Source: Burkholderiales bacterium
GTDB taxonomy: Bacteria > Bacillota > Clostridia > Christensenellales > SZUA-584
Reading direction: 5' to 3'
NCBI GenBank assembly: GCA_050260375.1
Contig: JBLNCA010000037.1
Coordinates: forward strand, 229,527 to 293,526
DNA length: 64,000 nt
The translations under genes were made by a program, and so were the position numbers. The notes under the pieces are model-generated. The model saw only the letters and a list, made by a program, of their open reading frames with translations. It had not been told where the DNA came from and searched no databases. Numbering within the stretch: the first letter of the stretch is position 1; each line of letters starts with the position of its first letter. Shown here one piece after another: positions 1 through 64,000 of the stretch.

Positions 1-543
1 TTCCGTCACATTTATGATCGCAGAGAGAAAATACCAACCACCATTGACCATGTTGAATCCAGGTGTTTCGGTTTGGTCAAGGATAAGCGTTCCTGATGAA
101 TTATAGAGCATCATTCGCGGCCGCCCTTGATAGAGGGAGATATAAAAAATAGGCTGACCGGGTCCTTGCCTTGTATTGAAAAGAGGAATGTAGTTCTGCC
201 CTACAGAATAGGTGGTCGGGTTAATCCAACCGCCGACGGCAATTTTCTCACCGAGATCAGAAAAGAACGTACCGTCGTTGGTGGCGACAAGGTGCGTTTT
301 TTCTGTGGTCGGATTGTTGATGTTCATTCGGAAATACCGCCCAAATCTGCCGTTTGGTAAAGAAGCGGTTGTGCCGCTCCATCCAGAGACAGTAAAATGC
401 CGTCCGTTGGCGGAAGAGTCTGCAAGGCGAGTATTACTATCCGGCGTGGATTCGTTGAAACGCCAGAGTGCTGATGTTTTTACGGTTGCAGGAATCTCGC
501 CCGTAAAGTCTGTTTGAGAAGTCAATATGGATTTTACCGCCAT
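1..543 (-). CDS. Phage minor tail/tail spike protein, N-terminal part (LamG-like); truncated by window edge
   Basis: My translation from ATG at 543: MAVKSILTSQTDFTGEIP...ALWRFNE...AVGGWINPT..., open to position 1; RBS GGAGG; follows the distal tail gene. Confidence 0.75.
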   Translation of the reverse strand, partial: MAVKSILTSQTDFTGEIPATVKTSALWRFNESTPDSNTRLADSSANGRHFTVSGWSGTTASLPNGRFGRYFRMNINNPTTEKTHLVATNDGTFFSDLGEKIAVGGWINPTTYSVGQNYIPLFNTRQGPGQPIFYISLYQGRPRMMLYNSSGTLILDQTETPGFNMVNGGWYFLSAIINVTE

Positions 544-547
544 GTCC

Positions 548-1321
548 TCACCTCCAACGGCTCTTCGCCTGTATTTGCAGTTCTGTAAATGTCGCACCGA
601 TTGCCGTAATGGTTATGATGTTCGTTCCTTTGCGGAGAATTGGAAAATTCAACTCTTGAAGCAGAGGCAGACCATTACGGAGCGTTTCGCCAGTTCTGTC
701 TACCACCTTGGCAGTAACTAATCCGCTGTCGATGACGAGGGTTTCTCCGGCAGCCAAAGGCCCGACAATGCGAAGTTCTTCGTCATTTGTTTTCAACGAC
801 ACATAGGTTGATGCCCCTGACTGAATGATGCCTTTCAAAAGGAAAACAGGCAATGAGTCTGTATTGCCTTTACTCCTCGTGACTGTATTTGCACCCTCTT
901 GGGTTAGTGTAAAACTCTCGTCTGTCAAAGCGTAAGCATGTGGGTCGGGACAGACGAAGTTCAAGTCAAATGCGCCTGCCGAGCGAATAAGCCGTTCACA
1001 GTTCACGGCATCCTGCAGTCTCGCTGTGAAATAGCGGTCGGGGACATCGTCAAACACAAGTTGTTTCAGCCCTTTTTTGGGATCTAACCACTCGGCAAGG
1101 CCGTCTAACACTCCAACCAGAGAAGCGAGATTGTGCAATGGAGCAATATTACAGCTCACAGTTATGACCCGCTCTGCGCTATCACTGCCAAAGTCTGCCA
1201 CACCCGGCTTTCCGGGTATGGAAACAAAGGAATTACGCAAGGGTGGCGAAGCCTGCCACGAGGTCAGACGAGCCTTGACGTTCATGCTTTGTGATGAAAT
1301 TCCGTTGAAAATAAAGCCCAT
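548..1321 (-). CDS. Distal tail protein (Dit)
   Basis: MGFIFNGISSQSM...FDDVPDRYF...FVCPDPHAY siphovirus Dit pattern; directly after the tape measure gene. Confidence 0.85.
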   Translation of the reverse strand: MGFIFNGISSQSMNVKARLTSWQASPPLRNSFVSIPGKPGVADFGSDSAERVITVSCNIAPLHNLASLVGVLDGLAEWLDPKKGLKQLVFDDVPDRYFTARLQDAVNCERLIRSAGAFDLNFVCPDPHAYALTDESFTLTQEGANTVTRSKGNTDSLPVFLLKGIIQSGASTYVSLKTNDEELRIVGPLAAGETLVIDSGLVTAKVVDRTGETLRNGLPLLQELNFPILRKGTNIITITAIGATFTELQIQAKSRWR

Positions 1322-1333
1322 GCCAACACCTCC

Positions 1334-3802
1334 TTATGCCGGGCTAAACCGTCCCTGCGCCCGCGAGCCGGTCTGCATCAGGTTATAAAGTTCCTGTGAT
1401 ATTCTTCGGATGTCATCCTCGCTGCGAACAATCATCTGCTGTATGTTGATGAGCGAAGGCATACCTGATACCGCCAAGCCGCCATGACTTCCTGTTACAT
1501 CGCCCATATTTATGCCAGGCGTATCAAAAGAGGTGGGGATAGCGTTCTGCATATCTTCTGCGACTTCATCCATCGCCCGTTCGAAGCCTACACCGATACC
1601 TTGACCCATGTTCTCGCCAAGTCCGGCAAATAAGGTAGATGGAGAATGGATACCGAAGAAGTTTTTGATGCCGTCGACGATCCCTCCGAAGAAACCGGAG
1701 ATTTTACCCCAAATCCAATCGGCGACATTTGAAATACCCTGCCACAGCCCCTTGATAAGGTCGCTGCCGACTTGCACGATTTTACCGATGTTACCGGTAA
1801 AGCCTTTCACGATAGCCGTAATAATCTGAGGTATCGCTTTTACGATTTCCACGATGATGGTTGGCAGGTTCTTTATCAACGCCACGAACAGCTGAATGCC
1901 CGCACCCACAAGCTGTGGGATGCTCCCGATAATCGCCGTAATAAGCGATGAGATGATCTGTGGTATCGCCGCTACGATGGCAGTTATAATTTGCGGTAGG
2001 TTTTGAACCAACGATATTAACAGCTGAATCCCGGCGTCAATAAGCTGGGGAATAGAGCCGAGGATCGCCGTAATTAAACCCTCGATAATTTGCGGTATTG
2101 CCGCCACAATTGCTGTGATGATTTCAGGCAAGGCATCTACTAAAGACACGAGAAGTTGAATTCCAGCATCAATAATTTGCGGGATAGCCCCGATGATAAA
2201 ATCTACAATGCCGAGGATGATAGCGGGCAAAGCAGCGATCAATTGGGGCAGTGCATCCAGGATGCCCTGTGCTAATCCGAGAATCAGTTGAAGGGCGGCA
2301 TCAAGTATCATAGGCAGGCTTTCTACCAAGCCTTGAACGATTGTGATCACAGCGTTCACTGCCGCCGGTATCAACTGTGGAAGTGCATCGGCGATGCCTG
2401 TAACGAGAGTGGCCACTAATTGAACCGCTGCATCAATAAGTAATGGAAGGTTATCAATCAGCGCACCCACAATGGTCATAACGGCATCCACGGCGGCGGG
2501 GATGAGTTCGGGCAAAAGCGTCAAAATCGTTGTCAGCACCTGTGTGAAAAGATCGACTACCGTAGAGAGCAGAGTCGGAAGCAAATCACCGATTGCCTGT
2601 AGTATCCCGTCGAGGGCAGGCGGCAATGCCCTTACTATATTCTCAATAACTGGAACAATGTTTTTCACGACGTTCTGGAACGCTTCGACCACATTACCAA
2701 TCAAAAGTCCGACATCAGCATTGGCATTACCCAAACCTGCCATCAAGTTTCCTATAGCTGATTGCATCCCCGCCATAGAGCCAGCTATTGTTTCCGTGGC
2801 TTCCAAAGCAGTCGTTCCTGTGATTCCCATTTCGGTCTGAATGACATGGATCGCTTCCGTCAAATCGGAAAATGAAGAGAGGTCGTATTTAATGCCGGAT
2901 ATTTTTTCGGCATCAGCCAAGAGTCGCTCCATTTCAGATTTTGTGCCGCCATATCCCAGCTTCAGATTGTCGAGCATCGTATAGTTTTGCTTGGCAAAAC
3001 CCTGATAGGCCGTCTGAATAGCTGACAGATCCGTCCCCATTTTATTGGCATTATCCGCCATATCAGTAATCGCCATATCAGCAACCTGCGCTGCCTTTGC
3101 GGTATCACCGCCGAGGGACTGAATAAGACTTGCCGAAAAGCCCGTGACGGTTTCCATATATTCGTTGGCGGACATACCGGCGGTCTTGAAAGCATTTTCA
3201 GCATACTTTTGAACAGACTGCGACGCTTCACCAAAGAGTGTATCAACACCGCCGACCAGTTGTTCGTAGTCCGCATAGGCGGATATGACTTCTTTGCCAA
3301 GTTTGACGGCAGCGGCTCCGGCAGCCACAGCCACAGCGCCCATTGCCATACCAATGCCTTTTAGGATGCCGCCCAGTTTCTCGAACTTTCCACCAGACTT
3401 TTCGGCGCTGTCACCAGCGTCCTCAAGTTCCTCACCAAGGTCGTCGGCTTCTTCCGCGGATTCTTCTAATTCACGCTCCATGTTGTTAAGTTCTGCGTTG
3501 GCATTATTGAGGGCAATCTGCCAGTTTTGAGTGCGGCGATCATTTTCACCAAAGCTTTCGGATGCATTTCGAAGAGCGGCTTCAAGGGTGGAGATTTTCT
3601 CCTTCTGGGCATCGATTGCTTTATTAAGGACTTCGTTACGGGCAGCAGTAGCCGCTATGGATTTGTCCTGTTTGTCGAATTCGCTCGTTACCAGCTTCAT
3701 TTCACTACCGAGCACTTTGAATGACTGGTTTATATCACGCAATGCGTTTTTAAATTCCTTTTCGCCCTCGACGCCTATTTTTAATCCAAAATTGTCAGCC
3801 AC
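1334..3802 (-). CDS. Tail tape measure protein
   Basis: 822 aa; coiled-coil N-terminus (MADNFGLKIGVEGEKEFK), amphipathic repeats, FGIHSPS motif. Confidence 0.92.
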   Translation of the reverse strand: MADNFGLKIGVEGEKEFKNALRDINQSFKVLGSEMKLVTSEFDKQDKSIAATAARNEVLNKAIDAQKEKISTLEAALRNASESFGENDRRTQNWQIALNNANAELNNMERELEESAEEADDLGEELEDAGDSAEKSGGKFEKLGGILKGIGMAMGAVAVAAGAAAVKLGKEVISAYADYEQLVGGVDTLFGEASQSVQKYAENAFKTAGMSANEYMETVTGFSASLIQSLGGDTAKAAQVADMAITDMADNANKMGTDLSAIQTAYQGFAKQNYTMLDNLKLGYGGTKSEMERLLADAEKISGIKYDLSSFSDLTEAIHVIQTEMGITGTTALEATETIAGSMAGMQSAIGNLMAGLGNANADVGLLIGNVVEAFQNVVKNIVPVIENIVRALPPALDGILQAIGDLLPTLLSTVVDLFTQVLTTILTLLPELIPAAVDAVMTIVGALIDNLPLLIDAAVQLVATLVTGIADALPQLIPAAVNAVITIVQGLVESLPMILDAALQLILGLAQGILDALPQLIAALPAIILGIVDFIIGAIPQIIDAGIQLLVSLVDALPEIITAIVAAIPQIIEGLITAILGSIPQLIDAGIQLLISLVQNLPQIITAIVAAIPQIISSLITAIIGSIPQLVGAGIQLFVALIKNLPTIIVEIVKAIPQIITAIVKGFTGNIGKIVQVGSDLIKGLWQGISNVADWIWGKISGFFGGIVDGIKNFFGIHSPSTLFAGLGENMGQGIGVGFERAMDEVAEDMQNAIPTSFDTPGINMGDVTGSHGGLAVSGMPSLINIQQMIVRSEDDIRRISQELYNLMQTGSRAQGRFSPA

Positions 3803-3827
3803 TTAAAACACCTCCCTCCGTAAAAAA

Positions 3828-4031
3828 TCAGATGCCATCAGGGATGACATCTTCAATAAACAGTTCGCGTTTTGGCTTGACCATTCCGAGGAACTGGCGA
3901 TGGCATTCCCACAGGTCCAGCAATTGTCCAATTGGGGTAAGCCACGTTTCCTCTTCGGAGCGATTCAGATGAACCGTACCGTAATATAAAAGTCGGGTAA
4001 ACAACTCATCGTCGCTTACCCGACCTCGGCG
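3828..4031 (-). CDS. Tail assembly chaperone GT extension (-1 frameshift frame; absent from ORF track)
   Basis: Open frame RRGRVSDDELFTRLLYYGTVHLNRSEEETWLTPIGQLLDLWECHRQFLG...PDGI* entered through slippery A AAA AAC at 4037-4031. Confidence 0.8.
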   Translation of the reverse strand, partial: RRGRVSDDELFTRLLYYGTVHLNRSEEETWLTPIGQLLDLWECHRQFLGMVKPKRELFIEDVIPDGI

Positions 4032-4402
4032 TTTTTTGACTCACTATCCTCGCTTTCGATGTTACGAGCCGTTCCTTTAAACATCGCCTCAGTAATTGCC
4101 GACTTATATACCGCCAGTTCAAGTGGCGAGGTGAGCAATTCCACTTCTTCCTCGGTCAGCAAATCTTTTGGTTTTTCCTGGTTGTGTAGGTTGTGGATGA
4201 GGATGGACTGATTGGCAAGTAGCGTAATCAGCCAAATAATCTCATCCAGAGCCATCTCGAAGTTTTCTGACCTCATTAACTTCTCTCCCAAGTTGTCCAG
4301 CCCGCCGTATCGTTTGGCGATTTCCTTTGTGGCGCGAGTGGATAAAATTAGCTCATATTCTTTGTCGCCGATTTTGATAACGGCGCTTCGTTCGTTATCC
4401 AT
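4016..4402 (-). CDS. Tail assembly chaperone (gpG-like)
   Basis: Between major tail protein and tape measure; slippery heptamer near its 3' end. Confidence 0.85.
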   Translation of the reverse strand: MDNERSAVIKIGDKEYELILSTRATKEIAKRYGGLDNLGEKLMRSENFEMALDEIIWLITLLANQSILIHNLHNQEKPKDLLTEEEVELLTSPLELAVYKSAITEAMFKGTARNIESEDSESKNAEVG

Positions 4403-4405
4403 GCA

Positions 4406-5005
4406 TTAAACCTCCAAATCCGTGTCAAATTCAGGTTCGTATACTTCCGTATACCAATCACTGGTCACAACCGGTAGTACATCCACATCATCTTCGTTAA
4501 CTTCCGCTTTCCATGGATGACGACCATTACCGTCCGGTTTATTGCGTCGGGAAACAGTGCCTTCAATACTTGGCGTTGAAAAGGTGATACTATCACCCTT
4601 GGTGGCAAGATTGGTGGACGGAATGCCGAACTTGACGCGGTAAAGCCAGAAGTAGCGATACTTACCATTCGCTTTTTTCGCTCGAAATCCAATAGCGACA
4701 GGCTCGCCACCATCCTCTGAAGCAGAGATAAGAACACCGTTTTCATCTGTGGTCGCGCCCGTCAGTTTTGCGGCGACGGTTTTACCAATGTCGTCCACAC
4801 CAAGGGTCAGTTTGCCGTTCTTGAATTCCTTGATAATTTCGGCGGCACCGTCATCCGCCCAAAGTGTCGCTTCCGCAAGTTCGATTGATAGTTCAGCTGA
4901 GATTGCCTTTGCTAGCATTACCGGAGCGCCGTAGGTTTCGTAACCCGTAGTAGGCGCTTCGGTGATTGGTGCGTAGTAGAGTTTATCAAGCCCAATTGTA
5001 GCCAT
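4406..5005 (-). CDS. Major tail protein (phi13 family)
   Basis: MATIGLDKLYYAPI...LWADDGAAE...YRYFWLYRVKF; start chosen at ATG 5005 after GGAGG. Confidence 0.88.
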   Translation of the reverse strand: MATIGLDKLYYAPITEAPTTGYETYGAPVMLAKAISAELSIELAEATLWADDGAAEIIKEFKNGKLTLGVDDIGKTVAAKLTGATTDENGVLISASEDGGEPVAIGFRAKKANGKYRYFWLYRVKFGIPSTNLATKGDSITFSTPSIEGTVSRRNKPDGNGRHPWKAEVNEDDVDVLPVVTSDWYTEVYEPEFDTDLEV

Positions 5006-5006
5006 G

Positions 5007-5351
5007 TTAAATTTCCTCCGTTTCGTATTCTTTCGCCACATCGATGGCGTAGTGGTGATAGCCGGTGTCATCCTCGTGTCCGATATACCGGCGGTCGGTA
5101 ATAACAAAATCAGCTTGGAGGAGCATCCTCACAAGCTGATTCTTTCTTTGTAAATAGTTGTTTTTACTGAACAGCGAGATTCTGACTTCGCTTACATCCG
5201 CCAGCGGCTTATTATCTCCGTAAACGGCAAAGGTGTCAGTAAGCGGGGTCAGTACCAGGTATTCATCAGGAGGTACTCCGCTGAAGACGCCTGTTTCGAC
5301 AGAGATATTTGCGGTTTCAAACAGTGTGTTCAGTTCAGATAATATGCTCAT
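5007..5351 (-). CDS. Putative tail terminator/completion protein
   Basis: 114 aa; synteny between gp10-like gene and major tail gene. Confidence 0.65.
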   Translation of the reverse strand: MSILSELNTLFETANISVETGVFSGVPPDEYLVLTPLTDTFAVYGDNKPLADVSEVRISLFSKNNYLQRKNQLVRMLLQADFVITDRRYIGHEDDTGYHHYAIDVAKEYETEEI

Positions 5352-5779
5352 AGCTTCTCAATCTCACTTTCCAGCTTATTGGTCATAGCCTCAATGCAAG
5401 CACCTCTTGATCTGCTTTTGGCAGGTTTCAGAAAAGGCTTCGGAGGCTGTCCATGTTTTCCGTATTCGAGGATGTTGGCAAGTTTGGCATTGCTGCCGCC
5501 GTCAGAGCGCGGCTCTGCAAAGCCTATTTTCACGTTGAAATTACCATCTCTGTCTTGCTTCGCCGGAGATACACCAAGCGCAGATTCAAGTTCTCCGGTG
5601 GAGCGGCTTTTAACCTTTGTGTTTTTACCGACCACAGAAGAAAGATTGCTTTTTACCTTGTCATATACGACTTCAGCACCGGCTTCAAGAACCTTCGGTA
5701 TAATCTCATCGGTCTTTTCAGCCAACCTTGACACTTTGAGCAGGAATTCCTCCGGCATCTTGAAATCGACCTTAGCCAT
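5348..5779 (-). CDS. HK97 gp10-family neck protein
   Basis: RSTGELESAL, ILEYGK, PKPFLKPA motifs. Confidence 0.85.
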   Translation of the reverse strand: MAKVDFKMPEEFLLKVSRLAEKTDEIIPKVLEAGAEVVYDKVKSNLSSVVGKNTKVKSRSTGELESALGVSPAKQDRDGNFNVKIGFAEPRSDGGSNAKLANILEYGKHGQPPKPFLKPAKSRSRGACIEAMTNKLESEIEKL

Positions 5780-6098
5780 CAGCGCTCACCGCCAATACTT
5801 CAAGATACATTCCTCGGCCCTTTACATTTTCAACCGAGTATATGTTGTAGCGTTTGCCCTCGCAGACGATAACATGGCGGTTGTGAAGAGCAAGTCCGGG
5901 AATCGTGCGGAGACGGAACAAGGCATTCACTTCATCTGATTGCGCCATGTTACGCCACTTTTCCGTAGAGTTTTTCTGCTCAAAATATGCCCTGACTGAC
6001 GCAAGAACAGTATCGCCGTGAATAACAAAACCGTCAGCATCCTTCGTGGGTTCGGTTGAGATAATATCGATGAATGTGTTCATTTTTCCAAAACTCAT
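5772..6098 (-). CDS. Head closure / head-tail adaptor protein
   Basis: MSFGKMNTFIDI...RYNIYSVENVKGRGMYLEV; synteny. Confidence 0.8.
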   Translation of the reverse strand: MSFGKMNTFIDIISTEPTKDADGFVIHGDTVLASVRAYFEQKNSTEKWRNMAQSDEVNALFRLRTIPGLALHNRHVIVCEGKRYNIYSVENVKGRGMYLEVLAVSADG

Positions 6099-6100
6099 GC

Positions 6101-6409
6101 TCACACCTTCCAATCCCGGTCAAGTTTAAGAAGAAGGTTGACCGTATTCCATACCTGCTGTCCGGCCTGAACGTTGTCGGCGAAAAAGCCGCCGGTGCTG
6201 CCGTCCCGGCTCTCATAAAAATGGGACGACAGCATAATGACGGCCTGCTCTGTGGTAGGCGGCATAGGATGGTCCTTGTAGAATTTCTCCGGAAGGTGCT
6301 GATAGCTTTCGGCATAGGATACGGCGGCGGTGATGTACATCTGCAGGAGTTCATCGTCCGCCGTATGCTCAAGAATAAGATTTGCCTTTACTTTTTCAAT
6401 CAGCGTCAT
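6101..6409 (-). CDS. Head-tail connector (gp6-like)
   Basis: KVKANLILEHTADDELL...AVIMLSSHFYESR. Confidence 0.85.
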   Translation of the reverse strand: MTLIEKVKANLILEHTADDELLQMYITAAVSYAESYQHLPEKFYKDHPMPPTTEQAVIMLSSHFYESRDGSTGGFFADNVQAGQQVWNTVNLLLKLDRDWKV

Positions 6410-6427
6410 TCCGCCACCGTCCTTTCC

Positions 6428-7051
6428 TTATTCTTCTGTTTCCGGTTCCGCGATGACAACAGTGAATGTGGCTTCGGGATAACCGGATGACCAGAGAGTG
6501 AACGACTTCGGCTGATTTACGATTTCGTCGCACTTCAGCCACATCACAATATCTCCGGCCTGCCCGCCGACAGCAGCAGCTTCATCTGCATCGGCTGAGG
6601 TCAGCTGACTGCCGTTATACTTAACTGCCGTGATGGCAGGTAGTCCTGTGGTTATGAGGATGGCAACCCATTTGTGGGTTCCTTGCGCGGGACTCAAGCT
6701 TTCATACGCAATCAGCTCGTCAACCGGAACAGTGACTGTAATGACATTGTCCTCGATGGTGATGGATTCGACTTTGCCTTGATTGGCTGTCATATCTTCG
6801 CTCAGAGCAGTGGTGACATTAGCTGCTGAGACATTCCATGTATCGGGTTTCATCAGTCCTGTGTCTTTCAATTTCAAAAGCAGCGCGTTGAGATCGTCCT
6901 TGAGTCCTGCAACATTTGTGGCAGTACTTGCGGCTTGATTCGGTGCAGAAGGAAGCCCCGTTACCGAGGCTCCCTCCTTGATTTCAAGCGTTCCGCCGAT
7001 AACTGTTTTCTCACCGCCTTGTTCGGTGTAGTTCTTTGTGTTGTAACCCAT
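6428..7051 (-). CDS. Head fibre/decoration protein with C-terminal extension
   Basis: MGYNTKNYTEQGGEKTVIGGTLEI...DLNALLLKLKDTGLM; directly after the capsid gene. Confidence 0.6.
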   Translation of the reverse strand: MGYNTKNYTEQGGEKTVIGGTLEIKEGASVTGLPSAPNQAASTATNVAGLKDDLNALLLKLKDTGLMKPDTWNVSAANVTTALSEDMTANQGKVESITIEDNVITVTVPVDELIAYESLSPAQGTHKWVAILITTGLPAITAVKYNGSQLTSADADEAAAVGGQAGDIVMWLKCDEIVNQPKSFTLWSSGYPEATFTVVIAEPETEE

Positions 7052-7063
7052 GTCGCACCTCCG

Positions 7064-8263
7064 TTACGCTTTTTGCTGGAGAACCTTGATGGCCTCCGGC
7101 AGAATCAGTTTGCCGTCCACACGCTGAGTGGCCATAAAGCCCACCTGACCTGTAGTAGCGAAAAGCTCGTTCAAGCGTTTGAAGGAGCGCCCCTGTCTAT
7201 CAGCGATCCAGTAATACTTGAAATCGCCGAAAGCGATGGTCTTAGCACCGGCTTCAATTGTCGGTACATATGCCGAAGTGTAGACGGGACGGTTTAGGAT
7301 GGTATCGGGGGTACCTGCGGTCAAAGAAGGCTGCCACAGATATTGCCCCTGTCCGTCCTTCAGCTTACGAATCGCCTTAACCGTGGAGTCGTTCATCACG
7401 AACACAGCCTTTTTGCGGTAAGGAGATTTCAAGGAATAGAACAGGTCGATAACTTCATCAACAGTTATTGCGGTAGCGCCTGCGGTAGTGACTCCAAGTT
7501 GTGCGCCACCTGTTGCAGCGAAAATACCTGTAGGCTTACCGGAACCGTCGCCTACAAAGAAGGCTTCTTCTTCCTTAGATCCGATACGGCGGGCAAATTC
7601 GGTGCTGATATAGCTTGGTAGATCAAAGACCGAATCGTTAAGCAGTTCATCAGACACCTTAATGAAGGTACCAAGTTTGTATGCTCCGATAGAGGTTTGA
7701 CCGAAAACCTCATCGGTATCGGGATAAAGCTCTTCTTCATCGAGCCACGAGGCTGTACCGTGTGTAGTGACTACCGGGATTTTGCGGTCACCGCTGGAGG
7801 TCTGAATGATTTTTGCCAGCTTACGGAAAATATTTTCTTCCTCCAAAGACTGTACGAGTGTACGTTCAAACTCATCCGGTACAAGGTAGCCACCCTCGCT
7901 GTCTTCTCCGACTTCCAAAGCGTTTCTAATATCATAATGCGGATTTTTAGAGCGCATCACGTTCCAGAACGCCTTTTTGTATTCATCTGAAGCTCTCCCT
8001 GTTTTGGTATCAGCACCGGGAACGGCGGGTTTGGCTGTGAGAGGTGTGTTCAGTGGCTTTGAAAGCTCGCGGTCAAGGGCTTCCTGTTTCTCAAGTCGTT
8101 CAATTTCCTTACCAAGAGCTACAACATCGGCTTCCATTTTGTCGTAGGTAGCGGTATCTTCAGCGGAAACCATACCGTCCGTACCGCGTTTGGCGTCGAG
8201 GAAAGCTTTAGCAGCCTCCCATGCTTTTGCGCGTTTTTCGCGCAGTTCAAGAATTTTACTCAT
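7064..8263 (-). CDS. Major capsid protein (HK97 fold)
   Basis: Coiled-coil delta domain, GGYLVP, FGDFKYY, RVDGKL motifs. Confidence 0.95.
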   Translation of the reverse strand: MSKILELREKRAKAWEAAKAFLDAKRGTDGMVSAEDTATYDKMEADVVALGKEIERLEKQEALDRELSKPLNTPLTAKPAVPGADTKTGRASDEYKKAFWNVMRSKNPHYDIRNALEVGEDSEGGYLVPDEFERTLVQSLEEENIFRKLAKIIQTSSGDRKIPVVTTHGTASWLDEEELYPDTDEVFGQTSIGAYKLGTFIKVSDELLNDSVFDLPSYISTEFARRIGSKEEEAFFVGDGSGKPTGIFAATGGAQLGVTTAGATAITVDEVIDLFYSLKSPYRKKAVFVMNDSTVKAIRKLKDGQGQYLWQPSLTAGTPDTILNRPVYTSAYVPTIEAGAKTIAFGDFKYYWIADRQGRSFKRLNELFATTGQVGFMATQRVDGKLILPEAIKVLQQKA

Positions 8264-8283
8264 GTGTTTTTCCTCCTCAAAAT

Positions 8284-9078
8284 TTAGTGTTGAAGTAAAG
8301 AAAGCCGCTTCTCAAGCCATTCCGCAGGAGTAGCTTTGGCGACATCAATAGGGGTACTGGTTTTCTGTTTTGGCAATTTGGGTTTAACCTTGTCAAGTAA
8401 AGAGTTTGTTACAGCCCGACGGCTGAAAGCGTATGTGACATCCTCTGCTTGCACACGCTTTTTCTCATCCTCCAAAATTCCGTCTGCAAACCCAAGTTCT
8501 ATGGCTTTGTTGGCGTTTAGCCAAGTTTCGGCATCCATAAGGTGGGAGAGTTTTGTTCGTGATTGCCCGGTTTTGATTTCATAGGCATTGATGATGCTTT
8601 CCTTCACCTCCGAAAGCATTGCAATGGCTTTCTGCATTTCCTCACTGTCGCCGATTGCGATAGTCAGTGGATTGTGTACCATCATGAGAGCGGTAGGGGC
8701 CATTAGCACAGTTGTTCCCGCCATCGCAATAACGCTCGCTGCTGATGCGGCAATACCGTCAATCTTGACTGTGACCTTGCCTTTGTAGTCCATGAGCATG
8801 GCATAAATCTGACTTGCAGCAATACAGTCACCGCCGGGAGAGTTGAGCCAAATAACAATGTCACCCTCACCTGCATTCAAATCTGCTTTGAAAGCCTTAG
8901 GGGTGACATCATCGTCAAACCATGATTCTTCTGCAATCACGCCGTCAAGGTAGAGCGTTCGTGTTCCAGATTCCTCATCCCGCACCCAGTTCCAAAATTT
9001 GCAGGTAGCACCCGCTGGCAAATTGCTTATATTACTTTGTGCGGATTGAGGCATTTCTGCCCGCGTTGTTTGTTTCAT
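8284..9078 (-). CDS. ClpP-type head maturation protease
   Basis: LNSPGG, AASAASVIAMAG, MMVHNP, ETWLNA; start chosen at ATG 9078. Confidence 0.9.
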   Translation of the reverse strand: MKQTTRAEMPQSAQSNISNLPAGATCKFWNWVRDEESGTRTLYLDGVIAEESWFDDDVTPKAFKADLNAGEGDIVIWLNSPGGDCIAASQIYAMLMDYKGKVTVKIDGIAASAASVIAMAGTTVLMAPTALMMVHNPLTIAIGDSEEMQKAIAMLSEVKESIINAYEIKTGQSRTKLSHLMDAETWLNANKAIELGFADGILEDEKKRVQAEDVTYAFSRRAVTNSLLDKVKPKLPKQKTSTPIDVAKATPAEWLEKRLSLLQH

Positions 9079-10354
9079 CAGAACCTTCCTCCGTTTCTGT
9101 TTTATTGGGTGCAGGCTCAGCCTGCTTTGCGAACGCACCTGCGTCCTGTAATTTGGTCATCGCACCGTTGATAAGGTAGAGATCGCCTCCAAACTCCGCT
9201 GGAATGCGATCAAGGTTTTCCAGCTCACGGATATCGTTTGCGCTCATCCACCCGTTCTGCCTTGCGGTTGCATATCCGCTCATGCGGGAAACATAGTCGC
9301 CTCGAAGCAAGCCGTCTACATTAAACTTAATGAATACGATTGGCTTTTCGCTTTCCATAAGCAGGGCACGACACATGGACTGCTCCCAGCGCACTACCCA
9401 CGGATCAAGCGTGTACTTTACAAACTCAAGCGACTGTTGCTCGATGTTGCTGAATGAGGATTTCTCCAAGTCAGCAAGCATATGAGGCGGCACTCTGAAA
9501 ATACGGGCAATTTCGTTTATCTGAAACTTTCGGGTTTCCAAAAACTGTGCCTGCTCGGGCGAGATGCCTATCGGCTGATACTTCATGCCCTCCTCGAGAA
9601 CAGCCACACGGTGCGCATTTTTCGAGCCTTGGTAGGCAGCGTTCCAGCTTTCCTTGACCTTTTGCGGGTCCTTTATGGTGCCGGGGTGTTCAAGCACACC
9701 GCCCGGTGCTGCTCCGTTTGCGAAAAACTTCGCGCCATATTCCTCAGTCGCAATTGCCAGCCCCACCGCATTTTTCGCCATAGCTATGGGTGAATAACCA
9801 ATAAGTCCGTCAAAGCCTAAGCCCGGTATATGCAAAACTTCGGACGGTGAGAGATATACCTGACTGTCATCGCCAAGAGTAGGCGCATCGTCACTTGTGC
9901 GGGAGTAAAGATAAAACAATCGACCTTTACTGTCGCGGTCAACTGTCATTTTGTTCGGCATGAGAGGATAGAGAGCGATTACCTCACCACGGGCGTTTCG
10001 AATTATCTGTGCATAAGCATTACCCCATAACAAAAGATGACTCATCAGCGTTTCGCGGAACGCAAACGAAGTCATCTCAGGGTTCGGTTCATCATGGAGC
10101 AGTTTATATAAAGGGTGCTTTAAATATTTCTCTTTACCGCCCGAATCATTATATCTGTACACGTGAAGCGGCAGCCCCGCCAAGGTTTCAGATAGTATCC
10201 TCACACAGGAATAAACCGCTGTCATTTGCATGGCTGTATGTTCGTTAACCGGCTTTCCGGCACTTGTGTTTCCGAAAAAGAAGCTGTAGCGGCTACCTAC
10301 AAGTGCATTTTTAGGTTTGTCTCGTGCCTTGAATATTCCTTGTAAGATTCCCAT
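9032..10354 (-). CDS. Portal protein (HK97 family)
   Basis: LLLWGNAY, GYSPI, IARIFRVPP, SNIEQQ motifs. Confidence 0.95.
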   Translation of the reverse strand: MGILQGIFKARDKPKNALVGSRYSFFFGNTSAGKPVNEHTAMQMTAVYSCVRILSETLAGLPLHVYRYNDSGGKEKYLKHPLYKLLHDEPNPEMTSFAFRETLMSHLLLWGNAYAQIIRNARGEVIALYPLMPNKMTVDRDSKGRLFYLYSRTSDDAPTLGDDSQVYLSPSEVLHIPGLGFDGLIGYSPIAMAKNAVGLAIATEEYGAKFFANGAAPGGVLEHPGTIKDPQKVKESWNAAYQGSKNAHRVAVLEEGMKYQPIGISPEQAQFLETRKFQINEIARIFRVPPHMLADLEKSSFSNIEQQSLEFVKYTLDPWVVRWEQSMCRALLMESEKPIVFIKFNVDGLLRGDYVSRMSGYATARQNGWMSANDIRELENLDRIPAEFGGDLYLINGAMTKLQDAGAFAKQAEPAPNKTETEEGSDETNNAGRNASIRTK

Positions 10355-10372
10355 AGACATCACTCTCCTTTG

Positions 10373-11974
10373 CTAAAAAATAAGTAGACCACGTTTATCA
10401 TAAACACTCTCGCCATTGTCGTTTCCGCAACGAATCGCACGGTCGAGTGCCATAATCGTTGCCACAGCGCCATCGATTTTTTCAGTCGATTTTTCTTTAT
10501 CTGCCTTAATATTGCCTGCAGGGTCGGTGCGGATAAAGATGTTGTCCATCATCCAGCGAAGAACAGGATGACCGCCATGAGCAATTTTTTGTTCCAGTGT
10601 CAGTTTCATCAGTTCTTTTGTGGGTGGAGACATATCCTTAAAGCCCTGCCCAAAGGGCACGACTGTAAAGCCAAGACCTTCAAGGTTCTGCACCATCTGT
10701 ACAGCACCCCAGCGGTCAAAGGCTATTTCACGGATGTTATATTTTGTACCGAGTTCCTCGATAAAGGCTTCGATGAAACCGTAATGCACAACATTGCCTT
10801 CAGTTGTTTTGAGGAAACCCTGCTTCTGCCATAAATCATAATTCACATGGTCACGTCGAACACGCAAATCAATGTTGTCCTCCGGCATCCAGAAAAACGG
10901 CAAAACAGTGTATTTATCATCCTCATCGAGCGGCGGAAAGACCAGCACGAAGGCTGTGATATCAGTGGAAGAGGAGAGGTCAAGCCCACCATAGCAAACA
11001 CGCCCTTGCAGGGCTTCCGGGTCAACGGCGAAAGCACAGGCATCCCATTTATCCATTGGCATCCAGCGTACAGACTGTTTTACCCACTGGTTCAGCCGGA
11101 GTTGCCGGAAGCTGTTCTCCTCAGCCGGATTTTGCTTTGCACTCTCACAAGCTGCCTTTACCTTGTCTAATCCTATTGTGATGCCAAGGGAGGGGTTTGC
11201 TTTTTTCCATACCTTTGGATCCGTCCAGTCATCCGTTTCCGCAGCCCCAAAGATTACAGGATAAAATGTTGGATCCGTCTTGCGTCCTGATAGAATATCC
11301 AGTGCTTTTTGATGCACTTCATAACAAATGGAGTTCGTATTGTCGCCAGCAGTTGTAATCAAAAAATATAGTGGCTGCATTCGGGCATCTCCGCTACCTT
11401 TGGTCATCACGTCAAAGAGCTTTCTATTAGGCTGTGTATGCAATTCATCGAAAATAACCCCGTGGGTATTGAATCCATGCTTATTTGCCACGTCCGCGGA
11501 GAGCACCTGATAAGTACTCTCCGTGGGCATATATACAAGGGTTTTTGTCGATTCAGTTATCTTAACCCGCTTTGTTAATGCCGGTGATTTACGCACCATC
11601 GCCACAGCAACCTCAAACACAATCTTTGCTTGGTTCTTATCCGAAGCACAGCTATATACCTTAGCGCGCTGTTCGCCATCGCCACAAGTCAACAAAAGTG
11701 CAACTGCCGCGGCAAGCTCTGACTTTCCATTCTTTTTTGGTATTTCGATATATGCTGTATTAAACTGACGGTAGCCGTTTGGCTTCAGAACACCAAACAC
11801 ATCTCGAATGATCTGTTCCTGCCAATCAATAAGTTCAAAAGGCCGACCGTCCCATATGCCGCTGGTATGACGTAAGGCCTGAATGAAAGCGACAGCATAG
11901 TCGGCGGCTTCCTTGCAGTAAACGGAATCCTTCATCATAAAACGAGTTGGTGTGTATTTCTTTAGTTTTCGTAT
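10373..11974 (-). CDS. terL: Terminase large subunit (probable ATA start at 11974; ORF track starts at 11938)
   Basis: Walker A PKKNGKS, Walker B IFDELH, nuclease GLDLSS and KIDGAVA. Confidence 0.95.
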   Translation of the reverse strand: MRKLKKYTPTRFMMKDSVYCKEAADYAVAFIQALRHTSGIWDGRPFELIDWQEQIIRDVFGVLKPNGYRQFNTAYIEIPKKNGKSELAAAVALLLTCGDGEQRAKVYSCASDKNQAKIVFEVAVAMVRKSPALTKRVKITESTKTLVYMPTESTYQVLSADVANKHGFNTHGVIFDELHTQPNRKLFDVMTKGSGDARMQPLYFLITTAGDNTNSICYEVHQKALDILSGRKTDPTFYPVIFGAAETDDWTDPKVWKKANPSLGITIGLDKVKAACESAKQNPAEENSFRQLRLNQWVKQSVRWMPMDKWDACAFAVDPEALQGRVCYGGLDLSSSTDITAFVLVFPPLDEDDKYTVLPFFWMPEDNIDLRVRRDHVNYDLWQKQGFLKTTEGNVVHYGFIEAFIEELGTKYNIREIAFDRWGAVQMVQNLEGLGFTVVPFGQGFKDMSPPTKELMKLTLEQKIAHGGHPVLRWMMDNIFIRTDPAGNIKADKEKSTEKIDGAVATIMALDRAIRCGNDNGESVYDKRGLLIF

Positions 11975-12092
11975 ATCAGCCGCCTCCTTTCAAAATGGCA
12001 TAAAAAATGACCTGCCACAGGCAAGCCTTCTAAAAATGTCTGCACGAGAGACAGCCCCTTTCGGGGTGTTCTCGGCTGTTTTCGATTTTAGG

Positions 12093-12257
12093 TTAGGGTT
12101 TTTCCGTTAGTTCGCCATCCACTAAAATATATCGGTGTTCGCATCCCTGCGCGTCCTTGGCAATAATCCGCAACTCTCCGTTTTCAAAAGCGTTGTAAAC
12201 CTTCACGAAAGTGTATCCGTCGCCAAGCTGCTCGTCGATGAGTTTTCGGTAGTCCAT
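12093..12257 (-). CDS. 54-aa hypothetical protein (moron; absent from ORF track)
   Basis: RBS AAAGGAG then ATG; MDYRKLIDEQLGDGYTFVKVYNAFENGELRIIAKDAQGCEHRYILVDGELTEKP*. Confidence 0.65.
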   Translation of the reverse strand: MDYRKLIDEQLGDGYTFVKVYNAFENGELRIIAKDAQGCEHRYILVDGELTEKP

Positions 12258-12285
12258 GCTTTTCTCCTTTCTTTTAATGTTTGGC

Positions 12286-12498
12286 TTAATCGAGGTTCAC
12301 AAGACCGTTTTTGTGCTGCGAGACCTCGGCGGGATTAATATCGACCGGCTCGCACATGGCTGCGCTTGCAAGCCATTTGGTGCCGTCGTTCCAAAGCGGG
12401 CGGAGTATTGGGTCGCCCGTGACTTCATGGAAACCGACGATCTTGGCGAGAATGCCGTGGTTGCGAACCGTCTGGTTCAGATGAAGTTGGTTTGTCAT
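12286..12498 (-). CDS. Small hypothetical protein (moron)
   Basis: RBS AAGGAGG before ATG 12498 (MTNQLHLNQTVRNHG...). Confidence 0.6.
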   Translation of the reverse strand: MTNQLHLNQTVRNHGILAKIVGFHEVTGDPILRPLWNDGTKWLASAAMCEPVDINPAEVSQHKNGLVNLD

Positions 12499-12651
12499 GT
12501 TGATGTCCTCCTTATAAGTGTGTTTTCCCTTGCGGTAGGTTACATATAGCCATAGAAAACACAGCATAGCAAGGCAATTACACGATATAAATCGGCATAT
12601 ACTACACAAGCTTTGTTGCTCGTAAAACTACTGTAATTGTGTATTTTTCAA

Positions 12652-12876
12652 TTAAATTTTCCGGCATATATCCTCGCCATATACGATATGAAGCGTGCTG
12701 CCGTTGTCCCATGAAACCATTATGCTTCCAATGTCATCCACGCCCGTGACCGTTCCTTTAGTACCAATAGGAGGAGCTTGTATGTCATCCATTTTTATCA
12801 GTTCCACACGGCACCCGAAGGGATATTGAGCGCGGATACGTTCGACGGTTTCTCTTGAAGGAAATCTATTGCTCAT
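12652..12876 (-). CDS. DUF4314-like protein
   Basis: YPFGCRVELIKMDD...GTVTGVDDIG...WDNGSTL pattern. Confidence 0.75.
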   Translation of the reverse strand: MSNRFPSRETVERIRAQYPFGCRVELIKMDDIQAPPIGTKGTVTGVDDIGSIMVSWDNGSTLHIVYGEDICRKI

Positions 12877-13555
12877 CACCTGTACCACCTTTCGGAGTTT
12901 TGAATGCGCTGCTGCCGGGGAGGTTTTTCAGCAGGATTTTTCTGCTAACCTTGTATTCGTCACCAATAAAGCCGAGGGAGAGCAGCCAGCAGCGCATGGC
13001 GTACTTTGGATTATCAACCTCACGTTCTTTGGCACTGACTCGCTGCTTTTCTTTTGCCGTTTCACAGAGCTTCGTTATTAATGTGGTATAAGCGTGAACC
13101 GAATCGCTGTCTAAATTTCCTTTGAACCACGGGAATCGGAGAGTGTTTTCTGTCTGCTGAATGGGCAAATCGGGGGCACCTAATGCTGCTTTGAGTAACG
13201 ATTCCTTTGCGGTGACCAGTTTAGCAAGGTTATCAAGTTTTTCAGGAGTGAACCCTGTCAGCGGCATCTCAATAACAAGCTTGTCGTCATCATTGGTGTC
13301 ACTGCCGTCCTTTTCTGCTTCAAAGCCCAATTCATGCAGCCGCTCTATGAGGTTTTCGATTTCCACGCTATCACTACGGTTATCAAAGACAACGGTGCCG
13401 TTTTTATCAACAGTGAAATAATCAATCTCGTAAGCGAAGCTCGGTGCACCCAAATATTTAGGTTCAGCTTCCAAAATGTCGCCCATTGCCCGAACGAGAC
13501 GCTCGCGCTCGTCGCCGGTAATGTTATACCGGACTTCAAATGTGTTTTGTTCCAT
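12866..13555 (-). CDS. Phage 'virulence-related' family hypothetical protein
   Basis: YLGAPSFAYEI, FPWF, NPKYAMRCWLLSLGFIGDEYK...LLKNLPGSSAF. Confidence 0.7.
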   Translation of the reverse strand: MEQNTFEVRYNITGDERERLVRAMGDILEAEPKYLGAPSFAYEIDYFTVDKNGTVVFDNRSDSVEIENLIERLHELGFEAEKDGSDTNDDDKLVIEMPLTGFTPEKLDNLAKLVTAKESLLKAALGAPDLPIQQTENTLRFPWFKGNLDSDSVHAYTTLITKLCETAKEKQRVSAKEREVDNPKYAMRCWLLSLGFIGDEYKVSRKILLKNLPGSSAFKTPKGGTGDEQ

Positions 13556-13622
13556 GCACTTACCACCTTTCTGCGTTCTACGCAGGTCATATAGAGCCAT
13601 AAAATCTGTAGAATAGCAAGCG

Positions 13623-14852
13623 TTATTCTACAGACTTTTTGACATCTCTATATGCAGTTTTTTGTGTATCGCGCATAAGGTAAACGTCGGTATCTGAGCC
13701 TTTTTGCTCGATGTACCGTTTCACGATAACATCGGCATAGCGCTCATCAAGCTCCATCGTATAGCAAATGCGTCCTGTCTGCTCGCAGGCAATGAGAGTA
13801 CTGCCGCTGCCCCCGAATGGGTCAAGCACAATGTTGTTTGTCAGCGAGCTGTTCATAATTGGATAGGCGCACAGTGCCACAGGTTTCATAGTAGGATGAT
13901 GCTTGCTTTTTGTTGGACGATCAAAGTTCCATGTCGTTCGCTGTTTACGGTCGGCGTACCAGTTGTGGCCGGCTGTTGGTTTCCAGCCCACAAGAATAGG
14001 CTCATGGTTGTATTGATAATCGCAGCGCCCCAAGACCGGTGTATTCTTTATCCATATACAGGTCTGATGACAGAAGAAGCCTGCTTCCGTAAATGCTGTC
14101 CTGAAATTGACTGTCTCACGATCAGCGTGGAAAACATAAATGCCGCCACCGTCTACCAACGCATCATACATACACCGATATGCCGAGAGCAGGAATGCGC
14201 GGAACTTGGTACTTTCCATATTGTCATTTTTAAGTTTTCCCGCAGTGCCTTTATAGTCCACGTTGTATGGTGGGTCAGTAATCACGAGATTTGCTTGCTG
14301 ACCGTTCAGCAGCTTTTTATATGTTTCCGCTTTCGTAGCATCGCCGCAGATAAGGCGGTGCCGTCCAAGCAGCCAGATGTCTCCCTGCTTGGAAACTGGT
14401 GTTTCAGGTAATGGCTCGTCAAAATCATCCTCTTTGATACCTCCGACTATACTATCCCTGAATAACGCATCCATCTCTGCAGCATCGAAACCCGTAAGAG
14501 ATACATCAAAGCCACTTGCACCGATATCCTTCAAAAGGTCGGTCAAAAGCGGGATATCGAACTCGCCAGATATCTTGTTGAGCGCCACATTTAAGGCTTT
14601 TTCCTTTTGCTCATCGATGTCCAGCACCACGCAATCCACAACGGTATATCCGAGTGCCACCAATACCTTGTACCGTTGATGGCCACCGACAATATTGCCC
14701 GTGCGTTTATTCCATATGATAGGCTCAACATAACCGAACTCCTCAATGGAGCGGCGTAGCTTTTCATATTCAGCATCACCGGGTTTAAGGTCTTTTCGCG
14801 GATTGTATGCTGAAGGGTTTAACTTCTCAATTGATAATTTCTGTATATCCAT
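13623..14852 (-). CDS. ParB-like domain fused to beta-class DNA methyltransferase (DPPY; likely m6A)
   Basis: VGGHQR ParB-like motif; TDPPY; HPTMKP; DPFGGSGST. Confidence 0.9.
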   Translation of the reverse strand: MDIQKLSIEKLNPSAYNPRKDLKPGDAEYEKLRRSIEEFGYVEPIIWNKRTGNIVGGHQRYKVLVALGYTVVDCVVLDIDEQKEKALNVALNKISGEFDIPLLTDLLKDIGASGFDVSLTGFDAAEMDALFRDSIVGGIKEDDFDEPLPETPVSKQGDIWLLGRHRLICGDATKAETYKKLLNGQQANLVITDPPYNVDYKGTAGKLKNDNMESTKFRAFLLSAYRCMYDALVDGGGIYVFHADRETVNFRTAFTEAGFFCHQTCIWIKNTPVLGRCDYQYNHEPILVGWKPTAGHNWYADRKQRTTWNFDRPTKSKHHPTMKPVALCAYPIMNSSLTNNIVLDPFGGSGSTLIACEQTGRICYTMELDERYADVIVKRYIEQKGSDTDVYLMRDTQKTAYRDVKKSVE

Positions 14853-14853
14853 A

Positions 14854-16152
14854 TCATACCTCCAGCTTTACAGCAGTCCCACCGGTGAATGTTTCCCAGC
14901 GCTTTACGATGAGGTCACAATATACCGGCGAAATTTCCATCGCATAGCACCTGCGTTCGGTCTGTTCACAGGCGATGAGCGTCGTTCCACAGCCCGCGAA
15001 AGGTTCAAGTACCACACCGCCACGGTCAGAATGCATTTTAATGCATCGCCACGGCAACTCGACAGGAAACATAGCAGGGTGATCTTTATTGGCTCGCACA
15101 GTAGATATTTCCCAAATACCGGCATAGCCCCATTTTTTACGTTCATCCTTGGTAAGACGCTTCACAAACTTATATGAATGACCGGCGAATGCCGAAACCC
15201 AGGCATACTCTTGGTCGTTGTATTCATCAGTTTCCTGCGCAGCCAGCGCCGTGATATATTCGTACTGCTGCACCGGTTTATTTGTCACAAGGTGATAGGG
15301 CGCGTTGCCGAAATTCATACCTTGCTTTTTCCAAATGCGAATCCAGATAGGACGAAAGCCATTGTCAGCAAATAGCCCAATGCTATACATTTCGGTTGGT
15401 TCAATAAACTGGGTGCCTGTGGCATATAGGTCTCCGATGTTCCAACAGACGATATCTGCATTTTTACAGATGTTCTTTATAGCGGGGCGCATCGTTTCAA
15501 ACCACGGTTCGATCCCGGCTTTTTCATATTCTTTTCCGACGCCGTATGGAGGAGAGGTAACTGCGCACTGAGCGTGGGCACCGTTCATCAGATGGTCAAA
15601 ATCCACCTCGCTGGTACTGTCGCCGCACAAAAGCCGATGCTGTCCAAGCAGCCAGATATCTCCTGTATGAGTTCGTGTTTCGCCAGCAGCTTCAATGGCT
15701 TCCTTTTCTTTGCCTACGTCGAAGTCATCCTGTATAGCTTCCTTCGAGTAAAATTTATTTAGGAGCGCGTCTACTTCGTCAGCATCAAAACCTGTTAGGG
15801 ATACATCAAATGTAGATGCGTCAAACTCTGCCATGAGCGAAGCCAGCTTTGATTCGTCCCAATCGCCCTGTATTTTATTAAGTGCAAGGTTAAGTGCCTT
15901 TTCACGTTTGTCATCAAGCTCAACAATCACGCAGTCGATTTCCGTCTGCCCAAGGTCGAGTAGCACTTTCAACCGCTGGTGACCTCCAACCACGTTACCG
16001 GTGGTCTTATTCCAGATGATCGGTTCCACATAACCGAACTCCGCAATAGAGCGCTTGAGCTTTTCGTATCCCTTGTCACCCGGCTTCAGGTCTTTTCGTG
16101 GGTTATATGCAGCTGGATTGAGCTTTGCCACGGGTATCTTTTCAATCAGCAT
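14854..16152 (-). CDS. ParB-like domain fused to beta-class DNA methyltransferase (SPPY; likely m4C)
   Basis: VGGHQR; TSPPY; HPAMFP; EPFAGCGTT. Confidence 0.9.
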   Translation of the reverse strand: MLIEKIPVAKLNPAAYNPRKDLKPGDKGYEKLKRSIAEFGYVEPIIWNKTTGNVVGGHQRLKVLLDLGQTEIDCVIVELDDKREKALNLALNKIQGDWDESKLASLMAEFDASTFDVSLTGFDADEVDALLNKFYSKEAIQDDFDVGKEKEAIEAAGETRTHTGDIWLLGQHRLLCGDSTSEVDFDHLMNGAHAQCAVTSPPYGVGKEYEKAGIEPWFETMRPAIKNICKNADIVCWNIGDLYATGTQFIEPTEMYSIGLFADNGFRPIWIRIWKKQGMNFGNAPYHLVTNKPVQQYEYITALAAQETDEYNDQEYAWVSAFAGHSYKFVKRLTKDERKKWGYAGIWEISTVRANKDHPAMFPVELPWRCIKMHSDRGGVVLEPFAGCGTTLIACEQTERRCYAMEISPVYCDLIVKRWETFTGGTAVKLEV

Positions 16153-17305
16153 ATTTCTCAGCCGCCTTTCTTAACTCCTTATAACAATCCACGTTTTCCC
16201 ACGGAAAGAGACAGGAATTGAAATGACCATATGCCGCCGTGCTTTCATATATGGCTGTACGCAAACGCAGCTTTTCAATGATAGCGGCAGGGCGCAAATT
16301 AAAGACTTCCTGCACAATCAAGGTAAGTTGTTCATCTGTCAATTTGCTTGTTCCAAATGAAGTGACCGCTGCTGCCACGGGATTTGCTTTACCGATGGCA
16401 TAAGAAAGAGCGACCTCGCATCTTTCAGCTAAGTCGCTCCACACAATGTTCTTCGCGATATACCGTGCCATATATGCACCGCTGCGGTCAACCTTCGTCG
16501 GATCTTTGCCGCAAAGGGCTCCGCCGCCGTGAGACGCAAGACCACCATAAGTATCCACCATGATTTTTCTGCCCGTCAGTCCTGTGTCAGCAGCGGGGCC
16601 GCCCTCTACGAAACGCCCGCTGGGGTTAATGAGTATTTCGGTATCATCGTCCATTGGGAAATCCTCAAAGCATTGCCACAAGACATTATTCATAATATCC
16701 GTGCGCAGCTGCTCCTGCGTTCTATTCGCCTCATGCTGAACAGAAATCACCACAGCTTTCACACGTTTGGGTTTACCATCTTCATATTCGACAGTAACCT
16801 GACACTTGCCGTCCGGTAGAATGCCTTTGATGAGTTTACCTTCGCGGCATTCATCAATGCGCTTGGCAATGCGATGCGAGAGCACTAGCGGCAAAGGCAA
16901 ATACTCTCGCGTTTCCTTTGTTGCGTACCCGTATACTGTGCCTTGGTCACCTGCGCCGACAGATCCGTAAGGATCACATATGCCGTTTCGCGCTTCAATT
17001 GCCGTATCCACACCGGCTGCGATATCCGCACTCTGTCGATGAACGAATACGAACACAGTAAACTTCCAAGGATTATACCCGACCTCGCGCAGGACATTTC
17101 GCACGATAAACCGAATATCTACTTTTTCGCTACAGGTGATTTCGCCCGCTACGATAATTTTGCCCTTAGTCGCCATAACCTCGCAAGCTACGCGAGAAGC
17201 TCTGTCCTTTCTGAGACAAGCATCCAAGATATTGTCAGCAATCAAATCGCAGAGCTTATCCGGATGCCCTTTGCATACACTTTCTGCTGTTTTGTAAGTT
17301 GTCAT
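16142..17305 (-). CDS. metK: S-adenosylmethionine synthetase
   Basis: GHPDKLCD, GAGDQG, GLTGRKI, GKDPTKVDRS. Confidence 0.95.
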   Translation of the reverse strand: MTTYKTAESVCKGHPDKLCDLIADNILDACLRKDRASRVACEVMATKGKIIVAGEITCSEKVDIRFIVRNVLREVGYNPWKFTVFVFVHRQSADIAAGVDTAIEARNGICDPYGSVGAGDQGTVYGYATKETREYLPLPLVLSHRIAKRIDECREGKLIKGILPDGKCQVTVEYEDGKPKRVKAVVISVQHEANRTQEQLRTDIMNNVLWQCFEDFPMDDDTEILINPSGRFVEGGPAADTGLTGRKIMVDTYGGLASHGGGALCGKDPTKVDRSGAYMARYIAKNIVWSDLAERCEVALSYAIGKANPVAAAVTSFGTSKLTDEQLTLIVQEVFNLRPAAIIEKLRLRTAIYESTAAYGHFNSCLFPWENVDCYKELRKAAEKYAD

Positions 17306-17323
17306 TTCACATTCCTCCGTTTA

Positions 17324-17878
17324 TTATAGTGCGCCCCGACGGGCATTGAGCAACTTTTCCATTGCATCGTCTTGAGGTGTTACACCGCGATATTCTGTTG
17401 TGCAGTTTTCCCGTACCACCTGATAAATCTGGAACCAGATGTTGTTGGCCTGCTTCATGAAATTTTGAGACATTGAAACATAGGGGGACGGAATAGCATT
17501 GCCGGTGGTGGGGTGCTTAGCAAGGAAGCCAAACTCGCTGATTGCCTGCTCGCACTGGATCCACCGTGCCACACTCTGAGCGTATTGTTCGATAAGCTGA
17601 GTAGTTACTAACTGTGCGCACCCTCGCTCCTTGAGCCATTGCCATGTATTGTTGAAAATTTCTGCCGCCAGTGTTGTGGAACCGTCTTTCTGTTTCGCGG
17701 TAAGATAGCCTCTTGGTTTTGGCATTGATTCTCCGGTAAGCTCCGTCATGTCTGTAAAGTCCATGATGGTCAACTTTCGATTACCGGGATTGCCATCTAA
17801 AATTTTGTCGGCGAGGGCTTTCTTTTTTTGCCCTGAGCCGATTCTTGCACCACCTCTGTTGGTGCCGTCTTTTGCCAT
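17324..17878 (-). CDS. terS: Terminase small subunit (P27 family)
   Basis: RGGARIGSG, GNPGNRKL, HPTTGNAIPSPYV; next to the HNH gene. Confidence 0.8.
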   Translation of the reverse strand: MAKDGTNRGGARIGSGQKKKALADKILDGNPGNRKLTIMDFTDMTELTGESMPKPRGYLTAKQKDGSTTLAAEIFNNTWQWLKERGCAQLVTTQLIEQYAQSVARWIQCEQAISEFGFLAKHPTTGNAIPSPYVSMSQNFMKQANNIWFQIYQVVRENCTTEYRGVTPQDDAMEKLLNARRGAL

Positions 17879-17972
17879 ACTCATCACACTCCTTGTCCAG
17901 TGGGGGATATTAGCCGTTTGAAACTGCGATTTCTCGCACGAAGCCCCACGCCGCTGTCCGCTTTCAATAGTT

Positions 17973-18338
17973 TTAGAGATCTGACCGCCCCCACCTGTCG
18001 CCGCTCTCTGCAGTAATGCGTGAGTGACACGACTTGCACAGCGACATGAGATTACTCACATCATTTGTTCCTCCGTGACTGAGCGGGAGAATATGGTGTA
18101 CCTCTTCAGCGGGGGTTAAGCGATCAGCTTTTTTACACTCCTCACATAGCGGGTGTGCCTTGATGTAACGGTCGCGTATGCGTTTCCATGCACGACCATA
18201 TCTTTTGTTGGTTTCAGGCTCGCGCTGGAAATGATTATAGTGGCGCGTTGCCTGCCGTTGATGTTCCACACAATACAAACCATCCGTCAGTTTTGGACAA
18301 CTGGGGTATCGACACGGCCGCTTCGGTTTCTTTGGCAT
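17973..18338 (-). CDS. Packaging-associated HNH endonuclease
   Basis: PLCEEC...VHHILP...NLMSLCKSCH. Confidence 0.9.
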   Translation of the reverse strand: MPKKPKRPCRYPSCPKLTDGLYCVEHQRQATRHYNHFQREPETNKRYGRAWKRIRDRYIKAHPLCEECKKADRLTPAEEVHHILPLSHGGTNDVSNLMSLCKSCHSRITAESGDRWGRSDL

Positions 18339-18358
18339 AGGGTCACCTCCTTGGGCAT

Positions 18359-18394
18359 AACAAAAGCCCCGGGGGATTTTCCCTCGAGGCTCTG
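18359..18394 (-). terminator. Hairpin with T-tract downstream of the putative late promoter
   Basis: Minus strand AGCCTCGAGGG-AAAAT-CCCCCGGGGCT-TTTGTT. Confidence 0.45.
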
Positions 18395-18412
18395 CTTTAT
18401 TCTGGTTTCCTA

Positions 18413-18454
18413 AGTATATACTATCACAAAGGGGTACATGACAAACAGTGACAT
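18413..18454 (-). promoter_or_regulatory. Putative late promoter with TGTCA direct repeats
   Basis: TGTCA at 18453-18449 and 18443-18439 (10-bp period), TATACT at 18418-18413, directly after the activator-like gene. Confidence 0.5.
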
Positions 18455-18871
18455 TTACTGCTGAGTTTGCGGAACTGTAATGTTTTCTATTGCTTCATCG
18501 TGAAGTCGGTATACATGGCGCACATTATAGCCCATGTCAACAGCTATTTGCTCCCAAGTCTTGAAGCAGAGGTAGCGCAGCTCCAGCAGCGTCTGATGCT
18601 CTGTGTTATCCACGTTTTTGATGAGCCTGACCATTTCGCGCTTCAGGTCAACGAGCCGATTGATGTCACGGTTGATTTCCGCTTGCAAGTCGATTATCTT
18701 TGCCACAGCATCGGCCATCGTTGATGTACTACGATTTGGATTGCGAGGCATGCCCGTTAGGGTGTAGGTGCATTTCGTAGCCAGTTCATTTAGCGAAGCA
18801 ATCTGCTCTAGCTTGGAATTTATACGCTGGTCGAGCCTATATGCCTGCACGAGATATGCTTTAACAGTCAT
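18455..18871 (-). CDS. RinA/ArpU/DUF1492-like late transcriptional activator
   Basis: LELRYLCFKTWEQIAVDMGYNVRHVYRLH C-terminal HTH; position before HNH/terS. Confidence 0.8.
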   Translation of the reverse strand: MTVKAYLVQAYRLDQRINSKLEQIASLNELATKCTYTLTGMPRNPNRSTSTMADAVAKIIDLQAEINRDINRLVDLKREMVRLIKNVDNTEHQTLLELRYLCFKTWEQIAVDMGYNVRHVYRLHDEAIENITVPQTQQ

Positions 18872-19089
18872 GCCGTCACCTCCGTTTTCAGCTTGGTGAT
18901 GAGCATTTCCGGGTCGATGCTTGTCAGCACCCCAAACCAGCCGGAACGGAAGAATTGTTCAATACGGCTGCGCTCATACTGCGCTGAACGGTTGTTGGGA
19001 TTCATAGAAAGAGTACGCAACGCCTTGCGGTAATCCTTGACCGCCTGAAGAATGATGGCGTTAGCCAGGTTATTATAATTGTCAATCAT
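18868..19089 (-). CDS. Conserved phage hypothetical protein
   Basis: YNNLANAIILQAVKDYR...FFRSGWF; start reassigned to ATG 19089. Confidence 0.7.
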   Translation of the reverse strand: MIDNYNNLANAIILQAVKDYRKALRTLSMNPNNRSAQYERSRIEQFFRSGWFGVLTSIDPEMLITKLKTEVTA

Positions 19090-19180
19090 ATGTGACACGC
19101 TCCTAAACTTTATTTTTTGAAGAAGCAGTGTCGCATTGTTAGCATTGTATATGTAAAGCACGGATGCGTTGTTTTCAAAA

Positions 19181-19465
19181 TCATTGCAGGGAGCCGTTAA
19201 TAACAGCTCGCACCTCGTCAACCGAACGGACTACCGAAGCGGTGCCGCCACAGGCGAGGATTTTACGAATAGTTGCCTCTTGCAGTTTTGTTGTTTTGCC
19301 GACCGGTGTTTTTACTTCAAATGCGTAAAACTTGCCATCAATACAGGCAACGATATCCGGGATACCCGCTGTGCCGTATATTCCGCCGTGTTCCTTCCAA
19401 GCGAAGCACTTCGGCACAGTTTTTAAATAGCGAAGGATTTTAGATACGATTTCTTTTTCAGACAC
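19181..19465 (-). CDS. VRR-NUC nuclease
   Basis: GIPDI...AFEVK...LQ motif. Confidence 0.9.
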   Translation of the reverse strand: MSEKEIVSKILRYLKTVPKCFAWKEHGGIYGTAGIPDIVACIDGKFYAFEVKTPVGKTTKLQEATIRKILACGGTASVVRSVDEVRAVINGSLQ

Positions 19466-19475
19466 ATGATCCTCC

Positions 19476-19728
19476 TTGTAACTTATTTGCAGCTTGTAAC
19501 CTCGTAACCTCGAAATATATAGGTGTGCATATATTTACACGCACATACGCGCTCGCGCTATGGAGGTTTTTGCTCTCGCGTGTATACCCATAATTTTAGA
19601 AGTTACAAAGTTACAAAAGGTAAGAGAAATCAAATTGTGCTTGTATATAGCGGTTTTTGGGCGTAACTTTTCTTGTAACTTTTCCTCTTCGGGAAGTTGC
19701 GTTTTGGACTGTGAGGTTACATTTACAT
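19476..19728. repeat. Putative phage replication origin with GTAAC/GTTAC repeats
   Basis: About eight GTAAC/GTTAC copies in both orientations in the non-coding gap after the primase gene. Confidence 0.55.
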
Positions 19729-19731
19729 TGT

Positions 19732-22269
19732 TCATAGCGGTTCTATCTCTGTGATCTCAAAGCCGGACACATCACATCGAGCCTTCAACAGCTCATAATT
19801 GAGTGTCCAAACACGCCGATTTTCTGATCCGATGCGTTTTTGCACATTGCTTTCAAGAAAATAATCTGAGTGAGCCAGCTGCTTTTTGAATTGTGCGTAG
19901 GTCAGTGTTTCGCCGACAACGGCGTAATCCTTGCGGTATTTGGTATATTTGTCGTATACGGGGTTGAGCCGAAGCGCCAACACGGTGTTACCATCGCAGA
20001 GGGTGTATTCACTTTTTGGATCCAGCCCCATGCGCGACATTATTTCAAGCGTCTGCTCGACCACGCTTTTATTGCTCAATCCGCCATCAAGCAAATATTC
20101 CTTTGCCGCAAATTCGATGTACTTTGTGCAGCGTTCAAGGTTATGTGGGAGTGCCTCATGCCAAGTAAGACCGAGCGACTTGCATAGCTTTTCGAGTAGC
20201 CGCAAACCGGTTACCATACAGGCAAGGTTATTAACGATTCGCGACGGAAGCTCCTTGCTGAAGCATCCAAGCGCTTCCTCATACCATGAATAACATTCGT
20301 TTACTGTTGTTTTCAGTGCGATATTCAATAAACTATGCCCGAAGCTACCGAGCATATCGGCACATCGGCATAACTCTTGAAAAGTCGTACGATATCCTAC
20401 GGGTTTCAGGTCTTTCTTGGAAAATAAAAGCTCGATGCTGCGTTCCCTGATTGCAGCTTCATCTGCCGATTCCTCACCGGCGACCACAAGCGGGGCGAGA
20501 AGCTCATAACTTACAATGCTTTGGTCGGCGCGTCCACGAATACCTTCTTGACCATCATAGCTGTTACGAAAATGGTTCAGTAGCGCATCAAGTCGATATT
20601 TGTCAATCTTTGACGGCTTGAATTCATCCAGTGCCATCGGAATGACATTAGATGATGCCGCGTCTTTCATCAGAGTGAATGCCGTCGTCTGGCCTGCTGC
20701 GATGATTTTTGCTCTTGAAAAGACGGGCATAATAACCCGCTCCAGCGTATTGCTTTTACCGCTACCTGCTTCACCGATGAGCATAAGATGAGGAAACTTC
20801 ACATTCTTCTTTCGCAGATGCTCTTTTATGAAGCAACCACATATCCATGCTAATATTGAAGTCGTTTTTGCAGGTTCGTTGTAGGACATCAGCTTTTCAC
20901 CTAATTTCTGAAGCTGGGCCGCCGTTAAGGGCTTTGCTGACAGAATACTACTGTCAATGCTGCGGTACTTTTCGAGTTGAATGATGTTATCGACATCTGT
21001 ACCGTTCGCGTCAACCGCACCGTCCATAGAAACAAATACCATCTCTTTATCATGCTCGTAGATACCCATGGCCTTAACGCCTTTTTTTACAGGCCAGTCT
21101 AATTCGGAGATATATGCTTTGAGCAGTTCTAAATCACCATCTGAGCCGGTGTAGCTTAGAGCAATGGTGCGCTTGTTGAGCGCATTTTTGAATTTCTGCT
21201 GGTTGGCAAAATCCGTTGTCATGAAGGTCAACCGGTATGTCTCACCGCGCACGGTTACGAGGTCAGCAGTAAGTTGTGTTTCCTCATCGGCAACAATCAT
21301 TTCAACCGGTATAAACACGAAGTTTGTAAGCAGATAGATGTTGTCGTTTCTCTTGCGGTAATATTGTCCTTTATACTCAAATACAGCTGCGTCACCGCCG
21401 GGAGCGTATACATCTTCGGTGATGTCACAGGCCTTTGACAGCGTTTCTTCACCATAGGTTGCTCCGCTGGCATGATGCCGCGTGTCCCATTTTTCACGGA
21501 ACAGGCCGCTTTGCCGAAAGAGCCTATCCATCTGCTCCTTGTTCTTTCCAGACCAGAACGCCAACTTGCAGCAAAGAGCCATGTCCGCTTCGGACTGACT
21601 GGCGTAGTTCTCTTGCCACTCACCTTCCCAGAGCTTCGTAAATGCCTCGCCGTTTTCGGCATTCTTTGCAAGCTCTAAAAGGTCATCGTCTGTAAGCTGA
21701 ACGGGTGTATTCTTTTGCAACTTTTTCTTTTTGCTTTTGGGAGGGCGGATATATGTTTCGTGAATCCATTTAAGCGTTCCGTTATCCTCGGCGACGGTAT
21801 TAATAGCACAGTCAAGCTTATTACCTGTCATGGTGAAGTAGCGGGTATGCTCGTACATTTCCACGCCGGTCTTGGTATTCTTGTTGCCGGTACCGGGTAT
21901 TTTGCCTTTATAAAAAAGATGAACGCCGGTGCCGGAGGGCGAAAACTCCATGTATGTTGGTTGCCTTGCGATGATAGCCTTGGCCGTATCGTTAAATGTC
22001 TTTGTTTCGGGGTCATAACAATGATCAATGTCTACACCCACAAAATCATCGTCCTTAGAGAACATAAAGCCCACACCCGTAAAACCATAACGCTCCACTG
22101 CATCGGCGGCAGTTGCATAATCCGTCCATGTCGCCGGGTTATTAGATGCAGCACCCTTGCCTGATACCGGGTTAAACGGCATCTTTTTATCCTTGCCGCC
22201 ATCCTTATCGGGGATGAGCCGCCAGTTGACCCATTGCTTTCGTTCCATCAGCTCTTTTGGATAGGTCAT
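19732..22269 (-). CDS. Primase-polymerase (NrS-1-like) fused to helicase/ATPase
   Basis: GVDID, EFSPSGTGVH, SQSEADMALC helix-bundle motif, Walker A GEAGSGKS, Walker B ALDEF. Confidence 0.85.
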   Translation of the reverse strand: MTYPKELMERKQWVNWRLIPDKDGGKDKKMPFNPVSGKGAASNNPATWTDYATAADAVERYGFTGVGFMFSKDDDFVGVDIDHCYDPETKTFNDTAKAIIARQPTYMEFSPSGTGVHLFYKGKIPGTGNKNTKTGVEMYEHTRYFTMTGNKLDCAINTVAEDNGTLKWIHETYIRPPKSKKKKLQKNTPVQLTDDDLLELAKNAENGEAFTKLWEGEWQENYASQSEADMALCCKLAFWSGKNKEQMDRLFRQSGLFREKWDTRHHASGATYGEETLSKACDITEDVYAPGGDAAVFEYKGQYYRKRNDNIYLLTNFVFIPVEMIVADEETQLTADLVTVRGETYRLTFMTTDFANQQKFKNALNKRTIALSYTGSDGDLELLKAYISELDWPVKKGVKAMGIYEHDKEMVFVSMDGAVDANGTDVDNIIQLEKYRSIDSSILSAKPLTAAQLQKLGEKLMSYNEPAKTTSILAWICGCFIKEHLRKKNVKFPHLMLIGEAGSGKSNTLERVIMPVFSRAKIIAAGQTTAFTLMKDAASSNVIPMALDEFKPSKIDKYRLDALLNHFRNSYDGQEGIRGRADQSIVSYELLAPLVVAGEESADEAAIRERSIELLFSKKDLKPVGYRTTFQELCRCADMLGSFGHSLLNIALKTTVNECYSWYEEALGCFSKELPSRIVNNLACMVTGLRLLEKLCKSLGLTWHEALPHNLERCTKYIEFAAKEYLLDGGLSNKSVVEQTLEIMSRMGLDPKSEYTLCDGNTVLALRLNPVYDKYTKYRKDYAVVGETLTYAQFKKQLAHSDYFLESNVQKRIGSENRRVWTLNYELLKARCDVSGFEITEIEPL

Positions 22270-22700
22270 ATTGTTTTCACCTCGCAGTCTTCCGTAAAAT
22301 ACCGAATCAGCATATTATGTTTTTGCGCCTTGCGTATTTCGTAGCTCATGCCTTCGGATACGGTATCACCAAAAACCCACAACTCCTGGCATTTTCCGAG
22401 CAGGACACGCCCGAAGAAAAGCCCGAGCTTACGGCTGTCCGGATCGTGCTCATCCATAAACTGCGGGTAGAGCAGATGCGGTGCGAACGGAATTGCATAT
22501 TGCTCTACAGCGAAGCGACAATAGTTTTTTGTGCGCTCGGTGTTTGCTTTTATATCCCCGGCAAATGGTGAACAAATGAATACGAGAGGGCGGTATCCTG
22601 TACCATAGCGGCGCTTTAGCTCATCGTGCAGTACCATGCGCATGGCTTTATATGTCGTTGGGTCGTAATAACCTTCAGAATTATATTTATCTATCCACAT
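22266..22700 (-). CDS. DUF4406/nucleoside deoxyribosyltransferase-like protein
   Basis: VFICSPFAG...PFAPHL...CQELWVFG...SEGMSYEI. Confidence 0.7.
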   Translation of the reverse strand: MWIDKYNSEGYYDPTTYKAMRMVLHDELKRRYGTGYRPLVFICSPFAGDIKANTERTKNYCRFAVEQYAIPFAPHLLYPQFMDEHDPDSRKLGLFFGRVLLGKCQELWVFGDTVSEGMSYEIRKAQKHNMLIRYFTEDCEVKTI

Positions 22701-24628
22701 CACACACCCTCCATTTCAATCAGATCACCAAAATTCGTGCCGTATGCGGCCTCAGCGATGATCGGCACATCGAAATCAGTAAAGGGTTGTTCTTCCATAC
22801 ATGCTTTAACAAAATAGACTGCTTCATCGAGCTTGTCTGCTGGGATTTCAAATACCAGCTCATCGTGAATTTGTAAAAAAGGCTTAAGCCACGGGCGTTC
22901 TTTCAAGCCAGCAGCAATGCGTCCCATTGCCAGCTTGATGATATCGGCGGCAGTGCCTTGAATTGGGGTGTTCATAGCGCAGCGTTCCGCAAAAGAACGC
23001 TTGCTCCAGTCGGTAGAAAGGATGCCGACAATATACCTGCGGCGGCCGAGCCTTGTTTCAGCGAAACAAGTGCTTGCAGCTCGCTTTTTTGTTTCGTCCT
23101 GCCATTCGGTCAAACGCGGATAGCCGTTTTTCAGGTTGTCGATGATCCCTGCACATTGTTCCTTGGTCATATCAAGCCCTGCCTTGAATTTCAGCGTTTT
23201 TTGCAGCCCGCTTGGAAATAGCCCGTAAAACACACCGAAGTTGCAGTTCTTTGCGATAGTACGGCGTTCCTTGTAATGCGGTTCATTCTTATCCGCCGCC
23301 GTTTCGAACGGAATACGGAAAATGACCGAGGTCGTAGCCGCATGAATATCACCGCCGGTTCGATAGGTTTGCAGCATCCTTTCATCACGGCAATAGAAAG
23401 CACCGACGCGTAACTCTATCTGGGAAAAATCTAATGAGACAATCAAGCTGCCCTCAGGTGCTACGATAAAACCTCGCACACCAACCGGGTCGTTATCTTT
23501 ACGCGGGCAGTTCTGTAAGTTCGGGTTACGCGATGCAAAACGCCCTGTCTCTGTACCGAGGGGCATGAGTTCGGGATGGATCCGTCCAGTAGCCGTATTG
23601 ATGTGCGTTAAGTACCCGTCAATGTAGGTGCTTTTGAGTTTGCCCCATTTACGGTATTCCTGTACCAGTTCAAACAGGCGAACAAGCTCCGGACGCTTAT
23701 CTCGGCAGTAGTCGGTGAGCATTATCATTGTTGCATCGTCCGCTGCCTCCTGATGTTTTTCTGTTGTTTTCAATACCGGAAGACCAAGGTCACTGAAGAG
23801 GTACCTCTTGAAAGCTGATGTGGATGCATTTGCTCCTATGTCCACGCCGCCGGTCATCTCGCCGATTTTAGCACGCAGGGCAATGAGTTTTTCCTCGGCT
23901 TCCTTCTGTCTTTTCAGCATTGTCTCCACATCCATAGGAACACCGTTATATTTCATAATGCCGCAATAAACTGCAGTCGGCGATTCGACGCGCTCCACGA
24001 TTTCTCTATGATGGGGCAGATTTTTGGCAAACCAGTTGTTGAATTTGTGATACAACCGCAAGGTGCAGTCACTATCGGCACAAGCATAACGAAGGGTTTC
24101 TTTCTCCGCTGGATCCATCTCATCAAAAAGGCGTCCTGCCGTTACAGTTGCAAAGTCCGGCATATCCGCACCGAATAGTGACGTCGAAAGCAGCTTCAAC
24201 CCGCTGTCCGACAGGTTACGAAACTCAAATTTACTCTTAAGCGTCAGTTGCGCTGCCGCGATGGTATCATAACAAGGCTCGCATACGACGATACCTAATG
24301 CATACAGGAACATCGCCTCGAATGAAAGGTTGTGTGCCACCTTAACCACACTTGGATTTTCAAACAGGGCTTCTCTTAGGTATTCCGCCACACCATCGGA
24401 GTCAATGGCATTAGCTCCAACCTTATGTGAGAGGGGTATGTACACAGCGCTTCCTTCCTTGACCGAAATGCTGATACCAACAATATGTGCCTTGTGTGCG
24501 TCCAGTGCAGCCTTCGGCTCGTCGCGCCATTCATCATCCGGCGCTGTCTCAAAGTCAAATGCAACGACGTCCGCACCGCTGATATAATCGTGTATCTCTT
24601 TATTTGTATAGATAATGTTGTAATCCAT
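22700..24628 (-). CDS. Family A DNA polymerase with 3'-5' exonuclease
   Basis: AFDFET, TGRFAS..PNLQN, DFSQIELR, KNCNFGVFYG, QIHDEL; start reassigned to ATG 24628. Confidence 0.92.
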   Translation of the reverse strand: MDYNIIYTNKEIHDYISGADVVAFDFETAPDDEWRDEPKAALDAHKAHIVGISISVKEGSAVYIPLSHKVGANAIDSDGVAEYLREALFENPSVVKVAHNLSFEAMFLYALGIVVCEPCYDTIAAAQLTLKSKFEFRNLSDSGLKLLSTSLFGADMPDFATVTAGRLFDEMDPAEKETLRYACADSDCTLRLYHKFNNWFAKNLPHHREIVERVESPTAVYCGIMKYNGVPMDVETMLKRQKEAEEKLIALRAKIGEMTGGVDIGANASTSAFKRYLFSDLGLPVLKTTEKHQEAADDATMIMLTDYCRDKRPELVRLFELVQEYRKWGKLKSTYIDGYLTHINTATGRIHPELMPLGTETGRFASRNPNLQNCPRKDNDPVGVRGFIVAPEGSLIVSLDFSQIELRVGAFYCRDERMLQTYRTGGDIHAATTSVIFRIPFETAADKNEPHYKERRTIAKNCNFGVFYGLFPSGLQKTLKFKAGLDMTKEQCAGIIDNLKNGYPRLTEWQDETKKRAASTCFAETRLGRRRYIVGILSTDWSKRSFAERCAMNTPIQGTAADIIKLAMGRIAAGLKERPWLKPFLQIHDELVFEIPADKLDEAVYFVKACMEEQPFTDFDVPIIAEAAYGTNFGDLIEMEGV

Positions 24629-24693
24629 AAATTGCTCCAATCTGCCGCTTGAGGTCGGGTAGTACACGACCACCCGACCTGCGGCTTTATGTT

Positions 24694-25449
24694 TTAGGCG
24701 AGCGGCTCAATAACTTCGCCTGTCTCGGGGTCAATGTTTGCTGCTACATCAACGGAGGATTCGTTGTCGTAGCCGACACGAACGGAGAAAGCTTTGACCT
24801 GTTCGGTAAGTCCTGAAATAAGAGCGAATTCCTCGTCAGTTAAATCGCGGTCGACCGAGAACTGCGCTTGTGAATATGCAATACCGCTGTTGTTGGTAGC
24901 CTTTTTTAGGGTGAATTTAGTGACTACCGAATTAGAATTCTTGCCTTTGGAGAGCAGCCGCATAATGTAGCGAGTAAAGTCCTTAAGCGATCCGGTCGGA
25001 AGGGAGAGGATCATCGGAAAAATCTCGCCCTCCCGGAGCAGATAAATACGGCGGCGGTTTTTACAAGCTTTCGCTCCGTTCTCACCGGATCCGAATTTAT
25101 TAAACGGACACCCCGCGCAATCGCCGCCGGGATTACCTACGCCGGTGATGCCGTCAAAGCTGCCGCAATCAGGGGGATTAGAGCCGCCCGTGTATTTGTC
25201 CGTATAGTAGGCATGCAGCGGGTGGTGATGCAGGATAACTGCCGAAAATTCCTTGACGGTTTCAGGACTGTCGGGATTTTCACCGGGAATTTCAAATACC
25301 GTCATACCTGCGGCAGGAATTTTAATGCGTTCAAAACTGCCGGATAAACCGGAAAGCTCCTCGGTGAGCGCATCGTTTAAGTTAAAATCTTTCAGTGCCA
25401 TAAACGCACTGTTCTTGGTGGTAAGAGCTTTGTTTTCGTTGCTTTTCAT
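24694..25449 (-). CDS. Putative single-stranded DNA-binding/annealing protein
   Basis: Cys cluster (CAGCP, ACKN), acidic tail NIDPETGEVI; position next to the polymerase. Confidence 0.55.
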   Translation of the reverse strand: MKSNENKALTTKNSAFMALKDFNLNDALTEELSGLSGSFERIKIPAAGMTVFEIPGENPDSPETVKEFSAVILHHHPLHAYYTDKYTGGSNPPDCGSFDGITGVGNPGGDCAGCPFNKFGSGENGAKACKNRRRIYLLREGEIFPMILSLPTGSLKDFTRYIMRLLSKGKNSNSVVTKFTLKKATNNSGIAYSQAQFSVDRDLTDEEFALISGLTEQVKAFSVRVGYDNESSVDVAANIDPETGEVIEPLA

Positions 25450-25467
25450 GGTATTTTCATCCTTTCA

Positions 25468-25891
25468 TTATTTGCGGGTCGCTTTGCGGACACCCACAGT
25501 GGTTTTTTCAAATACATTGACCAGGCCATTAAGCCAATCAGGTAATACATCATCGTTTTCTGATATCTGTTCTCTGACAAAAGCCGATAGGCTGTTGGCG
25601 TTGACGGTTTCGTAAATCAACCCGCCATAACCCTCGGCACGAAGTGCTTCGAACAAATCCTCTTTGCGGTCGGCCATCGCTGCTGCACGTGTGGTATTGG
25701 TAAGGCAGAACAAAGTGCCGGAGCGGGTGAAATTCTGCGTCTCGGTATCCGTCATAAGCTGTGCCAGTACAGCGTCGACTTCCTCCAGTTCGGCATTAAT
25801 GTCCTTGAGGCTTTGCTCAATTTCCTTTTTCTCATCGCGCAGGGCTTTAAGCCGTATCTGCGAGTTCAAACATTTTTTCTGAATTGTCCAT
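25468..25891 (-). pseudogene. Coiled-coil replication-module protein with a 1-nt frameshift
   Basis: RBS plus ATG at 25891 (MDNSEKMFELAD) joins RLKALRDEKK only if one base near 25855 is removed; the span is 424 nt. Confidence 0.7.
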
Positions 25892-25908
25892 AGTGAAAAT
25901 CTCCTTCA

Positions 25909-27363
25909 TTAAATAAATGGGTTGTTGCCGTAGCGATAATCATCAACCAGCGTCTTGGCGAGGTTTGCCTTATTCTTCAATGCTTTCAGCACTTTTTCGT
26001 CGACTGTACCCTGCGCGGTGAGATAGATGTAAGTACATGGCATACGCTGACCGGCGCGATGAATGCGGGCTTTGCATTGCTCGAAATTCGACATCGAGTA
26101 ATCCAGAGAATAAAACACCATTGTGCTTGCCGCTGTGAGCGTGATGCCCAATCCCGCAGTCGCCACCTGTCCAACAAATATAGGTACATCGGGGTCATGC
26201 TGAAATCTTGCAACATGCTCGTCGCGGTCTTTTACACCGCCTTTGATGAGTGAATAATTGATGCGTTTTTTCTCAAGCATGGCGCAAATGGCATCCAGTT
26301 CCGGTACAAAGCGGGCGATAATGACGAGCTTGCGGTTCTCCTCCAACGCCGAATCGATGATATCCTCCAGCACGTCCAGTTTTGCTTTACTAACCTGTTC
26401 AGTAGCGCTGCTTTCATCACTGCCAATGAAACCGCCCGTAAGTTGGGACAGACGAAGGAGCTTTGTCAGTACATTTGTGATGGTGACCTCGCCGTCAGAC
26501 AGCTCGGCATAACTTTCTTTGACAAGACTCTGATACAGTTTCATTGCCTTCGGCTCCAGTTCGACTTTGCGGATAATGTCTGTCGTTTCCGGTAGGTCGA
26601 GGCAATCCTTTTTTGTTGCACGAAATGCAACAGAGTGCATGCGGCGAGTAAGTTCATCCTCCATGTTCTTTTTCAAAACGGGTGTGTGATTGCCGTAGCC
26701 GGTCATGAAAAAGAAGCGATTTCTGAAACTGTAAAAACTCTGTCCGAAGATACGTGGGTCGAGAAACTTGTACTGGCTGAATATGTCGATTGCCTTGTTC
26801 GTTACAGGTGTCCCCGTCAATAGCAGTCGGTATTTAGCCACTAATCCTAACCGGTGCATTGCTTTAGAAGCGGCGATATTGTGCGTCTTGATTTTGTGCC
26901 CTTCGTCGGCGATGATAAGGTCAGGCTTCCATGCTGCAAGTTCGCGTTCTAACCGCCATGCCGATTCGTAGTTCACAACGACTATCTGAAGAGGCTGGCC
27001 GGTCATATGCCGGAGAGTATCGAGCTTTTTTTCGCCACTCCCCTTGAGCACAGCGAGCGTGTACTCAAAATCTGCATACGCATCGTGTTCGTCTTTCCAT
27101 ACACCTGTAACTGAAAGTGGTGATACCACCAGCACTCTGCGGATGCGTCCGGCATGATACAAAGCGCCTTCGACTGCTATCGTCGTGAGAGTTTTTCCAG
27201 TACCCATTTCCATGAGCAAGGCGGCTCCGTACCCCACTGGCGAATACGCGCTTCCCTGTAAAAGTCCAAGTTTTTTGCAGATAAAATTGAATGCATTGAT
27301 CTGGTGAGCGTAGGGCTTTACCTTAATTGGCATCGGTAGCAGCGGTGCGTTGTCATTGTTCAT
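25909..27363 (-). CDS. SNF2-family helicase
   Basis: MGTGKT, DEGH, LTGTP, GLGITL, RIHRAGQ. Confidence 0.92.
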   Translation of the reverse strand: MNNDNAPLLPMPIKVKPYAHQINAFNFICKKLGLLQGSAYSPVGYGAALLMEMGTGKTLTTIAVEGALYHAGRIRRVLVVSPLSVTGVWKDEHDAYADFEYTLAVLKGSGEKKLDTLRHMTGQPLQIVVVNYESAWRLERELAAWKPDLIIADEGHKIKTHNIAASKAMHRLGLVAKYRLLLTGTPVTNKAIDIFSQYKFLDPRIFGQSFYSFRNRFFFMTGYGNHTPVLKKNMEDELTRRMHSVAFRATKKDCLDLPETTDIIRKVELEPKAMKLYQSLVKESYAELSDGEVTITNVLTKLLRLSQLTGGFIGSDESSATEQVSKAKLDVLEDIIDSALEENRKLVIIARFVPELDAICAMLEKKRINYSLIKGGVKDRDEHVARFQHDPDVPIFVGQVATAGLGITLTAASTMVFYSLDYSMSNFEQCKARIHRAGQRMPCTYIYLTAQGTVDEKVLKALKNKANLAKTLVDDYRYGNNPFI

Positions 27364-27559
27364 TGACTTCATCACCTCCGCCGGGCAGTTCCGTAATGGA
27401 TACGCACTCGACGCTGTCACCAGGTACGATAACCATCACACGGCGCTTTTCACCGAAGAAATGCCGAAGTAGTCGCTCGCGCATTGATACACGTCGGCAT
27501 CTGACGACACCGCCCTCGGTGGGCTTCTTCGAAACGCTGATTTTCAAATTGTGCTTCAT
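27353..27559 (-). CDS. Small conserved phage protein
   Basis: RBS; MKHNLKISVSKKP...VPGDSVECVSITE; overlaps the helicase start. Confidence 0.7.
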   Translation of the reverse strand: MKHNLKISVSKKPTEGGVVRCRRVSMRERLLRHFFGEKRRVMVIVPGDSVECVSITELPGGGDEVNEQ

Positions 27560-27642
27560 TTCTATCTCCGTCCTTTCCGAGGGACGGTGTAGATGTGTCC
27601 CTCGGTATACGGAGAAAAAGTGGGGGTTTTATACACCCATTT

Positions 27643-28029
27643 CTAAAAATGTTTTTTGAATTTTTTCTTTGCACTTTCGATTGATTTCCACGCAGCGTTT
27701 GGAGCGACGTCTTCGATACGGGCAATCTCATTAACCGACAAGCCATCAGCAAGCATTAACAGTCGCCGTTTCTGTGTTTCCGAAAGCTTGTCCAGCGCAG
27801 TGTTGATCCGAGCGGCGTCTTCTTCGCGTATCAAATCGGTTTCGGGAGTAGTGTCTATCGCATACTCGAGTCCCTCGTAATCGATAGCGTCGAGCGAATA
27901 GCAGTGGTAGCGCTCCTTACGGGCGAGATTGCTCTCCTCGCGTCGTGATGCTGTTATGTAGCTCCCGATTTCCTCGTTGACTTCAACTTCTGCTGTGGTT
28001 CCGTCTGCGAATTTCCATTGAATTCTCAT
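27643..28029 (-). CDS. Sigma-70 region 4 family phage regulator
   Basis: ALDKLSETQKRRL...GLSVNEIARIEDV..AAWKSI; start at ATG 28029 after AAAGGA. Confidence 0.8.
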   Translation of the reverse strand: MRIQWKFADGTTAEVEVNEEIGSYITASRREESNLARKERYHCYSLDAIDYEGLEYAIDTTPETDLIREEDAARINTALDKLSETQKRRLLMLADGLSVNEIARIEDVAPNAAWKSIESAKKKFKKHF

Positions 28030-28033
28030 GCGT

Positions 28034-28223
28034 TGTGTCCTTTCCGCCTGTGTGCGGATGAGGGCGACAAGGACACATAAAAAGCCGGTGCTTCGATGTA
28101 AACCGACCGTTACGCCTGAAATGGGCATGACAAGGCACGGTGGGTACATCCGAGGCTCCGAACACGGCGTTTACCGTGCTTGGAACTTCCTATGTATCCC
28201 GCCGCCTTAATGCGCATCTCAGG
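28034..28223 (-). promoter_or_regulatory. Structured RNA leader: long rod hairpin, terminator-like hairpin, RBS-sequestering hairpin
   Basis: Hand pairing: CCTGAGATG/CATTTCAGG, AAGGC/GCCTT, TACAT/ATGTA, GCACGG/CCGTGT; GTCGGT/ACCGGC plus TTTTT; GTGTCCTT/AAGGACAC. Confidence 0.6.
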
Positions 28224-28295
28224 CTTTGAGATTTATTTTTTCAGCAAAATGTGTTCATTTTTGCAGTTAATGCATTTGCGAAAGCAAATAAACTA

Positions 28296-28324
28296 TTGAC
28301 ATTTGCAAAATTTTGTCATATAAT
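28296..28324 (+). promoter_or_regulatory. Consensus sigma-A promoter for the defence block
   Basis: TTGACA (28296-28301), 17 nt, TATAAT (28319-28324). Confidence 0.85.
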
Positions 28325-28434
28325 ACCTTTAGTTTGTTGCATCGGCTGTTGCAACCAGCTTTGTATTGCATTTTTCTTCAGATATGAATCATTCTGCTGA
28401 CAATATAATTGTATTTGATTTTCTGTTTTTACCA

Positions 28435-28470
28435 CGGAACGCAACGGACTGATTCGGACCGATTCGGACT
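28435..28470. repeat. Four CGGA(A/C)(C/T) direct repeats at 10-bp period
   Basis: CGGAAC-GCAA-CGGACT-GATT-CGGACC-GATT-CGGACT. Confidence 0.8.
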
Positions 28471-28495
28471 ATGGGCAGAGAAAGGAGAGGCGCTT

Positions 28496-29467
28496 GTGAA
28501 GCCGGATGAATATTTCAGAATGATGTATCCCTATATTGGACAAGCAAAGCAGCCAGCAGAGTATCTAGATGACCTACTCTGCAATTTTGTCGTGGATGAT
28601 GCAGACTTCGCCGGAAGCCCTCTGACTGATAAAACTCCAGATTACAAAAATCGCATATATAACGGATCGAAGCCGTTTCCAATATCACTTGCGGCACAGC
28701 TTCTAGACGCAAGTGACCCTATGTGCTTTTCAGCTTATATAAATGACAGCCTTTCTAATGATCTCGCAGAAAATCTTGAAAAGGAGTTAACAGAGCTTGG
28801 CATTGATATCCAAGGCGATGATGTCGCCGATAAATGCGCCAAGCTCTTTGTTTCAATTTTGACGGAAACTGCGAGGCGAACAAAAAGAAAAGACACCCCC
28901 GCCGGTGCTGCTTCATATGGGAAGCAGAAACTAACAGGAGTGCCAATAGCAACTGTATATGTAAGGGACGGAAAAATTTCAATTAACGGGCAGGTGTTTA
29001 ACCTACATAAAAAAATAACTCCGCCCGAAGATATTGCCCAAGAGGAAATGCCATACATTAAGGCGCTATTTGCTGCTTACGCACAAGCTACAGGTATGGC
29101 TTGTGTAACGAAAGATAATTTGTCTACACTTAACGCCAGATATCGCCGTAACTATTCGGATCAGCGTGAAAACTATTATAATGCTGTTCGGGTAGAGCGT
29201 TCAGTGCGTGAAATATTCGAGAATGGTGATGTGGAATTTGGCAAGATAAAGGAAGATGCTTACAACGGTATCATTGATGTATGTTGGAATGATTTTGATG
29301 ACGGTTTTAAACGTCTATTGGCTGTTTTAAATCAGGTGTCACAGATAACGCTAACAAAATCTTTTCTCACGCAAATCAAAGATCTTATCAACAACAGCGA
29401 AAAGAAAGGCATTTGCCATATGCTGGTGAATGACGGGAAAATCCAGTGGGTGTTTGACGATGACTGA
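28496..29467 (+). CDS. Lamassu/ABC-3C effector (LmuA-like) with XRE-HTH-like N-terminus
   Basis: C-terminal EMPYIKAL..QRENYYNA..KKGICHMLVNDGKIQW typical of ABC-3C CTDs; N-terminal TPDYKNRIYNGSKPFP; GTG start after AAAGGAG. Confidence 0.7.
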   Translation: MKPDEYFRMMYPYIGQAKQPAEYLDDLLCNFVVDDADFAGSPLTDKTPDYKNRIYNGSKPFPISLAAQLLDASDPMCFSAYINDSLSNDLAENLEKELTELGIDIQGDDVADKCAKLFVSILTETARRTKRKDTPAGAASYGKQKLTGVPIATVYVRDGKISINGQVFNLHKKITPPEDIAQEEMPYIKALFAAYAQATGMACVTKDNLSTLNARYRRNYSDQRENYYNAVRVERSVREIFENGDVEFGKIKEDAYNGIIDVCWNDFDDGFKRLLAVLNQVSQITLTKSFLTQIKDLINNSEKKGICHMLVNDGKIQWVFDDD

Positions 29468-29903
29468 ACTGTTTAACACCCCGTTCGAAACTTCACTCCG
29501 CGTTCTTCTGACCCTACGCGTATTTGGAGAAGCTATGACGCTGGACAAAATTGCTGCCGCTGATTTTATGACGATTTATGCTCGTGATTTTAGCCTTGCT
29601 GCGTACAACCTGAATGGTGACAACAGCTTAAGTTTTAGTGAAGTAGCGTCAAAGAGAGTGCTTGTTGGCAAGGCAATTAAGCAGCTTGTACTTAATAGGC
29701 TCGTATCAGCAGTACAAAACCGAAGCGGCTTTACATACGAAATAACAGCACAAGGAGCGCATATATGTGACGAGCTGACTTCCGACTATACCGATGAGTA
29801 TATTGTTATGTCTCAAGCGGTTTGCAAGTATATTGAAGGCAAGTCAGAAGTTGAAATTCTCGCAGAAATTAATAAAAGAGCACTTAGCGGAAAGGAGGAG
29901 TGA
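29460..29903 (+). CDS. ABC-3C middle component (LmuC-like)
   Basis: LFNTPFETSLRVLL...DFMTIY...NLNGD; overlaps both neighbours. Confidence 0.75.
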   Translation: MTELFNTPFETSLRVLLTLRVFGEAMTLDKIAAADFMTIYARDFSLAAYNLNGDNSLSFSEVASKRVLVGKAIKQLVLNRLVSAVQNRSGFTYEITAQGAHICDELTSDYTDEYIVMSQAVCKYIEGKSEVEILAEINKRALSGKEE

Positions 29904-31747
29904 ACATGGCAGATTTTTATATAAATAAGCTAATAGTCAAGGGTGCCGGTAAAAAGGATGCTGTTGCAGAGTTTGACAGAGGGCTTACGATTATATCGGG
30001 TCCTTCAAACACAGGAAAAACCACCATCCTTCGTTGTATCGATTATATTTTTGGCAGTGATAATCTTCCGTTTGCGGGTGCCACTGGTTATGATACTATT
30101 ATGCTTTTTGTTAGCACAGAAGATGGCTCGATTCAATTTACACGCAAACTGGAATCAAACAAAATCGATGTAGTTAGTTCTGACGATAGAATCGAAAGTG
30201 GTACTTATAAAGCCAGAAACGCGACGAAAACCATGGAATCTATCAGTAAGGTTTGGCTTGCTTTAATTGGTATAGAGGATGACCATGACATAATTGCCAA
30301 CGAAAATTTTAGACCACAACATCTGACATGGCGCACCTTCCTGCCCGTCATCCTAATAAAGGAACGTCAGATAGAACGAGAGAGTTCTATCCTTATGCCA
30401 GAAGGCGGTGCAAAAAGCATACAGGGGCGCACAGCTTTCCTCTCATCTTTATTGTTTTTGATATACGGAAACGACTTCTCCAATTTTGATGAACGCGAAA
30501 GCAAAAAAGAACGAGCCATACGAAAAGCAGCAGTTGAAAAGTATATCAATAAAGAGCTTTCCGGAGTTGCAGACCGAAAACAAAGTATCCTTGATATGAT
30601 TGGTGCATTTGACGGGTTGGACGTCCAAAAAGAAATTGACAATGCAGTTCAAGCATTATCGGATATCGAAGAAAAAATATCAGCCGCGATGTCAAACAGC
30701 CAGTCGTTACTCAACAACATGCTAGCGAAGAAAGAGCGTTTGACAGAATGCCAAATGCTTATATCACGCTACGCCGCACTAAAAACGCAGTACAGCGCAG
30801 ACATAAAGCGGCTTTCATTTATCGTTGACGGCGAAACCGTTATGAAACATGTGTCGCATGACTCTAACTGCCCGTTTTGTAATGGGAAAATCCCGACACA
30901 GAATACGAAATCTTACATTGAGGCTGCCCGATCCGAGCTTTCAAGGATAGTGGCTCAATATAACGACCTTGTTGGTGCAGAAGATGATATCAAACAACAA
31001 ATACAGGAATTACAGACAGAGATTGTGCTACTGACAGAACAGAAAAGCAGTGTGGAAGAGCTGATAGCAAAAGATCTGCAGCCACAAGCCAGAGCTCTTT
31101 CTGAGACCATTGATGCTTATCGCGTATATATACAGTTAAACTATGAGCTCGATGTAATACACCGCCTCGCTGATGGATGGTATAGCGACCTGCGTGATAT
31201 GCAGAACGAAGATGTATCCGAAATTAAATATAAGCCAATGGACAAGTTTGATGACCGATTTTGGGAAGGGATGGATGCTGCACTAATTGAAATATTGACG
31301 GAGTGCAAGTACACGCCTCTTATCTCAGCGCGATTCTCAAAGAGCTCTTTCGACTTAGAAATTAACGGACAAGCAAAAGCTTTAACGCAAGGTAAAGGTT
31401 ACTGCTCCATTTTAAATACGATTGTGGTCATGGCATTTCGCAAATTCATGTTGGAAAATGCTGTTTACAATCCTGGGCTATGTATCGTTGACACGCCGCT
31501 ACATGGAATTGATGAGGGAACAAAGAATGAAACATCGGAGAGTGTACAAACCGCTTTGTTTCAGTACTTCATCAATAGCCGAGAAATGGGACAGCTGATA
31601 ATCGTGGAAAACGAGCGGACGCTACCTAATCTCGATTATAATCAGAACGGTGTAAGACGAATCATCTTCACAGGCATCGTCGGTGAAGATCAGTGTGGTT
31701 TTTTGCATGATTGCAAATTTGATATACCACAATCCCCAAAAGAGTGA
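29900..31747 (+). CDS. SMC/Rad50-like ABC ATPase (LmuB-like)
   Basis: Walker A GPSNTGKT, coiled coils flanking a CPFC zinc hook, degenerate signature QGKG, Walker B IVDTP. Confidence 0.82.
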   Translation: MNMADFYINKLIVKGAGKKDAVAEFDRGLTIISGPSNTGKTTILRCIDYIFGSDNLPFAGATGYDTIMLFVSTEDGSIQFTRKLESNKIDVVSSDDRIESGTYKARNATKTMESISKVWLALIGIEDDHDIIANENFRPQHLTWRTFLPVILIKERQIERESSILMPEGGAKSIQGRTAFLSSLLFLIYGNDFSNFDERESKKERAIRKAAVEKYINKELSGVADRKQSILDMIGAFDGLDVQKEIDNAVQALSDIEEKISAAMSNSQSLLNNMLAKKERLTECQMLISRYAALKTQYSADIKRLSFIVDGETVMKHVSHDSNCPFCNGKIPTQNTKSYIEAARSELSRIVAQYNDLVGAEDDIKQQIQELQTEIVLLTEQKSSVEELIAKDLQPQARALSETIDAYRVYIQLNYELDVIHRLADGWYSDLRDMQNEDVSEIKYKPMDKFDDRFWEGMDAALIEILTECKYTPLISARFSKSSFDLEINGQAKALTQGKGYCSILNTIVVMAFRKFMLENAVYNPGLCIVDTPLHGIDEGTKNETSESVQTALFQYFINSREMGQLIIVENERTLPNLDYNQNGVRRIIFTGIVGEDQCGFLHDCKFDIPQSPKE

Positions 31748-31761
31748 TATGAGGTGGTATC

Positions 31762-31989
31762 GTGCATTTTAGTTACAATAACTTATGGAAGTTATTAATC
31801 GACAAAAACATGAACAAGCAGGATTTGCGAAAAATAACAGGTATCAGTTCCGCTTCAATTGCCAAGCTGGGCAAAGGCGAGAATGTAAATACCGAAGTGC
31901 TCCTGCGTATATGTAAGGCACTAAATTGTGATATATCTGATATTATGGAATTCGTCCCAGGTTCGTGTGATGATTTCGGCAAAGAGTGA
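31762..31989 (+). CDS. Cro/C1-type HTH regulator
   Basis: SYNNLWKLLID...ISSASIAKLGKGENV...LNCDISDIME. Confidence 0.9.
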   Translation: MHFSYNNLWKLLIDKNMNKQDLRKITGISSASIAKLGKGENVNTEVLLRICKALNCDISDIMEFVPGSCDDFGKE

Positions 31990-32064
31990 GATAAAAATTA
32001 CTGAGCATATCATCAATTGATTAATGTTGGTACATTTTTGGGTGAATAAAGAAGGGGTTTAGCT

Positions 32065-33681
32065 ATGGCAACTGATCATAATATAAAATTACATAGTGCT
32101 GATATATCGACCAGCTGTCTTATCAATGCGGTTAGAGTTTCTTTTGGCACATGGTTGTCAGGTAATAAGAGCAAGCATGAAACAGCACTTATTCTATCAT
32201 CGCTTGATAGTGCCTCTGAGCAGATGTTAAAGCGAAAGATAATAGATTGTTCACTGTGGGAAATAACAAACCCCGCTGTTTTCATTGAGGTCTATAATAA
32301 GGCACGTGACAACAAGTTATTTAGAGTAATGGATAAGAAATGCTATTTATCGTTTATGCGGGATGGGCGAGTGTTTTTAAAGTTCCTCAAATCAAAGCCA
32401 GCTATACAGATTGATAATGCTTCGAAAAATATATCACCTTTGGACGAACAGCAAACTACACCTTTGACCATCAAAGATGCAGTGGTAACGGTGCTTACAG
32501 AATCATCCCAGGCATTAACCGCTAATGAAATATATGACGAGATAGTAAAACGTTGCTTATATACATTTGGGGCGCAAAACCCTGTTAACGTTGTTCGAAA
32601 TATTATCGAGAGCGCTTGTGATAATTCTACATACTCTGAACAAAATAGAGCATCTGTGCCATACTTTCACTTTGAAGTAAATGAGGCTGGTAAAAGAGTT
32701 TATTGTCTATTAAATGATATACAAAAATACCACCAGCAACCTGTCAATACAAACGTTTACTCCTCATCTCTCAGCAACATCGTTGATCTTGAAGAAGGAA
32801 AAGCTGGCATAAGAGAAATTCTTGAAGCCCACTTTCAGACGCTTTACGGGTACAGTAATATCAGTATTCTATGGAATGCAGCTCAGGATACTCTACCACT
32901 GTTTCTAAATGATAATGCTATTAATACTGCTGATCAACTATGGCGCCTTACATACAATGCTTTTGAAAATGAATATGTAATGAGTTATCCTCACATATGG
33001 AAAGCGCAGCCAAATTATCCACAGAGCTATGTAGGTGTTATCATCAACCTTGCTAGACAGTTAGGTGGAACCGTTACCAGAGAACAAATTGATGATTATT
33101 TCACACGTATTAAACAAAGGTCGCCTATCAACGCGACGGTTATACGTCAGGGATTATTGATGTTCTACGCTTCTAAACATTTCATACTAACAGAGATTGT
33201 TGAATTGACAAATGAGCGTTGTGCCGCAATAACAAAGTCATTGAACAAGCTCTTTGCGTGCGAAAATGTGTCTTACATTGTATTACGGGACATAGCCTCT
33301 AAATGGTTTTCATCATTACCAACAATAAAGGGTGGTTTGAGTTGGACAGCATTACTGTTACAAGAAACCTTAAGATTGAGACCCGGAATTGGCTATAGGG
33401 TAATATTTTCCGGTCTTGATGGACAAGCGCTTGATACACTCGGGGCCGCAATTGTTCCAAACGAATCGGATATCAGCTGTTTTGCGGATTTGGTGCATCG
33501 ATATTGTCAAGAGAGAAAAATATTGGGCAAGAAAATGGCTACAGAAGAACTTAGAACACTTTTACGTGACGTAGGTATGCTCGAAGGTAATGAACTAATT
33601 TATAACCTTCATAAAGCATTAAAAGACTACCGTTTTGCTTTCACAGACGAAAACAGAATGGTTAAGATATTGGAGAGATAA
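32065..33681 (+). CDS. Hypothetical protein with central HARE-HTH-like winged helix
   Basis: TIKDAVVTVLTESSQALTANEIYDEIVKRCLYTFGAQNPVNVV; 5 nt upstream of the PAPS reductase gene. Confidence 0.6.
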   Translation: MATDHNIKLHSADISTSCLINAVRVSFGTWLSGNKSKHETALILSSLDSASEQMLKRKIIDCSLWEITNPAVFIEVYNKARDNKLFRVMDKKCYLSFMRDGRVFLKFLKSKPAIQIDNASKNISPLDEQQTTPLTIKDAVVTVLTESSQALTANEIYDEIVKRCLYTFGAQNPVNVVRNIIESACDNSTYSEQNRASVPYFHFEVNEAGKRVYCLLNDIQKYHQQPVNTNVYSSSLSNIVDLEEGKAGIREILEAHFQTLYGYSNISILWNAAQDTLPLFLNDNAINTADQLWRLTYNAFENEYVMSYPHIWKAQPNYPQSYVGVIINLARQLGGTVTREQIDDYFTRIKQRSPINATVIRQGLLMFYASKHFILTEIVELTNERCAAITKSLNKLFACENVSYIVLRDIASKWFSSLPTIKGGLSWTALLLQETLRLRPGIGYRVIFSGLDGQALDTLGAAIVPNESDISCFADLVHRYCQERKILGKKMATEELRTLLRDVGMLEGNELIYNLHKALKDYRFAFTDENRMVKILER

Positions 33682-33686
33682 AAAGA

Positions 33687-36014
33687 ATGTATGGTTATCA
33701 ATGGACTGATAAAAATGGAATATATCGCCTTGTGCCTAACGCCAAGGTTATCAAAGAAATTCGACCCGTTTTTAGGGAGGAACTTGACTACTTTGGTTTT
33801 AATAATTACTGGAATTATCCAAAGACTGATGCTCCACTCCTTTGGGCGGAAGGGATCCGACGGTATGTTGTTAACGGAGAAGTAGTTGCCGAGGCCGTCG
33901 GTGGAGGGTTTTATACAAAGCCAACTATAAATGTAAAAAAAGAGAGATTAACACTTAAAGCAATAAACATTGAACACTTATGGAAAGAAAATGAAAGCCT
34001 CATGAGAGGGCTTGAAGATAAAGCGATTGAGTTTATACGCCAAATTCATGATGAATATGCCGCCAAAGGAATGAAGTTTGTTGTTGCTTTCTCTGGAGGT
34101 AAGGATAGTCTCGTTTTACTCGACCTTGTTGCCAAGGCCCTGAGACCTGACGAATTTGTTGTTATTTTCAGTAATACTGGAATGGAGTTTAGTGCAACGA
34201 TCGACGCAGTAAAGAGAGCAAAGGAAAACTGGAGTAAGCTTCGTTTTTATGAAGCAGAGAGCCACATGTTACCGGAAACAACATGGGACGCTTTTGGTCC
34301 CCCAGGTCGAAGAATGCGGTGGTGCTGTTCAGTTCATAAATCAGTACCAACAATGCTAAAACTACGGGAAATTACTGGCGATTACGATGCTAAAGCAGTA
34401 GTCTTTGAAGGGGTGCGTTCGGAAGAGAGTTTTGCTAGATCTGAATATGAAACAGTCCGGGAAGGCGTAAAGAATATCAATCAGGTAAATGTCAGCCCTA
34501 TACTCACTTGGGGAACAGCAGAGATTTATCTCTACTTGCTCAAAAACAAGATATTGCTTAACGATGCATATAAAGAAGGCTTTAATCGTGTAGGCTGTTC
34601 AGTGTGTCCTATGTCGTCTCCTTGGCGCGATCACCTAAGTTATGGATTCCATAAAGATGAAATTCAGCCACTTCTCAATGTGGTTGAAGATTATGTTGAA
34701 AGAGTCAAACCGGCCAAGAGTACCCAAAAGTATATTGAGAACGGCGGCTGGCGTGCAAGGATGGGGGGCCGTGGATTAAAAAACGGCGGCAATCGTGTCA
34801 CCGAAGTAATAGATGGCGATAAGATAATTTTTAGATTTACAAAGAGAACGGGTAACTGGTTAGATGTTGCAAAAATACTAGGAGAAATAGTTGAGAAAAA
34901 TGGTAATTCTTATACTCAGATTATTTCTCATCAAACATATACCTTTACGTTGGCAGGTGAAACGGTTACATATTCTCCATATACTCAAATGGACAGATTT
35001 GTTATTAGTAAACTGCGTGGCGTCGCATATAAAGTGGCGTACTGTATAGGTTGTAAAGCTTGTGTCGTGCAATGCCCCACAGGAGCATTTGAAATAACAG
35101 AAGAAAATAAAATCCTAATTCGTGAGGAATTATGTACTCATTGTGGCAATTGCATCAGTTTTACTGGTGGAAAAGGATGCCTTGTCGCAAAATCTTTATC
35201 GACTACGGAGGGAAATAATATGCAATTGAAAGGCATGAACAGATATCAAACATTCGGTTTCCGCCGTCCATGGCTAGAACATTTCTTTGAGCATGGTACG
35301 GACTGCTTTACACAGGGGCAGCTTGGAAACAGACAATATGATGCACTGCGTGTTTGGTTGCGCGAGGCAGAACTTCTTGAACCTTCAAACAAGGGAGATA
35401 AATCTGGAACGATGACCGAGTTATGCAATAAGCTCGTTGCACTTGGAGCTGGCAATCCAATGGTCTGGGCTGTGATTTGGACAAATCTTGCCTATAACTC
35501 TGTTATCACAAAGTGGTATATGTTGTACACGCAAAGTGGCGAGACTTATGATAAGGCCGAACTTGTATTCATGCTTGGCGACGACTACTCTCCATCTACA
35601 CGTGATAATGCGGTGACTGCTTTACTCGAAACTTTCCGCCACTCGCCAATTGGTACCGCACTCAAACAGGGTATTCCGATTCCTGATGGCGCAAGTTATA
35701 AGTTCGTGAAGCAAGGTTGGGATGCCCCAGAAGCCGCAGCAATTCTCTATGCGCTCTATAAGTTTGCTGAGGAAACAGGGCGATACACATTCACCTTAAC
35801 TCAACTTGATAACGCTCGCGGTAATGCTGAGGCTAAGGGTGTAGACCCTGTAGCTATTTTCGGTTTAAATCCGAAAAATTTCAAAGCCATTGTGCAGGAC
35901 ATTGCGCTACAATATCCTGAGTTCATCCGTGTGGCATTTGTCCAAGACCTCGATAACATTATGCTTGTACCCGAAAAGAAAGCCATCGATGTGCTCGACA
36001 TTATCACAGAGTAA
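33687..36014 (+). CDS. brxP: BrxP-like PAPS reductase fused to 2x[4Fe-4S] ferredoxin and a DUF4007-like domain
   Basis: AFSGGKDS, RWCC, RVGCSVCP; CIGCKACVVQCP and CTHCGNC; YQTFGFRRPWL...WLREAELL C-terminal domain. Confidence 0.8.
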   Translation: MYGYQWTDKNGIYRLVPNAKVIKEIRPVFREELDYFGFNNYWNYPKTDAPLLWAEGIRRYVVNGEVVAEAVGGGFYTKPTINVKKERLTLKAINIEHLWKENESLMRGLEDKAIEFIRQIHDEYAAKGMKFVVAFSGGKDSLVLLDLVAKALRPDEFVVIFSNTGMEFSATIDAVKRAKENWSKLRFYEAESHMLPETTWDAFGPPGRRMRWCCSVHKSVPTMLKLREITGDYDAKAVVFEGVRSEESFARSEYETVREGVKNINQVNVSPILTWGTAEIYLYLLKNKILLNDAYKEGFNRVGCSVCPMSSPWRDHLSYGFHKDEIQPLLNVVEDYVERVKPAKSTQKYIENGGWRARMGGRGLKNGGNRVTEVIDGDKIIFRFTKRTGNWLDVAKILGEIVEKNGNSYTQIISHQTYTFTLAGETVTYSPYTQMDRFVISKLRGVAYKVAYCIGCKACVVQCPTGAFEITEENKILIREELCTHCGNCISFTGGKGCLVAKSLSTTEGNNMQLKGMNRYQTFGFRRPWLEHFFEHGTDCFTQGQLGNRQYDALRVWLREAELLEPSNKGDKSGTMTELCNKLVALGAGNPMVWAVIWTNLAYNSVITKWYMLYTQSGETYDKAELVFMLGDDYSPSTRDNAVTALLETFRHSPIGTALKQGIPIPDGASYKFVKQGWDAPEAAAILYALYKFAEETGRYTFTLTQLDNARGNAEAKGVDPVAIFGLNPKNFKAIVQDIALQYPEFIRVAFVQDLDNIMLVPEKKAIDVLDIITE

Positions 36015-36027
36015 AGGAGATAGAGGT

Positions 36028-39000
36028 ATGAAGTACAGTAATTACATTGAATTGTCTGCAAACTACGAGTCTGTTGTTGATTTGGATGCAGAAAAACGCA
36101 ACCCGAATCTGTGGCAAGAGTACATAGTCCACGATGATATGAAAAATGCTATCGACGCAATTTGTCAAACTATGTTATGGGAGGATAATGACAAGCGTCG
36201 TTCCTTTTGGATTCATGGAGCGTACGGTACAGGCAAGAGCTATGCAGCTATAGTGCTCAAGCATCTTTTTGAGGATAGTATTACTAATATCGAACCCTTT
36301 TTGAGTCGCCCTTCTCTTGCTGAATACAAAAAGCGTTTTTTAAAGATTCGCGAGAAAGGTGAATTTCTGGTCGTTTGGAAAAGCGGAGCAACTGACATCA
36401 AAAGCGGCACTCATCTTATGATGGAGATGGAGGTTAAGATAAAGGAAAAACTTAAAGAAAAGTTTGGCGAAAAGGCATATTATGGAACAAGCTCGCTTAT
36501 AAACGCAGCAAAGGATGCCATTAACGACAAGAGTATCAACTGGACATATCTATTTACGGATATTCAATACGGCCTTTCTGACCAATATTCCGATTTTGAT
36601 GAGTTCCAACAAGCGGTTTTGGACGGTGATTCTGATGCTATCCATCTTGTCAAGCGCATCTGTGACGATAATAAGCGCACCATGTTCACAGGTGTTGTAG
36701 ATAGGTTTGAAGAATGGATAAAAGACATCATTGCCGGCAATAAACTTTCTGATACAGGTATCGTATTCATATGGGATGAATTTACCGGATTTTTAAGGGA
36801 TTGCGGAGATGACAATGTACTGCAACGGCTTTCCGAATTGTGCAAATCTGTGGATAAAGATGGCAAGGCGAAACCTAATGCACCGTTCTTTATGTGTCTT
36901 ATAGTTCACCGTGACCCTACTTGGGTATCAGAACTTGGTGACGAAACCTATGAGAGAATCTTGCATCGCTACCATGAATTAAAATTCCATATTACCGAGA
37001 GCGCTGCATACGATTTAATTGGCGATTCGATTATTCCTCGTCCAGGCATGGAAACCCAATGGGAAGAAGTAAAAAAGGATTTGATGAAATCCATTGAAAA
37101 TTATAAGATTGAGTTTGATAATCTTGATCAGAGTATAAATATCAATGAGCGGCTTGCGAAACTATGTCCAATTCACCCTATGACACTTGCAATGCTTGCC
37201 ACCGTAGCAGAACACTTTGGTGCTTCCCAGAGAACATTATTTCGGTTTATGAAAGACGAGGCAAAATCCTCAAAAGGCGTTGGATTTATCCACTATATAG
37301 AAAATAATGAACCAAATAAATGGCAATGGTTAACTGTTGATTATCTTTGGGATTATTTCTTTACTATAGAGTCCGACTCACGCGATAAAGATGTAAAGAC
37401 ATTTACCCCAGAAACATTAAAAGCTATACATCATTTTCAGAATAAGGCTGATTCGATTTCTGATGAATATGCGCTCCATGTCTTTAAGGCAGCATTGCTT
37501 TTAATTGCCGTAATGAGCGGTAGCAATATTAGTAATTTATATAGCAAACAAAATCGCCCGAGCAGAAAAATCGGTGCAACAAGAAATACTCTTTATAAGT
37601 GTTTTCGTGGCCAATTAGACCAGGCGACTATTGATGAATATCTTACTTCTTTTAAGGAAATCGGATTGCTTAGTATTGGAGAAATGCTTAACGGCGACGC
37701 TCGCTTAGAATTGCCCTATACAGGGAGCACAGACACATTCGATGTTAGGCTCGAGATGACCAAGAAAAAATATACGCGATATGCACTCTTCGCTACGAAG
37801 GGAATCTTTTCAAAAATAATAGAAAATGGAATGTGGGATCCTACAAGAGCTACTGCAGGGCGTGTGTACATCGCGGCTTGTTCGTCGGAAACCAATTCTC
37901 TATCTGCGCGTCTTGGGGAAGTTAAAAAGGAACTTCAAAACCACCCATATAAAATTGGTATACTTGTTGTTACTGTTTCCGAAGCGAGGGAGTATACCAG
38001 CTTTCAAGCAAAGATAAAGCAATTATCTTTGGAAGACGATAGCAAGCGTCTTGTTATCGCAATGCTTCGTGAGCCATGCACAGCAGATTTGCTGGATCGT
38101 TGGCATAAAGCTATTACGCATAAAGAACTCTGCGCGGAAGAAGGCAAGTCAGGTGATGCAAGCAAATATGAAACAGAGGCGAACATGATTGTTGCCACAT
38201 GGGCAGGTCCCGCATTAGATTCTCAGATCTATGCTTGCTATGGTGATATTCAATTCACAGGGGTTTATGGGAAGAGCGATTTGATGAAGCGGATAGAAAA
38301 AGATGTGATTTATACAGTTTTTCCGGCTGCTCCTGAGCGTCTTGTGACGGTTAACACAGCATATAGAAAGTGTACTGATAAAGTTGTCTTGGCTGGTCTG
38401 ACTAAGGAAGTGACCAATGCGCAGGTTAATAATATTGTAAATGCTTTAAAGGCTATTGGAGCATGGGAAATTAATGACTTGGGTGGCCTGATAAGCCTGA
38501 GCGGTACAAACGCAGAGGTTATTTCTACCCTCGCTTCATATTTTCAGCAGGAATTTTCTCAAGGCGCGAAAATCTCGCTTGATTTACTTTGGGCGAAGTT
38601 ACAGCAACCACCCTTCGGATATTACAACTCGATGACTGTTGGGTGCTTTATTGGACTTGTCATGCGTTCCCTCGTTAATGGCTCATTTAACTGGTTTGAT
38701 GGCGTAAACACCCTGCCGCCAACAGCGGGTAATCTGGCGAGTATGGTCAGTAAGATGCTTGACGGAAAAACCATTAATCATAACCTCTCATCTGGCTCTG
38801 CTATTTGGCAAAAATTCAAGCAATATATTCAAAAATTATTTGGCCTTTCAGCTCAGGAGGTTGTTAGCGATGCAGAGGCACGAAAATTTATTAAGCAGAC
38901 AATTACTAGAACTGGCGTTCCGTTTTGGGCAATAAAATATTTGCCTAGTGATAAATTTGGTGGCGATGAGTTTAAGTCGATAGTTATTCGAATAACAGAT

Positions 39001-40263
39001 TTACTGTGCAGCTTCATCTATGAAACTACTGATGATCAAGAAACTGTGATGGCAGAAGTGCTTACACAGTTCAATGGTCGTGGACAACTTCGGCAAGCGA
39101 TGACATCAATCCTTGCTGACAAAACGGTAATGCTTTCAGCGTTTAAGCAATTTATGTTTTTAAAGGTTAAGGAAATAGAAAATTTAAGCAAAAGCCTTGA
39201 CTTGACCGATAAAGACATTTTTGATGCGCTTCGAATCTATCTACAGGATTCGATATCAGCCTGGCGCGAAGAACAAGTGGCAGAAAAACTTACAGAATTA
39301 GCGCAAGAATTCAAAGTGATTGATACCATTAAATCCGAAATTGGCGCGAACGTAAAAACCTATCGCGCCGTACAAAATGCTTTAAATAATGTCTTTGAAC
39401 ATATGAAGGTACCTGGAACAGTCATAGAGACATTATCCGTTAGCTGGATTCCGGCATTAAAACTTTTACGAGAGATTTCAAAAGTACCATGGACTGAGCT
39501 TCCTAACAAAAAAGTTGTAGTTGCAACTCTAGAAGGAAGCGCAAAAATCGCATGGGAAAATCTCTCTCAGCCCAAGCAGCTTCTAGAAGCAGTCTTCAAT
39601 GCTCGCCGCATTATAGTTACTGATGATGAGCTGGAAGAGGTATATACTGCTCTAAAACAGCAGACATATGAAACGCCGATAAATGTTTTTGATACTAGGT
39701 TGAATGCATTGTTGGATAATGTTCAGTACACCCGTGACTCTGCAAAGGCTAAAGAACTATGGTATGATACCACGGGTACTAAAAGCGTACGTGATTGGTG
39801 TAATAACGCAAACATACCAATAGCGTGGTTGTTTGATGGAGCAAGCATTATGGCTATAAGGGCAATCAAGGCACTACAAGATGGACAAGTAGTAGAAAAA
39901 GATGCTCTTGCAAAAGCTATAACTTTCTTAAATGGCAGTGAGCTTGCTGTGCTCAAGGACCCGGTGTACATAGCTGACCGATTCTTTGCTCATATCGGCG
40001 AAAATTATCGTCCAGCATTCAATACTGACAGAAGGATTCTACTTGACAGGCTCAAGACTAATTCGAAGTTGACTTCAGACGTTTATACATGGGAAAACAA
40101 AATTCCCGAGATACGTGCTGTTCTTGACTCCTATTTGCAGAAAAAATATATTGATGAAGCCAAGAAGCGTATAGGGTCAAAGATGTCTGAGAAGGAACTA
40201 AAAGATATCGTACTTAAGCTTCTTGATGAGAATCCTGAACTATACAGCTATTTCCTAAATTAG
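36028..40263 (+). CDS. brxC: BrxC/SspC-like large P-loop ATPase
   Basis: Walker A GAYGTGKS, Walker B IVFIWDEF, CPIHP, SQRTLFRF; ATG 36028 after AAGGAG. Confidence 0.75.
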   Translation: MKYSNYIELSANYESVVDLDAEKRNPNLWQEYIVHDDMKNAIDAICQTMLWEDNDKRRSFWIHGAYGTGKSYAAIVLKHLFEDSITNIEPFLSRPSLAEYKKRFLKIREKGEFLVVWKSGATDIKSGTHLMMEMEVKIKEKLKEKFGEKAYYGTSSLINAAKDAINDKSINWTYLFTDIQYGLSDQYSDFDEFQQAVLDGDSDAIHLVKRICDDNKRTMFTGVVDRFEEWIKDIIAGNKLSDTGIVFIWDEFTGFLRDCGDDNVLQRLSELCKSVDKDGKAKPNAPFFMCLIVHRDPTWVSELGDETYERILHRYHELKFHITESAAYDLIGDSIIPRPGMETQWEEVKKDLMKSIENYKIEFDNLDQSININERLAKLCPIHPMTLAMLATVAEHFGASQRTLFRFMKDEAKSSKGVGFIHYIENNEPNKWQWLTVDYLWDYFFTIESDSRDKDVKTFTPETLKAIHHFQNKADSISDEYALHVFKAALLLIAVMSGSNISNLYSKQNRPSRKIGATRNTLYKCFRGQLDQATIDEYLTSFKEIGLLSIGEMLNGDARLELPYTGSTDTFDVRLEMTKKKYTRYALFATKGIFSKIIENGMWDPTRATAGRVYIAACSSETNSLSARLGEVKKELQNHPYKIGILVVTVSEAREYTSFQAKIKQLSLEDDSKRLVIAMLREPCTADLLDRWHKAITHKELCAEEGKSGDASKYETEANMIVATWAGPALDSQIYACYGDIQFTGVYGKSDLMKRIEKDVIYTVFPAAPERLVTVNTAYRKCTDKVVLAGLTKEVTNAQVNNIVNALKAIGAWEINDLGGLISLSGTNAEVISTLASYFQQEFSQGAKISLDLLWAKLQQPPFGYYNSMTVGCFIGLVMRSLVNGSFNWFDGVNTLPPTAGNLASMVSKMLDGKTINHNLSSGSAIWQKFKQYIQKLFGLSAQEVVSDAEARKFIKQTITRTGVPFWAIKYLPSDKFGGDEFKSIVIRITDLLCSFIYETTDDQETVMAEVLTQFNGRGQLRQAMTSILADKTVMLSAFKQFMFLKVKEIENLSKSLDLTDKDIFDALRIYLQDSISAWREEQVAEKLTELAQEFKVIDTIKSEIGANVKTYRAVQNALNNVFEHMKVPGTVIETLSVSWIPALKLLREISKVPWTELPNKKVVVATLEGSAKIAWENLSQPKQLLEAVFNARRIIVTDDELEEVYTALKQQTYETPINVFDTRLNALLDNVQYTRDSAKAKELWYDTTGTKSVRDWCNNANIPIAWLFDGASIMAIRAIKALQDGQVVEKDALAKAITFLNGSELAVLKDPVYIADRFFAHIGENYRPAFNTDRRILLDRLKTNSKLTSDVYTWENKIPEIRAVLDSYLQKKYIDEAKKRIGSKMSEKELKDIVLKLLDENPELYSYFLN

Positions 40264-40275
40264 GAGGGCGTTGCG

Positions 40276-42393
40276 ATGAATATTGCTGAAATTATCTTTA
40301 AGGTGTCCAATGAGCGTCAAACACCTGGTAGATTTCCGACGCGATTAATATTTGCCCACAACTTCACCGACTATCTATCCTTGGTCGGTGAGCTTAAGGC
40401 TGTATGCGATGAGGTAATTGACCTATCTGCTTTTACTAAAGGAGATGTTCTACCCCGCTTTAAGGATTTCAAAAACGAGTTAGCCAAGCATTCGGGAAAG
40501 CAATTACTTCTGCTCTCAGTTGGAGAATATCTTCGCATTTGTATAAAGCGTGAACGTGATAAGGCAACCGCTAATTTCCCTGGTATATGGGAGCAACTGC
40601 AGCCAGAAAGTTCTACAACAAAGTATATAATCCCGATATTTGGAGGCAGAGAAATATTTGATTCCATAATGCCAATTCAAGATGAGCGGCAGCAACAATT
40701 CATTTGGGAGGTAAATGAGTCTTCAAGCGAATCTGAGTACAGCATTACTATCTATTCCCCTGATTTCAAGGAGGCAATTGCTGCAGATGCCATGAATTTG
40801 CAAGAATGGTTTCTGAAGTGGACATCATTATTTGGTGACAAAAACCGAAAAAGCTTTTCACTCCTAACTAAATTGTACCGATATGCGGAACCTGTATACG
40901 GCGGAGTTCGCTTGAACATCGTTGATGAACCATTTGCCTATGTTGCTTCTCTTGTTACCGATGGCGAGAAGCTTAATAAGAATGATGGCAACGAAAAATT
41001 TTGGAAATTCATTGCTCAAAACGTGAAACGGGATAAACCGTTTGCAGAAACCATTAAGTATTTACTTAATTTCGACCTCAATATTGACCCCATTAGTGCA
41101 TTAGCACGCTTTAACGAACTCTCGGATGATGAATTGAACTTGTTGCGCATATGGTACAAACTATACCCGTCAGACGACTACTACACATTTGCTATCAACA
41201 GGGCAGCAACAGCGAGAGAGATACCCGTTTCGCTTAGAGACTCCATTTTCGAATTACCTAAATTGTCGGACTCTTTCATCCGCCAAAGGACTGCTGCATT
41301 GAGGGTTCTAGACTTATCTTATAGTGAAAAATATTTTACAAGACTCGACAAAATCCCCGACCCTGAATCCAGGTTGATGATGCTGACATACAGGACACTT
41401 GCGGAACGCGCATATGCTGTGAAAACAATAAGCGGTCTTTTGCGTAGCGGCGCTGATGTCAACGCTCTTGTTGAGCAACTCAAATTCGATTACCCTGATT
41501 TGGCCGAATATTTAAATCCTGATGCTACTAACTCAATATCAGGAGAAGTAAAACAGTATTTCAATTGGTATCGTCGTAGTAAATTGATAAATAGGCCTAA
41601 CACAGATATACCTTGTAGTATTGATTTTGATGGTATTGATAGCAGAAATAAAGTAATTCAACAAAATAGCAGCAACGATAGTCTTCAGTTTTGGATCGAC
41701 GGATTAGGTGCAGAATGGATTCCCGTATTATTAAGAAGACTAAATTCTCTTGGCATTGAGGTTACCGTGAAGGCACTAATTACAAAGGCGCTTTTACCTA
41801 CGGAAACTGAATTCAACCATAAATGGACGGCTACAGATGTTAAATGGGATCGGCTCGACAAACTCTCTCATAATGGCATGCCAGATGATAAGGATTATTT
41901 CCTGTGCATTGCCCGTCAATTGGAGATTATGAAAGAGATTGTTGAACATGTTTCAGAAATGCTGTTAAAAACAAATAGGGTTATTGTAACTGGAGATCAC
42001 GGTAGTAGCCGGCTTGCGGCTTTGCTCTTTCATGATGCGGAGAATTTTGCTATTGAGCCTCCTAAGAACGCAATCGTACGCTCTTTTGGAAGGTTTGTTG
42101 AGTTACAAGATGACAGTTATATAACATTAACAACTTCAATGGAGCGTACAGAAATTGACGGAAAACACTATATCGTTATGAAAACCCATGAGCACTTTAA
42201 ACAATCAGGCAATGCGGCAGGCGGAAATACCGACGAGAAGGCTGTTGCTGGGGAAATACACGGTGGTATGACACCTGAGGAATATCTTGTGCCTGTAATA
42301 ATCGTAACTCGCAAAATTCCACTATCTCCCAAAGAAACAACAAAAAAACCAAAGGGAATAACGATTAATGATGATATACTGGGGTTGCCATAA
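40276..42393 (+). CDS. pglZ: PglZ alkaline-phosphatase-fold protein (BREX type 4)
   Basis: WIDGLG, LPTET, TGDHG, HGGMTPEEYLVP. Confidence 0.88.
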   Translation: MNIAEIIFKVSNERQTPGRFPTRLIFAHNFTDYLSLVGELKAVCDEVIDLSAFTKGDVLPRFKDFKNELAKHSGKQLLLLSVGEYLRICIKRERDKATANFPGIWEQLQPESSTTKYIIPIFGGREIFDSIMPIQDERQQQFIWEVNESSSESEYSITIYSPDFKEAIAADAMNLQEWFLKWTSLFGDKNRKSFSLLTKLYRYAEPVYGGVRLNIVDEPFAYVASLVTDGEKLNKNDGNEKFWKFIAQNVKRDKPFAETIKYLLNFDLNIDPISALARFNELSDDELNLLRIWYKLYPSDDYYTFAINRAATAREIPVSLRDSIFELPKLSDSFIRQRTAALRVLDLSYSEKYFTRLDKIPDPESRLMMLTYRTLAERAYAVKTISGLLRSGADVNALVEQLKFDYPDLAEYLNPDATNSISGEVKQYFNWYRRSKLINRPNTDIPCSIDFDGIDSRNKVIQQNSSNDSLQFWIDGLGAEWIPVLLRRLNSLGIEVTVKALITKALLPTETEFNHKWTATDVKWDRLDKLSHNGMPDDKDYFLCIARQLEIMKEIVEHVSEMLLKTNRVIVTGDHGSSRLAALLFHDAENFAIEPPKNAIVRSFGRFVELQDDSYITLTTSMERTEIDGKHYIVMKTHEHFKQSGNAAGGNTDEKAVAGEIHGGMTPEEYLVPVIIVTRKIPLSPKETTKKPKGITINDDILGLP

Positions 42394-42593
42394 TGAGAGG
42401 GAAAAAGATATGCACTGAGTGCAATAAAATTTTGAATAAGGATGAAGTAGCGCTTACACAGAAAATGCTCGGAAAAGATATAAACGAGTTATACTGTATT
42501 GACTGCCTCGCAGAATATATTGATTGTGATCGCAGTGATTTGGAAATAAAAATTGAAGAATTCAAGGAACAAGGTTGTGCTTTGTTTCTTTAG
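42393..42593 (+). CDS. 66-aa Cys-rich putative zinc-binding protein
   Basis: CTEC...CIDC...GCALF; TAATG coupling to pglZ. Confidence 0.75.
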   Translation: MRGKKICTECNKILNKDEVALTQKMLGKDINELYCIDCLAEYIDCDRSDLEIKIEEFKEQGCALFL

Positions 42594-42604
42594 GAGGATA
42601 GCCA

Positions 42605-44038
42605 ATGGACAAGATTAAAGAAGTTTTCGCGGAGATGGTAGTACTTAAGAATCCTGAACGAACTAAGTTTTTTGCAGATCTTAGTCTACCGTCTTATATG
42701 AGAGACTGGCTTGTAATGAAATTTTCTGATGAAAACGGGAACATTGACTACAACGGTGTAGCTCGATACATAAAGAAATATATCCCTAACCGTGAGGATT
42801 ACGAGCAATTCAAATTCCAGATGGTCAACGGGGAGAGCATCCGTTTTCTTGCCAGAATTCGAGTTGGGGTTGATGTCAAAACGGGAAAGACATTATTTGA
42901 ATTACCAGACTTCGGTGGCACAAAGTCTGGCGCTGGTGGTGAAGTTGCCAACGACGTAGTCAGCAGATGGCAGGAGACATTGCTTCGTGAAAGCGAGAAC
43001 TGGGGAATCATTGACCTTGTGTGGGAACAGGACTTCTCTAAAAAACCTCCACGTGGATATGTCAAGTTGATTGGTTACCAGCCGTTTTGCCCATATAGTG
43101 TGGACTTGGAATTTTACCGAGAAGCCCGTAACAATTTCACAACCGAAGAGTGGCTTGATTTGCTTATCTCTGCCGTAGACTACAACCCAGGCGGATATGA
43201 TTCTGAGGAAGAAAAAATGTATTTTATCCGTCGCTTGTTACCTTTTGTTGAACGGCGAGTAAACTTGATTGAGCTTGCACCTCGTGGTACAGGTAAAAGC
43301 TATGTATATGAAAAAATCAGCAAACGCGGCTGGGTTGTTTCGGGTGGCACGGTATCAAGAGCTACCCTATTCTACGATAACAACTTGAAAACTGGAGGAC
43401 TTGTTACACGTTTCGACTATGTTGCATTTGATGAAATACAGAACATGAAATTTCTTGAACCTGCACAGATACAAGCCGCTCTTACTACCTATATGCAAGA
43501 CGGTATCGTTAAGGGGTTTGATTCTGAAATTCCTGCTAGTTCAGGGATTGTTGTTTTAGGGAATATAGAAGCGGAGAAATTTAACACACATGTTAATATG
43601 GTTGATGCAATAAACCCGATTTTCCGCAAAGCTGAAACACTTGATAGAATCCATGGATTCATTCCGGGATGGAAGATACCAAAATTTCATCAAAACTTAG
43701 TTGCTAAGGGTTGGGCTTTAAATACTGAATATTTTGCAGAAGTCCTACATTCACTACGTGATGAATTGCATTATTCAACTTTAGTGGATTCATGCATTGT
43801 AGTGCCACCAAAAGCATATAAGCGTGACCTTGATGCAATAACACGTCTTTGCACTGGATTTGTAAAGCTGTTATTTCCGCATGCAAAAACGAAGAATGAT
43901 ATTCCGCAGGATGAATTTGTTAAATATTGTCTTGAACCAGCTAAAGAAATGCGACAGGTGATAAGGAATCAATTGCATGTGATTGCTCCGAAAGAATACA
44001 TTAACCCTGACGTGCCAGATATTCAATACAAAGAATAG
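42605..44038 (+). CDS. brxL: BrxL-like AAA+ ATPase lacking the Lon protease domain
   Basis: EWLDLLISAVDYNP, ELAPRGTGKS, AFDEI, DRIHGFIPGW, MRQVIRNQL; ends at 477 aa. Confidence 0.85.
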   Translation: MDKIKEVFAEMVVLKNPERTKFFADLSLPSYMRDWLVMKFSDENGNIDYNGVARYIKKYIPNREDYEQFKFQMVNGESIRFLARIRVGVDVKTGKTLFELPDFGGTKSGAGGEVANDVVSRWQETLLRESENWGIIDLVWEQDFSKKPPRGYVKLIGYQPFCPYSVDLEFYREARNNFTTEEWLDLLISAVDYNPGGYDSEEEKMYFIRRLLPFVERRVNLIELAPRGTGKSYVYEKISKRGWVVSGGTVSRATLFYDNNLKTGGLVTRFDYVAFDEIQNMKFLEPAQIQAALTTYMQDGIVKGFDSEIPASSGIVVLGNIEAEKFNTHVNMVDAINPIFRKAETLDRIHGFIPGWKIPKFHQNLVAKGWALNTEYFAEVLHSLRDELHYSTLVDSCIVVPPKAYKRDLDAITRLCTGFVKLLFPHAKTKNDIPQDEFVKYCLEPAKEMRQVIRNQLHVIAPKEYINPDVPDIQYKE

Positions 44039-44059
44039 AAGAAAAGGAGGGGTATCGTA

Positions 44060-45196
44060 TTGATTTATGCAGATAATGCTGCCACAACTAAACTTGATAA
44101 TGAAGCCTTTGAAGCAATGATTCCGTGGCTGCGAGATAACTATGGTAATCCATCTGCCCCATATTCATTTTCGCGTGCTGAACGGAAAGCAATTGCAGAG
44201 GCACGTGAAATTATCGCAGATTGTATTAATGCTAAACCAGATGAAATATTTTTCACATCCGGCGGCACCGAGAGTAATAACTGGTCTATAAAAGGTATCA
44301 CACAATATTATAACCTAAATGGTGCCTTTAACGCTCGGCGAACAATTATTACTTCACCTATTGAACATCATGCAGTATTGAATTCTTGCAACACATTGGA
44401 GCGTAATGGCTACCCTGTCCTTTATTTGCCCGTTAAACAAGATGGATTGATTGATTCTAATGTTCTTAAAGATTACATAACAGATACTTCGATAGTTGTG
44501 TCTGTTATGCTTGCTAACAATGAAATTGGAACAATACAGCCAATAAAAAAGATAGCTGAAATCGCACACCAGCATGGGGCACACATGCACACTGATGCAG
44601 TACAAGCAGTTGGACATATTCCAGTAAATGTACAAGACCTATGTGTTGATTTACTTTCTGCATCTGCTCATAAGTTTCACGGCCCAAAAGGTGTGGGTTT
44701 TTTATACATACGTAAAGGAACTAATATTTTACCGTATATCGATGGCGGTGCTCAAGAAAAAAGACTCCGTGCTGGAACAGAAAATGTGGCAGGTATTGTC
44801 GGAATGGCTGTTGCACTAAAGAATTGTGTTAGCCAAATGCAAAAAGAAGCTGAACGATTAAAGATAATAACTGAACGATTTTACAGTGAGCTTGATAAAT
44901 TTGGGATAGATTATGTTATTAACGGGGATAAAAGCAAAAGGCTTCCAGGCAATATTAATATTTCAATAAAACATTCTAATGGAGAAATGCTGCTTCATCG
45001 CCTTGATCTGAAAGGTATATATATATCCACCGGAGCAGCTTGTGATTCTAAAGAAACAAAACTTTCACATGTCATTGAAGCAATTCGGGTTCCAAAAGAG
45101 TACGCTGAAGGAACACTTCGAATCTCTTTTGGAAGGGAAAATACTGTTGATGACAGTGTTACTATTGCTGCTGCAATCTCTGCCATTGTTCGTTAA
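44060..45196 (+). CDS. Cysteine desulfurase (IscS/DndA/SspA-like)
   Basis: YADNAATT, FTSGGTE, SAHKFHGPKG, RAGTEN, catalytic STGAAC. Confidence 0.93.
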   Translation: MIYADNAATTKLDNEAFEAMIPWLRDNYGNPSAPYSFSRAERKAIAEAREIIADCINAKPDEIFFTSGGTESNNWSIKGITQYYNLNGAFNARRTIITSPIEHHAVLNSCNTLERNGYPVLYLPVKQDGLIDSNVLKDYITDTSIVVSVMLANNEIGTIQPIKKIAEIAHQHGAHMHTDAVQAVGHIPVNVQDLCVDLLSASAHKFHGPKGVGFLYIRKGTNILPYIDGGAQEKRLRAGTENVAGIVGMAVALKNCVSQMQKEAERLKIITERFYSELDKFGIDYVINGDKSKRLPGNINISIKHSNGEMLLHRLDLKGIYISTGAACDSKETKLSHVIEAIRVPKEYAEGTLRISFGRENTVDDSVTIAAAISAIVR

Positions 45197-45245
45197 CGAT
45201 TCCAATGCTATCGCTCTAGTAGAGGTACCGGGTTATAAACCATAT

Positions 45246-45501
45246 GTTGACTTATTCCCGCGAACGGACAAAAGCTGTTGAACTGTTCCCGCGAACAGAT
45301 AGTACCCATCAAATCCAGTATCGACCTATTTCCGCGAACGAGCAAAACGAAAAATACAGACCAGACATCGAGGTGAGCCTATCGTTCCACGTTGAGACGG
45401 CTGTACTTTTGTCCAAACAGCGGCCAAAGGACAGAATCCAGGTTGAATTAGATACGAAAGAGATGGATATCACCTCTGACGAGACGAAAGCGAACTATTA
45501 A
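45246..45501 (+). repeat. Tandem rlmD/rumA 3'-end-like attachment-site remnants
   Basis: 21-nt repeats at 45246, 45277 and 45320 reading VDLFPRT/VELFPRT/IDLFPRT, then HVETAVLLSK...DITSDETKANY* from 45388. Confidence 0.7.
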
Positions 45502-45538
45502 GTTGTTGCTACAATGAGAATGGGAAAGATAAGCAATT

Positions 45539-46222
45539 ATGAATTTGAGGGATATTAATTACCTTGGCATTGAGCGTGTTCTCCGGAGAGGAAGCGGAAA
45601 AGTAATAGAAGAGTATGAAAATGCGCTTTTGGTTTTTGATCATGTGAGCCAGGCATATTTTCTTGCCTGTGAAGATAAAGCGCTGGGTATATCTCTCCTT
45701 GATAAGCATAATGCTTGGGATTTTCCACTTCTTATGACTTCGAATTACGAGATTGGGAAAACGGCCTTTGAAAGATACGTATTTCAGGAAAAGCTCGACT
45801 GTTACCAGGTGGCTTATTTTGGGGAAAAACCGGATATAAGCACACGACTTGTTTTTAGAGTAGCTGATAATAACGACGTTCCCCAGATTATGAAAGTCTA
45901 TGATATGAATAGTGCCGAAGAGATGTATAAAGTGGTAAATAGGAAGTCTCTTATTCTCGGATATGAAGGAGAAAGCCTTGCCGGATTTATAGGAGAGCAC
46001 CTGGAGGGTAGCATGGGTATGCTTTATATATTTCCTGAATTCAGAGGAAAAGGATATGGAACAGAACTTGAGAGAAAATATATTGCTGATACAATGGAGA
46101 GAGGATTTATCCCATTCGGTCAGGTAGAAAAGAATAATGTAATTTCCCTGGCTCTCCAGAAAAAGCTTGGAATGACTCAGTCTGAAAATTTAATATGCTG
46201 GATGTGGCGCAGCAAATTGTAA
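45539..46222 (+). CDS. GNAT family N-acetyltransferase
   Basis: LYIFPEFRGKGYG acetyl-CoA motif; NVISLALQKKLG. Confidence 0.85.
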   Translation: MNLRDINYLGIERVLRRGSGKVIEEYENALLVFDHVSQAYFLACEDKALGISLLDKHNAWDFPLLMTSNYEIGKTAFERYVFQEKLDCYQVAYFGEKPDISTRLVFRVADNNDVPQIMKVYDMNSAEEMYKVVNRKSLILGYEGESLAGFIGEHLEGSMGMLYIFPEFRGKGYGTELERKYIADTMERGFIPFGQVEKNNVISLALQKKLGMTQSENLICWMWRSKL

Positions 46223-46251
46223 TTGCTCTGCAAAGAAGAGTCAAACTCTCC

Positions 46252-46308
46252 GGCCTCTTCCACAGAACGGGACAAGCGGAGTGCGTAGTTTTGATAACAA
46301 GACTGTAA
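46252..46308 (+). repeat. Degenerate rlmD 3' end (att-like)
   Basis: Reads GLFHRTGQAECVVLITRL*, resembling the RlmD C-terminus DLFPRTxHVExVVLL. Confidence 0.55.
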
Positions 46309-46422
46309 TCATTTTCATAACGGTATGAGCATTAGTAATTTCATTCTGAAAGCCGGTAGTCAGAACTTTATTCTTAAGTTATAATTAGATGTTACTTAAC
46401 ATAAGAACAAGGTATTGACTAT

Positions 46423-47151
46423 ATGAAATTACTGATTATACGCCATGCTGACCCGGATTATGAAAAAGATACACTAACCGAAAAGGGCTGGAAAGAAGCA
46501 GAGCTTTTATCAAACAGGGTATCAGCTATGGATATAAAGGAATTTTATGTTTCTCCGCTTGGAAGAGCACGTGATACAGCAAATGTCACATTAAATAAAA
46601 TGAACCGTACTGCAGAAGTATTACCATGGCTTAGAGAATTTCATGCTCCGATATATGATGAAAATTTGGGCAGGGAGAGGATTTGCTGGGATCTCCTTCC
46701 GCAGGATTGGACATCGATTAATGAGTATTATGATAAAGACCTCTGGCATACAGTGCCGGCTATGAAAAAGGGCAATGTAATATCGGAGGCAAATAAGGTT
46801 TTTGAAGGAATTGATAAGATTATACGAAAAAACGGATATGTTCGTGAAGGTAATTTGTACCGGGCAATTAATCCGAATAGGAATACCATAGCTTTTTTCT
46901 GCCATTTTGGCGTTGAATGTGTAATCTTAAGCCACCTCTTAGGAATCTCACCTGTAGTTTTATGGCACGGATTTTGTGCTTCACCAACTTCTGTAACCAC
47001 CCTTGTAACGGAAGAGCGCAGAAAAGGGATTGCCTGTTTTAGAATGATTGCATTCGGAGATATCTCACATCTATACATAGCAGGAGAAGCCCCCTCTTTC
47101 TCGGCCAGGTTTTGTGAAACCTATGACAATTTTGATGAACGTCATGATTAA
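46423..47151 (+). CDS. Histidine phosphatase family protein
   Basis: IIRHADP, SPLGRARDT, LREF, FCH. Confidence 0.85.
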   Translation: MKLLIIRHADPDYEKDTLTEKGWKEAELLSNRVSAMDIKEFYVSPLGRARDTANVTLNKMNRTAEVLPWLREFHAPIYDENLGRERICWDLLPQDWTSINEYYDKDLWHTVPAMKKGNVISEANKVFEGIDKIIRKNGYVREGNLYRAINPNRNTIAFFCHFGVECVILSHLLGISPVVLWHGFCASPTSVTTLVTEERRKGIACFRMIAFGDISHLYIAGEAPSFSARFCETYDNFDERHD

Positions 47152-47159
47152 TATTTAAG

Positions 47160-47610
47160 ATTCGCTGGTAATCCAAACCCCGATATAAGAAGCAGCGAAA
47201 TATCGCCGATATTGCCGAAACGGTGTTGTTATTTCAGTTGGCTATAACGGTTTGTTTAGCAAGCCTGCAAGGGTTTATAGGACACGTTTTCATAAGCGAA
47301 CAGATTGCCGCGCAAATCGGCTGGGTATCGAACGGCTTTCAAAAGGAACTGGGCTTTGTTTCGCTGGGAATCGCGAGCGGGCTTTATGTGCATATGGTTA
47401 AGAGGAAGGTTCTGGCTGGCTGTAATCATTATCTTTTCGGCATTTTATCTGGGGGCGGCGGCCATTCATATAGAAGAAATGGTGCTTATCGGTAATTTCA
47501 ATCCCGGGAGCGTATACCCCGCGATAGTGGATATTCTTATTCCTCTCACGCTCATTGTGTGCTGGCTGCTGAAGGCAAAAAAGGAAGAACGCCTGACAAA
47601 GAAGCAGTAA
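47160..47610 (+). pseudogene. Frameshifted, 5'-truncated membrane protein (DUF6790-like)
   Basis: IAAQIGW..FQKELGFVSLG in one frame, AAAIHIEEM..GNFNPG in another. Confidence 0.55.
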
Positions 47611-47989
47611 GAAAAATCTCGCTGCTTCATCCGTCGCAATGCGGCGGGCGTTGTGACGAAGGCGTGAATACTTCCGTTAAGACCTTCGGCCATGCCAGAT
47701 TCCCAACGGGGCTGTTCAATATTTGCTAAACAAACAGCCTTGAGTCCAGAAATTGGGTCATTATAAATGCTATTTATATAATATGAGAAATGATTCATTT
47801 TGGACAAGGTTATTAGTATATAAATGGATCACTGAGAAACCTTCCAGCAATTCTATCGGTTCAGTATTTTTTATAGTTGTTATTGTTGGAATATTTTTGT
47901 TACACTTACCATGGTGGGTTTGCGTTTTGTTAATAATCATTAGTGCAACAGGGATTGGCAGGAAATAGATAACTGAAGAGGATACTGCT

Positions 47990-49135
47990 ATGCAGGTGTT
48001 GGGAATTGATCTTGGATTTTCATCGAAATATAAAACAAGCTGTTACTGTGCATTTAAAGTAGATAGCGACACAAAAGAAATAGGATTCCTTTTAGAGCCA
48101 ACCAAGTTTAACTACAAAGACAAAACTGTCATCAGTATGATTAGAACTAATGCCTTTGATGTTATTACGCTGGACGCTCCCATGACTCCAAAACATATCG
48201 ATGAAACAGAGAAAGTAAAGCCCAAAACCGGAAGGATGATCGAAAAAGCGTTTTCTGTTGACATATTTCACGGTAGTAAGCGCGGCCCGCAGCCGAGCTC
48301 TATTGCAGTGCCGAAACAGGGTTGGCCTTTCTATTGTGCCGGAATGAAGTTTTCGTCAAACTTAAAGCCTTATCGATACTTATCCATCAATGATATTCAG
48401 AATGGCCGTACAACCGGTATATATGAGGTAATACCAAAGCTTACTCAGGCATTACTTGCCCCAAGGGATGTTTTGATTAAAAGAAAAGCACAAATTGATA
48501 ACTATCTTTTCCCCGTTTTATTTCATAGCGACAGCCAATACAGATATTTAATAAACAATATTTTAAACGAGTATTATTTTTCTTTGGAAATTGAAGATTA
48601 TATTCAAAGCATATCAAAAAATACAAAGATATATCATGAAGAGCTTGCTGCCTTTGTTTGCGCTTTTCAAGCCTTTATTATCAATATAGGCAGGGCGTCA
48701 ATAATAGGGTTTGACGGTGATTATGAGGCTTATTATGCCTTGCCTGATACGTCATACTGGGAGCGGGAATGGCTGGATTGTTTCTACAATAAAAGCAGAG
48801 CAAAGTTCCCGAATATCCATTTGATTAAAAAAGGAGTTCTGCAGACTCAAAGAGCATCAAAACCTGTTAATGCCGATAGCTTTATATACACAGAGAATAT
48901 TACAATAGATAAACTAAAAAGCCGTAAAAAATCCGCAGGGACAACAGAGTCGACGACGGAAGGCTATATAAATAAGAACAATCAGAAAAATCTAGGGAAG
49001 ACAGACCGTCCCGGTTCGGGTCATTTGCAATGGTTCTATCAAATGCAATGCTTAAAATGCGGCCACGAGTATTACGCAAACGGGCACGATATTTGGTTAA
49101 GAAAATGCCCGGTTTGTCAGGGAGGACGGCCATAA
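47990..49135 (+). CDS. DUF429-like RNase H-fold nuclease with C-terminal zinc ribbon
   Basis: LGIDLG, TLDAP, RMIE, YEVIP; C-terminal CLKC...CPVC. Confidence 0.6.
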   Translation: MQVLGIDLGFSSKYKTSCYCAFKVDSDTKEIGFLLEPTKFNYKDKTVISMIRTNAFDVITLDAPMTPKHIDETEKVKPKTGRMIEKAFSVDIFHGSKRGPQPSSIAVPKQGWPFYCAGMKFSSNLKPYRYLSINDIQNGRTTGIYEVIPKLTQALLAPRDVLIKRKAQIDNYLFPVLFHSDSQYRYLINNILNEYYFSLEIEDYIQSISKNTKIYHEELAAFVCAFQAFIINIGRASIIGFDGDYEAYYALPDTSYWEREWLDCFYNKSRAKFPNIHLIKKGVLQTQRASKPVNADSFIYTENITIDKLKSRKKSAGTTESTTEGYINKNNQKNLGKTDRPGSGHLQWFYQMQCLKCGHEYYANGHDIWLRKCPVCQGGRP

Positions 49136-49298
49136 TGTAGTAATGATGAATTTTAAGATGGTTTAGTATAATAGCCAAGAAAATTCAAGTGAAATACAAA
49201 TCTTTATTCAAGAGATTGCGTGAGTTGATGTTAAAACTATTCAGCAATAAATGGCACTCGCATCATACAGAATATAAGATAAATGATGAGGTTATGTT

Positions 49299-50132
49299 AT
49301 GAATTATAAGGGGCATAAATCAAACGTAATATTCAATCTCAGCAATAATTTATTTACTTTGCCTGGGAAAAGGCCGGACGATGGCTTGCAGGAGGCTAAA
49401 TTAACAGAAAAGCTGAATCGGTGGGAAAACATCTTAACAGCAGAGGTAATGAACGAGCTTTTACATCTTCCAGCAGATACAGTTTTAATTCCGTTTTTAA
49501 AAAGGTTGGGAGTACAGACGGGCAGCACCGACTGCGACGATGTACTGCATACCGGAATATTGGATAAGGACAGCGGGTACTTTAAACCGAATTTTGTATC
49601 TCATAAGGATGGATATTCAGTGCAACCCGATACAACCGTGGTTCTTAAAGATTGTGTTATATACTTTGAGTTTAAAAATCCATTTCCGGCGCCTTCGAGT
49701 AATAAGCATTCGATTCGAGATCTTGGCAGGCAAACATTGCTCGCATATAAACACATGCGGGATTATGGAGTGGAAAATTACAAGATTATACTCATTAGCA
49801 ATTCGGCGCAAAAAGTCTTTATCGAAAAAGAGGGGCTTGTAAATCCGGGTGATGTTGTTGCACGCTACTTTACGGAACGGGAAGACAAATGGCTTGAAAA
49901 TGAACATGTAAAAGAGCTTGAAAACCGCGTTGATATGGAAAAACTGAGTGATAGCTTTATTGTCCTTAACTGGATAGATATTTTCAACCATGCGATATCA
50001 ACAGTTGAAGAAGCGGCTGATAGGTACGATGACAAGAATATCCGCGCAATGATACTCAACTCTCTCGAAAGCCTTAAGTGGTTTAGAGCACGGCGGGAAG
50101 TTTATTTTAGCAAATATCGAGCTAGTGTTTAG
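49299..50132 (+). CDS. PD-(D/E)XK nuclease-like protein
   Basis: ENILT...QPDTTV...YFEFK...DLGRQ. Confidence 0.6.
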   Translation: MNYKGHKSNVIFNLSNNLFTLPGKRPDDGLQEAKLTEKLNRWENILTAEVMNELLHLPADTVLIPFLKRLGVQTGSTDCDDVLHTGILDKDSGYFKPNFVSHKDGYSVQPDTTVVLKDCVIYFEFKNPFPAPSSNKHSIRDLGRQTLLAYKHMRDYGVENYKIILISNSAQKVFIEKEGLVNPGDVVARYFTEREDKWLENEHVKELENRVDMEKLSDSFIVLNWIDIFNHAISTVEEAADRYDDKNIRAMILNSLESLKWFRARREVYFSKYRASV

Positions 50133-50358
50133 TTTGTCCCATTGAGCCGGGTCGCCGTAATTAAATGAGGCAGCGAAAATGAGAACAGCATAATAAACTC
50201 ATTGGCGCCGGAGTTCTCAAAACGCGAAAGTAATGTAAATGGCAATCGCTGTTGATTGGGCGCTACTTGCCGAAGAATTAAATAGCAGTAAGCTTTATAT
50301 AAATGAATAACGGGTATGGCGTTTACCAAAACTAAAAAATAAAAAAGGAGTTTGAAAA

Positions 50359-50793
50359 ATGTCATACTTAGTGCCGTACAACAGAGATATATTCAGGCCT
50401 TTTGATCTTATGAACCGTTTCTTCGATAGCGATTGGAACAACCTGTGGAACAACGCTTTTGGCGGAATGAACAATATCCGCGCCGATGTAAAAGAAACGG
50501 AAAAAGAATATGTCATCGAAGCGGAGATGCCCGGAATAAAAAAAGAACAGATCAATATCACGTATGAGAATGGTATACTGAACCTCTCGGTAAAACACGA
50601 TAAACAGACAGATTTGGAAAGCAACCAATATATACGGCGCGAGCGGTTCTATGGTGAAATGCAGCGCTCATTCGCCCTTGAAAATGTAAAAGAAGAAGGC
50701 ATCAACGCACAATATAAAGACGGCATTCTTTCGATAACCTTGCCCAAAGACCCGCAGAAACAGCAAAAGCACAGGGCAATTCAGATTCAGTAG
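50359..50793 (+). CDS. Hsp20/alpha-crystallin small heat-shock protein
   Basis: ADVKET..AEMPG..RRERFYGEMQRSF..AQYKDGILSITLPK. Confidence 0.93.
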   Translation: MSYLVPYNRDIFRPFDLMNRFFDSDWNNLWNNAFGGMNNIRADVKETEKEYVIEAEMPGIKKEQINITYENGILNLSVKHDKQTDLESNQYIRRERFYGEMQRSFALENVKEEGINAQYKDGILSITLPKDPQKQQKHRAIQIQ

Positions 50794-50830
50794 TCATAAA
50801 CTCCGCTTAAAAAGCGGGGTTTATGACTAC
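50790..50830. terminator. 19-bp inverted repeat after hsp20
   Basis: GTAGTCATAAACTCCGCTT-AAA-AAGCGGGGTTTATGACTAC (one G-T pair). Confidence 0.7.
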
Positions 50831-51073
50831 TTAACACGCCTTGTGCAAAGTACGGCAAATAATGGACCGGGCTATTTTTTTAGGCATTACGGCAGGCGGC
50901 CGATGAGTGGTATAAGCTTGAACGGCTTGAGGTGAAAGCGGTACAGCCGTATTGCTATGGCTTTTAAATAAAGGACGTGCAGGAAAACGAGTACTATGCC
51001 GACATAATCGAGGTAGAGTTTATAGATTAAGTTAAGTTTTAGTACTCTTTTGCGGTCTGCGTATTATCCCAAT

Positions 51074-51108
51074 AGAACAGTGCCTTGTATGGGCGCTGTT
51101 CTTTTTTA
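51074..51108 (+). terminator. Intrinsic terminator
   Basis: AGAACAGTGCCT-TGTAT-GGGCGCTGTTCT-TTTTT. Confidence 0.7.
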
Positions 51109-51349
51109 TATGATGCGGCGTGAGGCGGTTTGCGCTTAGCGCAGCCGTAACTTAATTAAAAACGATGACGGAAAACGGCTTAACCATGCGGTATATAGAT
51201 CGGTTTAACGGAAGCGGAAAATTATAATTACGATTATGCAGTCAACATATATCTTTTGAAAAAACATTTTATATTCATGAAGGATTTTTAAGCGATATGC
51301 GACTATCTATTTGAAGGCTGAAGACAAAGATTCGAAAGGAGATGTATGG

Positions 51350-52210
51350 TTGAACGAGCAAGTATTAAACGTAGTCCATCTGAATAAAGCCTTTGGTAAA
51401 ACAGAAGTACTGCATGATATAAGCCTGACTGTTATTAAAGGCGAAGTATACGGATTGGTAGGCCAAAACGGAGCCGGAAAAACGACGTTGCTCAGGTTGA
51501 TAACAGGATTGATGAAACCGACCGGCGGAAGTATTCGCATACATACGGAAAAGAATTATGTAGGATATATGCCGCAAAGCTGCCGGTTTGACGGCGGCGC
51601 TACTGTTGCCGATACTATTCGTTTTTTTGCATCGATCAGAAAAACCGATTATAAAAAAAGTTTTTTGCTGTGCAAAAGACTGGAACTGGATACCGAAAAA
51701 AAGGTTAAGCATCTCTCTCCGGGGCAACAGAAAAAAATGCAGCTGGTCATTGCGATGACTGGCGAACCGGACTTGTATATCCTGGATGAGCCTACCGCCG
51801 GCCTTGACCCGAGTGCGGCCTATGAAATGACGAATATTAAAAAGTCGATCCACAAAGACGGCAAAAGCATTCTGATGTCTTCGCATATCCTTCAGGACAT
51901 GGATGAAATCTGTACTAATATCGCGATTCTGGAAAAAGGCAATCTCATATACAGCAGCGAGCTGGAAGGCAGTTACGTGATAAAGACAGAACCGATTCCC
52001 ATGCGCAAATATGAAATATTGGCGAAAAAATACTCATTGGTGGGCAATGAAAATCGAACCGTTCTCCATGTGAAAACAGACGGAAAGGGAGTATCAGAAT
52101 TGGTAAATGAACTTGTCGTTGATTCGATTAGAATTTTTGAGGTTTCCTCTTACAATGTAAAAACAATTGTTCAGGAGCAATTGCAGATAAGGGGTGAAGA
52201 GCAATGCTAA
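51350..52210 (+). CDS. ABC transporter ATP-binding protein
   Basis: GQNGAGKT, LSPGQ, ILDEPTAGLD, SSH. Confidence 0.9.
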   Translation: MNEQVLNVVHLNKAFGKTEVLHDISLTVIKGEVYGLVGQNGAGKTTLLRLITGLMKPTGGSIRIHTEKNYVGYMPQSCRFDGGATVADTIRFFASIRKTDYKKSFLLCKRLELDTEKKVKHLSPGQQKKMQLVIAMTGEPDLYILDEPTAGLDPSAAYEMTNIKKSIHKDGKSILMSSHILQDMDEICTNIAILEKGNLIYSSELEGSYVIKTEPIPMRKYEILAKKYSLVGNENRTVLHVKTDGKGVSELVNELVVDSIRIFEVSSYNVKTIVQEQLQIRGEEQC

Positions 52211-52968
52211 TGAGACTGGCTCTGCGCGATATCAGATCAACATTGAAATTTAGAACCTTTTTAATCTGGTTTGTTATGGCGGGCATAGCTGTTTTCTTCT
52301 TCTTTACATCTGCGGGCAGGGTAGAACTGGAAAAAAATGAGGTCAAGTTTATGACTATTTTTATGCCGCAGATCATTTTCGGTGCATGGGCAGTATTATC
52401 CGTTTACTTTGACTTGGTATCTTCCGACCGGGAGCATAATGTTCTTGATTGTATTTTATGCTCGGGTGTTACAAAAAGACAGGTTTTCGCAGCAAAAATC
52501 ATCACGTCGGCGGTTGTGTCACTGCTGTTGTCGTTTATTTATCTCTTTCCAATAACGGCAGTTATAGTTTTGTTAAGCGATTTCTCAAACGCAATACTCC
52601 TTATACGATATCTGCTTCCGTTGTGGGGTTATATCATGGTATTCGCCGCGATGGGCGTTACAATCTCCGTATTGGCGCGCTCTTCCAAAGCGGCGCTGAT
52701 ATGGAGCCTGGCTATTGGACTTATACTTATGCCGCGTTTCTTTATAATCATTGTTGATGGGCTCGGCAGCGTTTTTCAGTGGTCACAAGCGGTTAAAGAC
52801 GGCGTGAGCATAATAGCTCCCGGTGCTCTGATGTACGCTTTAGCCAATTCTGAGAACACCGCAAATTTTACCAATGCGATTATAGGCTTTACGGCAGGCG
52901 TTCTGATACTTTTTACCATATCATATTTAGCTTTTTGCCGTCAGGACGAGTATAATTACGGTGAATAA
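52204..52968 (+). CDS. ABC-2 type permease
   Basis: Multiple hydrophobic segments; overlaps the ATPase gene. Confidence 0.8.
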   Translation: MLMRLALRDIRSTLKFRTFLIWFVMAGIAVFFFFTSAGRVELEKNEVKFMTIFMPQIIFGAWAVLSVYFDLVSSDREHNVLDCILCSGVTKRQVFAAKIITSAVVSLLLSFIYLFPITAVIVLLSDFSNAILLIRYLLPLWGYIMVFAAMGVTISVLARSSKAALIWSLAIGLILMPRFFIIIVDGLGSVFQWSQAVKDGVSIIAPGALMYALANSENTANFTNAIIGFTAGVLILFTISYLAFCRQDEYNYGE

Positions 52969-52982
52969 GGAGGTTAACCCAT

Positions 52983-53396
52983 ATGAGAATATATAAAAAT
53001 TACGCATTCTTGCTTGCATTAATAGCATTATTAGTATTTGCTCTCGCCGGCTGCGGAGTATCCAACACCGTTGAGAACTTCATTGTCTCGGATCGGCAAT
53101 ATACCGAAGGGGGCGATTTGGAGAGCGCAAAGCAGCCCGAACAGCTGGCAGCCGGGAAGGACGTTTATGCCAGCGTATATTTTATAGAATCCCCCAAGGG
53201 AATGGAATATACTGCAAAGTGGTTCATCAACGGGAACGAAGTAAAAACCGATACACAAAAAATGCCCACCGACAGAAAGGGTATAATCGTTTTTTCTCTT
53301 GAAGGAGATAAAGTCACAACAGGCACATTGAAATTGGAAATTAGTTATGACGACTACATCCTGGCTTCCAGGGAACTTGCTATAGCCGAGGAATGA
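52983..53396 (+). CDS. Lipoprotein
   Basis: Signal peptide with LAGC lipobox. Confidence 0.8.
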   Translation: MRIYKNYAFLLALIALLVFALAGCGVSNTVENFIVSDRQYTEGGDLESAKQPEQLAAGKDVYASVYFIESPKGMEYTAKWFINGNEVKTDTQKMPTDRKGIIVFSLEGDKVTTGTLKLEISYDDYILASRELAIAEE

Positions 53397-53406
53397 GAAT
53401 GGTCCA

Positions 53407-53961
53407 ATGAATATGGCGGAAAACCTGAAAGAAGAAAAGTTTATATCGCTGTATCAGGCTTTTGTTAACGAAATCTACCAGTATGTTTTCCTGAGAACGG
53501 GATTGGACGCTGCGCTGGCGGAAGATATAACGCAGGATATATTTCTTGATGCGTTTAAAAGCATGGGCGGTTTTAAAGGGCTGTGTTCGAACAGAACGTG
53601 GATATTCAGAATTGCCAGAAACAAGCTCTATGACTTCTATAGAAAGCAGTACCGGCAAAAGATTGAGCTTGTTGGCATTAACGATCCGCTTACCGAGCAT
53701 CTCGGCAATCTCGGGCAGGATACCGAAAACATAATCGAGTCGGCTCTTGAGAGCCAAATGGTCTGCGATTGCTTAAACAGGATTCCTGCTCATTACAGAA
53801 TCACGCTGATACTGAAATACGTTGACGGCAAAAGCGTGAAACAGATAGCGGAACTTACCGACAGGTCCGCAAAAGCCATAGAAAGTATGCTGCAAAGGGC
53901 AAAAAATGCTTTCATCAAAGAATACCGGTCGGCTCAAAAGAAGGAGGGGTTTGATCTGTGA
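53407..53961 (+). CDS. ECF RNA polymerase sigma factor
   Basis: AEDITQDIF, TWIFRIARN, region 4 HTH SVKQIAE. Confidence 0.9.
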   Translation: MNMAENLKEEKFISLYQAFVNEIYQYVFLRTGLDAALAEDITQDIFLDAFKSMGGFKGLCSNRTWIFRIARNKLYDFYRKQYRQKIELVGINDPLTEHLGNLGQDTENIIESALESQMVCDCLNRIPAHYRITLILKYVDGKSVKQIAELTDRSAKAIESMLQRAKNAFIKEYRSAQKKEGFDL

Positions 53962-54215
53962 AAAAAGATAAAAAGATTTACGAAATATTGGAGAATGCTG
54001 CGCTGCCAACAAAGCAGCAGAAGGAAAAAATGCTTGCCTGTATATTGTCTGAATACCGCAAATATGAAGCTTCACCTTCCGAAAAATTATTCAGGCTGAT
54101 TAGCGCATATCCCTGGCGATTTGCCTTCGGCCTTTCCGCGGTGCAGGCTGTGTTATGCACTGTAATCTGGGGAACGGAATACACGAACATGATACTCAAA
54201 GTATTCGGAGGTTGA
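53958..54215 (+). CDS. Small membrane protein, putative anti-sigma factor
   Basis: GTGA overlap with the sigma gene; one C-terminal hydrophobic segment. Confidence 0.6.
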   Translation: MKKDKKIYEILENAALPTKQQKEKMLACILSEYRKYEASPSEKLFRLISAYPWRFAFGLSAVQAVLCTVIWGTEYTNMILKVFGG

Positions 54216-54219
54216 GAGT

Positions 54220-54783
54220 ATGAATTCCTTTCTTGAGGTATTAAACCATCCAATCGATGCGTTCAGGAATAAAAGCAAAGCGGTTGCATGGTTTCTCGTT
54301 GCAGCTACCATATTGATCAACGCTGTCTTTGAGCCGCTTCTGGCTTGGTCCGCCAGCTCCCGGTACGCGGCTCCCGATGTTTATTTAATGCTGCGCACCG
54401 CTTTATGGGGATGCGCCAGCTATCTTGCGATATGCGCCGTGTTCTGGGCCATAAGCAAATGCTTCGGCAGCAAAACGCCGCTTATAACTTATCTTAAGAC
54501 ATGGGGCCTGACCTTTTTCCCCACTTTGCTGTGCTCCATTGCCGTTGCCTTCAGTGAAACCTTCTTTACTGTTTTCTGGAACAACAGCATCTGGGGCATA
54601 CTGCTGAGCATTGCATTTGTCGGCATATTTATATGGAAAACAATACTGTACGTCATTTTTTTAAGAGAAGTAGCCGGCCTGAAAGGCGGCAGAATGACCG
54701 GAGCGTTTATTGTGATTGGAATCATGGTTATCGCGCTTGCGCTGTTTAACGGATATGTCGGGGTGAAAACGCCTGTTCTGTAA
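54220..54783 (+). CDS. Yip1-like membrane protein
   Basis: N-terminal HPIDAF, about five hydrophobic segments. Confidence 0.6.
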   Translation: MNSFLEVLNHPIDAFRNKSKAVAWFLVAATILINAVFEPLLAWSASSRYAAPDVYLMLRTALWGCASYLAICAVFWAISKCFGSKTPLITYLKTWGLTFFPTLLCSIAVAFSETFFTVFWNNSIWGILLSIAFVGIFIWKTILYVIFLREVAGLKGGRMTGAFIVIGIMVIALALFNGYVGVKTPVL

Positions 54784-55072
54784 GATTAGGAGGTTTTATA
54801 ATCAAACATGGCATATTTGCAGAACCAACGGCGCAAAGCTAATGGGCAAAAACGCTAAGTAACGCTATGATATCCCAGCACCGCATTTGCTGTGTGTGCT
54901 AAACCTGCCCGTTTTTCGTATAGCGGGCTTTTCCTTTAATGATATTAAATTTGTTTTGCTTAATTGAGATTCGGTTTCCGGTAAAGATTTATTTTTGCTG
55001 CCATAACCTTTGATGAGGCTTAGAATTACAAACGAGCTTCCGTTGCAAGTGTTTATTGAAATTACTCTCATG

Positions 55073-55115
55073 TGTTGCAATTGCAACATATATATCCGCG
55101 GCTTTGTGTTATAAT
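55073..55115 (+). promoter_or_regulatory. Palindromic activator site plus extended -10 upstream of hemerythrin
   Basis: TGTTGCAATTGCAACA (55073-55088); TGtTATAAT (55107-55115). Confidence 0.65.
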
Positions 55116-55184
55116 GCGGTAAAATCAAATGCTAACGATTTTTGCTGTAACGCAGAATCTTAATTATAAAAAGGAGGGTTCAAT

Positions 55185-55727
55185 ATGGGAAAAGCGACGC
55201 AAGACCTTAAGAAGGAACACGAAGCCATACTTTACGTACTGCAGATACTTGACAAGATGATGGAGTCCGATAATCTTAAGGCTGAAAGCCTGCTTCGTTA
55301 TTACAGCGAGGTGGTTGATTTCCTCAAGATATTTGCGGACAAATGCCATCACGGCAAAGAGGAGAATTACCTGTTTAAAGAACTGGTTGACAAAGGGATA
55401 CCGAACGAGGGCGGCCCCGTGGGCGTGATGCTGCAGGAACACGCTCTGGGCAGGGAGTATATTGCGCAAATGAGCCGAAGCCTTGGCGAAAAGAACATCG
55501 ATGGTTTTAACAGCGCCACCGCCAAATACCGCGACCTGCTGCGCAGTCATATCGACAAGGAAAACAACGTGCTTTTCGTGATGGCGGATAGCGTTTTAGA
55601 TGAACAGGCGCAAAGCATTATGTTTGAAAAGTTCGAGCAGCATGAAGAGAATGTAGTCGGGCATGGCGTACATGAAAAGCTGCATGCGATGATAGACGCG
55701 TGGGCAGCCGGCTTCGGCGTGGAATAA
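55185..55727 (+). CDS. Hemerythrin HHE domain protein
   Basis: EH, HHGKEE, EH, HIDKEN motifs. Confidence 0.88.
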   Translation: MGKATQDLKKEHEAILYVLQILDKMMESDNLKAESLLRYYSEVVDFLKIFADKCHHGKEENYLFKELVDKGIPNEGGPVGVMLQEHALGREYIAQMSRSLGEKNIDGFNSATAKYRDLLRSHIDKENNVLFVMADSVLDEQAQSIMFEKFEQHEENVVGHGVHEKLHAMIDAWAAGFGVE

Positions 55728-55792
55728 AATGTTTTTAATAAAGTAAAAGCTGTACTCCTTTGGTTGAACGCAAAATAAGGAATATAAGTTAT

Positions 55793-56677
55793 ATGGATGA
55801 GATCAAAGCTATTTTGGATAAAGTAACAGCTGAGTTATCGACAGTAAAAGGCGTTTGCTCGATTGTGCTTGGCGGCTCGCGAGCCAGAGGCACGCATACT
55901 CCTTCTTCGGATATTGACATCGGCATATATTACGATGGTTCGGCGCTCGACCTGGACGCACTTAACAAAGCGGCTCAGGCGGTTGACGACGAACACCGCC
56001 AGAATCTTATTGCGCCGCCCGGAGGGTGGGGCAAATGGGTCAACGGCGGTGGCTGGCTTATCATTGACGGCTGTCACGTAGATTTTATACTGCGCGATAT
56101 CGAAAGGGTTAAGAAGGCTATCGAAGAAGGACGGAACGGGGTTGTAACCGCACATTACCAGACCGGGCATCCGCATGCTTATATCAACGTCATGTATATG
56201 GGCGAATTAGCCGTCAGCAAAGTGCTGTGGGAAAAGGGCGGCAGTATATCTGCGATGAAGCGAATAGCCGAACAATATCCGGCAGCGCTGCAAAAAGAGC
56301 TGATTCACTTATTTTCGTTTGAGGCGGAGTTTTCGCTTTGGCTTGCAGAAAACTATATTGATAAAGGCGATATTTATTATTTAACCGCTCATGTCGTCCG
56401 GTCGGTATCGGCTCTGAATCAGGTGCTGTTTGCATTGAATAACGAATATTGCCTGAACGAAAAGAAAGCGGTTAAAATGATTGAGCAGTTCAAAATTCAT
56501 CCCGCAGCATACAAAAGCAGGATAGACGATATATTTGCAGCGGTCGGAACCGACAGTAAGAACGCCTGCACACAGCTCAGGCATTTGGTAAACGAGGTAA
56601 AAGAACTCCTGACAAAGGAACAGACAGAGCACATAACAGCAACTCTTGATAGTCTGTCAAACAGAAAAAACAGCTAA
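55793..56677 (+). CDS. Pol-beta-type nucleotidyltransferase domain protein
   Basis: LGGSRARG...SDIDIGIYY; NGGGWL; NEKKA. Confidence 0.8.
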   Translation: MDEIKAILDKVTAELSTVKGVCSIVLGGSRARGTHTPSSDIDIGIYYDGSALDLDALNKAAQAVDDEHRQNLIAPPGGWGKWVNGGGWLIIDGCHVDFILRDIERVKKAIEEGRNGVVTAHYQTGHPHAYINVMYMGELAVSKVLWEKGGSISAMKRIAEQYPAALQKELIHLFSFEAEFSLWLAENYIDKGDIYYLTAHVVRSVSALNQVLFALNNEYCLNEKKAVKMIEQFKIHPAAYKSRIDDIFAAVGTDSKNACTQLRHLVNEVKELLTKEQTEHITATLDSLSNRKNS

Positions 56678-56722
56678 TACTCAATCTGCCTGGACGGATG
56701 AATGTTTCCGAGTAATAAAACC

Positions 56723-56767
56723 AAAGGCGCACTGCGTGTGATTTCGCAGGAGCGCCTTTATCCTTTT
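56723..56767 (+). terminator. Intrinsic terminator
   Basis: AAAGGCGC..CTGCG/CGCAG..GCGCCTTT followed by a T-rich tract. Confidence 0.55.
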
Positions 56768-56860
56768 AATTTTCATTTCTTCATTAAATCTACATAAGAG
56801 TCAGCTATATTTGAACGCAGCAAAACGTTTGAACTTTTTTAATAAGGAAGATACGGATAT

Positions 56861-57203
56861 ATGAACTGCTGTGGCAATAGTAAGAATAGCAAAACAGGCG
56901 AACCAAAAAGACCAATGTCGTATTGGCTCCAAATTATCTTGTGCTGCGGCATACCCGTAGCACTTTTGCTTTTATTGCCGTACATAAGCAGGCTACCATT
57001 TCGGCGTAGCTCTTAACAGCGGCAAATTTGAATGGGCGAAGGATTATACAAAAAACGATAAGGATATAGTGTTTGTGATTTACGCCAAACCTTTGGCAGA
57101 GCTCGGCGTTGACGTAAAGAATATTGAAGGCTGGGCATTTCTCACGATGAAGGACGCCGGAAACGACGTGGATCTGCTTGTTAAGCCGTACGATATTATA
57201 TAA
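56861..57203 (+). pseudogene. Joined remnants of a Cys-rich small membrane protein and a second gene's C-terminus
   Basis: MNCCGN...ILCCGIP fragment followed by start-less GKFEWAKD..NDKDIVF..VKPYDII*. Confidence 0.5.
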
Positions 57204-57318
57204 CGCCGCAATCGACTAAAGGGCGACAGCAGGTTATACTGTAATAAGATAAAACCGGAGTGCGTCGGGGAAAGCTTTGACTCGGCGCTTTCGGAATTAC
57301 TTAAAGGAAGCTTTGGCT

Positions 57319-58033
57319 ATGGCAAAGGGCAAAACGATACTCGTAGTAGACGATGAAATCAAAATAGCGAACGTTTTGGAATCATACCTTAAAAAAGCGG
57401 GTTATTCGGTGGTTTGCGCCTGCAGCGGCAGCGAAGCGCTTAAACTGTTTGAAAAGCATTCGCCCGCTCTCGTGCTGCTCGACCTTATGCTGCCCGATAT
57501 AGCGGGAGAGGATGTTTGCCGGGCTATCAGGAAAAAATCGAGGGCGCCCATTATTATGCTGACGGCGAAGATTGAAGAGGAGAGCATATTGGAAGGCCTC
57601 GGGATAGGCGCGGACGATTATGTCACAAAGCCGTTCTCCCCGCGGCAGATCGTAGCGAGGGTTAACGCCGTGCTGCGAAGGGCCTCCGCGGAGGTTATAC
57701 CCGTGGCGGACGAGCTGTCGTTCAATGACGGCGAGCTGGTGATAGACAACCTGCGCCGCGAAGTGAGAAGAAACGGGCAGAAAGTGCCGCTTACGCCCAA
57801 CGAGTTAAAAATTTTGTTCACGCTTGCAAAATACCCGACCAAGGCGTTTACGCGGGACGAAATAATAACGATGTCTTTGGGCTACGGCTTTGAGGGGTAC
57901 GACAGGGTAATAGATACTCATATAAAAAACATAAGGCAGAAGATAGAGAGATCCTAAAACGCCCGAATATATTCTGACTGTGCACGGCGTGGGGTATAAG
58001 TTTGGAGGTGCGGAGCATGAAAACGAGCCTTAG
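57319..58033 (+). pseudogene. OmpR-family response regulator with C-terminal frameshift
   Basis: VVDDE, LDLMLP, TAK, KPFSP; terminal DPKTPEYILTVHGVGYKF lies in another frame after a GA run near 57946-57952. Confidence 0.8.
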
Positions 58034-59414
58034 AGTAAAGCTTTGGACTGCGTTTATCGGTATAGCGCTTTTCCTGTATCTCACGATAAGCGTACTTGCC
58101 AACGTGGTTTTAGACAGGCAGTTTAAAGAATACACGATAAACAAGCTGGACCAAAAGATTAATGATACGGTGGCACTGATAAGCGAGAGATACGAAAGAT
58201 CGGGAGGATGGAACGCGGCGGAGCTCGAAAACATAGGCGTCAACGCTTTGGAAGAAGGCTTGATGGTACGCGTAACCGACAACAACAGCGAGGTAATATG
58301 GGACGCCAGGAAACATAACAACGGCTTGTGCATTGCTATATTGAAGAACATGTCGGAAAACATGCAGTCGTATAATACCGGATTTCAGGGCGGCTATGAG
58401 GAAAGGGAATATGCCGTCGACGTCGGCGGCGTTACGGTCGGCAGGGTAGCTGTCGGGTATTACGGCCCGTATTTTTACAGCGACCTCGATATTCAGTATC
58501 TGGGGGCGCTTAACAGCCTGCTGCTTTGGGCTGCGCTGGGCTCGCTCGCAGTATGCCTTGTGTTTGGCGCGTACATGGCGAAGCGGCTTACCAGCCCGAT
58601 AGCGAGGGTAGTAAAAGCCACCGGCGGGATAGCAAAGGGCGATTTTAACGACCGGATTGACGAGAAATCAACCACGAAGGAGATAATAGAGCTTACCGAT
58701 TCCGTAAACACTCTGGCGCAGACTCTGGGCAAACAGGAGGCATTGAGAAAAAGGCTGACTGCCGACGTCGCCCACGAGCTCAGAACCCCGCTCGCTACGC
58801 TGCAAAGCCATGTGGAAGCGTTTATAGACGGCGTTTGGGAGCCCGATGAAGCGCGGCTAAAGAGCTTCCACGAAGAAATACTGAGATTATCGAAGCTGGT
58901 GGGCGAACTGGAGACGCTCTCGCGCTATGAAGGAGATAACCTCGTTCTTAATGCGGAGACGTTCGACCTGGCAGCGCTTGTCCGCGGAATCGCCGATAAT
59001 TTTGCAGGCGAGTTCAGCAAAAAAGGGATAGAAGTAATACTCGACGCCGAAGAGCAATATATCGAAGCCGACAGGGATAAAATAAGCCAGGTGTTTATCA
59101 ATCTGCTTTCCAACGCGCTGAAATACACAGGAAGTAGCGGAAGGGTGGAAATAAAGGTAAGCGGAACGCACGATGCCGCAAAAGTACAAATACGCGACAC
59201 GGGAGCCGGAATATCCCCCGAAGACCTGCCGCATATATTCGAGCGCTTTTACAGGACCGACAAATCAAGAAACAGGGATACTGGCGGAGCCGGCATAGGG
59301 CTTACCATAGCAAAGTCCATCGTTGAGGCACATAAAGGCAGTATTGCAGTGGAAAGCGAACCGGGCAAGGGCAGCGCATTCTTCGTGACTTTGCCAAAAA
59401 CAAACATAAGTTAA
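58017..59414 (+). CDS. HAMP sensor histidine kinase (BaeS-like)
   Basis: Two TM segments, HELRTPL, NLLSNALKY, DTGAGI, GAGIGL. Confidence 0.92.
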   Translation: MKTSLRVKLWTAFIGIALFLYLTISVLANVVLDRQFKEYTINKLDQKINDTVALISERYERSGGWNAAELENIGVNALEEGLMVRVTDNNSEVIWDARKHNNGLCIAILKNMSENMQSYNTGFQGGYEEREYAVDVGGVTVGRVAVGYYGPYFYSDLDIQYLGALNSLLLWAALGSLAVCLVFGAYMAKRLTSPIARVVKATGGIAKGDFNDRIDEKSTTKEIIELTDSVNTLAQTLGKQEALRKRLTADVAHELRTPLATLQSHVEAFIDGVWEPDEARLKSFHEEILRLSKLVGELETLSRYEGDNLVLNAETFDLAALVRGIADNFAGEFSKKGIEVILDAEEQYIEADRDKISQVFINLLSNALKYTGSSGRVEIKVSGTHDAAKVQIRDTGAGISPEDLPHIFERFYRTDKSRNRDTGGAGIGLTIAKSIVEAHKGSIAVESEPGKGSAFFVTLPKTNIS

Positions 59415-59482
59415 TTAATCATCTTCATAATATCTTCATCAGCGAGTGATAGCATAAAAAAAACAAATAGTGAAGGGGATAG

Positions 59483-60033
59483 TATGAAAGCGTAAAACAA
59501 TAAATCAAAGTCGAAAAAGTCTAAAGCGGGCGTTATCGCCGTTGCGTGTCTGGCGGCAGCGGCATTGATATCGGGAATTATACTCTTAAGCACTGCCGGC
59601 GCTAACCCTGAAAAACAGGCGGTCAAAGATACGGCAGCCTCAGCGAGCGCAACGGAGCCGTAGTATTGGTACGGGATCGTTATTGACAAGAGCAAAATAA
59701 CGGAACAAGCGGAGTTCTATACCTATAAGGCAGGCGATATCGAAAATGGAGGTGCTTGCCGTAAAAGCTCCGGACGGAACCATACGCACAGCGATGAATA
59801 CCTGCAAGATTTGCTACGACTCGGGCGCGGGGTACTACGTGCAGGAAGGCGATGAACTCGTCTGTCAAAACTGCGGCAACAGGTTCGAGATAAGCAAGAT
59901 AGAGAAGCAGAAGAACGGGTGCAACCCGGTGCCGATAACCGGCGACTATAAAACCGAAGACGATAGTACAATCAAGATGTCGGGAGAGCTTTTGGACGCA
60001 AACAAGGAGCTGTTTGCAAATTGGAAAAGATAA
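59483..60033 (+). pseudogene. DUF2318-like Fe-S membrane protein, disrupted
   Basis: ATG AAA GCG TAA at the start and further disruptions; intact C-terminus NTCKIC...VCQNCG...GCNPVP. Confidence 0.7.
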
Positions 60034-60162
60034 TGTATTGCGGCGCTGATGACGGCGCTGCCAACGCCAATGTGATTGTCTGTTATGGTGGCTGATTCTA
60101 ATGAGGAAAATTTAGAAGTATATTGACAACGTTGATAATGTATGATATATCAAAACTATGGT

Positions 60163-60189
60163 TTAGCACTCAACCGTATCGAGTGCTAA
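60163..60189. promoter_or_regulatory. CIRCE element (HrcA operator)
   Basis: Exact TTAGCACTC-N9-GAGTGCTAA; TTGACA at 60123-60128 upstream. Confidence 0.92.
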
Positions 60190-60474
60190 TAACGACAAAT
60201 AAATAGTATGTGTTAATGTGCAGCGCTATATCTATACAGGAAGAGCGAGGAATAGAAAGCCTTGGCATTTTCGGGCGGTATATGTATTTGCAAAGCCTTT
60301 ATCACATCTGTTAAGCTAAATCGATATTTTAACAAGCTATAAATATTTCTGCTTTTGGCGCTGTATATTAATATATGGCGTTTTTTTGACGCTTTAATCA
60401 TTCGGTTTTATAATGCTACACATTTTACTCTGAAATTAGAAATTAAAAATAATTTTTAAGAACGGGGTGAAAAT

Positions 60475-62352
60475 ATGCAAGCATTAATCTTAGCGGCGGG
60501 AATGGGAAAAAGACTGAAAGAGTTGACTAAAGATTCAGCCAAATGCATGGTTAAAGTAAACGGCAGAACTTTAATTGAAAGGATGCTTTCTCAACTTGAC
60601 AGACTGAAACTGACGAGAATCATAATTGTCACAGGATACAAATCAAAGGAACTTATTTCGTATATAGGCGCTCTTAATATAAAAACGCCGATAACTTTTG
60701 TAAATAATAAGATTTATTCTAAAACGAACAACATATATTCATTGTACATGGCGCGGGATTATCTGGTAAAGGACGACACGCTGCTGCTGGAGTCGGATCT
60801 GATACTTGAAGACGGCGTTATAGTAAAGCTCGTCAACAATACCTATCCGAATATTGCACTGGTAGCCAAGTATGAGAATTGGATGGATGGTACAGTTGTC
60901 ACTATAGACGGCCAAAACAATATAACGAATTTTGTCGAAAAGAAGGAGTTTGACTACGGCAGTATCGGGCAATACTATAAAACCGTAAATATATATAAAT
61001 TCAGCAAACAGTTTTCACAACTGTATTACGTTCCTTTCTTAAAAGCGTATATCGATTCGCAGGGCAGCAATGAATATTACGAGCAGGTGCTCAAAGTGTT
61101 GGGGGTAATCAAAAAGGCCCCGATAAAGGCCGAGGTGCTTGAAGATGAAGCGTGGTATGAAATTGACGACGCGCAGGATTTGGATATAGCGGAGTCAATT
61201 TTTTCCGAAGAAAGGTTTGCCAGAATACAGAAAAGATACGGCGGGTACTGGAGATATCCAAAGCTTATTGATTTCTGCTATCTGGTCAATCCCTTTTATC
61301 CTCCAAGGAAAATGATTGACGAAATTAAAACCAGCATCGGACGGCTGATTTGCAGCTATCCGTCCGGGATAGAAGTAAACAGCCTCGTGGCGGCAAAAAA
61401 CTTCGGCATTAAAAAAGAACACATTTGTCCGGGCAACGGCGCGGCAGAACTCATCAATTCGCTGATGAAGACAATAAACGGCGACGTCGGTATAGTTTTC
61501 CCGACTTTTGAGGAATATCCTAATCGCCTCAACAAAAACTCCATCGTGCCGTATTACCCCAAGGACAGGAACTTTTCATACAATAGCGCGGAACTGATGG
61601 ATTATTACGGCAGATTTAATATTAAAGCCCTTATACTTGTCAACCCAGACAACCCTTCGGGAAACTTCATTGAAAGGGACGAAGTGCTGCGGCTGGCGGC
61701 GTGGGCGGAACAAAAAGGCGTCAGAATGATAGTGGATGAGTCGTTCGTGGATTTCGCTGACGCGCCGGAGCCTCAAACGCTTCTTTCCGAAACGATACTG
61801 CAGAAATATAAGCGCCTTGTCGTTGTTAAAAGCATCTCAAAATCGTTTGGGGTGCCCGGGCTGCGCCTCGGAGTTGTCGGGAGCGCCGATGAGGAATTGA
61901 TAAGCTTTATCAAAAAAGACATATCGATTTGGAATATAAACTCGATAGCTGAATTCTACCTGCAGATATATGAAAAATACAGCAAAGAGTACAGTTCGGC
62001 TATTGAGCAGTTTAAGCTCTTAAGAGAAGAATTCGTGGCGATGTTAAAAAACATACCAAACTTAAGGGTTATCCCTACACAGGCCAACTTTGTAATGTGC
62101 GAAGTATTGGGCGGCTATTCGGCGAAAAACCTGTCTGAAACGCTGCTTTGCGAACACAATATACTTATAAAAGATTTGTCGGGTAAGAAAGGAATAACCG
62201 GCCAATATATACGGGTTGCAGTAAAAACAAGCGAGGAAAACAGCCTGCTGCTTAATGCGCTTCATAATGCGCTCAGGGCAAACAGAGCAAAAACGCTTTA
62301 TCTGAAGTTTAGAGAGCAGGGGGATTTTATATATGAGCAGAAGAGAAATTAA
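60475..62352 (+). CDS. LicC-like nucleotidyltransferase fused to class I/II PLP enzyme (HisC/CobD-like)
   Basis: LAAGMGKRL, ESD, WYEIDDAQD; NPDNPSG, DESF, KSISKSFGVPGLRLG. Confidence 0.85.
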   Translation: MQALILAAGMGKRLKELTKDSAKCMVKVNGRTLIERMLSQLDRLKLTRIIIVTGYKSKELISYIGALNIKTPITFVNNKIYSKTNNIYSLYMARDYLVKDDTLLLESDLILEDGVIVKLVNNTYPNIALVAKYENWMDGTVVTIDGQNNITNFVEKKEFDYGSIGQYYKTVNIYKFSKQFSQLYYVPFLKAYIDSQGSNEYYEQVLKVLGVIKKAPIKAEVLEDEAWYEIDDAQDLDIAESIFSEERFARIQKRYGGYWRYPKLIDFCYLVNPFYPPRKMIDEIKTSIGRLICSYPSGIEVNSLVAAKNFGIKKEHICPGNGAAELINSLMKTINGDVGIVFPTFEEYPNRLNKNSIVPYYPKDRNFSYNSAELMDYYGRFNIKALILVNPDNPSGNFIERDEVLRLAAWAEQKGVRMIVDESFVDFADAPEPQTLLSETILQKYKRLVVVKSISKSFGVPGLRLGVVGSADEELISFIKKDISIWNINSIAEFYLQIYEKYSKEYSSAIEQFKLLREEFVAMLKNIPNLRVIPTQANFVMCEVLGGYSAKNLSETLLCEHNILIKDLSGKKGITGQYIRVAVKTSEENSLLLNALHNALRANRAKTLYLKFREQGDFIYEQKRN

Positions 62353-62992
62353 TAATAGCTCAGAATATACAATGCTCTGTTTTCTTAAAGACCCGTCAAA
62401 TATCTGCTCTTTAGCGGGCCTTTTAAGCTCCTTTACCGGCATATACTTCTCTGTCACAGGAAAACACCTTTATGCACTGATCGGGGTTCTCTGGTCAGTG
62501 CTGTTTGACTGGGCAGACGGGATAATAGCCCGCAAACTAAAAAACCGTACCGATTATCATAAGGCTGTCGGCGCGCAGCTTGACTCGCTTATAGATATCG
62601 TAAGCTTCAGCGTTTTTCCGGCAATCTTTTTGTTAAGCTACGGAAAGTTCAGCCCGGTTTTTCTGCCGGGCGCGTTTCTTATTGTGGGCGGGGGCGCTTT
62701 AAGGCTTAGTTATTTCAACGTCTTTGGAATGATAGACAATGACACGTACAAAGGCTTGGCTCTTGACAACAACATAATAATACTGTCCTTTCTGTTCATA
62801 TTTGAAAGATACTTTCCGCATCAGGTGTTTTCCATCATTATTTACGCCGTCATGGTGATGCTGCTTATCTTTAATCTGGCGCCCATTCGCACGCGTAAAT
62901 TCGGCACTAAATGGTTTTACATACTTGTTGCATATACCGTAATTATGTCGGTTTATTTTGCTTGCCTACAATCCGCATCCCAAAAAGCCTAG
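62333..62992 (+). CDS. CDP-alcohol phosphatidyltransferase
   Basis: DWADGIIAR...GAQLDSLID signature. Confidence 0.88.
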   Translation: MSRREINNSSEYTMLCFLKDPSNICSLAGLLSSFTGIYFSVTGKHLYALIGVLWSVLFDWADGIIARKLKNRTDYHKAVGAQLDSLIDIVSFSVFPAIFLLSYGKFSPVFLPGAFLIVGGGALRLSYFNVFGMIDNDTYKGLALDNNIIILSFLFIFERYFPHQVFSIIIYAVMVMLLIFNLAPIRTRKFGTKWFYILVAYTVIMSVYFACLQSASQKA

Positions 62993-63208
62993 CAGCTTGC
63001 CGAGGATTCCGTATAAAACATAACTGTGCGGCGGGCGCGCAGTTATGACTTTCCAAAGCCTTAATTTTAATTGAGGGGTAATTTAAAATTACTTCACTTT
63101 TATGATAATAATTTTTTCAGTAGGCAGGAATATTTTCATCGATGTCGAATATGCAATATTAAACAATAATTATTATTTCCCGTGGAATGAAAAAGTTTGG
63201 AAAACACA

Positions 63209-64000
63209 ATGGAAAACGCGACGATAAGCGAGATAAACACGATAATACGGATAGCCAAAAAATACTATGAACTGGGCATGTCCCAGGAGCAGATAGCTGC
63301 GGATGAAGAGACGTCCATATCCACTGTATCGCGCATAATTAAAAAAGCCGAGACTCTCGGCTATGTCAAGCACGAAATAATATATCCGGTACGGTCCCTT
63401 AAATTGCAGGAAGAGCTATTAAAAAAGCACTTCGATATCGAACATGTGTTCGTAGCGCCTTGTTATGTCAATAACGCAAGCTTATGCATGACCGACACGT
63501 GCAGGATGCTGGCTGAGGATTTAAGCAGGATTGTATCCGACAACGATATAATAAGCGTTTCATGGGGCAGGACCATAGAACATCTTTCTTCGCTGCTGGT
63601 GCCGCCGGCAACGAAGAAAAAAGATATAAAGATAGTGCAGCTTAACGGCTCCATCGCCACCAGCGTGTTGTCTACAAAAACGGCAGGCCTGCTTGAGAAA
63701 TTTACCCAAGCCTATTCGGGCGTGGGTTACATGATAGCCGCTCCGGCGTTTGTGGACGATGAAAGAATCGCGAAAGAAATAAAGAGGGATTCGCGAATAA
63801 GGCTGGTGCTTGAGCTGGCAAGAGAAGCTAACATAGCCGTTTTCAGCATAGGGCAGACGTCGGAGCATTCGGTGCTGGTCGAGCGCGCTACGCTTACGGT
63901 GGAAAACATAAAGGCGCTGCGCGACGCCGGGGCTGTCGGCGACATATGCACAAGGTTTTTCGACATAAGAGGCAACCTTGTGGACAACGGCTACAACGCG
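63209..64000 (+). CDS. SorC/DeoR sugar-binding transcriptional regulator (truncated by window edge; absent from ORF track)
   Basis: My translation: IAKKYYELGMSQEQIA..SISTVSRIIKKA; SVSWGRT; GAVGDIC. Confidence 0.85.
   Translation, partial: MENATISEINTIIRIAKKYYELGMSQEQIAADEETSISTVSRIIKKAETLGYVKHEIIYPVRSLKLQEELLKKHFDIEHVFVAPCYVNNASLCMTDTCRMLAEDLSRIVSDNDIISVSWGRTIEHLSSLLVPPATKKKDIKIVQLNGSIATSVLSTKTAGLLEKFTQAYSGVGYMIAAPAFVDDERIAKEIKRDSRIRLVLELAREANIAVFSIGQTSEHSVLVERATLTVENIKALRDAGAVGDICTRFFDIRGNLVDNGYNA

Follow-up and report, generated by a model that had tools for sequence, protein, structure and literature searches.

A predicted Lamassu/ABC-3C defence cassette carried as probable prophage cargo, with an uncharacterised N-terminal domain in LmuA

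Defence genes of prophages can be co-transcribed with the immunity region, as lambda rexAB is with cI, and P2/P4-like elements have defence hotspots. Firmicutes phages and ICEs carry ImmR/ImmA modules, which consist of an XRE repressor and an M78 metalloprotease, and such a module is found in the equivalent region of phages related to the one described here. Lamassu family members are present in prophage hotspots (Millman et al., 10.1101/2022.05.11.491447). The N-termini listed for Lamassu LmuA proteins include Cap4, PD-(D/E)xK, Mrr, Sir2, hydrolase, protease and monooxygenase domains (10.1101/2022.05.11.491447 among the sources). A split of the family into sub-families has been described, together with the sequestration, liberation and tetramerisation of LmuA (10.1101/2025.03.14.643221).

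In this work we analysed a 64,000-nt stretch of contig JBLNCA010000037.1 (the window), in which lmuA (28496-29467, + strand; 323-aa protein), lmuC (29430..29903, +; ABC-3C middle component MC2) and lmuB (29900..31747, +; short SMC/Rad50-like ABC ATPase) form three co-oriented genes in the order A-C-B with overlaps of 38 nt and 4 nt. The number of components, the gene order and the overlaps are those of Lamassu/ABC-3C. The most likely start of lmuA is GTG 28496, with the RBS AAGGAGAG upstream at 28482-28489. LmuA matched PADLOC PDLC03857 (4.9e-98, profile 5-326 of 327) and the full Pfam CTD6 profile (2.2e-40, 1-130 covered); LmuC matched Pfam MC2 (1.6e-39, residues 14-152 on profile 1-140 of 145) and the PADLOC LmuC model (3.3e-52); LmuB matched PADLOC PDLC03867 (1.2e-220, residues 3-605 on profile 1-603 of 605), and its N-terminus Pfam AAA_23 and SMC_N. 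Read from the translation, LmuB has an N-terminal Walker A (GPSNTGKT) and a C-terminal CIVDTP at the place expected of Walker B; its central region is long, as in Lamassu ATPases. Domain names for ABC-3C were taken from Pfam descriptions and citing papers. An LmuB ATPase, an LmuC encoded between lmuA and lmuB, and an LmuA with a family-specific C-terminal domain were thus all found and, judged by sequence, lmuACB is a Lamassu/ABC-3C system, as the original prediction had proposed. We concluded that the cassette belongs to a diverged Lamassu subfamily (LmuA-CTD6, LmuC-MC2, short LmuB). Since the PADLOC LmuA model spans the N-terminal domain too, the LmuA subtype is already catalogued, and it may already be named among the Lamassu subtypes of Millman et al. 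The phage recurs, with an identical LmuA (100% aa), in MAGs that are labelled Anaerovoracaceae and Clostridia.

Four other lysogens or viral contigs served to delimit the prophage, whose size came out at ∼42.4 kb. The left end lies at L002:9496, 26 nt beyond the stop codon of the serine recombinase gene rec1, and was recovered in G059 and G061. The right end lies at ∼31958 of the window (L023 31958, L024 31971, L088 31962, L091 31958); in the lysogen alignment the shared sequence stops at ...GAATTCGTCCC, in the attR crossover region (31955..31962). The IMG/VR contig behind L088 is 42,525 bp, consistent with the prophage size. Because of the right end at ∼31958, the Lamassu genes are phage cargo and the BREX-like island to their right is host DNA; the original prediction had already placed the operon inside a prophage, and the mapped limits bear this out. 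The carrier is a temperate siphovirus-like prophage that integrates by large serine recombinases, and a megablast search of 20000-32000 against deposited phages returned no match. A junction in G059 (L002:12125 joined to window 28135) was considered as an empty attachment site, which would put Lamassu outside the phage. We rejected this reading because in L023, L024, L088 and L091 phage and Lamassu form a single block that extends to ∼31958. In G059 lmuA has a frameshift and the junction interrupts a recombinase gene at the border between domains, so that, given the intact blocks elsewhere, G059 is an internal-deletion remnant. An empty-site comparison with G003 and G005 of the same genus was uninformative (synteny ends at L002:∼2614-2636 and resumes on G000 contig C49).

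The lmu operon is the sole rightward operon of the prophage and, as originally described, the first divergent from the early operon. Its promoter (TTGACA-17-TATAAT, 28296..28324, +) matches the sigma-70 consensus at 12/12 positions, and its -35 box begins at 28296, exactly where the original prediction had set the start of the feature. It is kept in every Lamassu-bearing copy, including that of L091 (∼80% identical overall), and by its sequence appears strong and constitutive. It overlaps a promoter-like site (ATGACA-16 nt-AATAGT, 28292..28319, -; 9/12 consensus match) that we infer to serve the leftward early operon. Just 5' of the lmu -35 box, the sequence reads as a palindrome, ATTTGC-N4-GCAAAT (28273..28288), which is a candidate operator retained in L091 with one change; further TTTGC/GCAAA elements lie at 28244-28264 and 28302-28309. 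The first early gene (27643..28029, -) encodes a 128-aa sigma-70 region-4-like protein (Pfam Sigma70_r4_2, 7.1e-06); the alignment with phrog_11138 begins at residue 41 of the longer ORF. Folding and conservation indicate a long imperfect hairpin in the leader of this operon (28114..28224, -); the predicted folding energy of the 266-nt leader is -102.8 kcal/mol (z = -6.85), and the hairpin is also kept in phages carrying other divergent modules. Rfam gave no match to it, and only a chance snoRNA-like row across 27400-32300.

The last phage gene (31762..31989, +) begins 14 nt 3' of lmuB, inside the prophage and in the lmu operon, and encodes a 75-aa Cro/C1-type HTH protein (VanU-like; Pfam HTH_26 8.3e-23; NCBIfam VanU 3.4e-25, under the cut-off). 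Since attR lies inside the 3' end of this gene, its final ∼9 codons are host-derived, which a three-way alignment also indicated. The earlier statement that no classical CI is visible holds in that no Peptidase_S24 protein occurs among the prophage ORFs scanned with Pfam and PHROGs, but it overlooked this gene, whose product is the sole Cro/CI-type HTH protein in that set. Beyond it, no maintenance repressor or ImmA-type anti-repressor was recognisable in the prophage. As an observation on lysogeny control, the phage lineage thus has neither ImmA nor an S24 repressor and only a 75-aa HTH protein. Loci that share only 27-46% identity in their Lamassu proteins have HTH proteins 58-72% identical, a pattern that is odd for an immunity repressor. 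As DNA-binding regulator of the switch region, or of cargo nearby, the HTH protein is a likelier candidate than LmuA.

Ten viral loci with the sigma-like early gene were compared: three carry this Lamassu, five have other content (those with at least 900 nt of differing upstream sequence), and two are too short upstream to judge. The other content consists of XRE+M78 pairs, Dam+HerA/NurA, and type I/III restriction-modification genes. The ImmR/ImmA-like XRE+M78 pair was found within ∼2 kb upstream of the early operon in 3/5 of these phages: L090 and L093 have it in divergent orientation, L092 co-directionally. In a related Desulfosporosinus phage, whose SNF2 is 68% identical, the Lamassu is also of the CTD6 type but its N-terminus differs. 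We concluded that the position is a cargo hotspot, since XRE+ImmA pairs, restriction-modification systems and another Lamassu are interchangeable there. As in rexAB and P2/P4-type cargo, the defence genes and a small HTH regulator share an operon that diverges from the lytic genes and occupies an interchangeable slot, and by this analogy the defence genes would be expressed in the lysogen. Unlike in those elements, the HTH gene stands at the end of the operon, behind the defence genes; its product has only 75 aa and no sensor/cleavage domain, and attP lies in the 3' end of the gene. Compared with ImmR/ImmA phages, this one has neither an M78 protease nor a 120-150 aa XRE protein, and nothing ties LmuA to repressor inactivation. 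Among deposited phage genomes, homologous LmuACB genes were found in Streptococcus phage Javan630 (MK448997.1) and Christensenellales phage NatCom_6392 (PV036419.1), whose LmuA homologues are 32.6% identical over query residues 5-323 and 27.5% identical over 1-319, respectively, N-domain included. In both, LmuC and LmuB come after LmuA; the three genes lie at the same end of the genome as here, in an orientation divergent from that of the early genes, and in NatCom_6392 a small HTH gene (62% identical) directly follows lmuB. Their backbones differ from that of the present prophage, and the Lamassu genes bear no annotation beyond hypothetical protein or ATPase.

LmuA departs from the listed Lamassu proteins in its N-terminal domain (residues 1-130; 28496..28885, +), which has none of the enzymatic domains above and is acidic and helical, without a known family or fold. 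AF2 predicted it with confidence as a seven-helix bundle containing the RIYNG motif (pLDDT 91, pTM 0.83). The rest of the protein (28886..29467, +) consists of a basic, disordered linker, then short beta-hairpins, then CTD6 (Pfam match at residues 184-318), the domain of ABC-3C docking/oligomerisation. Codon comparison with the 80%-identical phage L091 indicated purifying selection on the N-domain (36 synonymous, 19 non-synonymous differences) as well as on lmuB (219 and 95). The original prediction had found no nuclease, protease or TIR motif here, and indeed the N-terminal 137 aa matched none of these families at E ≤ 10. At that threshold no Pfam family at all, HTH families included, matched the N-domain, none of the enzymatic effector families matched in five N-domains, and the aligned family shows no invariant pattern of acidic, histidine or cysteine residues that would suggest catalysis. 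We read this as an uncharacterised putative output domain, probably non-enzymatic.

The original prediction had read the motif TPDYKNRIYNGSKPFP as an XRE recognition helix, and LmuA as an HTH-type effector. The motif is present at residues 46-61 (window 28631-28678), no other block of the family is as well conserved (R53, N56 and G57 at least 90% conserved in 22 sequences, G57 nearly invariant in 86), and residues 48-72 (RIYNG-loop-helix) locally resemble helix 3, loop and helix 4 of XRE proteins. The fold and profile comparisons give the reading no support. In the pLDDT-91 model, the helix 48-56 bearing RIYNG is preceded by a 16-residue coil after helix 20-31, and the helix and tight turn expected ahead of a recognition helix are not present. 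Foldseek, which had been suggested as a check, gave no significant HTH match: against the PDB nothing was found at E ≤ 0.001 for the N-domain (globins and other helical bundles at E > 0.6) or for the whole-LmuA model (pLDDT 67.9). In wide mode the top VIA-align matches, to HhH-GPD glycosylases and carrier proteins, reached Z 3.6 at most, under the meaningful level for helical proteins, and ESM Atlas returned no usable match for residues 1-135. The best hhalign probability between 22 LmuA and 11 XRE proteins was 2.3%, located in the CTD, outside the N-domain. It is therefore unlikely that the N-domain is a highly derived HTH-like module through which freed, oligomeric LmuA binds DNA as a non-enzymatic toxin or regulator. 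HTH/repressor proteins do occur among the non-significant fold matches (BFVD ranks 13, 16, 25, 26 and 42, all E > 1; the N-terminal domain of Stl in the PDB, Z 3.0), and N-terminal DNA-binding domains are often found on STAND NTPases, but the net charge of -9 (median -5 over 86 homologues) would argue against DNA binding, and the domain also heads proteins that already bear effectors (TIR, HamA nuclease). The fallback of the original prediction, an abortive system with an uncharacterised DNA-binding toxin, comes close to our reading as regards the uncharacterised effector, but DNA binding is not indicated.

The distribution of the N-domain bears on the remaining explanations. Among 102 phmmer matches, 58 were scanned for Pfam families; 17 carry CTD6, 10 CTD11, 8 are STAND NTPases and 19 have no Pfam family, with one each of TIR+VWA, HamA, FHA and a low-complexity repeat protein. 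A domain that heads STAND NTPases, HamA, TIR-VWA and CTD11-type LmuA proteins is therefore a general immune module and not a phage repressor. Its presence both on sensor/NTPase-coupled proteins (STAND, CTD6/CTD11 LmuA) and on effector-bearing ones would also suit an effector-associated adaptor (EAD/Death-like) that homotypically recruits a separate protein with the same domain and the real effector; the EAD concept reportedly comes from an eLife paper of 2020. Such a partner should carry a second copy, but the domain has one match at E ≤ 10 among the 19,896 six-frame ORFs of G000, and the 5 positives among the 400 other genomes searched have a single match apiece. No Pfam EAD family matched at E ≤ 10, which is weak evidence, as HMMER filters drop most matches above ∼0.1. 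We regard the adaptor role as improbable.

The proposal that Lamassu acts as a RecA-independent lysis/lysogeny switch, coupling DNA-end sensing to prophage control, fares worse and is very unlikely. The XRE+M78 pairs in the same slot of related phages, the lack of an ImmA-type protease and S24 repressor in this lineage, and the overlap of the lmu and predicted early promoters speak for it. Against it, the lmu operon has its own Cro/CI-type HTH gene; the N-domain, judged by model and sequence, does not appear to bind DNA; it sits on defence proteins that are not phage-tied (8 STAND, 1 HamA and 1 TIR+VWA among the 58 scanned) and is single-copy in all of the 6/401 genomes (G000 counted) that have it; and the slot in related phages holds restriction-modification or HerA/NurA genes, or a Lamassu with another N-terminus. 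Equally unlikely is the broadest scheme, in which the N-domain is a new non-enzymatic immune output module of Lamassu (CTD6/CTD11), Avs-like STAND, Hachiman HamA and TIR-VWA proteins that sequesters a nucleic-acid-binding partner by clustering, Lamassu replaced ImmR/ImmA in this phage lineage, and LmuA freed on DNA-end sensing also titrates the small HTH protein and so favours induction.

We therefore favour, with good confidence, a Lamassu defence cassette carried as prophage cargo, in which the output of the N-domain of freed LmuA would abort infection and the HTH protein is the likelier regulator. By analogy with structurally solved Lamassu systems, in the lysogen an LmuB dimer with LmuC would sequester LmuA through CTD6; an invading replicon, phage or plasmid, would through its DNA ends or replication intermediates trigger the release of LmuA, which would oligomerise via its C-terminal domain and so cluster the acidic helical N-domains as the output. 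The output is probably non-enzymatic and might bind or sequester a cellular partner, whereby infection would be aborted. The analogy crosses subfamilies, because sequence comparison of LmuA and LmuB with solved Lamassu structures gave 0 matches, and the output step is conjecture, as LmuA has no enzymatic or otherwise known effector domain.

Except for its output domain, this Lamassu looks like ordinary defence cargo. The locus provides a boundary-mapped case of a temperate gut-Firmicutes phage with Lamassu as cargo, presumably expressed in the lysogen, in a slot otherwise filled by other defence systems. The N-domain is of interest as a confidently predicted fold under purifying selection that has no known family and recurs atop unrelated immune chassis. 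Once worked out, its function would extend the effector or adaptor types of several defence families together.

Prophage genes fill the left 28 kb of the window, all on the minus strand, in the order tail, head, terminase, DNA methylases, primase, PolA, SNF2 helicase and a first early gene encoding a sigma-70 region-4-like protein (27643-28029, minus strand). Past the window's left edge the prophage extends into tail genes, a holin gene, an amidase gene and genes for two large serine recombinases. Right of the early gene, a 466-nt intergenic region is followed by three overlapping plus-strand genes, lmuA, lmuC and lmuB. LmuA matched PADLOC model PDLC03857 (4.9e-98, profile 5-326 of 327) and Pfam CTD6 (2.2e-40), LmuC matched Pfam MC2 (1.6e-39), and LmuB matched PADLOC PDLC03867 (1.2e-220). 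Judged by profile, this LmuA subtype is already catalogued, since the PADLOC LmuA model spans it end to end. The lmuA start is most likely the GTG at 28496, six bases 3' of AAGGAGAG, in agreement with the register of the PADLOC LmuA profile. The original prediction began the region at 28296, a coordinate that falls on the -35 box of a promoter with a perfect consensus match (TTGACA-17-TATAAT). TTTGC/GCAAA palindromes surround the overlapping promoters of the intergenic region and are candidate operators.

On the early-operon side, the 266-nt leader has a folding energy of -102.8 kcal/mol (z = -6.85) and contains an imperfect hairpin of ~112 nt (28114-28224, minus strand). This hairpin is almost invariant between phages with just 80% identity elsewhere, and it is also present in phages with another divergent module. 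Rfam gave no match here, and the hairpin could serve as an attenuator, processing site or origin-like element. A related phage in genome G035 (L017, G035:C377; contig of 3.4 kb) lacks the SNF2 helicase segment (window 25472-27363) and retains the sigma-like gene and lmuA. The prophage also carries DNA-modification and anti-restriction genes at 12866-17305 and 22266-22703, comprising two ParB-N-terminal/N6-N4 DNA methyltransferases, a SAM synthetase, an amidoligase-like protein and a nucleoside 2-deoxyribosyltransferase.

The LmuA alignment was used as a profile against genome contigs and recovered 56 loci, two of which, in other lysogens (L023 and L024), encode an LmuA identical to that of the window and are collinear with it. 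L023 matches window 18495-31958 at 97.3% identity and L024 matches 18572-31971, after which similarity ends in each. A three-way alignment placed the break at ...GAATTCGTCCC, within the last codons of a 75-aa HTH gene; to the right, L023 is unrelated to the window and L024 differs after 13 nt more. The left end lies at position 9496 of L002 (the locus left of the window), 26 nt beyond the stop codon of the recombinase gene rec1, and recurs in two genomes, G059 and G061 (the latter containing L024). With a right end at ~31958, the element is therefore ~42.4 kb long. Among viral contigs, the 42,525-bp IMG/VR contig L088 terminates at window 31962, and L091, a more distant phage (~80% identity) with the same operon, terminates at 31958. 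We concluded that, on sequence grounds, the Lamassu operon belongs to the prophage. G+C falls from 0.48 to 0.41 at about 28 kb; because the right end is past the Lamassu genes, this drop marks cargo and not the phage end. The two recombinases at the left end are in tandem (L002 9522-13071; 522 and 520 aa, CcrB/XisF-like) and a 143-aa recombinase-domain fragment separates them; attL lies beyond the outer gene, 26 nt after its stop codon. G059 was considered as an empty attachment site and rejected as a deletion remnant: its junction between L002:12125 and window 28135 cuts rec2, and lmuA is frameshifted. The remnant (L016, G059:C3 9648-14322) keeps rec1, the 143-aa ORF and the C-terminal third of rec2, which directly abuts window position 28135, followed by the Lamassu operon with lmuA split into three ORFs; the deletion removed ~38 kb of phage genes.

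Immediately beyond attR, and thus outside the prophage, is a BREX type 4-like island (32065-45196). It encodes BrxP (PAPS reductase plus 4Fe-4S, PADLOC 5.6e-237), BrxC, BrxL, a class-V aminotransferase/cysteine desulfurase, a 705-aa PglZ-like product with DUF7863 and weak PglZ matches, and a 538-aa uncharacterised protein with a weak HARE-HTH match. On the other flank, the region of L002 between a conserved asparaginase gene and the prophage is variable and holds a group II intron reverse transcriptase/maturase gene (3459-4757). Synteny with same-genus genomes is lost at L002:~2614-2636 and regained on contig C49 of the source genome, G000.

Next, we compared the slot divergent to the early operon in the 10 IMG/VR loci that encode the sigma-like early protein. 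Three (L087, L088 and L091) carry this Lamassu, and five diverge at or just past the early gene and have 900 nt or more of different sequence there; for L086 and L089, the upstream sequence is too short to judge slot content. The alternative contents are an XRE gene (135 aa), M78 peptidase, Dam, HerA/NurA-like genes and a type III methylase in L090; an XRE gene (152 aa), M78 and HsdM in L093; HTH_3, an M78-like gene and type I R and M genes in L092; a 131-aa uncharacterised gene, an Ig-like gene, HTH_17 and HsdM in L085; and uncharacterised genes in L084. In a Desulfosporosinus relative (L061; 68% identity in SNF2 and 61% in PolA), a CTD6/MC2 Lamassu occupies the equivalent place, and the LmuA N-terminus there gave no match with the HMM of the N-domain (LmuA residues ~1-130). 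In two deposited phage genomes, Javan630 and NatCom_6392, LmuACB homologues sit at the end and are transcribed divergently from the early genes. The slot is a cargo hotspot, and such a divergent position is as expected for lysogen-expressed defence cargo. With Lamassu inside the prophage and other cargo in the slot of related phages, the predicted placement of Lamassu in a divergent prophage slot stands. Lamassu in prophages is already in print, family members having been described in prophage hotspots (Millman et al., 10.1101/2022.05.11.491447).

The original prediction listed no Cro/C1-type HTH gene, although one of 75 aa is present at 31762-31989, 14 bases after lmuB (Pfam HTH_26, 8.3e-23; NCBIfam VanU, 3.4e-25, under that model's cut-off). 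Homologues directly follow lmuB in L028, L038, L039, L040 and L069 (58-72% identical) and in NatCom_6392 (62%), in loci whose Lamassu proteins share just 27-46% identity. In three of the first five loci LmuA lacks the N-domain, so the HTH gene is linked to the cassette or phage family and not to the N-domain. It runs into the start of the following gene in L040 (methyltransferase) and L069 (HsdM), where it resembles a controller protein heading the next cargo module; in the window phage, attP comes after it. It could be a phage repressor, a cassette regulator or an orphan controller, and ATTTGC-N4-GCAAAT in the intergenic region is its candidate binding site. VanU-like HTH_26 genes of 66-77 aa recur as the first gene ahead of varied cargo (methyltransferase, HsdM, DUF4238 and uncharacterised genes) at L040 12761-13857, L069 3586-4504 and 8690-10028, and L039 12720-13815. 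Their frequent overlap with the next start points to a role as controller proteins within stacked sets of defence genes.

The N-terminus of LmuA had been proposed to be an HTH-type effector. An AlphaFold2 model of residues 1-137 (86-row alignment; pLDDT 91, pTM 0.83) has seven helices (3-14, 20-31, 48-56, 63-72, 75-85, 88-100 and 110-130). The conserved RIYNG block forms helix 48-56 and the loop after it, preceded by a 16-residue coil in place of a helix and tight turn. Foldseek found no PDB match at E<=0.001, and the top Z against 48,161 chains (VIA-align) was 3.6. In BFVD the same fold occurs in three uncharacterised gut-virome proteins (TM 0.84, 0.81 and 0.68), with no annotated protein above noise. 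Five diverse N-domains hit no Pfam family at E<=10, and hhalign of the LmuA alignment with 11 XRE proteins gave a probability of 2.3%, outside the N-domain. The net charge is -9 (86 homologues: median -5, range -13 to +4). Given the coil, the lack of fold, Pfam or XRE matches and the acidic charge, an HTH in the N-domain is unsupported; a very derived HTH is possible but unlikely. The domain differs from that of L091 by 36 synonymous and 19 non-synonymous codons, and it is under purifying selection in the phage.

A phmmer search with residues 1-180 against 1.84 billion representatives returned 102 proteins at E<=0.001 (16 at 1e-10). The Pfam scan took in 58 of these, leaving out short fragments and some mid-sized matches, and assigned CTD6 to 17, CTD11 to 10, STAND NTPase domains to eight (NACHT, NB-ARC or nSTAND, with TPR or WD40), and TIR+VWA, HamA and FHA to one each; 19 had no Pfam family. 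The domain is N-terminal in all of them except one low-complexity repeat protein, a probably spurious match. Such a distribution marks the domain as a general module of immunity, serving for output or as an adaptor. A homotypic adaptor paired with a second copy is unlikely: the domain is rare in the class (6/401 genomes, G000 included) and single-copy, with one match in each positive genome, which counts against such a pair. A lysis/lysogeny switch, for which only the position and the lack of any ImmA or S24 protein speak, is very improbable.

The Lamassu family assignments and genomic context are established, and we read the region as a prophage-borne Lamassu, predicted to protect the lysogen. 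The Salmonella Lamassu serves as the model for the prophage LmuA: there, LmuB2-LmuC holds the LmuA oligomerisation domain sequestered, and activation frees LmuA, which then tetramerises (10.1101/2025.03.14.643221). By analogy, LmuB2-LmuC would sequester the oligomerisation domain of the prophage LmuA, and activation would liberate LmuA to tetramerise, so that oligomerisation would cluster the acidic N-domain. Our guess is that its output may be non-enzymatic. This uncharacterised N-domain output is the single feature of interest in the prophage Lamassu.

Follow-up and report, generated by a model that had tools for sequence, protein, structure and literature searches.

The locus described here raises the question of whether a BREX operon that has no PglX methyltransferase gene and carries its own cysteine desulfurase gene is a phosphorothioate (PT) BREX system or a hybrid of several systems, and whether it belongs to the prophage beside which it lies. 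Within the window, that is, the whole stretch of 64,000 nucleotides that was analysed, ORF coordinates and profile searches located seven tightly packed genes between positions 32065 and 45196, all on the plus strand, as the earlier note had described them (closely spaced and co-oriented). The operon is 13.2 kb long, the intergenic gaps range from -1 to 21 nt, and the genes are ordered as follows.

32065..33681, plus strand: multi-winged-helix, HARE-HTH-like protein of 538 aa (P0001), assigned by fold comparison and homologues
33687..36014, plus strand: BrxP (PDLC02510, 5.6e-237; PDLC02511; PF01507, 4e-31; Fer4 models)
36028..40263, plus strand: BrxC, P-loop ATPase and SspC homologue of 1411 aa (PDLC02475, 1.7e-70)
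40276..42393, plus strand: PglZ of the type 4 subfamily (NF033445 BREX_PglZ_4, 258 bits against a cut-off of 140)
42393..42593, plus strand: zinc-ribbon protein of 66 aa, recognised by its Cys pattern; its start codon shares one base with the PglZ stop codon
42605..44038, plus strand: BrxL, short form, ATPase (TIGR02688, 402.7 bits against a cut-off of 329.3)
44060..45196, plus strand: DndA/SspA/NifS-like cysteine desulfurase (Aminotran_5, 2.1e-77; PDLC02657, 7.8e-136; PDLC02759, 4.1e-134)

Family searches were performed with Pfam, PADLOC, and NCBIfam at a reporting limit of E<=0.001. BrxP matched PDLC02510 of PADLOC over residues 1-773 (786.8 bits) and the Pfam PAPS_reduct family PF01507 at 108.8 bits against a cut-off of 22.5. 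The protein is composed of a PAPS-reductase-like PP-loop domain, a ferredoxin-type 4Fe-4S region, and a DUF4007/SspB-like C-terminus, and it contains the PP-loop motif SGGKDS at residue 136, CxxCxxCxxxC at residue 453, and a further Cys cluster at residue 483. Its C-terminus (residues 518-705) matched PDLC02511 of PADLOC (9.9e-21) and scored 18.9 bits with the Pfam model of DUF4007 (PF13182), below the threshold of 27; judged by this similarity, the SspB equivalent is the C-terminus of BrxP. The BrxC ORF opens with TTG at 35890, and a start at ATG 36028 fits because the BrxC family matches begin only at residues 46-48; the resulting 1411 aa agree with the length reported earlier. The long ORF matches PDLC02475 over residues 46-1017; of the other PADLOC models, six for BrxC and six for SspC also matched (SspC down to 1.1e-20), and the Walker A motif is GAYGTGKS, whereas the score with the NCBIfam model BREX_BrxC, which was built on type 1, was 31 bits against a cut-off of 400. 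PglZ also matched PDLC02544 of PADLOC (3.7e-34), contains TGDHGSSR, and shows at least 90 invariant columns in our alignment A2. BrxL matched PF13337 of Pfam (4.9e-103) and PDLC02505 of PADLOC (2.9e-174), and its motifs are GTGKS and DE.

No PglX model matched among the 18 ORFs scanned with PADLOC from 28409 to 50793, in keeping with the absence of this gene from the first description. In the whole window, DNA methylases are confined to the prophage, which has two of the ParB-N6_N4 type (13623-16152), and a genome search found no second strong PAPS-reductase gene. The locus thus combines the gene-level features of BREX type 4, namely BrxP in place of the methyltransferase, a BrxC/PglY ATPase, a type 4 PglZ, BrxL, and no PglX. 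A DndA-like desulfurase and a DndC-like PP-loop domain are shared with Dnd systems; we rejected a Dnd identity because the DndC equivalog TIGR03183 scored 27.1 bits against a cut-off of 290.4 and no matches to DndB, DndD, DndE, or DndFGH were found by PADLOC and NCBIfam among the ORFs of the operon region. With SspABCD the locus shares a desulfurase (SspA model, 4.1e-134), a PAPS-reductase domain (SspD model, 5.2e-6), an SspC-like ATPase region (1.1e-20), and a DUF4007-like module. Unlike Ssp systems, which require separate SspB and SspD proteins and an SspE or SspFGH sensor, it has the SspB and SspD equivalents fused in BrxP and PglZ and BrxL in place of SspE/SspFGH; no SspE or SspFGH-type sensor-nuclease matched among the 18 ORFs scanned with PADLOC.

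On the basis of family membership and the published genetics of homologues, the locus is very probably a complete, canonical type 4 (PT) BREX operon. The same grounds support the proposal of the earlier note that an SspA-D-like module is joined to a PglZ/BrxL restriction arm, except that the SspB equivalent lies in BrxP and not in the HARE-HTH protein; the label "hybrid" was abandoned, as the locus is an ordinary type 4 BREX. The catalytic motifs of BrxP, BrxC, PglZ, BrxL, and the desulfurase are intact and all seven ORFs are full length, and the stretch from the HTH gene through the HARE gene to BrxP is nearly whole in 19 runs of 16 studies, which makes it highly improbable that the operon has fallen silent or decayed to a remnant without DNA modification. 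Operon loss does happen, since a near-identical copy (L002) carries a 45.7-kb deletion and is without the HARE gene, BrxP, and BrxC codons 1 to about 1311.

BREX type 4 (brxPCZL) has been studied in Bacteroides salyersiae by Yuan et al. (Nat Commun 2026; PMC12914056), who report that deletion of brxC abolished PT, that brxP and brxC reconstituted PT in B. thetaiotaomicron with the SufS of that host, and that brxZ and brxL were dispensable for PT. The present locus shares with that system the BrxP, BrxC, PglZ, and BrxL core without PglX, a BrxP that is an SspD-SspB-type fusion, a BrxC that is an SspC homologue, and a PT function assigned to BrxP and BrxC. The two operons differ in that the Bacteroides operon relies on the housekeeping SufS and includes a McrA-type gene and one unknown gene, whereas the present one is of the Bacillota type, lies at a prophage end, and has its own desulfurase, a zinc-ribbon gene, and a multi-winged-helix first gene. 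According to the same paper, the anti-phage activity of the variant type 4 systems studied "awaits investigation". In a census of type-4 BREX, Krishnan and co-workers (NAR 2026; PMC12839542) describe a cysteine desulfurase in 255 of 457 taxa and a small zinc-finger protein that co-occurs with it; the frequent extra desulfurase, the small zinc-finger partner, the fusion of DUF4007 with PAPS reductase, and the ferredoxin-like Cys region all recur in our locus. The suspicion voiced at the outset that the core idea might not be new was therefore well founded, PT by BrxP and BrxC being in print for Bacteroides (PMC12914056), and most of the parts then considered less familiar, namely the desulfurase and the small zinc-finger protein, are in print as well (PMC12839542), which leaves the prophage location as the less familiar one. 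The words prophage, integrase, and recombinase are absent from the main text of the census, the supplements of which may cover them. A type 4 BREX with its own desulfurase is one more example of a class that was defined and partly validated between 2024 and 2026.

The desulfurase is a class-V enzyme (PF00266, 261 bits against a cut-off of 21.5) in which the catalytic residues Lys205 and Cys328 are present, and its two strongest PADLOC models are those of DndA (PDLC02657) and SspA (PDLC02759). It fell below the curated NCBIfam cut-offs of NifS (453.6 against 530.75), IscS (345.4 against 548), and DndA (338.6 against 480) alike and is none of these named equivalogs. The genome has five further full-length class-V genes at other places, and the two nearest paralogues are 47.5% and 46% identical to it; the operon gene is an extra copy dedicated to the operon. 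A lack of linkage of the desulfurase to homologous loci elsewhere had been named as evidence against the phosphorothioate-BREX reading; this objection does not hold, for the gene adjoins the BrxL or zinc-ribbon gene in 24 of the 36 testable related loci. In our tree, the BREX-linked desulfurases formed two clades that were not resolved from the paralogues of the genome itself.

In the mechanism that we propose, this PLP enzyme would take sulfur from cysteine as a persulfide on Cys328. BrxP, with its PP-loop ATP pyrophosphatase, its 4Fe-4S region, and its DUF4007-like, presumably DNA-binding end, would act together with the BrxC ATPase to place the sulfur on a non-bridging backbone oxygen at short host motifs, and PglZ and BrxL, probably with BrxC, would exclude incoming DNA that is without the PT mark. 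We infer the occurrence of PT in this organism, the exclusion step, and the roles of both accessory proteins. The linked desulfurase might instead mainly build or repair the 4Fe-4S cluster of BrxP and not be the direct sulfur donor for PT, as could be argued from the ferredoxin-type CxxCxxCxxxC region of BrxP, from the 12 of 36 loci that have no linked desulfurase, and from the title of You et al. (2007), a reference cited in PMC12914056 and PMC12839542, according to which DndA can assemble DndC as an iron-sulfur protein. We consider this unlikely, because both PMC12914056 and PMC12839542 describe the desulfurase as the mobiliser of sulfur for PT, although the two roles are compatible with each other.

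The 66-aa protein had no family match in Pfam, PADLOC, or NCBIfam. Its residues C7, C10, C35, C38, and C62 are invariant in 26 sequences, and the fifth of them sits in a C-terminal FKEQGC(T/A)LF(L) tail. We gathered 42 related genome loci with a PglZ profile; the zinc-ribbon gene was present in 37 of them and is more widely kept than the desulfurase. All seven genes occurred in the same order in 16 of the 42 loci, an arrangement that is therefore more than chance, and the two accessory genes (the 538-aa HARE-HTH and the 66-aa zinc-ribbon gene) belong to the operon in this clade.

To our knowledge, no sensor of non-self DNA has yet been identified for BREX systems. The HARE-HTH is a fold proposed to read modified DNA. 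The 538-aa product of the first gene had no Pfam, PADLOC, or NCBIfam match at E<=0.001; its best similarity to HARE-HTH (PF05066) lay at residues 135-183 with an E value of 0.003 and 18.4 bits against a cut-off of 25.9. Among its 112 homologues, which are 538-840 aa long, about two dozen rows carried a precomputed PF05066 assignment. The protein comprises an N-terminal helical domain, a HARE-HTH-like winged helix (about residues 132-218), and a C-terminal winged-helix array (residues 235-538). The AF2 models had pLDDT values of 81.6 (full length) and 90.1 (C-terminal part); of the modelled folds, that of residues 132-218 matched histone H5 (Z 9.5, rmsd 2.1, 72 residues aligned), and the C-terminal part gave winged-helix fold matches with Z up to 7.3. 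Winged helices were the only folds matched by these models, with no catalytic fold recognised. In 18 of 20 metagenome loci, the gene next downstream of a member of this family is BrxP; of 27 testable genome loci, 18 have a homologue as the immediate upstream neighbour of BrxP. As the candidate SspB equivalent the protein was rejected, a profile-profile comparison with the BrxP C-terminus giving a probability of 1%. No description of this first gene was found in the main texts of PMC12914056 and PMC12839542, the latter of which may list it in its supplements; the sole "HARE-HTH" passage in the main text of the latter concerns REase fusions.

The 538-aa protein is most likely a DNA-binding sensor or regulator. 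Its place at the head of the operon and the exclusively winged-helix/HTH, non-catalytic folds raise the possibility that it only regulates transcription of the operon as a BrxR-like switch and does not take part in reading DNA or PT as a working subunit; in type 4 loci, a brxR regulator that is non-essential has been noted by Yuan et al. (PMC12914056). We regard this as a possible but somewhat doubtful explanation, since the protein is large, with at least five winged-helix units, since its linkage to BrxP in the metagenome loci is strict, and since its rate of divergence, with 36-42% in the far clade, equals that of PglZ and BrxC and is unlike the pattern of a simple repressor, although none of these points is decisive. 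In a Bacillota-centred clade the protein is tied to BrxP, and its HARE-HTH-like fold makes it a candidate reader of PT that can be tested.

The remaining question, how the operon relates to the prophage, involves the following features.

1..28230, minus strand: prophage body with tail, capsid, portal, TerL, two ParB-methylases, MetK, primase-polymerase, PolA, SNF2, and a sigma-like regulator (Pfam)
28409..31747, plus strand: Lamassu (LmuA, PDLC03857, 4.9e-98; LmuC, PDLC03875, 3.3e-52; LmuB, PDLC03867, 1.2e-220)
31762..31989, plus strand: Xre/Cro-type HTH gene, 75 aa (Pfam HTH_26, 8.3e-23)
45242..45396, plus strand: conserved 155-nt segment inside "orf85" (45244-45501), candidate distal boundary of the cargo slot

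The prophage body extends to the left as far as two serine recombinases (contig C37, 219121-222670), and the recombinase, lysis, structural, and replication genes form a single minus-strand block. The prophage, a temperate siphophage of the serine-recombinase type and about 42.4 kb, also carries Lamassu, which is a neighbouring defence system of the prophage backbone and not part of the BREX; of 21 related phage loci, 7 have these Lamassu genes next to the same early genes. A sigma-70 consensus with 12 of 12 positions was found near Lamassu at 28296-28324. Gene order in the 21 related loci is conserved as HTH-LmuB-LmuC-LmuA / sigma-like-SNF2-PolA, and homologues of the Xre HTH gene with 60-96% identity are present in 10 of these 21 IMG/VR loci. 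With the HTH gene the conserved part of the prophage backbone ends, and variable defence cargo comes next; the BREX operon starts 75 bp after this gene. In five of seven loci examined, what comes next behind the HTH gene, co-oriented with it, is a different defence system: type I RM in L094, HKD-Snf2 in L096 and L106 (with or without Shedu), and a type III methylase in L099 and L103. Five related proviruses of 37.7-44.3 kb have their recombinases at one extreme end.

On the distal side, the 155-nt segment contains three direct repeats of TTCCCGCGAAC at 45255, 45286, and 45329, the last with one mismatch. The segment is 86% identical to positions 115-269 of a further record (G040), where it follows a BREX type 1 and PDC-M46 array in the same orientation, and contigs from other runs join the locus at 45248 and part from it at 45396-45400, their sequence there being different. 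The left side of the slot was thus drawn from five of seven loci and the right side from G040 and the ends of public-run contigs. Across positions 24000-43900 of the window, no DNA match was found in the 30 relatives searched, five of them of the same genus. Together, these data suggest, with somewhat better than even confidence, that the operon is carried within the prophage element in a variable defence-cargo slot with predicted boundaries. The probable prophage location claimed in the earlier note is thereby refined: the operon begins just past the conserved backbone, at a place that other defence systems occupy in related prophages, and the less familiar part is that it appears to be a swappable cassette at the prophage end.

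Several observations would also fit a BREX-4 operon that resides in a host genomic island, beside which the prophage merely integrated, and that is neither phage cargo nor mobilised by the phage. The GC content of the operon island (0.40) is lower than that of the prophage body (0.47-0.49, about 0.48) and the genome (0.50), and low-GC DNA (0.41-0.44) also occurs left of the recombinases (contig C37, 212.5-222.5 kb), as if an island had been split. Two provirus records (G031, G032), the boundaries of which are predicted, end right after the HTH gene; an element including the operon would be about 56 kb compared with 38-44 kb for relatives; and the flanks of 24 other loci of the seven-gene clade hold housekeeping, IS, RM, or conjugation genes, with no phage structural genes. 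However, in the five related proviruses the other defence genes abut or overlap the HTH gene or lie within 45 nt of it (gaps of 0-45 nt), which leaves little room for an att site, and the 155-nt segment follows different cargo in G040. In L002, moreover, the recombinase-amidase block (93.1% identity) is fused to the 3' half of the operon (98.7%) in a host whose adjoining pst genes are only about 66% identical to those of this genome, and BREX-4 is embedded between phage genes in two loci (L051, L056) and lies beside phage modules in three others (G036, G037, G038). We therefore consider a host island rather unlikely and retain the probable placement of the operon in a prophage cargo slot.

Fixed positions in prophages that hold different defence systems are known as defence hotspots of temperate phages and their satellites, for example P2 and P4. 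The slot described here resembles the P2/P4 hotspots in that the defence system found at one position changes between related prophages; it differs from them in its phage, a siphophage of anaerobic Bacillota with a serine recombinase, in its place behind an Xre HTH gene at the lysogeny end, with boundaries that we infer, and in holding a 13-kb BREX-4. We tentatively propose, as one possibility, that the operon is an exchangeable cassette of the siphophage defence slot and that its HARE-HTH and zinc-ribbon proteins are unrecognised working subunits. The slot would then be bounded by the Xre HTH gene and the conserved 155-nt segment with its three direct repeats and would be filled in related elements by BREX-1 with PDC-M46, type I or III RM, or HKD-Snf2/Shedu, so that a whole backbone-sulfur epigenome would travel with the phage. 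The HARE-HTH protein would be the reader of DNA or PT, and the five-Cys zinc-ribbon protein, with its invariant Cys in the C-terminal tail, might serve as a persulfide relay through Cys62. If a phage moves a PT-writing system between hosts, lysogeny would at a single stroke change both the backbone chemistry and the restriction barriers of the host. How such cargo decays is illustrated by the deletion variant L002.

The genome under study (2.88 Mb in 57 contigs) contains seven plus-strand ORFs at window 32065-45196, with intergenic spacing of -1 to 21 nt.

Genes of the operon (window coordinates, strand, product and family matches)
32065-33681, + strand: 538-aa protein, no match at E<=0.001
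33687-36014, + strand: BrxP, matching PADLOC PDLC02510 (5.6e-237), PAPS_reduct (4e-31) and 4Fe-4S models
36028-40263, + strand: BrxC, matching PDLC02475 (1.7e-70) and SspC models (to 1.1e-20)
40276-42393, + strand: PglZ, matching NCBIfam BREX_PglZ_4 (258 bits vs 140)
42393-42593, + strand: 66-aa protein without family match
42605-44038, + strand: BrxL, matching TIGR02688 (402.7 bits vs 329.3)
44060-45196, + strand: cysteine desulfurase, matching Aminotran_5 (2.1e-77) and PADLOC DndA (7.8e-136) and SspA (4.1e-134)

The BrxC ORF opens at a TTG at 35890, yet its family matches begin only at residues 46-48. The catalytic motifs of the five operon enzymes were all intact, and PglX models found no match among the 18 ORFs at window 28409-50793. 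Because the ORFs, family matches, intact motifs and absence of PglX all agree with it, the earlier note's description of a seven-gene cluster without that methyltransferase is correct in every particular. The locus is thus very likely, as predicted from its sequence, a bona fide and apparently functional type 4 BREX system with its own desulfurase. A Protein Atlas look-up returned only unnamed clusters (best score 0.90) and no structure.

The note had also proposed a self-contained phosphorothioate (PT)-BREX hybrid, with the desulfurase as its least familiar feature. The central idea and the desulfurase are already published, since they are reported by Yuan et al. (Nat Commun 2026, PMC12914056; preprint June 2024) and by a 2026 census in NAR (PMC12839542), respectively; the hybrid is plain type 4 BREX. 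According to the relevant parts of the first study, BrxP is in effect a fusion of SspD and SspB (DUF4007) and BrxC is an SspC homologue; PT was abolished by brxC deletion in Bacteroides salyersiae, was reconstituted in B. thetaiotaomicron by brxP and brxC with the host SufS, and dispensed with brxZ and brxL, and the anti-phage activity of variant type 4 systems "awaits investigation" (PMC12914056). Of the 457 type 4 taxa in the census, 255 carry a cysteine desulfurase; a ferredoxin-like Cys region in BrxP is noted as well (PMC12839542).

Using a profile of 19 PglZ-4 sequences, we retrieved 42 loci (one genome per species) and searched them with the window proteins by tblastn. Sixteen of the 42 loci had the full seven-gene set in unchanged order. 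A desulfurase lay directly 3' of BrxL, or of BrxL and the gene for the 66-aa protein (the Zn-ribbon gene), in 24 of the 36 loci having at least 1.3 kb there. The Zn-ribbon gene itself was found in 37/42 loci, between PglZ and BrxL in the near clades and between BrxL and the desulfurase in a distant clade (L034-L043). A first-gene homologue was located directly 5' of BrxP in 18 of the 27 loci with room for it; the nine others comprised eight from the distant clade plus L020, which has a truncated BrxP.

Besides the operon desulfurase, the genome encodes five other full-length class-V enzymes; the two nearest share 47.5% and 46% identity with the operon enzyme, which is thus an extra copy. The BREX-linked desulfurases formed two clades in a maximum-likelihood tree (support 95/100 and 86/98) and, with only four outgroups included, did not separate as one clade from the paralogues of this genome. 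The window enzyme grouped with Lachnospiraceae/Oscillospiraceae-type loci, although the remaining operon was closest to L003-L007; evidently, desulfurase genes have been swapped among operons.

Alignment of 26 sequences of the 66-aa protein revealed that its four zinc-ligand cysteines are invariant, as is a fifth, C62, within a C-terminal FKEQGC(T/A)LF(L) tail. Its conservation equals that of BrxL (56-82% identity where PglZ shows 31-84%). A complex prediction for BrxL and the desulfurase with the Zn-ribbon protein as partner scored 0.48, against 0.49 for a control in which BrxL was replaced.

For the 538-aa product of the first gene, 112 homologues were detected at E<=1e-3. Most of them are unnamed, and several carry a precomputed HARE-HTH assignment; the HARE-HTH model scored below threshold on the protein itself (18.4 bits vs 25.9). 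AlphaFold modeling (pLDDT 81.6 for the whole protein; pLDDT 90.1 and pTM 0.81 for the C-terminal 304 residues separately) divided it into a helical domain at the N terminus, one winged helix (residues ~132-218) and an array of more winged helices. A Foldseek search of the PDB returned nothing at E<=1e-3, and its top rows were tandem winged-helix proteins. VIA-align (wide) matched only the central winged helix of the whole model, and the C-terminal model alone matched single winged helices (Z<=7.3). The fold searches recognized no nuclease or other enzyme fold, an absence that is not proof. Equivalence to SspB/DUF4007 was rejected (hhalign of the C-terminal profile against that of BrxP: probability 1%, E 0.056). 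We read the protein as a putative clade-specific regulator or DNA-binding subunit; a role as a reader of PT or DNA is conjecture. HARE-HTH domains fused to REases have been put forward as discriminators of modified DNA in the pertinent part of PMC10853773. A metagenome scan with the C-terminal profile recovered 24 loci, with BrxP directly 3' of the HARE gene in 18 of the 20 having at least 400 nt downstream; the other two look rearranged. The same profile found one locus only in IMG/VR, a duplicate of L004. Neither the multi-winged-helix gene nor the additional invariant cysteine (C62) of the Zn-ribbon protein was found described in the text of PMC12914056 or PMC12839542, the supplements of which may hold more.

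A minus-strand, siphophage-like prophage makes up the left part of the window; it encodes tail, capsid, portal, TerL, two ParB-methylases, MetK, primase-polymerase, PolA, SNF2 and a sigma-like regulator. It runs past the window through tail, holin and amidase genes to two large serine recombinases at positions 219121-222670 of the same contig (C37). The GC content is 0.50 for the genome, 0.38-0.43 at ~28.2-53 kb of the window and 0.47-0.49 in the DNA to the left. No DNA similar to window 24000-43900 was detected in 30 relatives (five of the same genus), and megablast of window 19000-28400 against GenBank phages gave no match. With the phage SNF2 protein as query, we recovered 21 related IMG/VR loci (85-98% identity), which keep the order HTH, LmuB, LmuC, LmuA / sigma-like, SNF2, PolA, primase-polymerase, MetK. 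Lamassu (LmuA/LmuC/LmuB) was present in seven of the 21 (82-100% identity in three, 31-45% in four) and the 75-aa Xre HTH gene in 10. Because they are retained in related phage loci, Lamassu and the HTH gene (window 28409-31989) belong to the phage backbone. The HTH gene may instead be part of BREX, as it still adjoins the HARE gene, without Lamassu, in L062 and L067; in both it is truncated and an IS3 transposase lies upstream. The HTH gene lies at the opposite end from the recombinases in two of five related proviruses (37.7-44.3 kb), all of which carry recombinases at one extreme end, and in our genome the recombinase and HTH stops lie 42.4 kb apart, which matches these sizes.

Lamassu is divergent from the prophage early genes, and a perfect TTGACA-17-TATAAT promoter lies at window 28296-28324. 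Because near-identical or diverged (31-45%) variants occur in the same place in L086, L087, L095, L096, L098, L105 and L106, the Lamassu site is a second variable defence position. Two ParB-N6/N4 DNA methylases adjoin the S-adenosylmethionine synthetase (MetK) at window 13623-17305, a pair that looks like a self-protection or anti-restriction module and recurs in record G038.

Directly 3' of the HTH gene, other defence genes in the same orientation occupied five of the seven related loci examined: type I RM in L094, HKD-Snf2 in L096 and L106 (with Shedu SduA also in L096), and a type III methylase in L099 and L103; nothing was found directly 3' in L101 and L095. In the window, BREX-4 holds this position, 75 nt past the HTH stop. 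On the far side, a 155-nt segment 3' of the desulfurase (window 45242-45396) contains three direct repeats of TTCCCGCGAAC. The window count of three, with one mismatch allowed, was reached in 14 of 100 shuffles, and L002, a MAG contig, was the sole match among loci scanned before the IMG/VR pattern scan, so that only the clustering and a homologous segment in G040 carry weight. That scan located the 155-nt segment at G040 positions 115-269 (86% identity), where a complete BREX type 1 system (BrxA, BrxB, BrxC, PglX, PglZ, BrxL) and PDC-M46A/B precede it in the same orientation. G040 (L117/L118) is a 27-kb IMG/VR record in which these systems are co-oriented with the segment at the end; divergent PolA-like early genes lie on the other side. 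In L002 the frame 'orf85' continues to 151 aa; in the window it is probably not an independent gene.

Window 31000-36000 was present in 19 public runs from 16 studies (digesters, sludge and bioreactors). We compared contigs of four runs by their bridges and ends; depth was set aside because contig word depths, although several-fold higher at 27-32.3 kb and 45.0-45.7 kb than in the operon (X3 and X5), cannot rank genes. The phage-Lamassu junction was bridged by X1 contigs and the HTH-HARE junction by X1 and X3 contigs, and one X3 contig diverged from the window after 31962. Contigs from X2 and X5 joined the window at 45248, coming from another, common sequence, and contigs from X1 and X2 departed from it at 45396-45400. 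A 14-nt piece of the loose-end consensus matched 0 of 112 loci. The operon is probably cargo in a putative variable defence slot inside the prophage-like element; that it is a host island beside the element is less likely. The main doubts about carriage are a GC content that differs from that of the phage, two provirus records that terminate at the HTH gene, a length of ~56 kb for the element including the operon, and the lack of mapped att sites. The att-site search found no tRNA in the window. A 50-nt sequence (84% identity) was the sole repeat linking the prophage ends, but was rejected as an att pair because both copies are inside the prophage: one after the SNF2 gene (window 27600-27649) and one between the recombinases and amidase (C37:222983-223032). 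It also occurs at L002 8852-8901 and may be a regulatory site.

L002 carries two pieces fused at a single base: L002:5015-9694 corresponds to C37:219146-223825 (recombinases, amidase; 93.1%) and L002:9694-15223 to window 39969-45498 (last 100 BrxC codons through 'orf85'; 98.7%), a 45.7-kb deletion relative to our genome. The junction connects the start region of the prophage amidase to BrxC codon ~1312; lost are Lamassu, the HARE gene, BrxP and the greater part of both BrxC and the phage, whereas the genes from PglZ through the Zn-ribbon protein and BrxL to the desulfurase are retained at 98.7% identity. Because L002 joins the recombinase block and the BREX half and has a diverged pst operon as its left flank (only ~66% identical to the copy in our genome, which is on another contig), the two co-travel in a diverged host.

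The PglZ profile recovered 14 loci from IMG/VR, each of which carried BrxP-BrxC-PglZ-BrxL; six also had the Zn-ribbon gene and desulfurase. In L046, two serine recombinases, an amidase and a holin come after the 3' end of BREX-4, which is the order expected of a circularised window element. BREX-4 in G038 is divergent from DndB-like, PolA, D5 primase, SNF2, MetK and methylase genes, a topology as in the window, and in G036 it adjoins a tyrosine-integrase prophage at the lysis end. Four-gene BREX-4 sets lie between Mu-F-like head and phage lysozyme and portal genes in the IMG/VR contigs L051 (1888-13069) and L056 (2021-15794), with no desulfurase or Zn-ribbon match; the contexts of L052-L055, L057 and L058 resemble Bacteroidota integrative elements. 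For the seven-gene clade, 24 genome loci were flanked by housekeeping, IS, RM, Schlafen, Fic or conjugation genes; phage structural genes were absent there, and phage carriage of BREX-4 is therefore occasional, not the rule.

The DndB-like gene of G038 (L108:65-895; PF14072, 1.2e-26) adjoins its seven-gene operon and is possibly a regulator borrowed from Dnd systems. Two ORFs (381 and 277 aa) of the low-GC island, at window 47990-50132, have no Pfam or NCBIfam match at E<=0.001 and only marginal PADLOC matches (PDC-S44 6.5e-4; MTase_I 2.8e-4). NTP_transf_2 nucleotidyltransferase genes in low-GC DNA flank the prophage-plus-BREX block (window 55760-56677; L044:5253-6083), and to the left of the recombinases there is a reverse transcriptase of a group II intron (L044:3532-4830). 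A 36-nt stretch at L002:15733-15768 recurs at 94% identity within ~40 nt of either end in 18 contigs of our genome; the assembly probably breaks there at a repeat or an insertion-sequence end.

Follow-up and report, generated by a model that had tools for sequence, protein, structure and literature searches.

Three short direct repeats resembling the 3′ end of rlmD (rumA) lie to the right of Lamassu and BREX genes in a stretch of DNA that was analyzed at its full length (the window; 64,000 nt, G000:C37:229527-293526). The locus raises the question of whether these repeats are scars of separate integrations or part of a single mobile element, and whether the defense genes belong to that element. 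The first-pass annotation had taken the repeats for scars of repeated integration at one hotspot that mark a prophage end, with everything to their left travelling with the phage. The features of the repeat region are the following.

45246..45266, plus strand: unit 1, GTTGACTTATTCCCGCGAACG, reading VDLFPRT; outermost part of the conserved block assigned to the right arm, where similarity between loci starts.
45277..45297, plus strand: unit 2, GTTGAACTGTTCCCGCGAACA, reading VELFPRT; majority frequency 0.87.
45320..45340, plus strand: unit 3, ATCGACCTATTTCCGCGAACG, reading IDLFPRT; 68 nt before HVE, majority frequency 0.92.
45341..45389, plus strand: 47-nt core-proximal half-site (P half), ending ...GACATCGAGGTGAGCCTATCGTTCCA; most conserved stretch (0.94, final CA 0.98).
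45390..45501, plus strand: right flank with the HVE codons and a truncated long-tail relic, AVLLSK...KANY*; outside the prophage.

The sequence bore out three 21-nt direct repeats of the form (V/I)(D/E)LFPRT. They are separated by gaps of 10 and 22 nt, their starts are 31 and 43 nt apart, and they use all three reading frames. Differences between units fall mostly at third codon positions, at the synonymous first position of Leu, and in V/I. A degenerate 21-mer, allowing two mismatches at most, matched the 64-kb window three times, at units 1 to 3, and had no match in any of 100 dinucleotide-preserving shuffles. A repeat search of the window grouped the units as one 25-nt family with spacings of 31 and 43. 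The 11-mer TTYCCNCGNAC by itself was discarded as a marker, being frequent genome-wide and uninformative.

The distance to HVET is 142 nt from unit 1, 111 nt from unit 2 and 68 nt from unit 3. HVETAVLLSK...DITSDETKANY* spans 45388 to a stop codon at 45499-45501, within the open reading frame 45244-45501. The host genome's own RlmD, encoded on contig C14, reads VDMFPHT-T-HVEAIIVLQKANT, with a single codon between T and HVE, and its C-terminal end is VDMFPHTTHVEAIIVLQKANT*. In the window, 47 nt separate unit 3 from HVET, and no unit is joined to HVE as in real RlmD. The proposal that the units are look-alikes of the rlmD 3′ end is supported. No second copy of the block, of the left arm described below or of the tail was found elsewhere in the host genome.

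We searched one genome per species with a degenerate pattern and obtained 36 block loci, mostly from Bacillota metagenome-assembled genomes (MAGs). An ungapped alignment of 35 rows comprised the window, the viral locus L026 and 33 of the 36 genome loci; L124, L127 and L128, with differing unit spacing, were left out. Apart from the window, the 146-nt block is thus present at one viral locus and at 33 loci of public genomes, beside many different right-hand partners. The 31/43-nt spacing fits 31 of the 35 rows, and unit 1 is shifted by about 10 nt in L120, L121, L125 and L126. Across the 35 rows the majority frequency was 0.54 for the 16 nt flanking unit 1 on its left, 0.80 in unit 1, 0.82 in spacer 1, 0.87 in unit 2, 0.83 in spacer 2, 0.92 in unit 3, 0.94 in the 47-nt half-site and 0.98 at the final CA; beyond it, the values were 0.69 and then 0.59. 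An exact-match pattern scan of viral contigs for a unit plus HVE returned only four loci.

The edges of similarity were sharp, lying just before unit 1 on the left and just after CGTTCCA on the right. The flank after the CA was HVE-type in 25 rows, HIE in one and unrelated in nine. The sharp drop after CGTTCCA and the varied right flanks indicate that the block ends at window position 45389 and travels with the sequence on its left. Homology between the window and the viral locus L026 ended at 45405. From these alignments we place the right terminus of the element, and the crossover, at about 45389-45396. The site was correctly recognized as a prophage end, in that a serine-recombinase element has its right end there. 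Conservation is not confined to the ~50 bp around the crossover that is the criterion for classical large-serine-integrase sites: the right arm has 146 nt and three repeats, and the left arm about 290 nt.

Metagenome contigs from four runs showed a depth peak over 45265-45415 and ran into a variety of partners beyond 45392-45400 and ahead of 45242-45247. Right of 45416, contig cover was low or absent in three of the four runs. In two of the four, the block's partner, 'TAGTATTGATGTGTGCGTCC', corresponds to the left arm plus the beginning of an intron. These junctions between block and left arm come from other strains and display the architecture rather than excision at this locus; tandem copies could also yield them.

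The prophage continues left of the window to lysis genes and two large serine recombinase genes, LSR1 and LSR2, as judged from open reading frames and Pfam matches. These genes, which the first-pass annotation expected on that side, lie on the minus strand at C37:219121-220689 and 221108-222670, about 10 kb from the window. Each has Pfam Resolvase, Recombinase and Zn_ribbon_recom domains; a 143-aa open reading frame lies between them, and amidase and holin genes come next. There was no tyrosine integrase at this end, the genome's sole match being on contig C6, not C37. When the far end from the recombinase was searched for the block in five provirus records, none was found there, only the known copy of G031 and one 25-nt match. 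An LSR1 search in five long block-bearing MAG contigs delimited no second complete element, the recombinase pairs (G036) being in the wrong geometry.

Farther left, a conserved non-coding segment of about 250 nt (C37:214438-214714) is preceded by 'VEMFLHTEHVETVVLM'. It is joined to an rlmD-like relic, VEMFLHTEHVE. The arm is split by a 1,902-nt group II intron (C37:212551-214452, or L003:7551-9452; Rfam RF02003 and RF00029). Directly before the intron stands '...AVQAVEMFLHTEHVETVVLM' and directly after it 'SIKG*', and the arm without the intron reads HVETVVLM|SIKG*. Relatives read HVECVVLMSRAKE*, HVETCVLMSSVKD* and HVECVVLMSRVDK*; a replacement end for the target gene is supplied in this way. 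We place the left junction at 212527/212528 from the sequence, which gives an element of about 62.4 kb (G000:C37:212528-274915).

The intron carries a reverse transcriptase/maturase gene and sits exactly between 'GTATTGATGT' and 'CAAGGGT', 25 nt past the start of HVE. The same insertion point was seen in contigs of two metagenome runs, and intron ends lie at the edges of L053 and L066. The intron seems to home to this attachment arm. Misassembly caused by it was discarded, as it is single-copy in the assembly.

Viral contigs were searched with LSR1, giving 315 stretches that encode a relative, and the best 80 loci were kept. Among these 80 of 315, a true rlmD 3′ end converges on the recombinase in three (L018, L031 and L040), reading ...VDMFP(R/Q)(T/A)xHVE(C/T)xVLMS...*, and the repeat block stands in place of the rlmD end in two (L026 and L047). 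The ~250-nt segment is common to nine of the same best 80 loci and always adjoins that gene end, which identifies it as the left arm (p′) supplying the new gene end. A plus-strand rlmD had been predicted left of the window. The rlmD-like arm is present there; the intact host rlmD lies elsewhere, on contig C14. The left flank of the element is a ~50-nt rlmD-like relic beside an asparaginase gene, not the host rlmD.

The stretch C37:212241-212414, with weak similarity to RlmD (E 0.027), was rejected as rlmD-derived, as it recurs at 88% on contig C3 beside unrelated genes. This intergenic repeat is about 175 nt long, its second copy being C3:11771-11944. A GC-rich REP-like motif, GTAGGGGCGGTCTTTGACCGCC, precedes both copies and also occurs in intergenic regions of relatives.

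We consider it probable that 45246-45389 is the right attachment arm (P arm) of a large-serine-recombinase prophage of about 62.4 kb that carries Lamassu, BREX type 4 and a DndA-like gene as cargo, the units being inherited with the arm. Elements of this recombinase family would integrate close to the 3′ end of rlmD/rumA, at its His-Val-Glu codons. The left arm would supply the replacement gene end 'VVLM SIKG*', and the right arm, ending ...CGTTCCA, would come to abut the sequence formerly downstream of the target. In this genome, that sequence would consist of a truncated long tail from an earlier ICE-type element and, behind it, GNAT and histidine-phosphatase genes. Two cargo slots are proposed. 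The first, from the replication module to the right arm, would hold Lamassu, BREX type 4 and the DndA-like gene, and the second, from the left arm to the recombinases, nucleotidyltransferase, methyltransferase, hexapeptide acetyltransferase and MFS genes. The units would be a part of the arm inherited in fixed geometry that copies the left half-site of the target (VDxFPxT), with a fourth copy inverted in the left arm. They may serve as extra recombinase-binding sites, in which case their tolerance at wobble positions would mirror natural variation of the target. With their repeats, the arms are an unusual form of an attachment site whose kind is already known.

The strongest competing explanation keeps the block as property of the element and takes the units for non-functional, hitch-hiking relics of an ancient rlmD capture, retained by their nearness to a functional core site. 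We give it somewhat less than an even chance. The spacers are about as conserved as the units (0.82-0.83 versus 0.80-0.92 in the 35 rows), and conservation declines away from the crossover. Several units across loci carry stops or altered residues (FPLT or SPRT), and the units span three frames. These points count for relics, and close copies could be explained by common descent alone. Classical large serine integrases, moreover, need only short, simple sites. Against relics stands the left edge of conservation, which is sharp and falls exactly at unit 1 in many cargo contexts. The block is also 84% identical in nucleotides in a viral record (G031) whose adjoining IscS is only 57% identical in protein.

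Diverged lineages and left arms bear on the same point. A unit is found at -68 in six of the seven diverged lineages listed (L047, L092, L124, L127, L128 and L089, the last at -58), and it stays there where the half-site has fallen to about 50% identity. In L047, L092 and L127, the 11-nt core of the unit is 0.91-1.00 identical to that of the window, whereas the 47-nt half-site is just 0.49-0.55 identical. All 10 left arms examined have an inverted xDLFPR(S/T) unit at a fixed place, about +120 to +143; L016 and L027, with no HVE anchor in the extracted segment, were excluded from this set. Information at codon positions 1, 2 and 3 averaged 1.22, 1.39 and 0.88 bits in 58 distinct direct units, and was 1.68, 1.73 and 1.19 bits in the 10 inverted left-arm units.

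Four direct repeats of an ~18-nt motif (near GAGTGGTCRNTTTAGATG), a second repeat family, follow the inverted unit. They were located in L018, L026, L040, L043, L047, L094, L098 and L102 and at C37:214590-214700.

A bolder reading of the inherited units can be put forward tentatively, at less than an even chance. The arms would form a complex attachment site, with three direct mimics of the target in one arm and a mirror copy about 120-145 nt off in the other. One of the two recombinases would bind all of them, and the resulting wrapped, res-like or intasome-like complex would set the direction of recombination or the choice of site. Wobble-like variation would then reflect a protein that reads a coding target and ignores its synonymous positions. 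Should the repeats indeed bind it, the system would be an example of a large serine recombinase that uses accessory sites, contrary to the usual view of short, simple sites. If true, that would bear on the control of recombination direction and on use in genome engineering.

The window left of the repeats holds the following.

1..28149, minus strand: prophage body, with tail, HK97-type head, portal, terminase, methylase and replication genes up to a sigma-like gene (Pfam).
28409..31747, plus strand: Lamassu LmuA, LmuC and LmuB (PADLOC E 4.9e-98, 3.3e-52 and 1.2e-220; Pfam ABC-3C CTD6 and MC2).
32065..44038, plus strand: BREX type 4, with orf538, BrxP, BrxC, PglZ and BrxL (PADLOC; Pfam).
44060..45196, plus strand: DndA/SspA-like cysteine desulfurase (IscS), the last cargo gene before the block (Pfam Aminotran_5; PADLOC DndA 7.8e-136).

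The element is a siphovirus-like prophage, the replication side of which comprises primase-polymerase, PolA and SNF2 genes and then the sigma-like gene. Two DNA methylases with ParB-N-terminal and N6_N4 domains and a SAM synthetase stand in a row at 13623-17305, likely as a self-protection or anti-restriction module. BREX type 4 is defined by BrxP (a PAPS reductase), BrxC, PglZ and BrxL together. Its set is complete here (PADLOC E 5.6e-237 for BrxP, 1.7e-70 for BrxC, 3.7e-34 for PglZ and 2.9e-174 for BrxL), as is that of Lamassu (LmuA, LmuB and LmuC); orf538 is an uncharacterized 538-aa gene. In the slot from the left arm to the recombinases (C37:214779-219055, GC about 0.40), the cargo genes code for a nucleotidyltransferase, a methyltransferase of class I, a hexapeptide acetyltransferase and an MFS transporter. 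Two of them, those for the methyltransferase and the acetyltransferase, recur in L047 at 80-83%. Their families include antibiotic-modifying enzymes.

The first-pass annotation had Lamassu and BREX travelling with the phage. An alternative, which we find unlikely, is that the defense island at 28.4-45.4 kb forms an element or satellite of its own, lacking a recombinase and possessing the block, the true right end of the prophage being at about 28.2 kb. GC content is 0.46-0.50 in the prophage body versus 0.38-0.43 in the cargo (28409-45196), and the fall at 28.2 kb, to 0.40 from about 0.48, resembles an element boundary, which counts against a single element. Near-identical PglZ-BrxL-IscS-block arrangements occur in other MAGs (L093 and L099), and the adjacency of BREX, IscS and block is retained in three diverged versions. 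The desulfurase likewise adjoins the block in L109 and in L026 (record G031). The block also stands beside many unrelated cargoes, and in L112 it lies 1.4 kb from a recombinase gene.

Against a separate island, 28.4-45.2 kb contains no recombinase gene, and neither 28.15-28.41 kb nor any other part of the window outside the repeat region has a unit, an HVE junction or left-arm sequence. Contig G041:C15 (19.6 kb, from a different MAG) encodes, in order, LSR1 (93% in amino acids), the small open reading frame (94%), LSR2 (96%) and the amidase (99.6%). It continues with the last 100 aa of BrxC (97%), PglZ, BrxL and IscS (99%), and then the block. It is explained most simply, on the basis of its sequence, by a single deletion in a similarly shaped element that joined the amidase to BrxC. 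Record G031 has a related replication module and the same cargo slot, with SNF2 69% identical to that of the window, a diverged BREX type 4, IscS (57%) and the block (84% in nucleotides). After its block come the left arm of a second phage, cargo and an LSR1 relative. The linkage of recombinases, BREX and block in G041 and the pairing of a related replication module with the same cargo slot in G031, together with the lack of a junction at 28.15-28.41 kb, supports the placement of Lamassu and BREX inside the element.

With the block as the exact right boundary of the 62-kb element, at about 45389, Lamassu, BREX type 4 and the DndA-like gene lie inside a serine-recombinase prophage and are therefore movable as cargo. 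As it stands beside many cargoes, the block is a marker for element ends and defense cargo in Bacillota of digesters, sludge, compost and soil. The element measures 62.4 kb versus 42-49 kb for related provirus records, and it is doubtful that a virion would package all of it. The DndA/SspA-like desulfurase directly follows BREX type 4 (33687-44038, with BrxP) in three diverged versions, those of the window, L131 (G031) and L109. This arrangement suggests that the desulfurase and BrxP, a PAPS reductase, are functionally linked.

We compared these features with known systems. SCCmec has a pair of large serine recombinases (CcrA and CcrB), integrates at the 3′ end of rlmH, builds up in tandem and has target-like repeats at its ends. 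The present element resembles it in the recombinase pair, a probable target at the 3′ end of a gene for an rRNA methyltransferase, tandem build-up and terminal target-like repeats. Its target gene and its recombinase family are different, and it is a phage, unlike SCC. Repeats stand on either side of whole SCC elements, whereas the three found here fit within 95 nt of a single arm. Accessory binding sites are known in res of the Tn3 and gamma-delta resolvases and in the arm sites of lambda attP. As in those systems, a repeated, binding-like motif stands at fixed distances beside the crossover in both arms; those systems, however, depend on small serine resolvases or tyrosine integrases, and the units here are only putative binding sites. 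Prophages of the phi-m46.1 type, which sit in rum of Streptococcus, are likened to this one as serine-recombinase prophages with rlmD/rumA as the target, here a probable one.

The consulted portion of a study on ICEs (elements both integrative and conjugative) describes rumA/rlmD as a target of serine-integrase ICEs in streptococci and Clostridia, and cites CTn5 in rumA of C. difficile (Ambroset et al. 2016, PMC4701971). The element resembles the ICEs as described there in its probable target gene, a serine recombinase, probable insertion in the 3′ part and exchange of the C-terminal end. In contrast to those ICEs, it is a prophage with two recombinase genes and a small open reading frame. Its attachment site is outside the integrase gene, its recombinases lie at the end opposite the block, and its arms are long (146 nt and ~290 nt) and repeat-bearing. 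Among the papers listed on serine recombinases targeting rumA/rlmD and on accessory sites in serine-integrase attP, some of which treat rumA as an ICE target, no title or abstract opening describes target-mimicking repeat arrays; nor did those listed on attP bring up accessory sites in classical large-serine-integrase systems.

The sequence right of the crossover had been read as the native end of rlmD. It is instead a truncated long tail that is seen on both RlmD and serine-integrase proteins. HVETAVLLSK...KANY is 58% identical (E 9e-11) to residues 472-509 of a 576-aa RlmD; the window has the first 37 codons of this tail and ends 67 residues early. The long-tail family has at least 7,982 proteins, most of them RlmD of 545-576 aa and some with serine-recombinase domains. 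In streptococcal ICEs, gene ends are exchanged reciprocally between rumA and the integrase gene, according to the same portion of PMC4701971, and the long tail right of the junction fits the exchange described. Given this exchange and the tail's occurrence on both kinds of protein, the right flank probably represents the left end of an older element of ICE type that targets rlmD. GNAT and histidine-phosphatase genes lie right of the block. No cassette-bounding repeats were found in 45200-54500.

It is very improbable that each unit is the scar of a separate integration at the rlmD hotspot and the stack a local history. In favor of it, the units differ mostly at third positions and synonymously in Leu, as if they came from different rlmD genes, serine-integrase elements are documented to target rlmD/rumA (in the portion of PMC4701971 consulted), and the genus relative G003 also has two units beside rlmD. 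Against it, the same units and spacing recur at 31 of 35 loci in many MAGs, linked to the left cargo with differing right partners, the host rlmD is elsewhere and intact up to HVE, and conservative recombination by a single crossover should, from its known mechanism, be unable to stack half-sites 10 and 22 nt apart. A three-unit module inherited with identical spacing contradicts the repeated integration proposed at first. Nor do the units fall into the class of such local scars, their geometry being common to loci of different genomes.

The element, read as one prophage with an inherited right arm, does not sit in an intact target. Its left side retains only the ~50-nt relic (VEMFLHTEHVE) and its right side the HVET long-tail relic, whereas the C14 rlmD (C14:62228-63574) is intact up to HVE. 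The genus relative G003 shares 45452-47154 with the window at 96%. There, an ortholog of the C14 rlmD (88%) lies directly upstream of a two-unit relic, an SRPBCC gene and a 'TKEMDITSDETKANY*'-GNAT-phosphatase module (96%). In G003 and G005, the asparaginase-side flank (C37 up to ~212213-212235) runs on into C49:8344 onward, the stretch of that contig concerned being C49:1-8344. As the two flanks are separate in relatives, the element bridges two loci in G000. These comparisons make it likely that a rearrangement in G000 had one of its endpoints at the attachment site, and the element may have lost the ability to excise.

The rlmD on C14 has another tail after HVE, AIIVLQKANT*, and another element probably sits there. 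In L007 (G003:C38, reverse strand, ~11064-11997), a remnant of about 0.9 kb lies between rlmD and the GNAT module. It comprises a replacement tail, CVVLITRVDKQKAQNDYK*, the units VDMFLLT and IDMFPHT, a degenerate CVET and an SRPBCC gene fused to TKEMDITSDETKANY*, and it may be a single-gene cassette.
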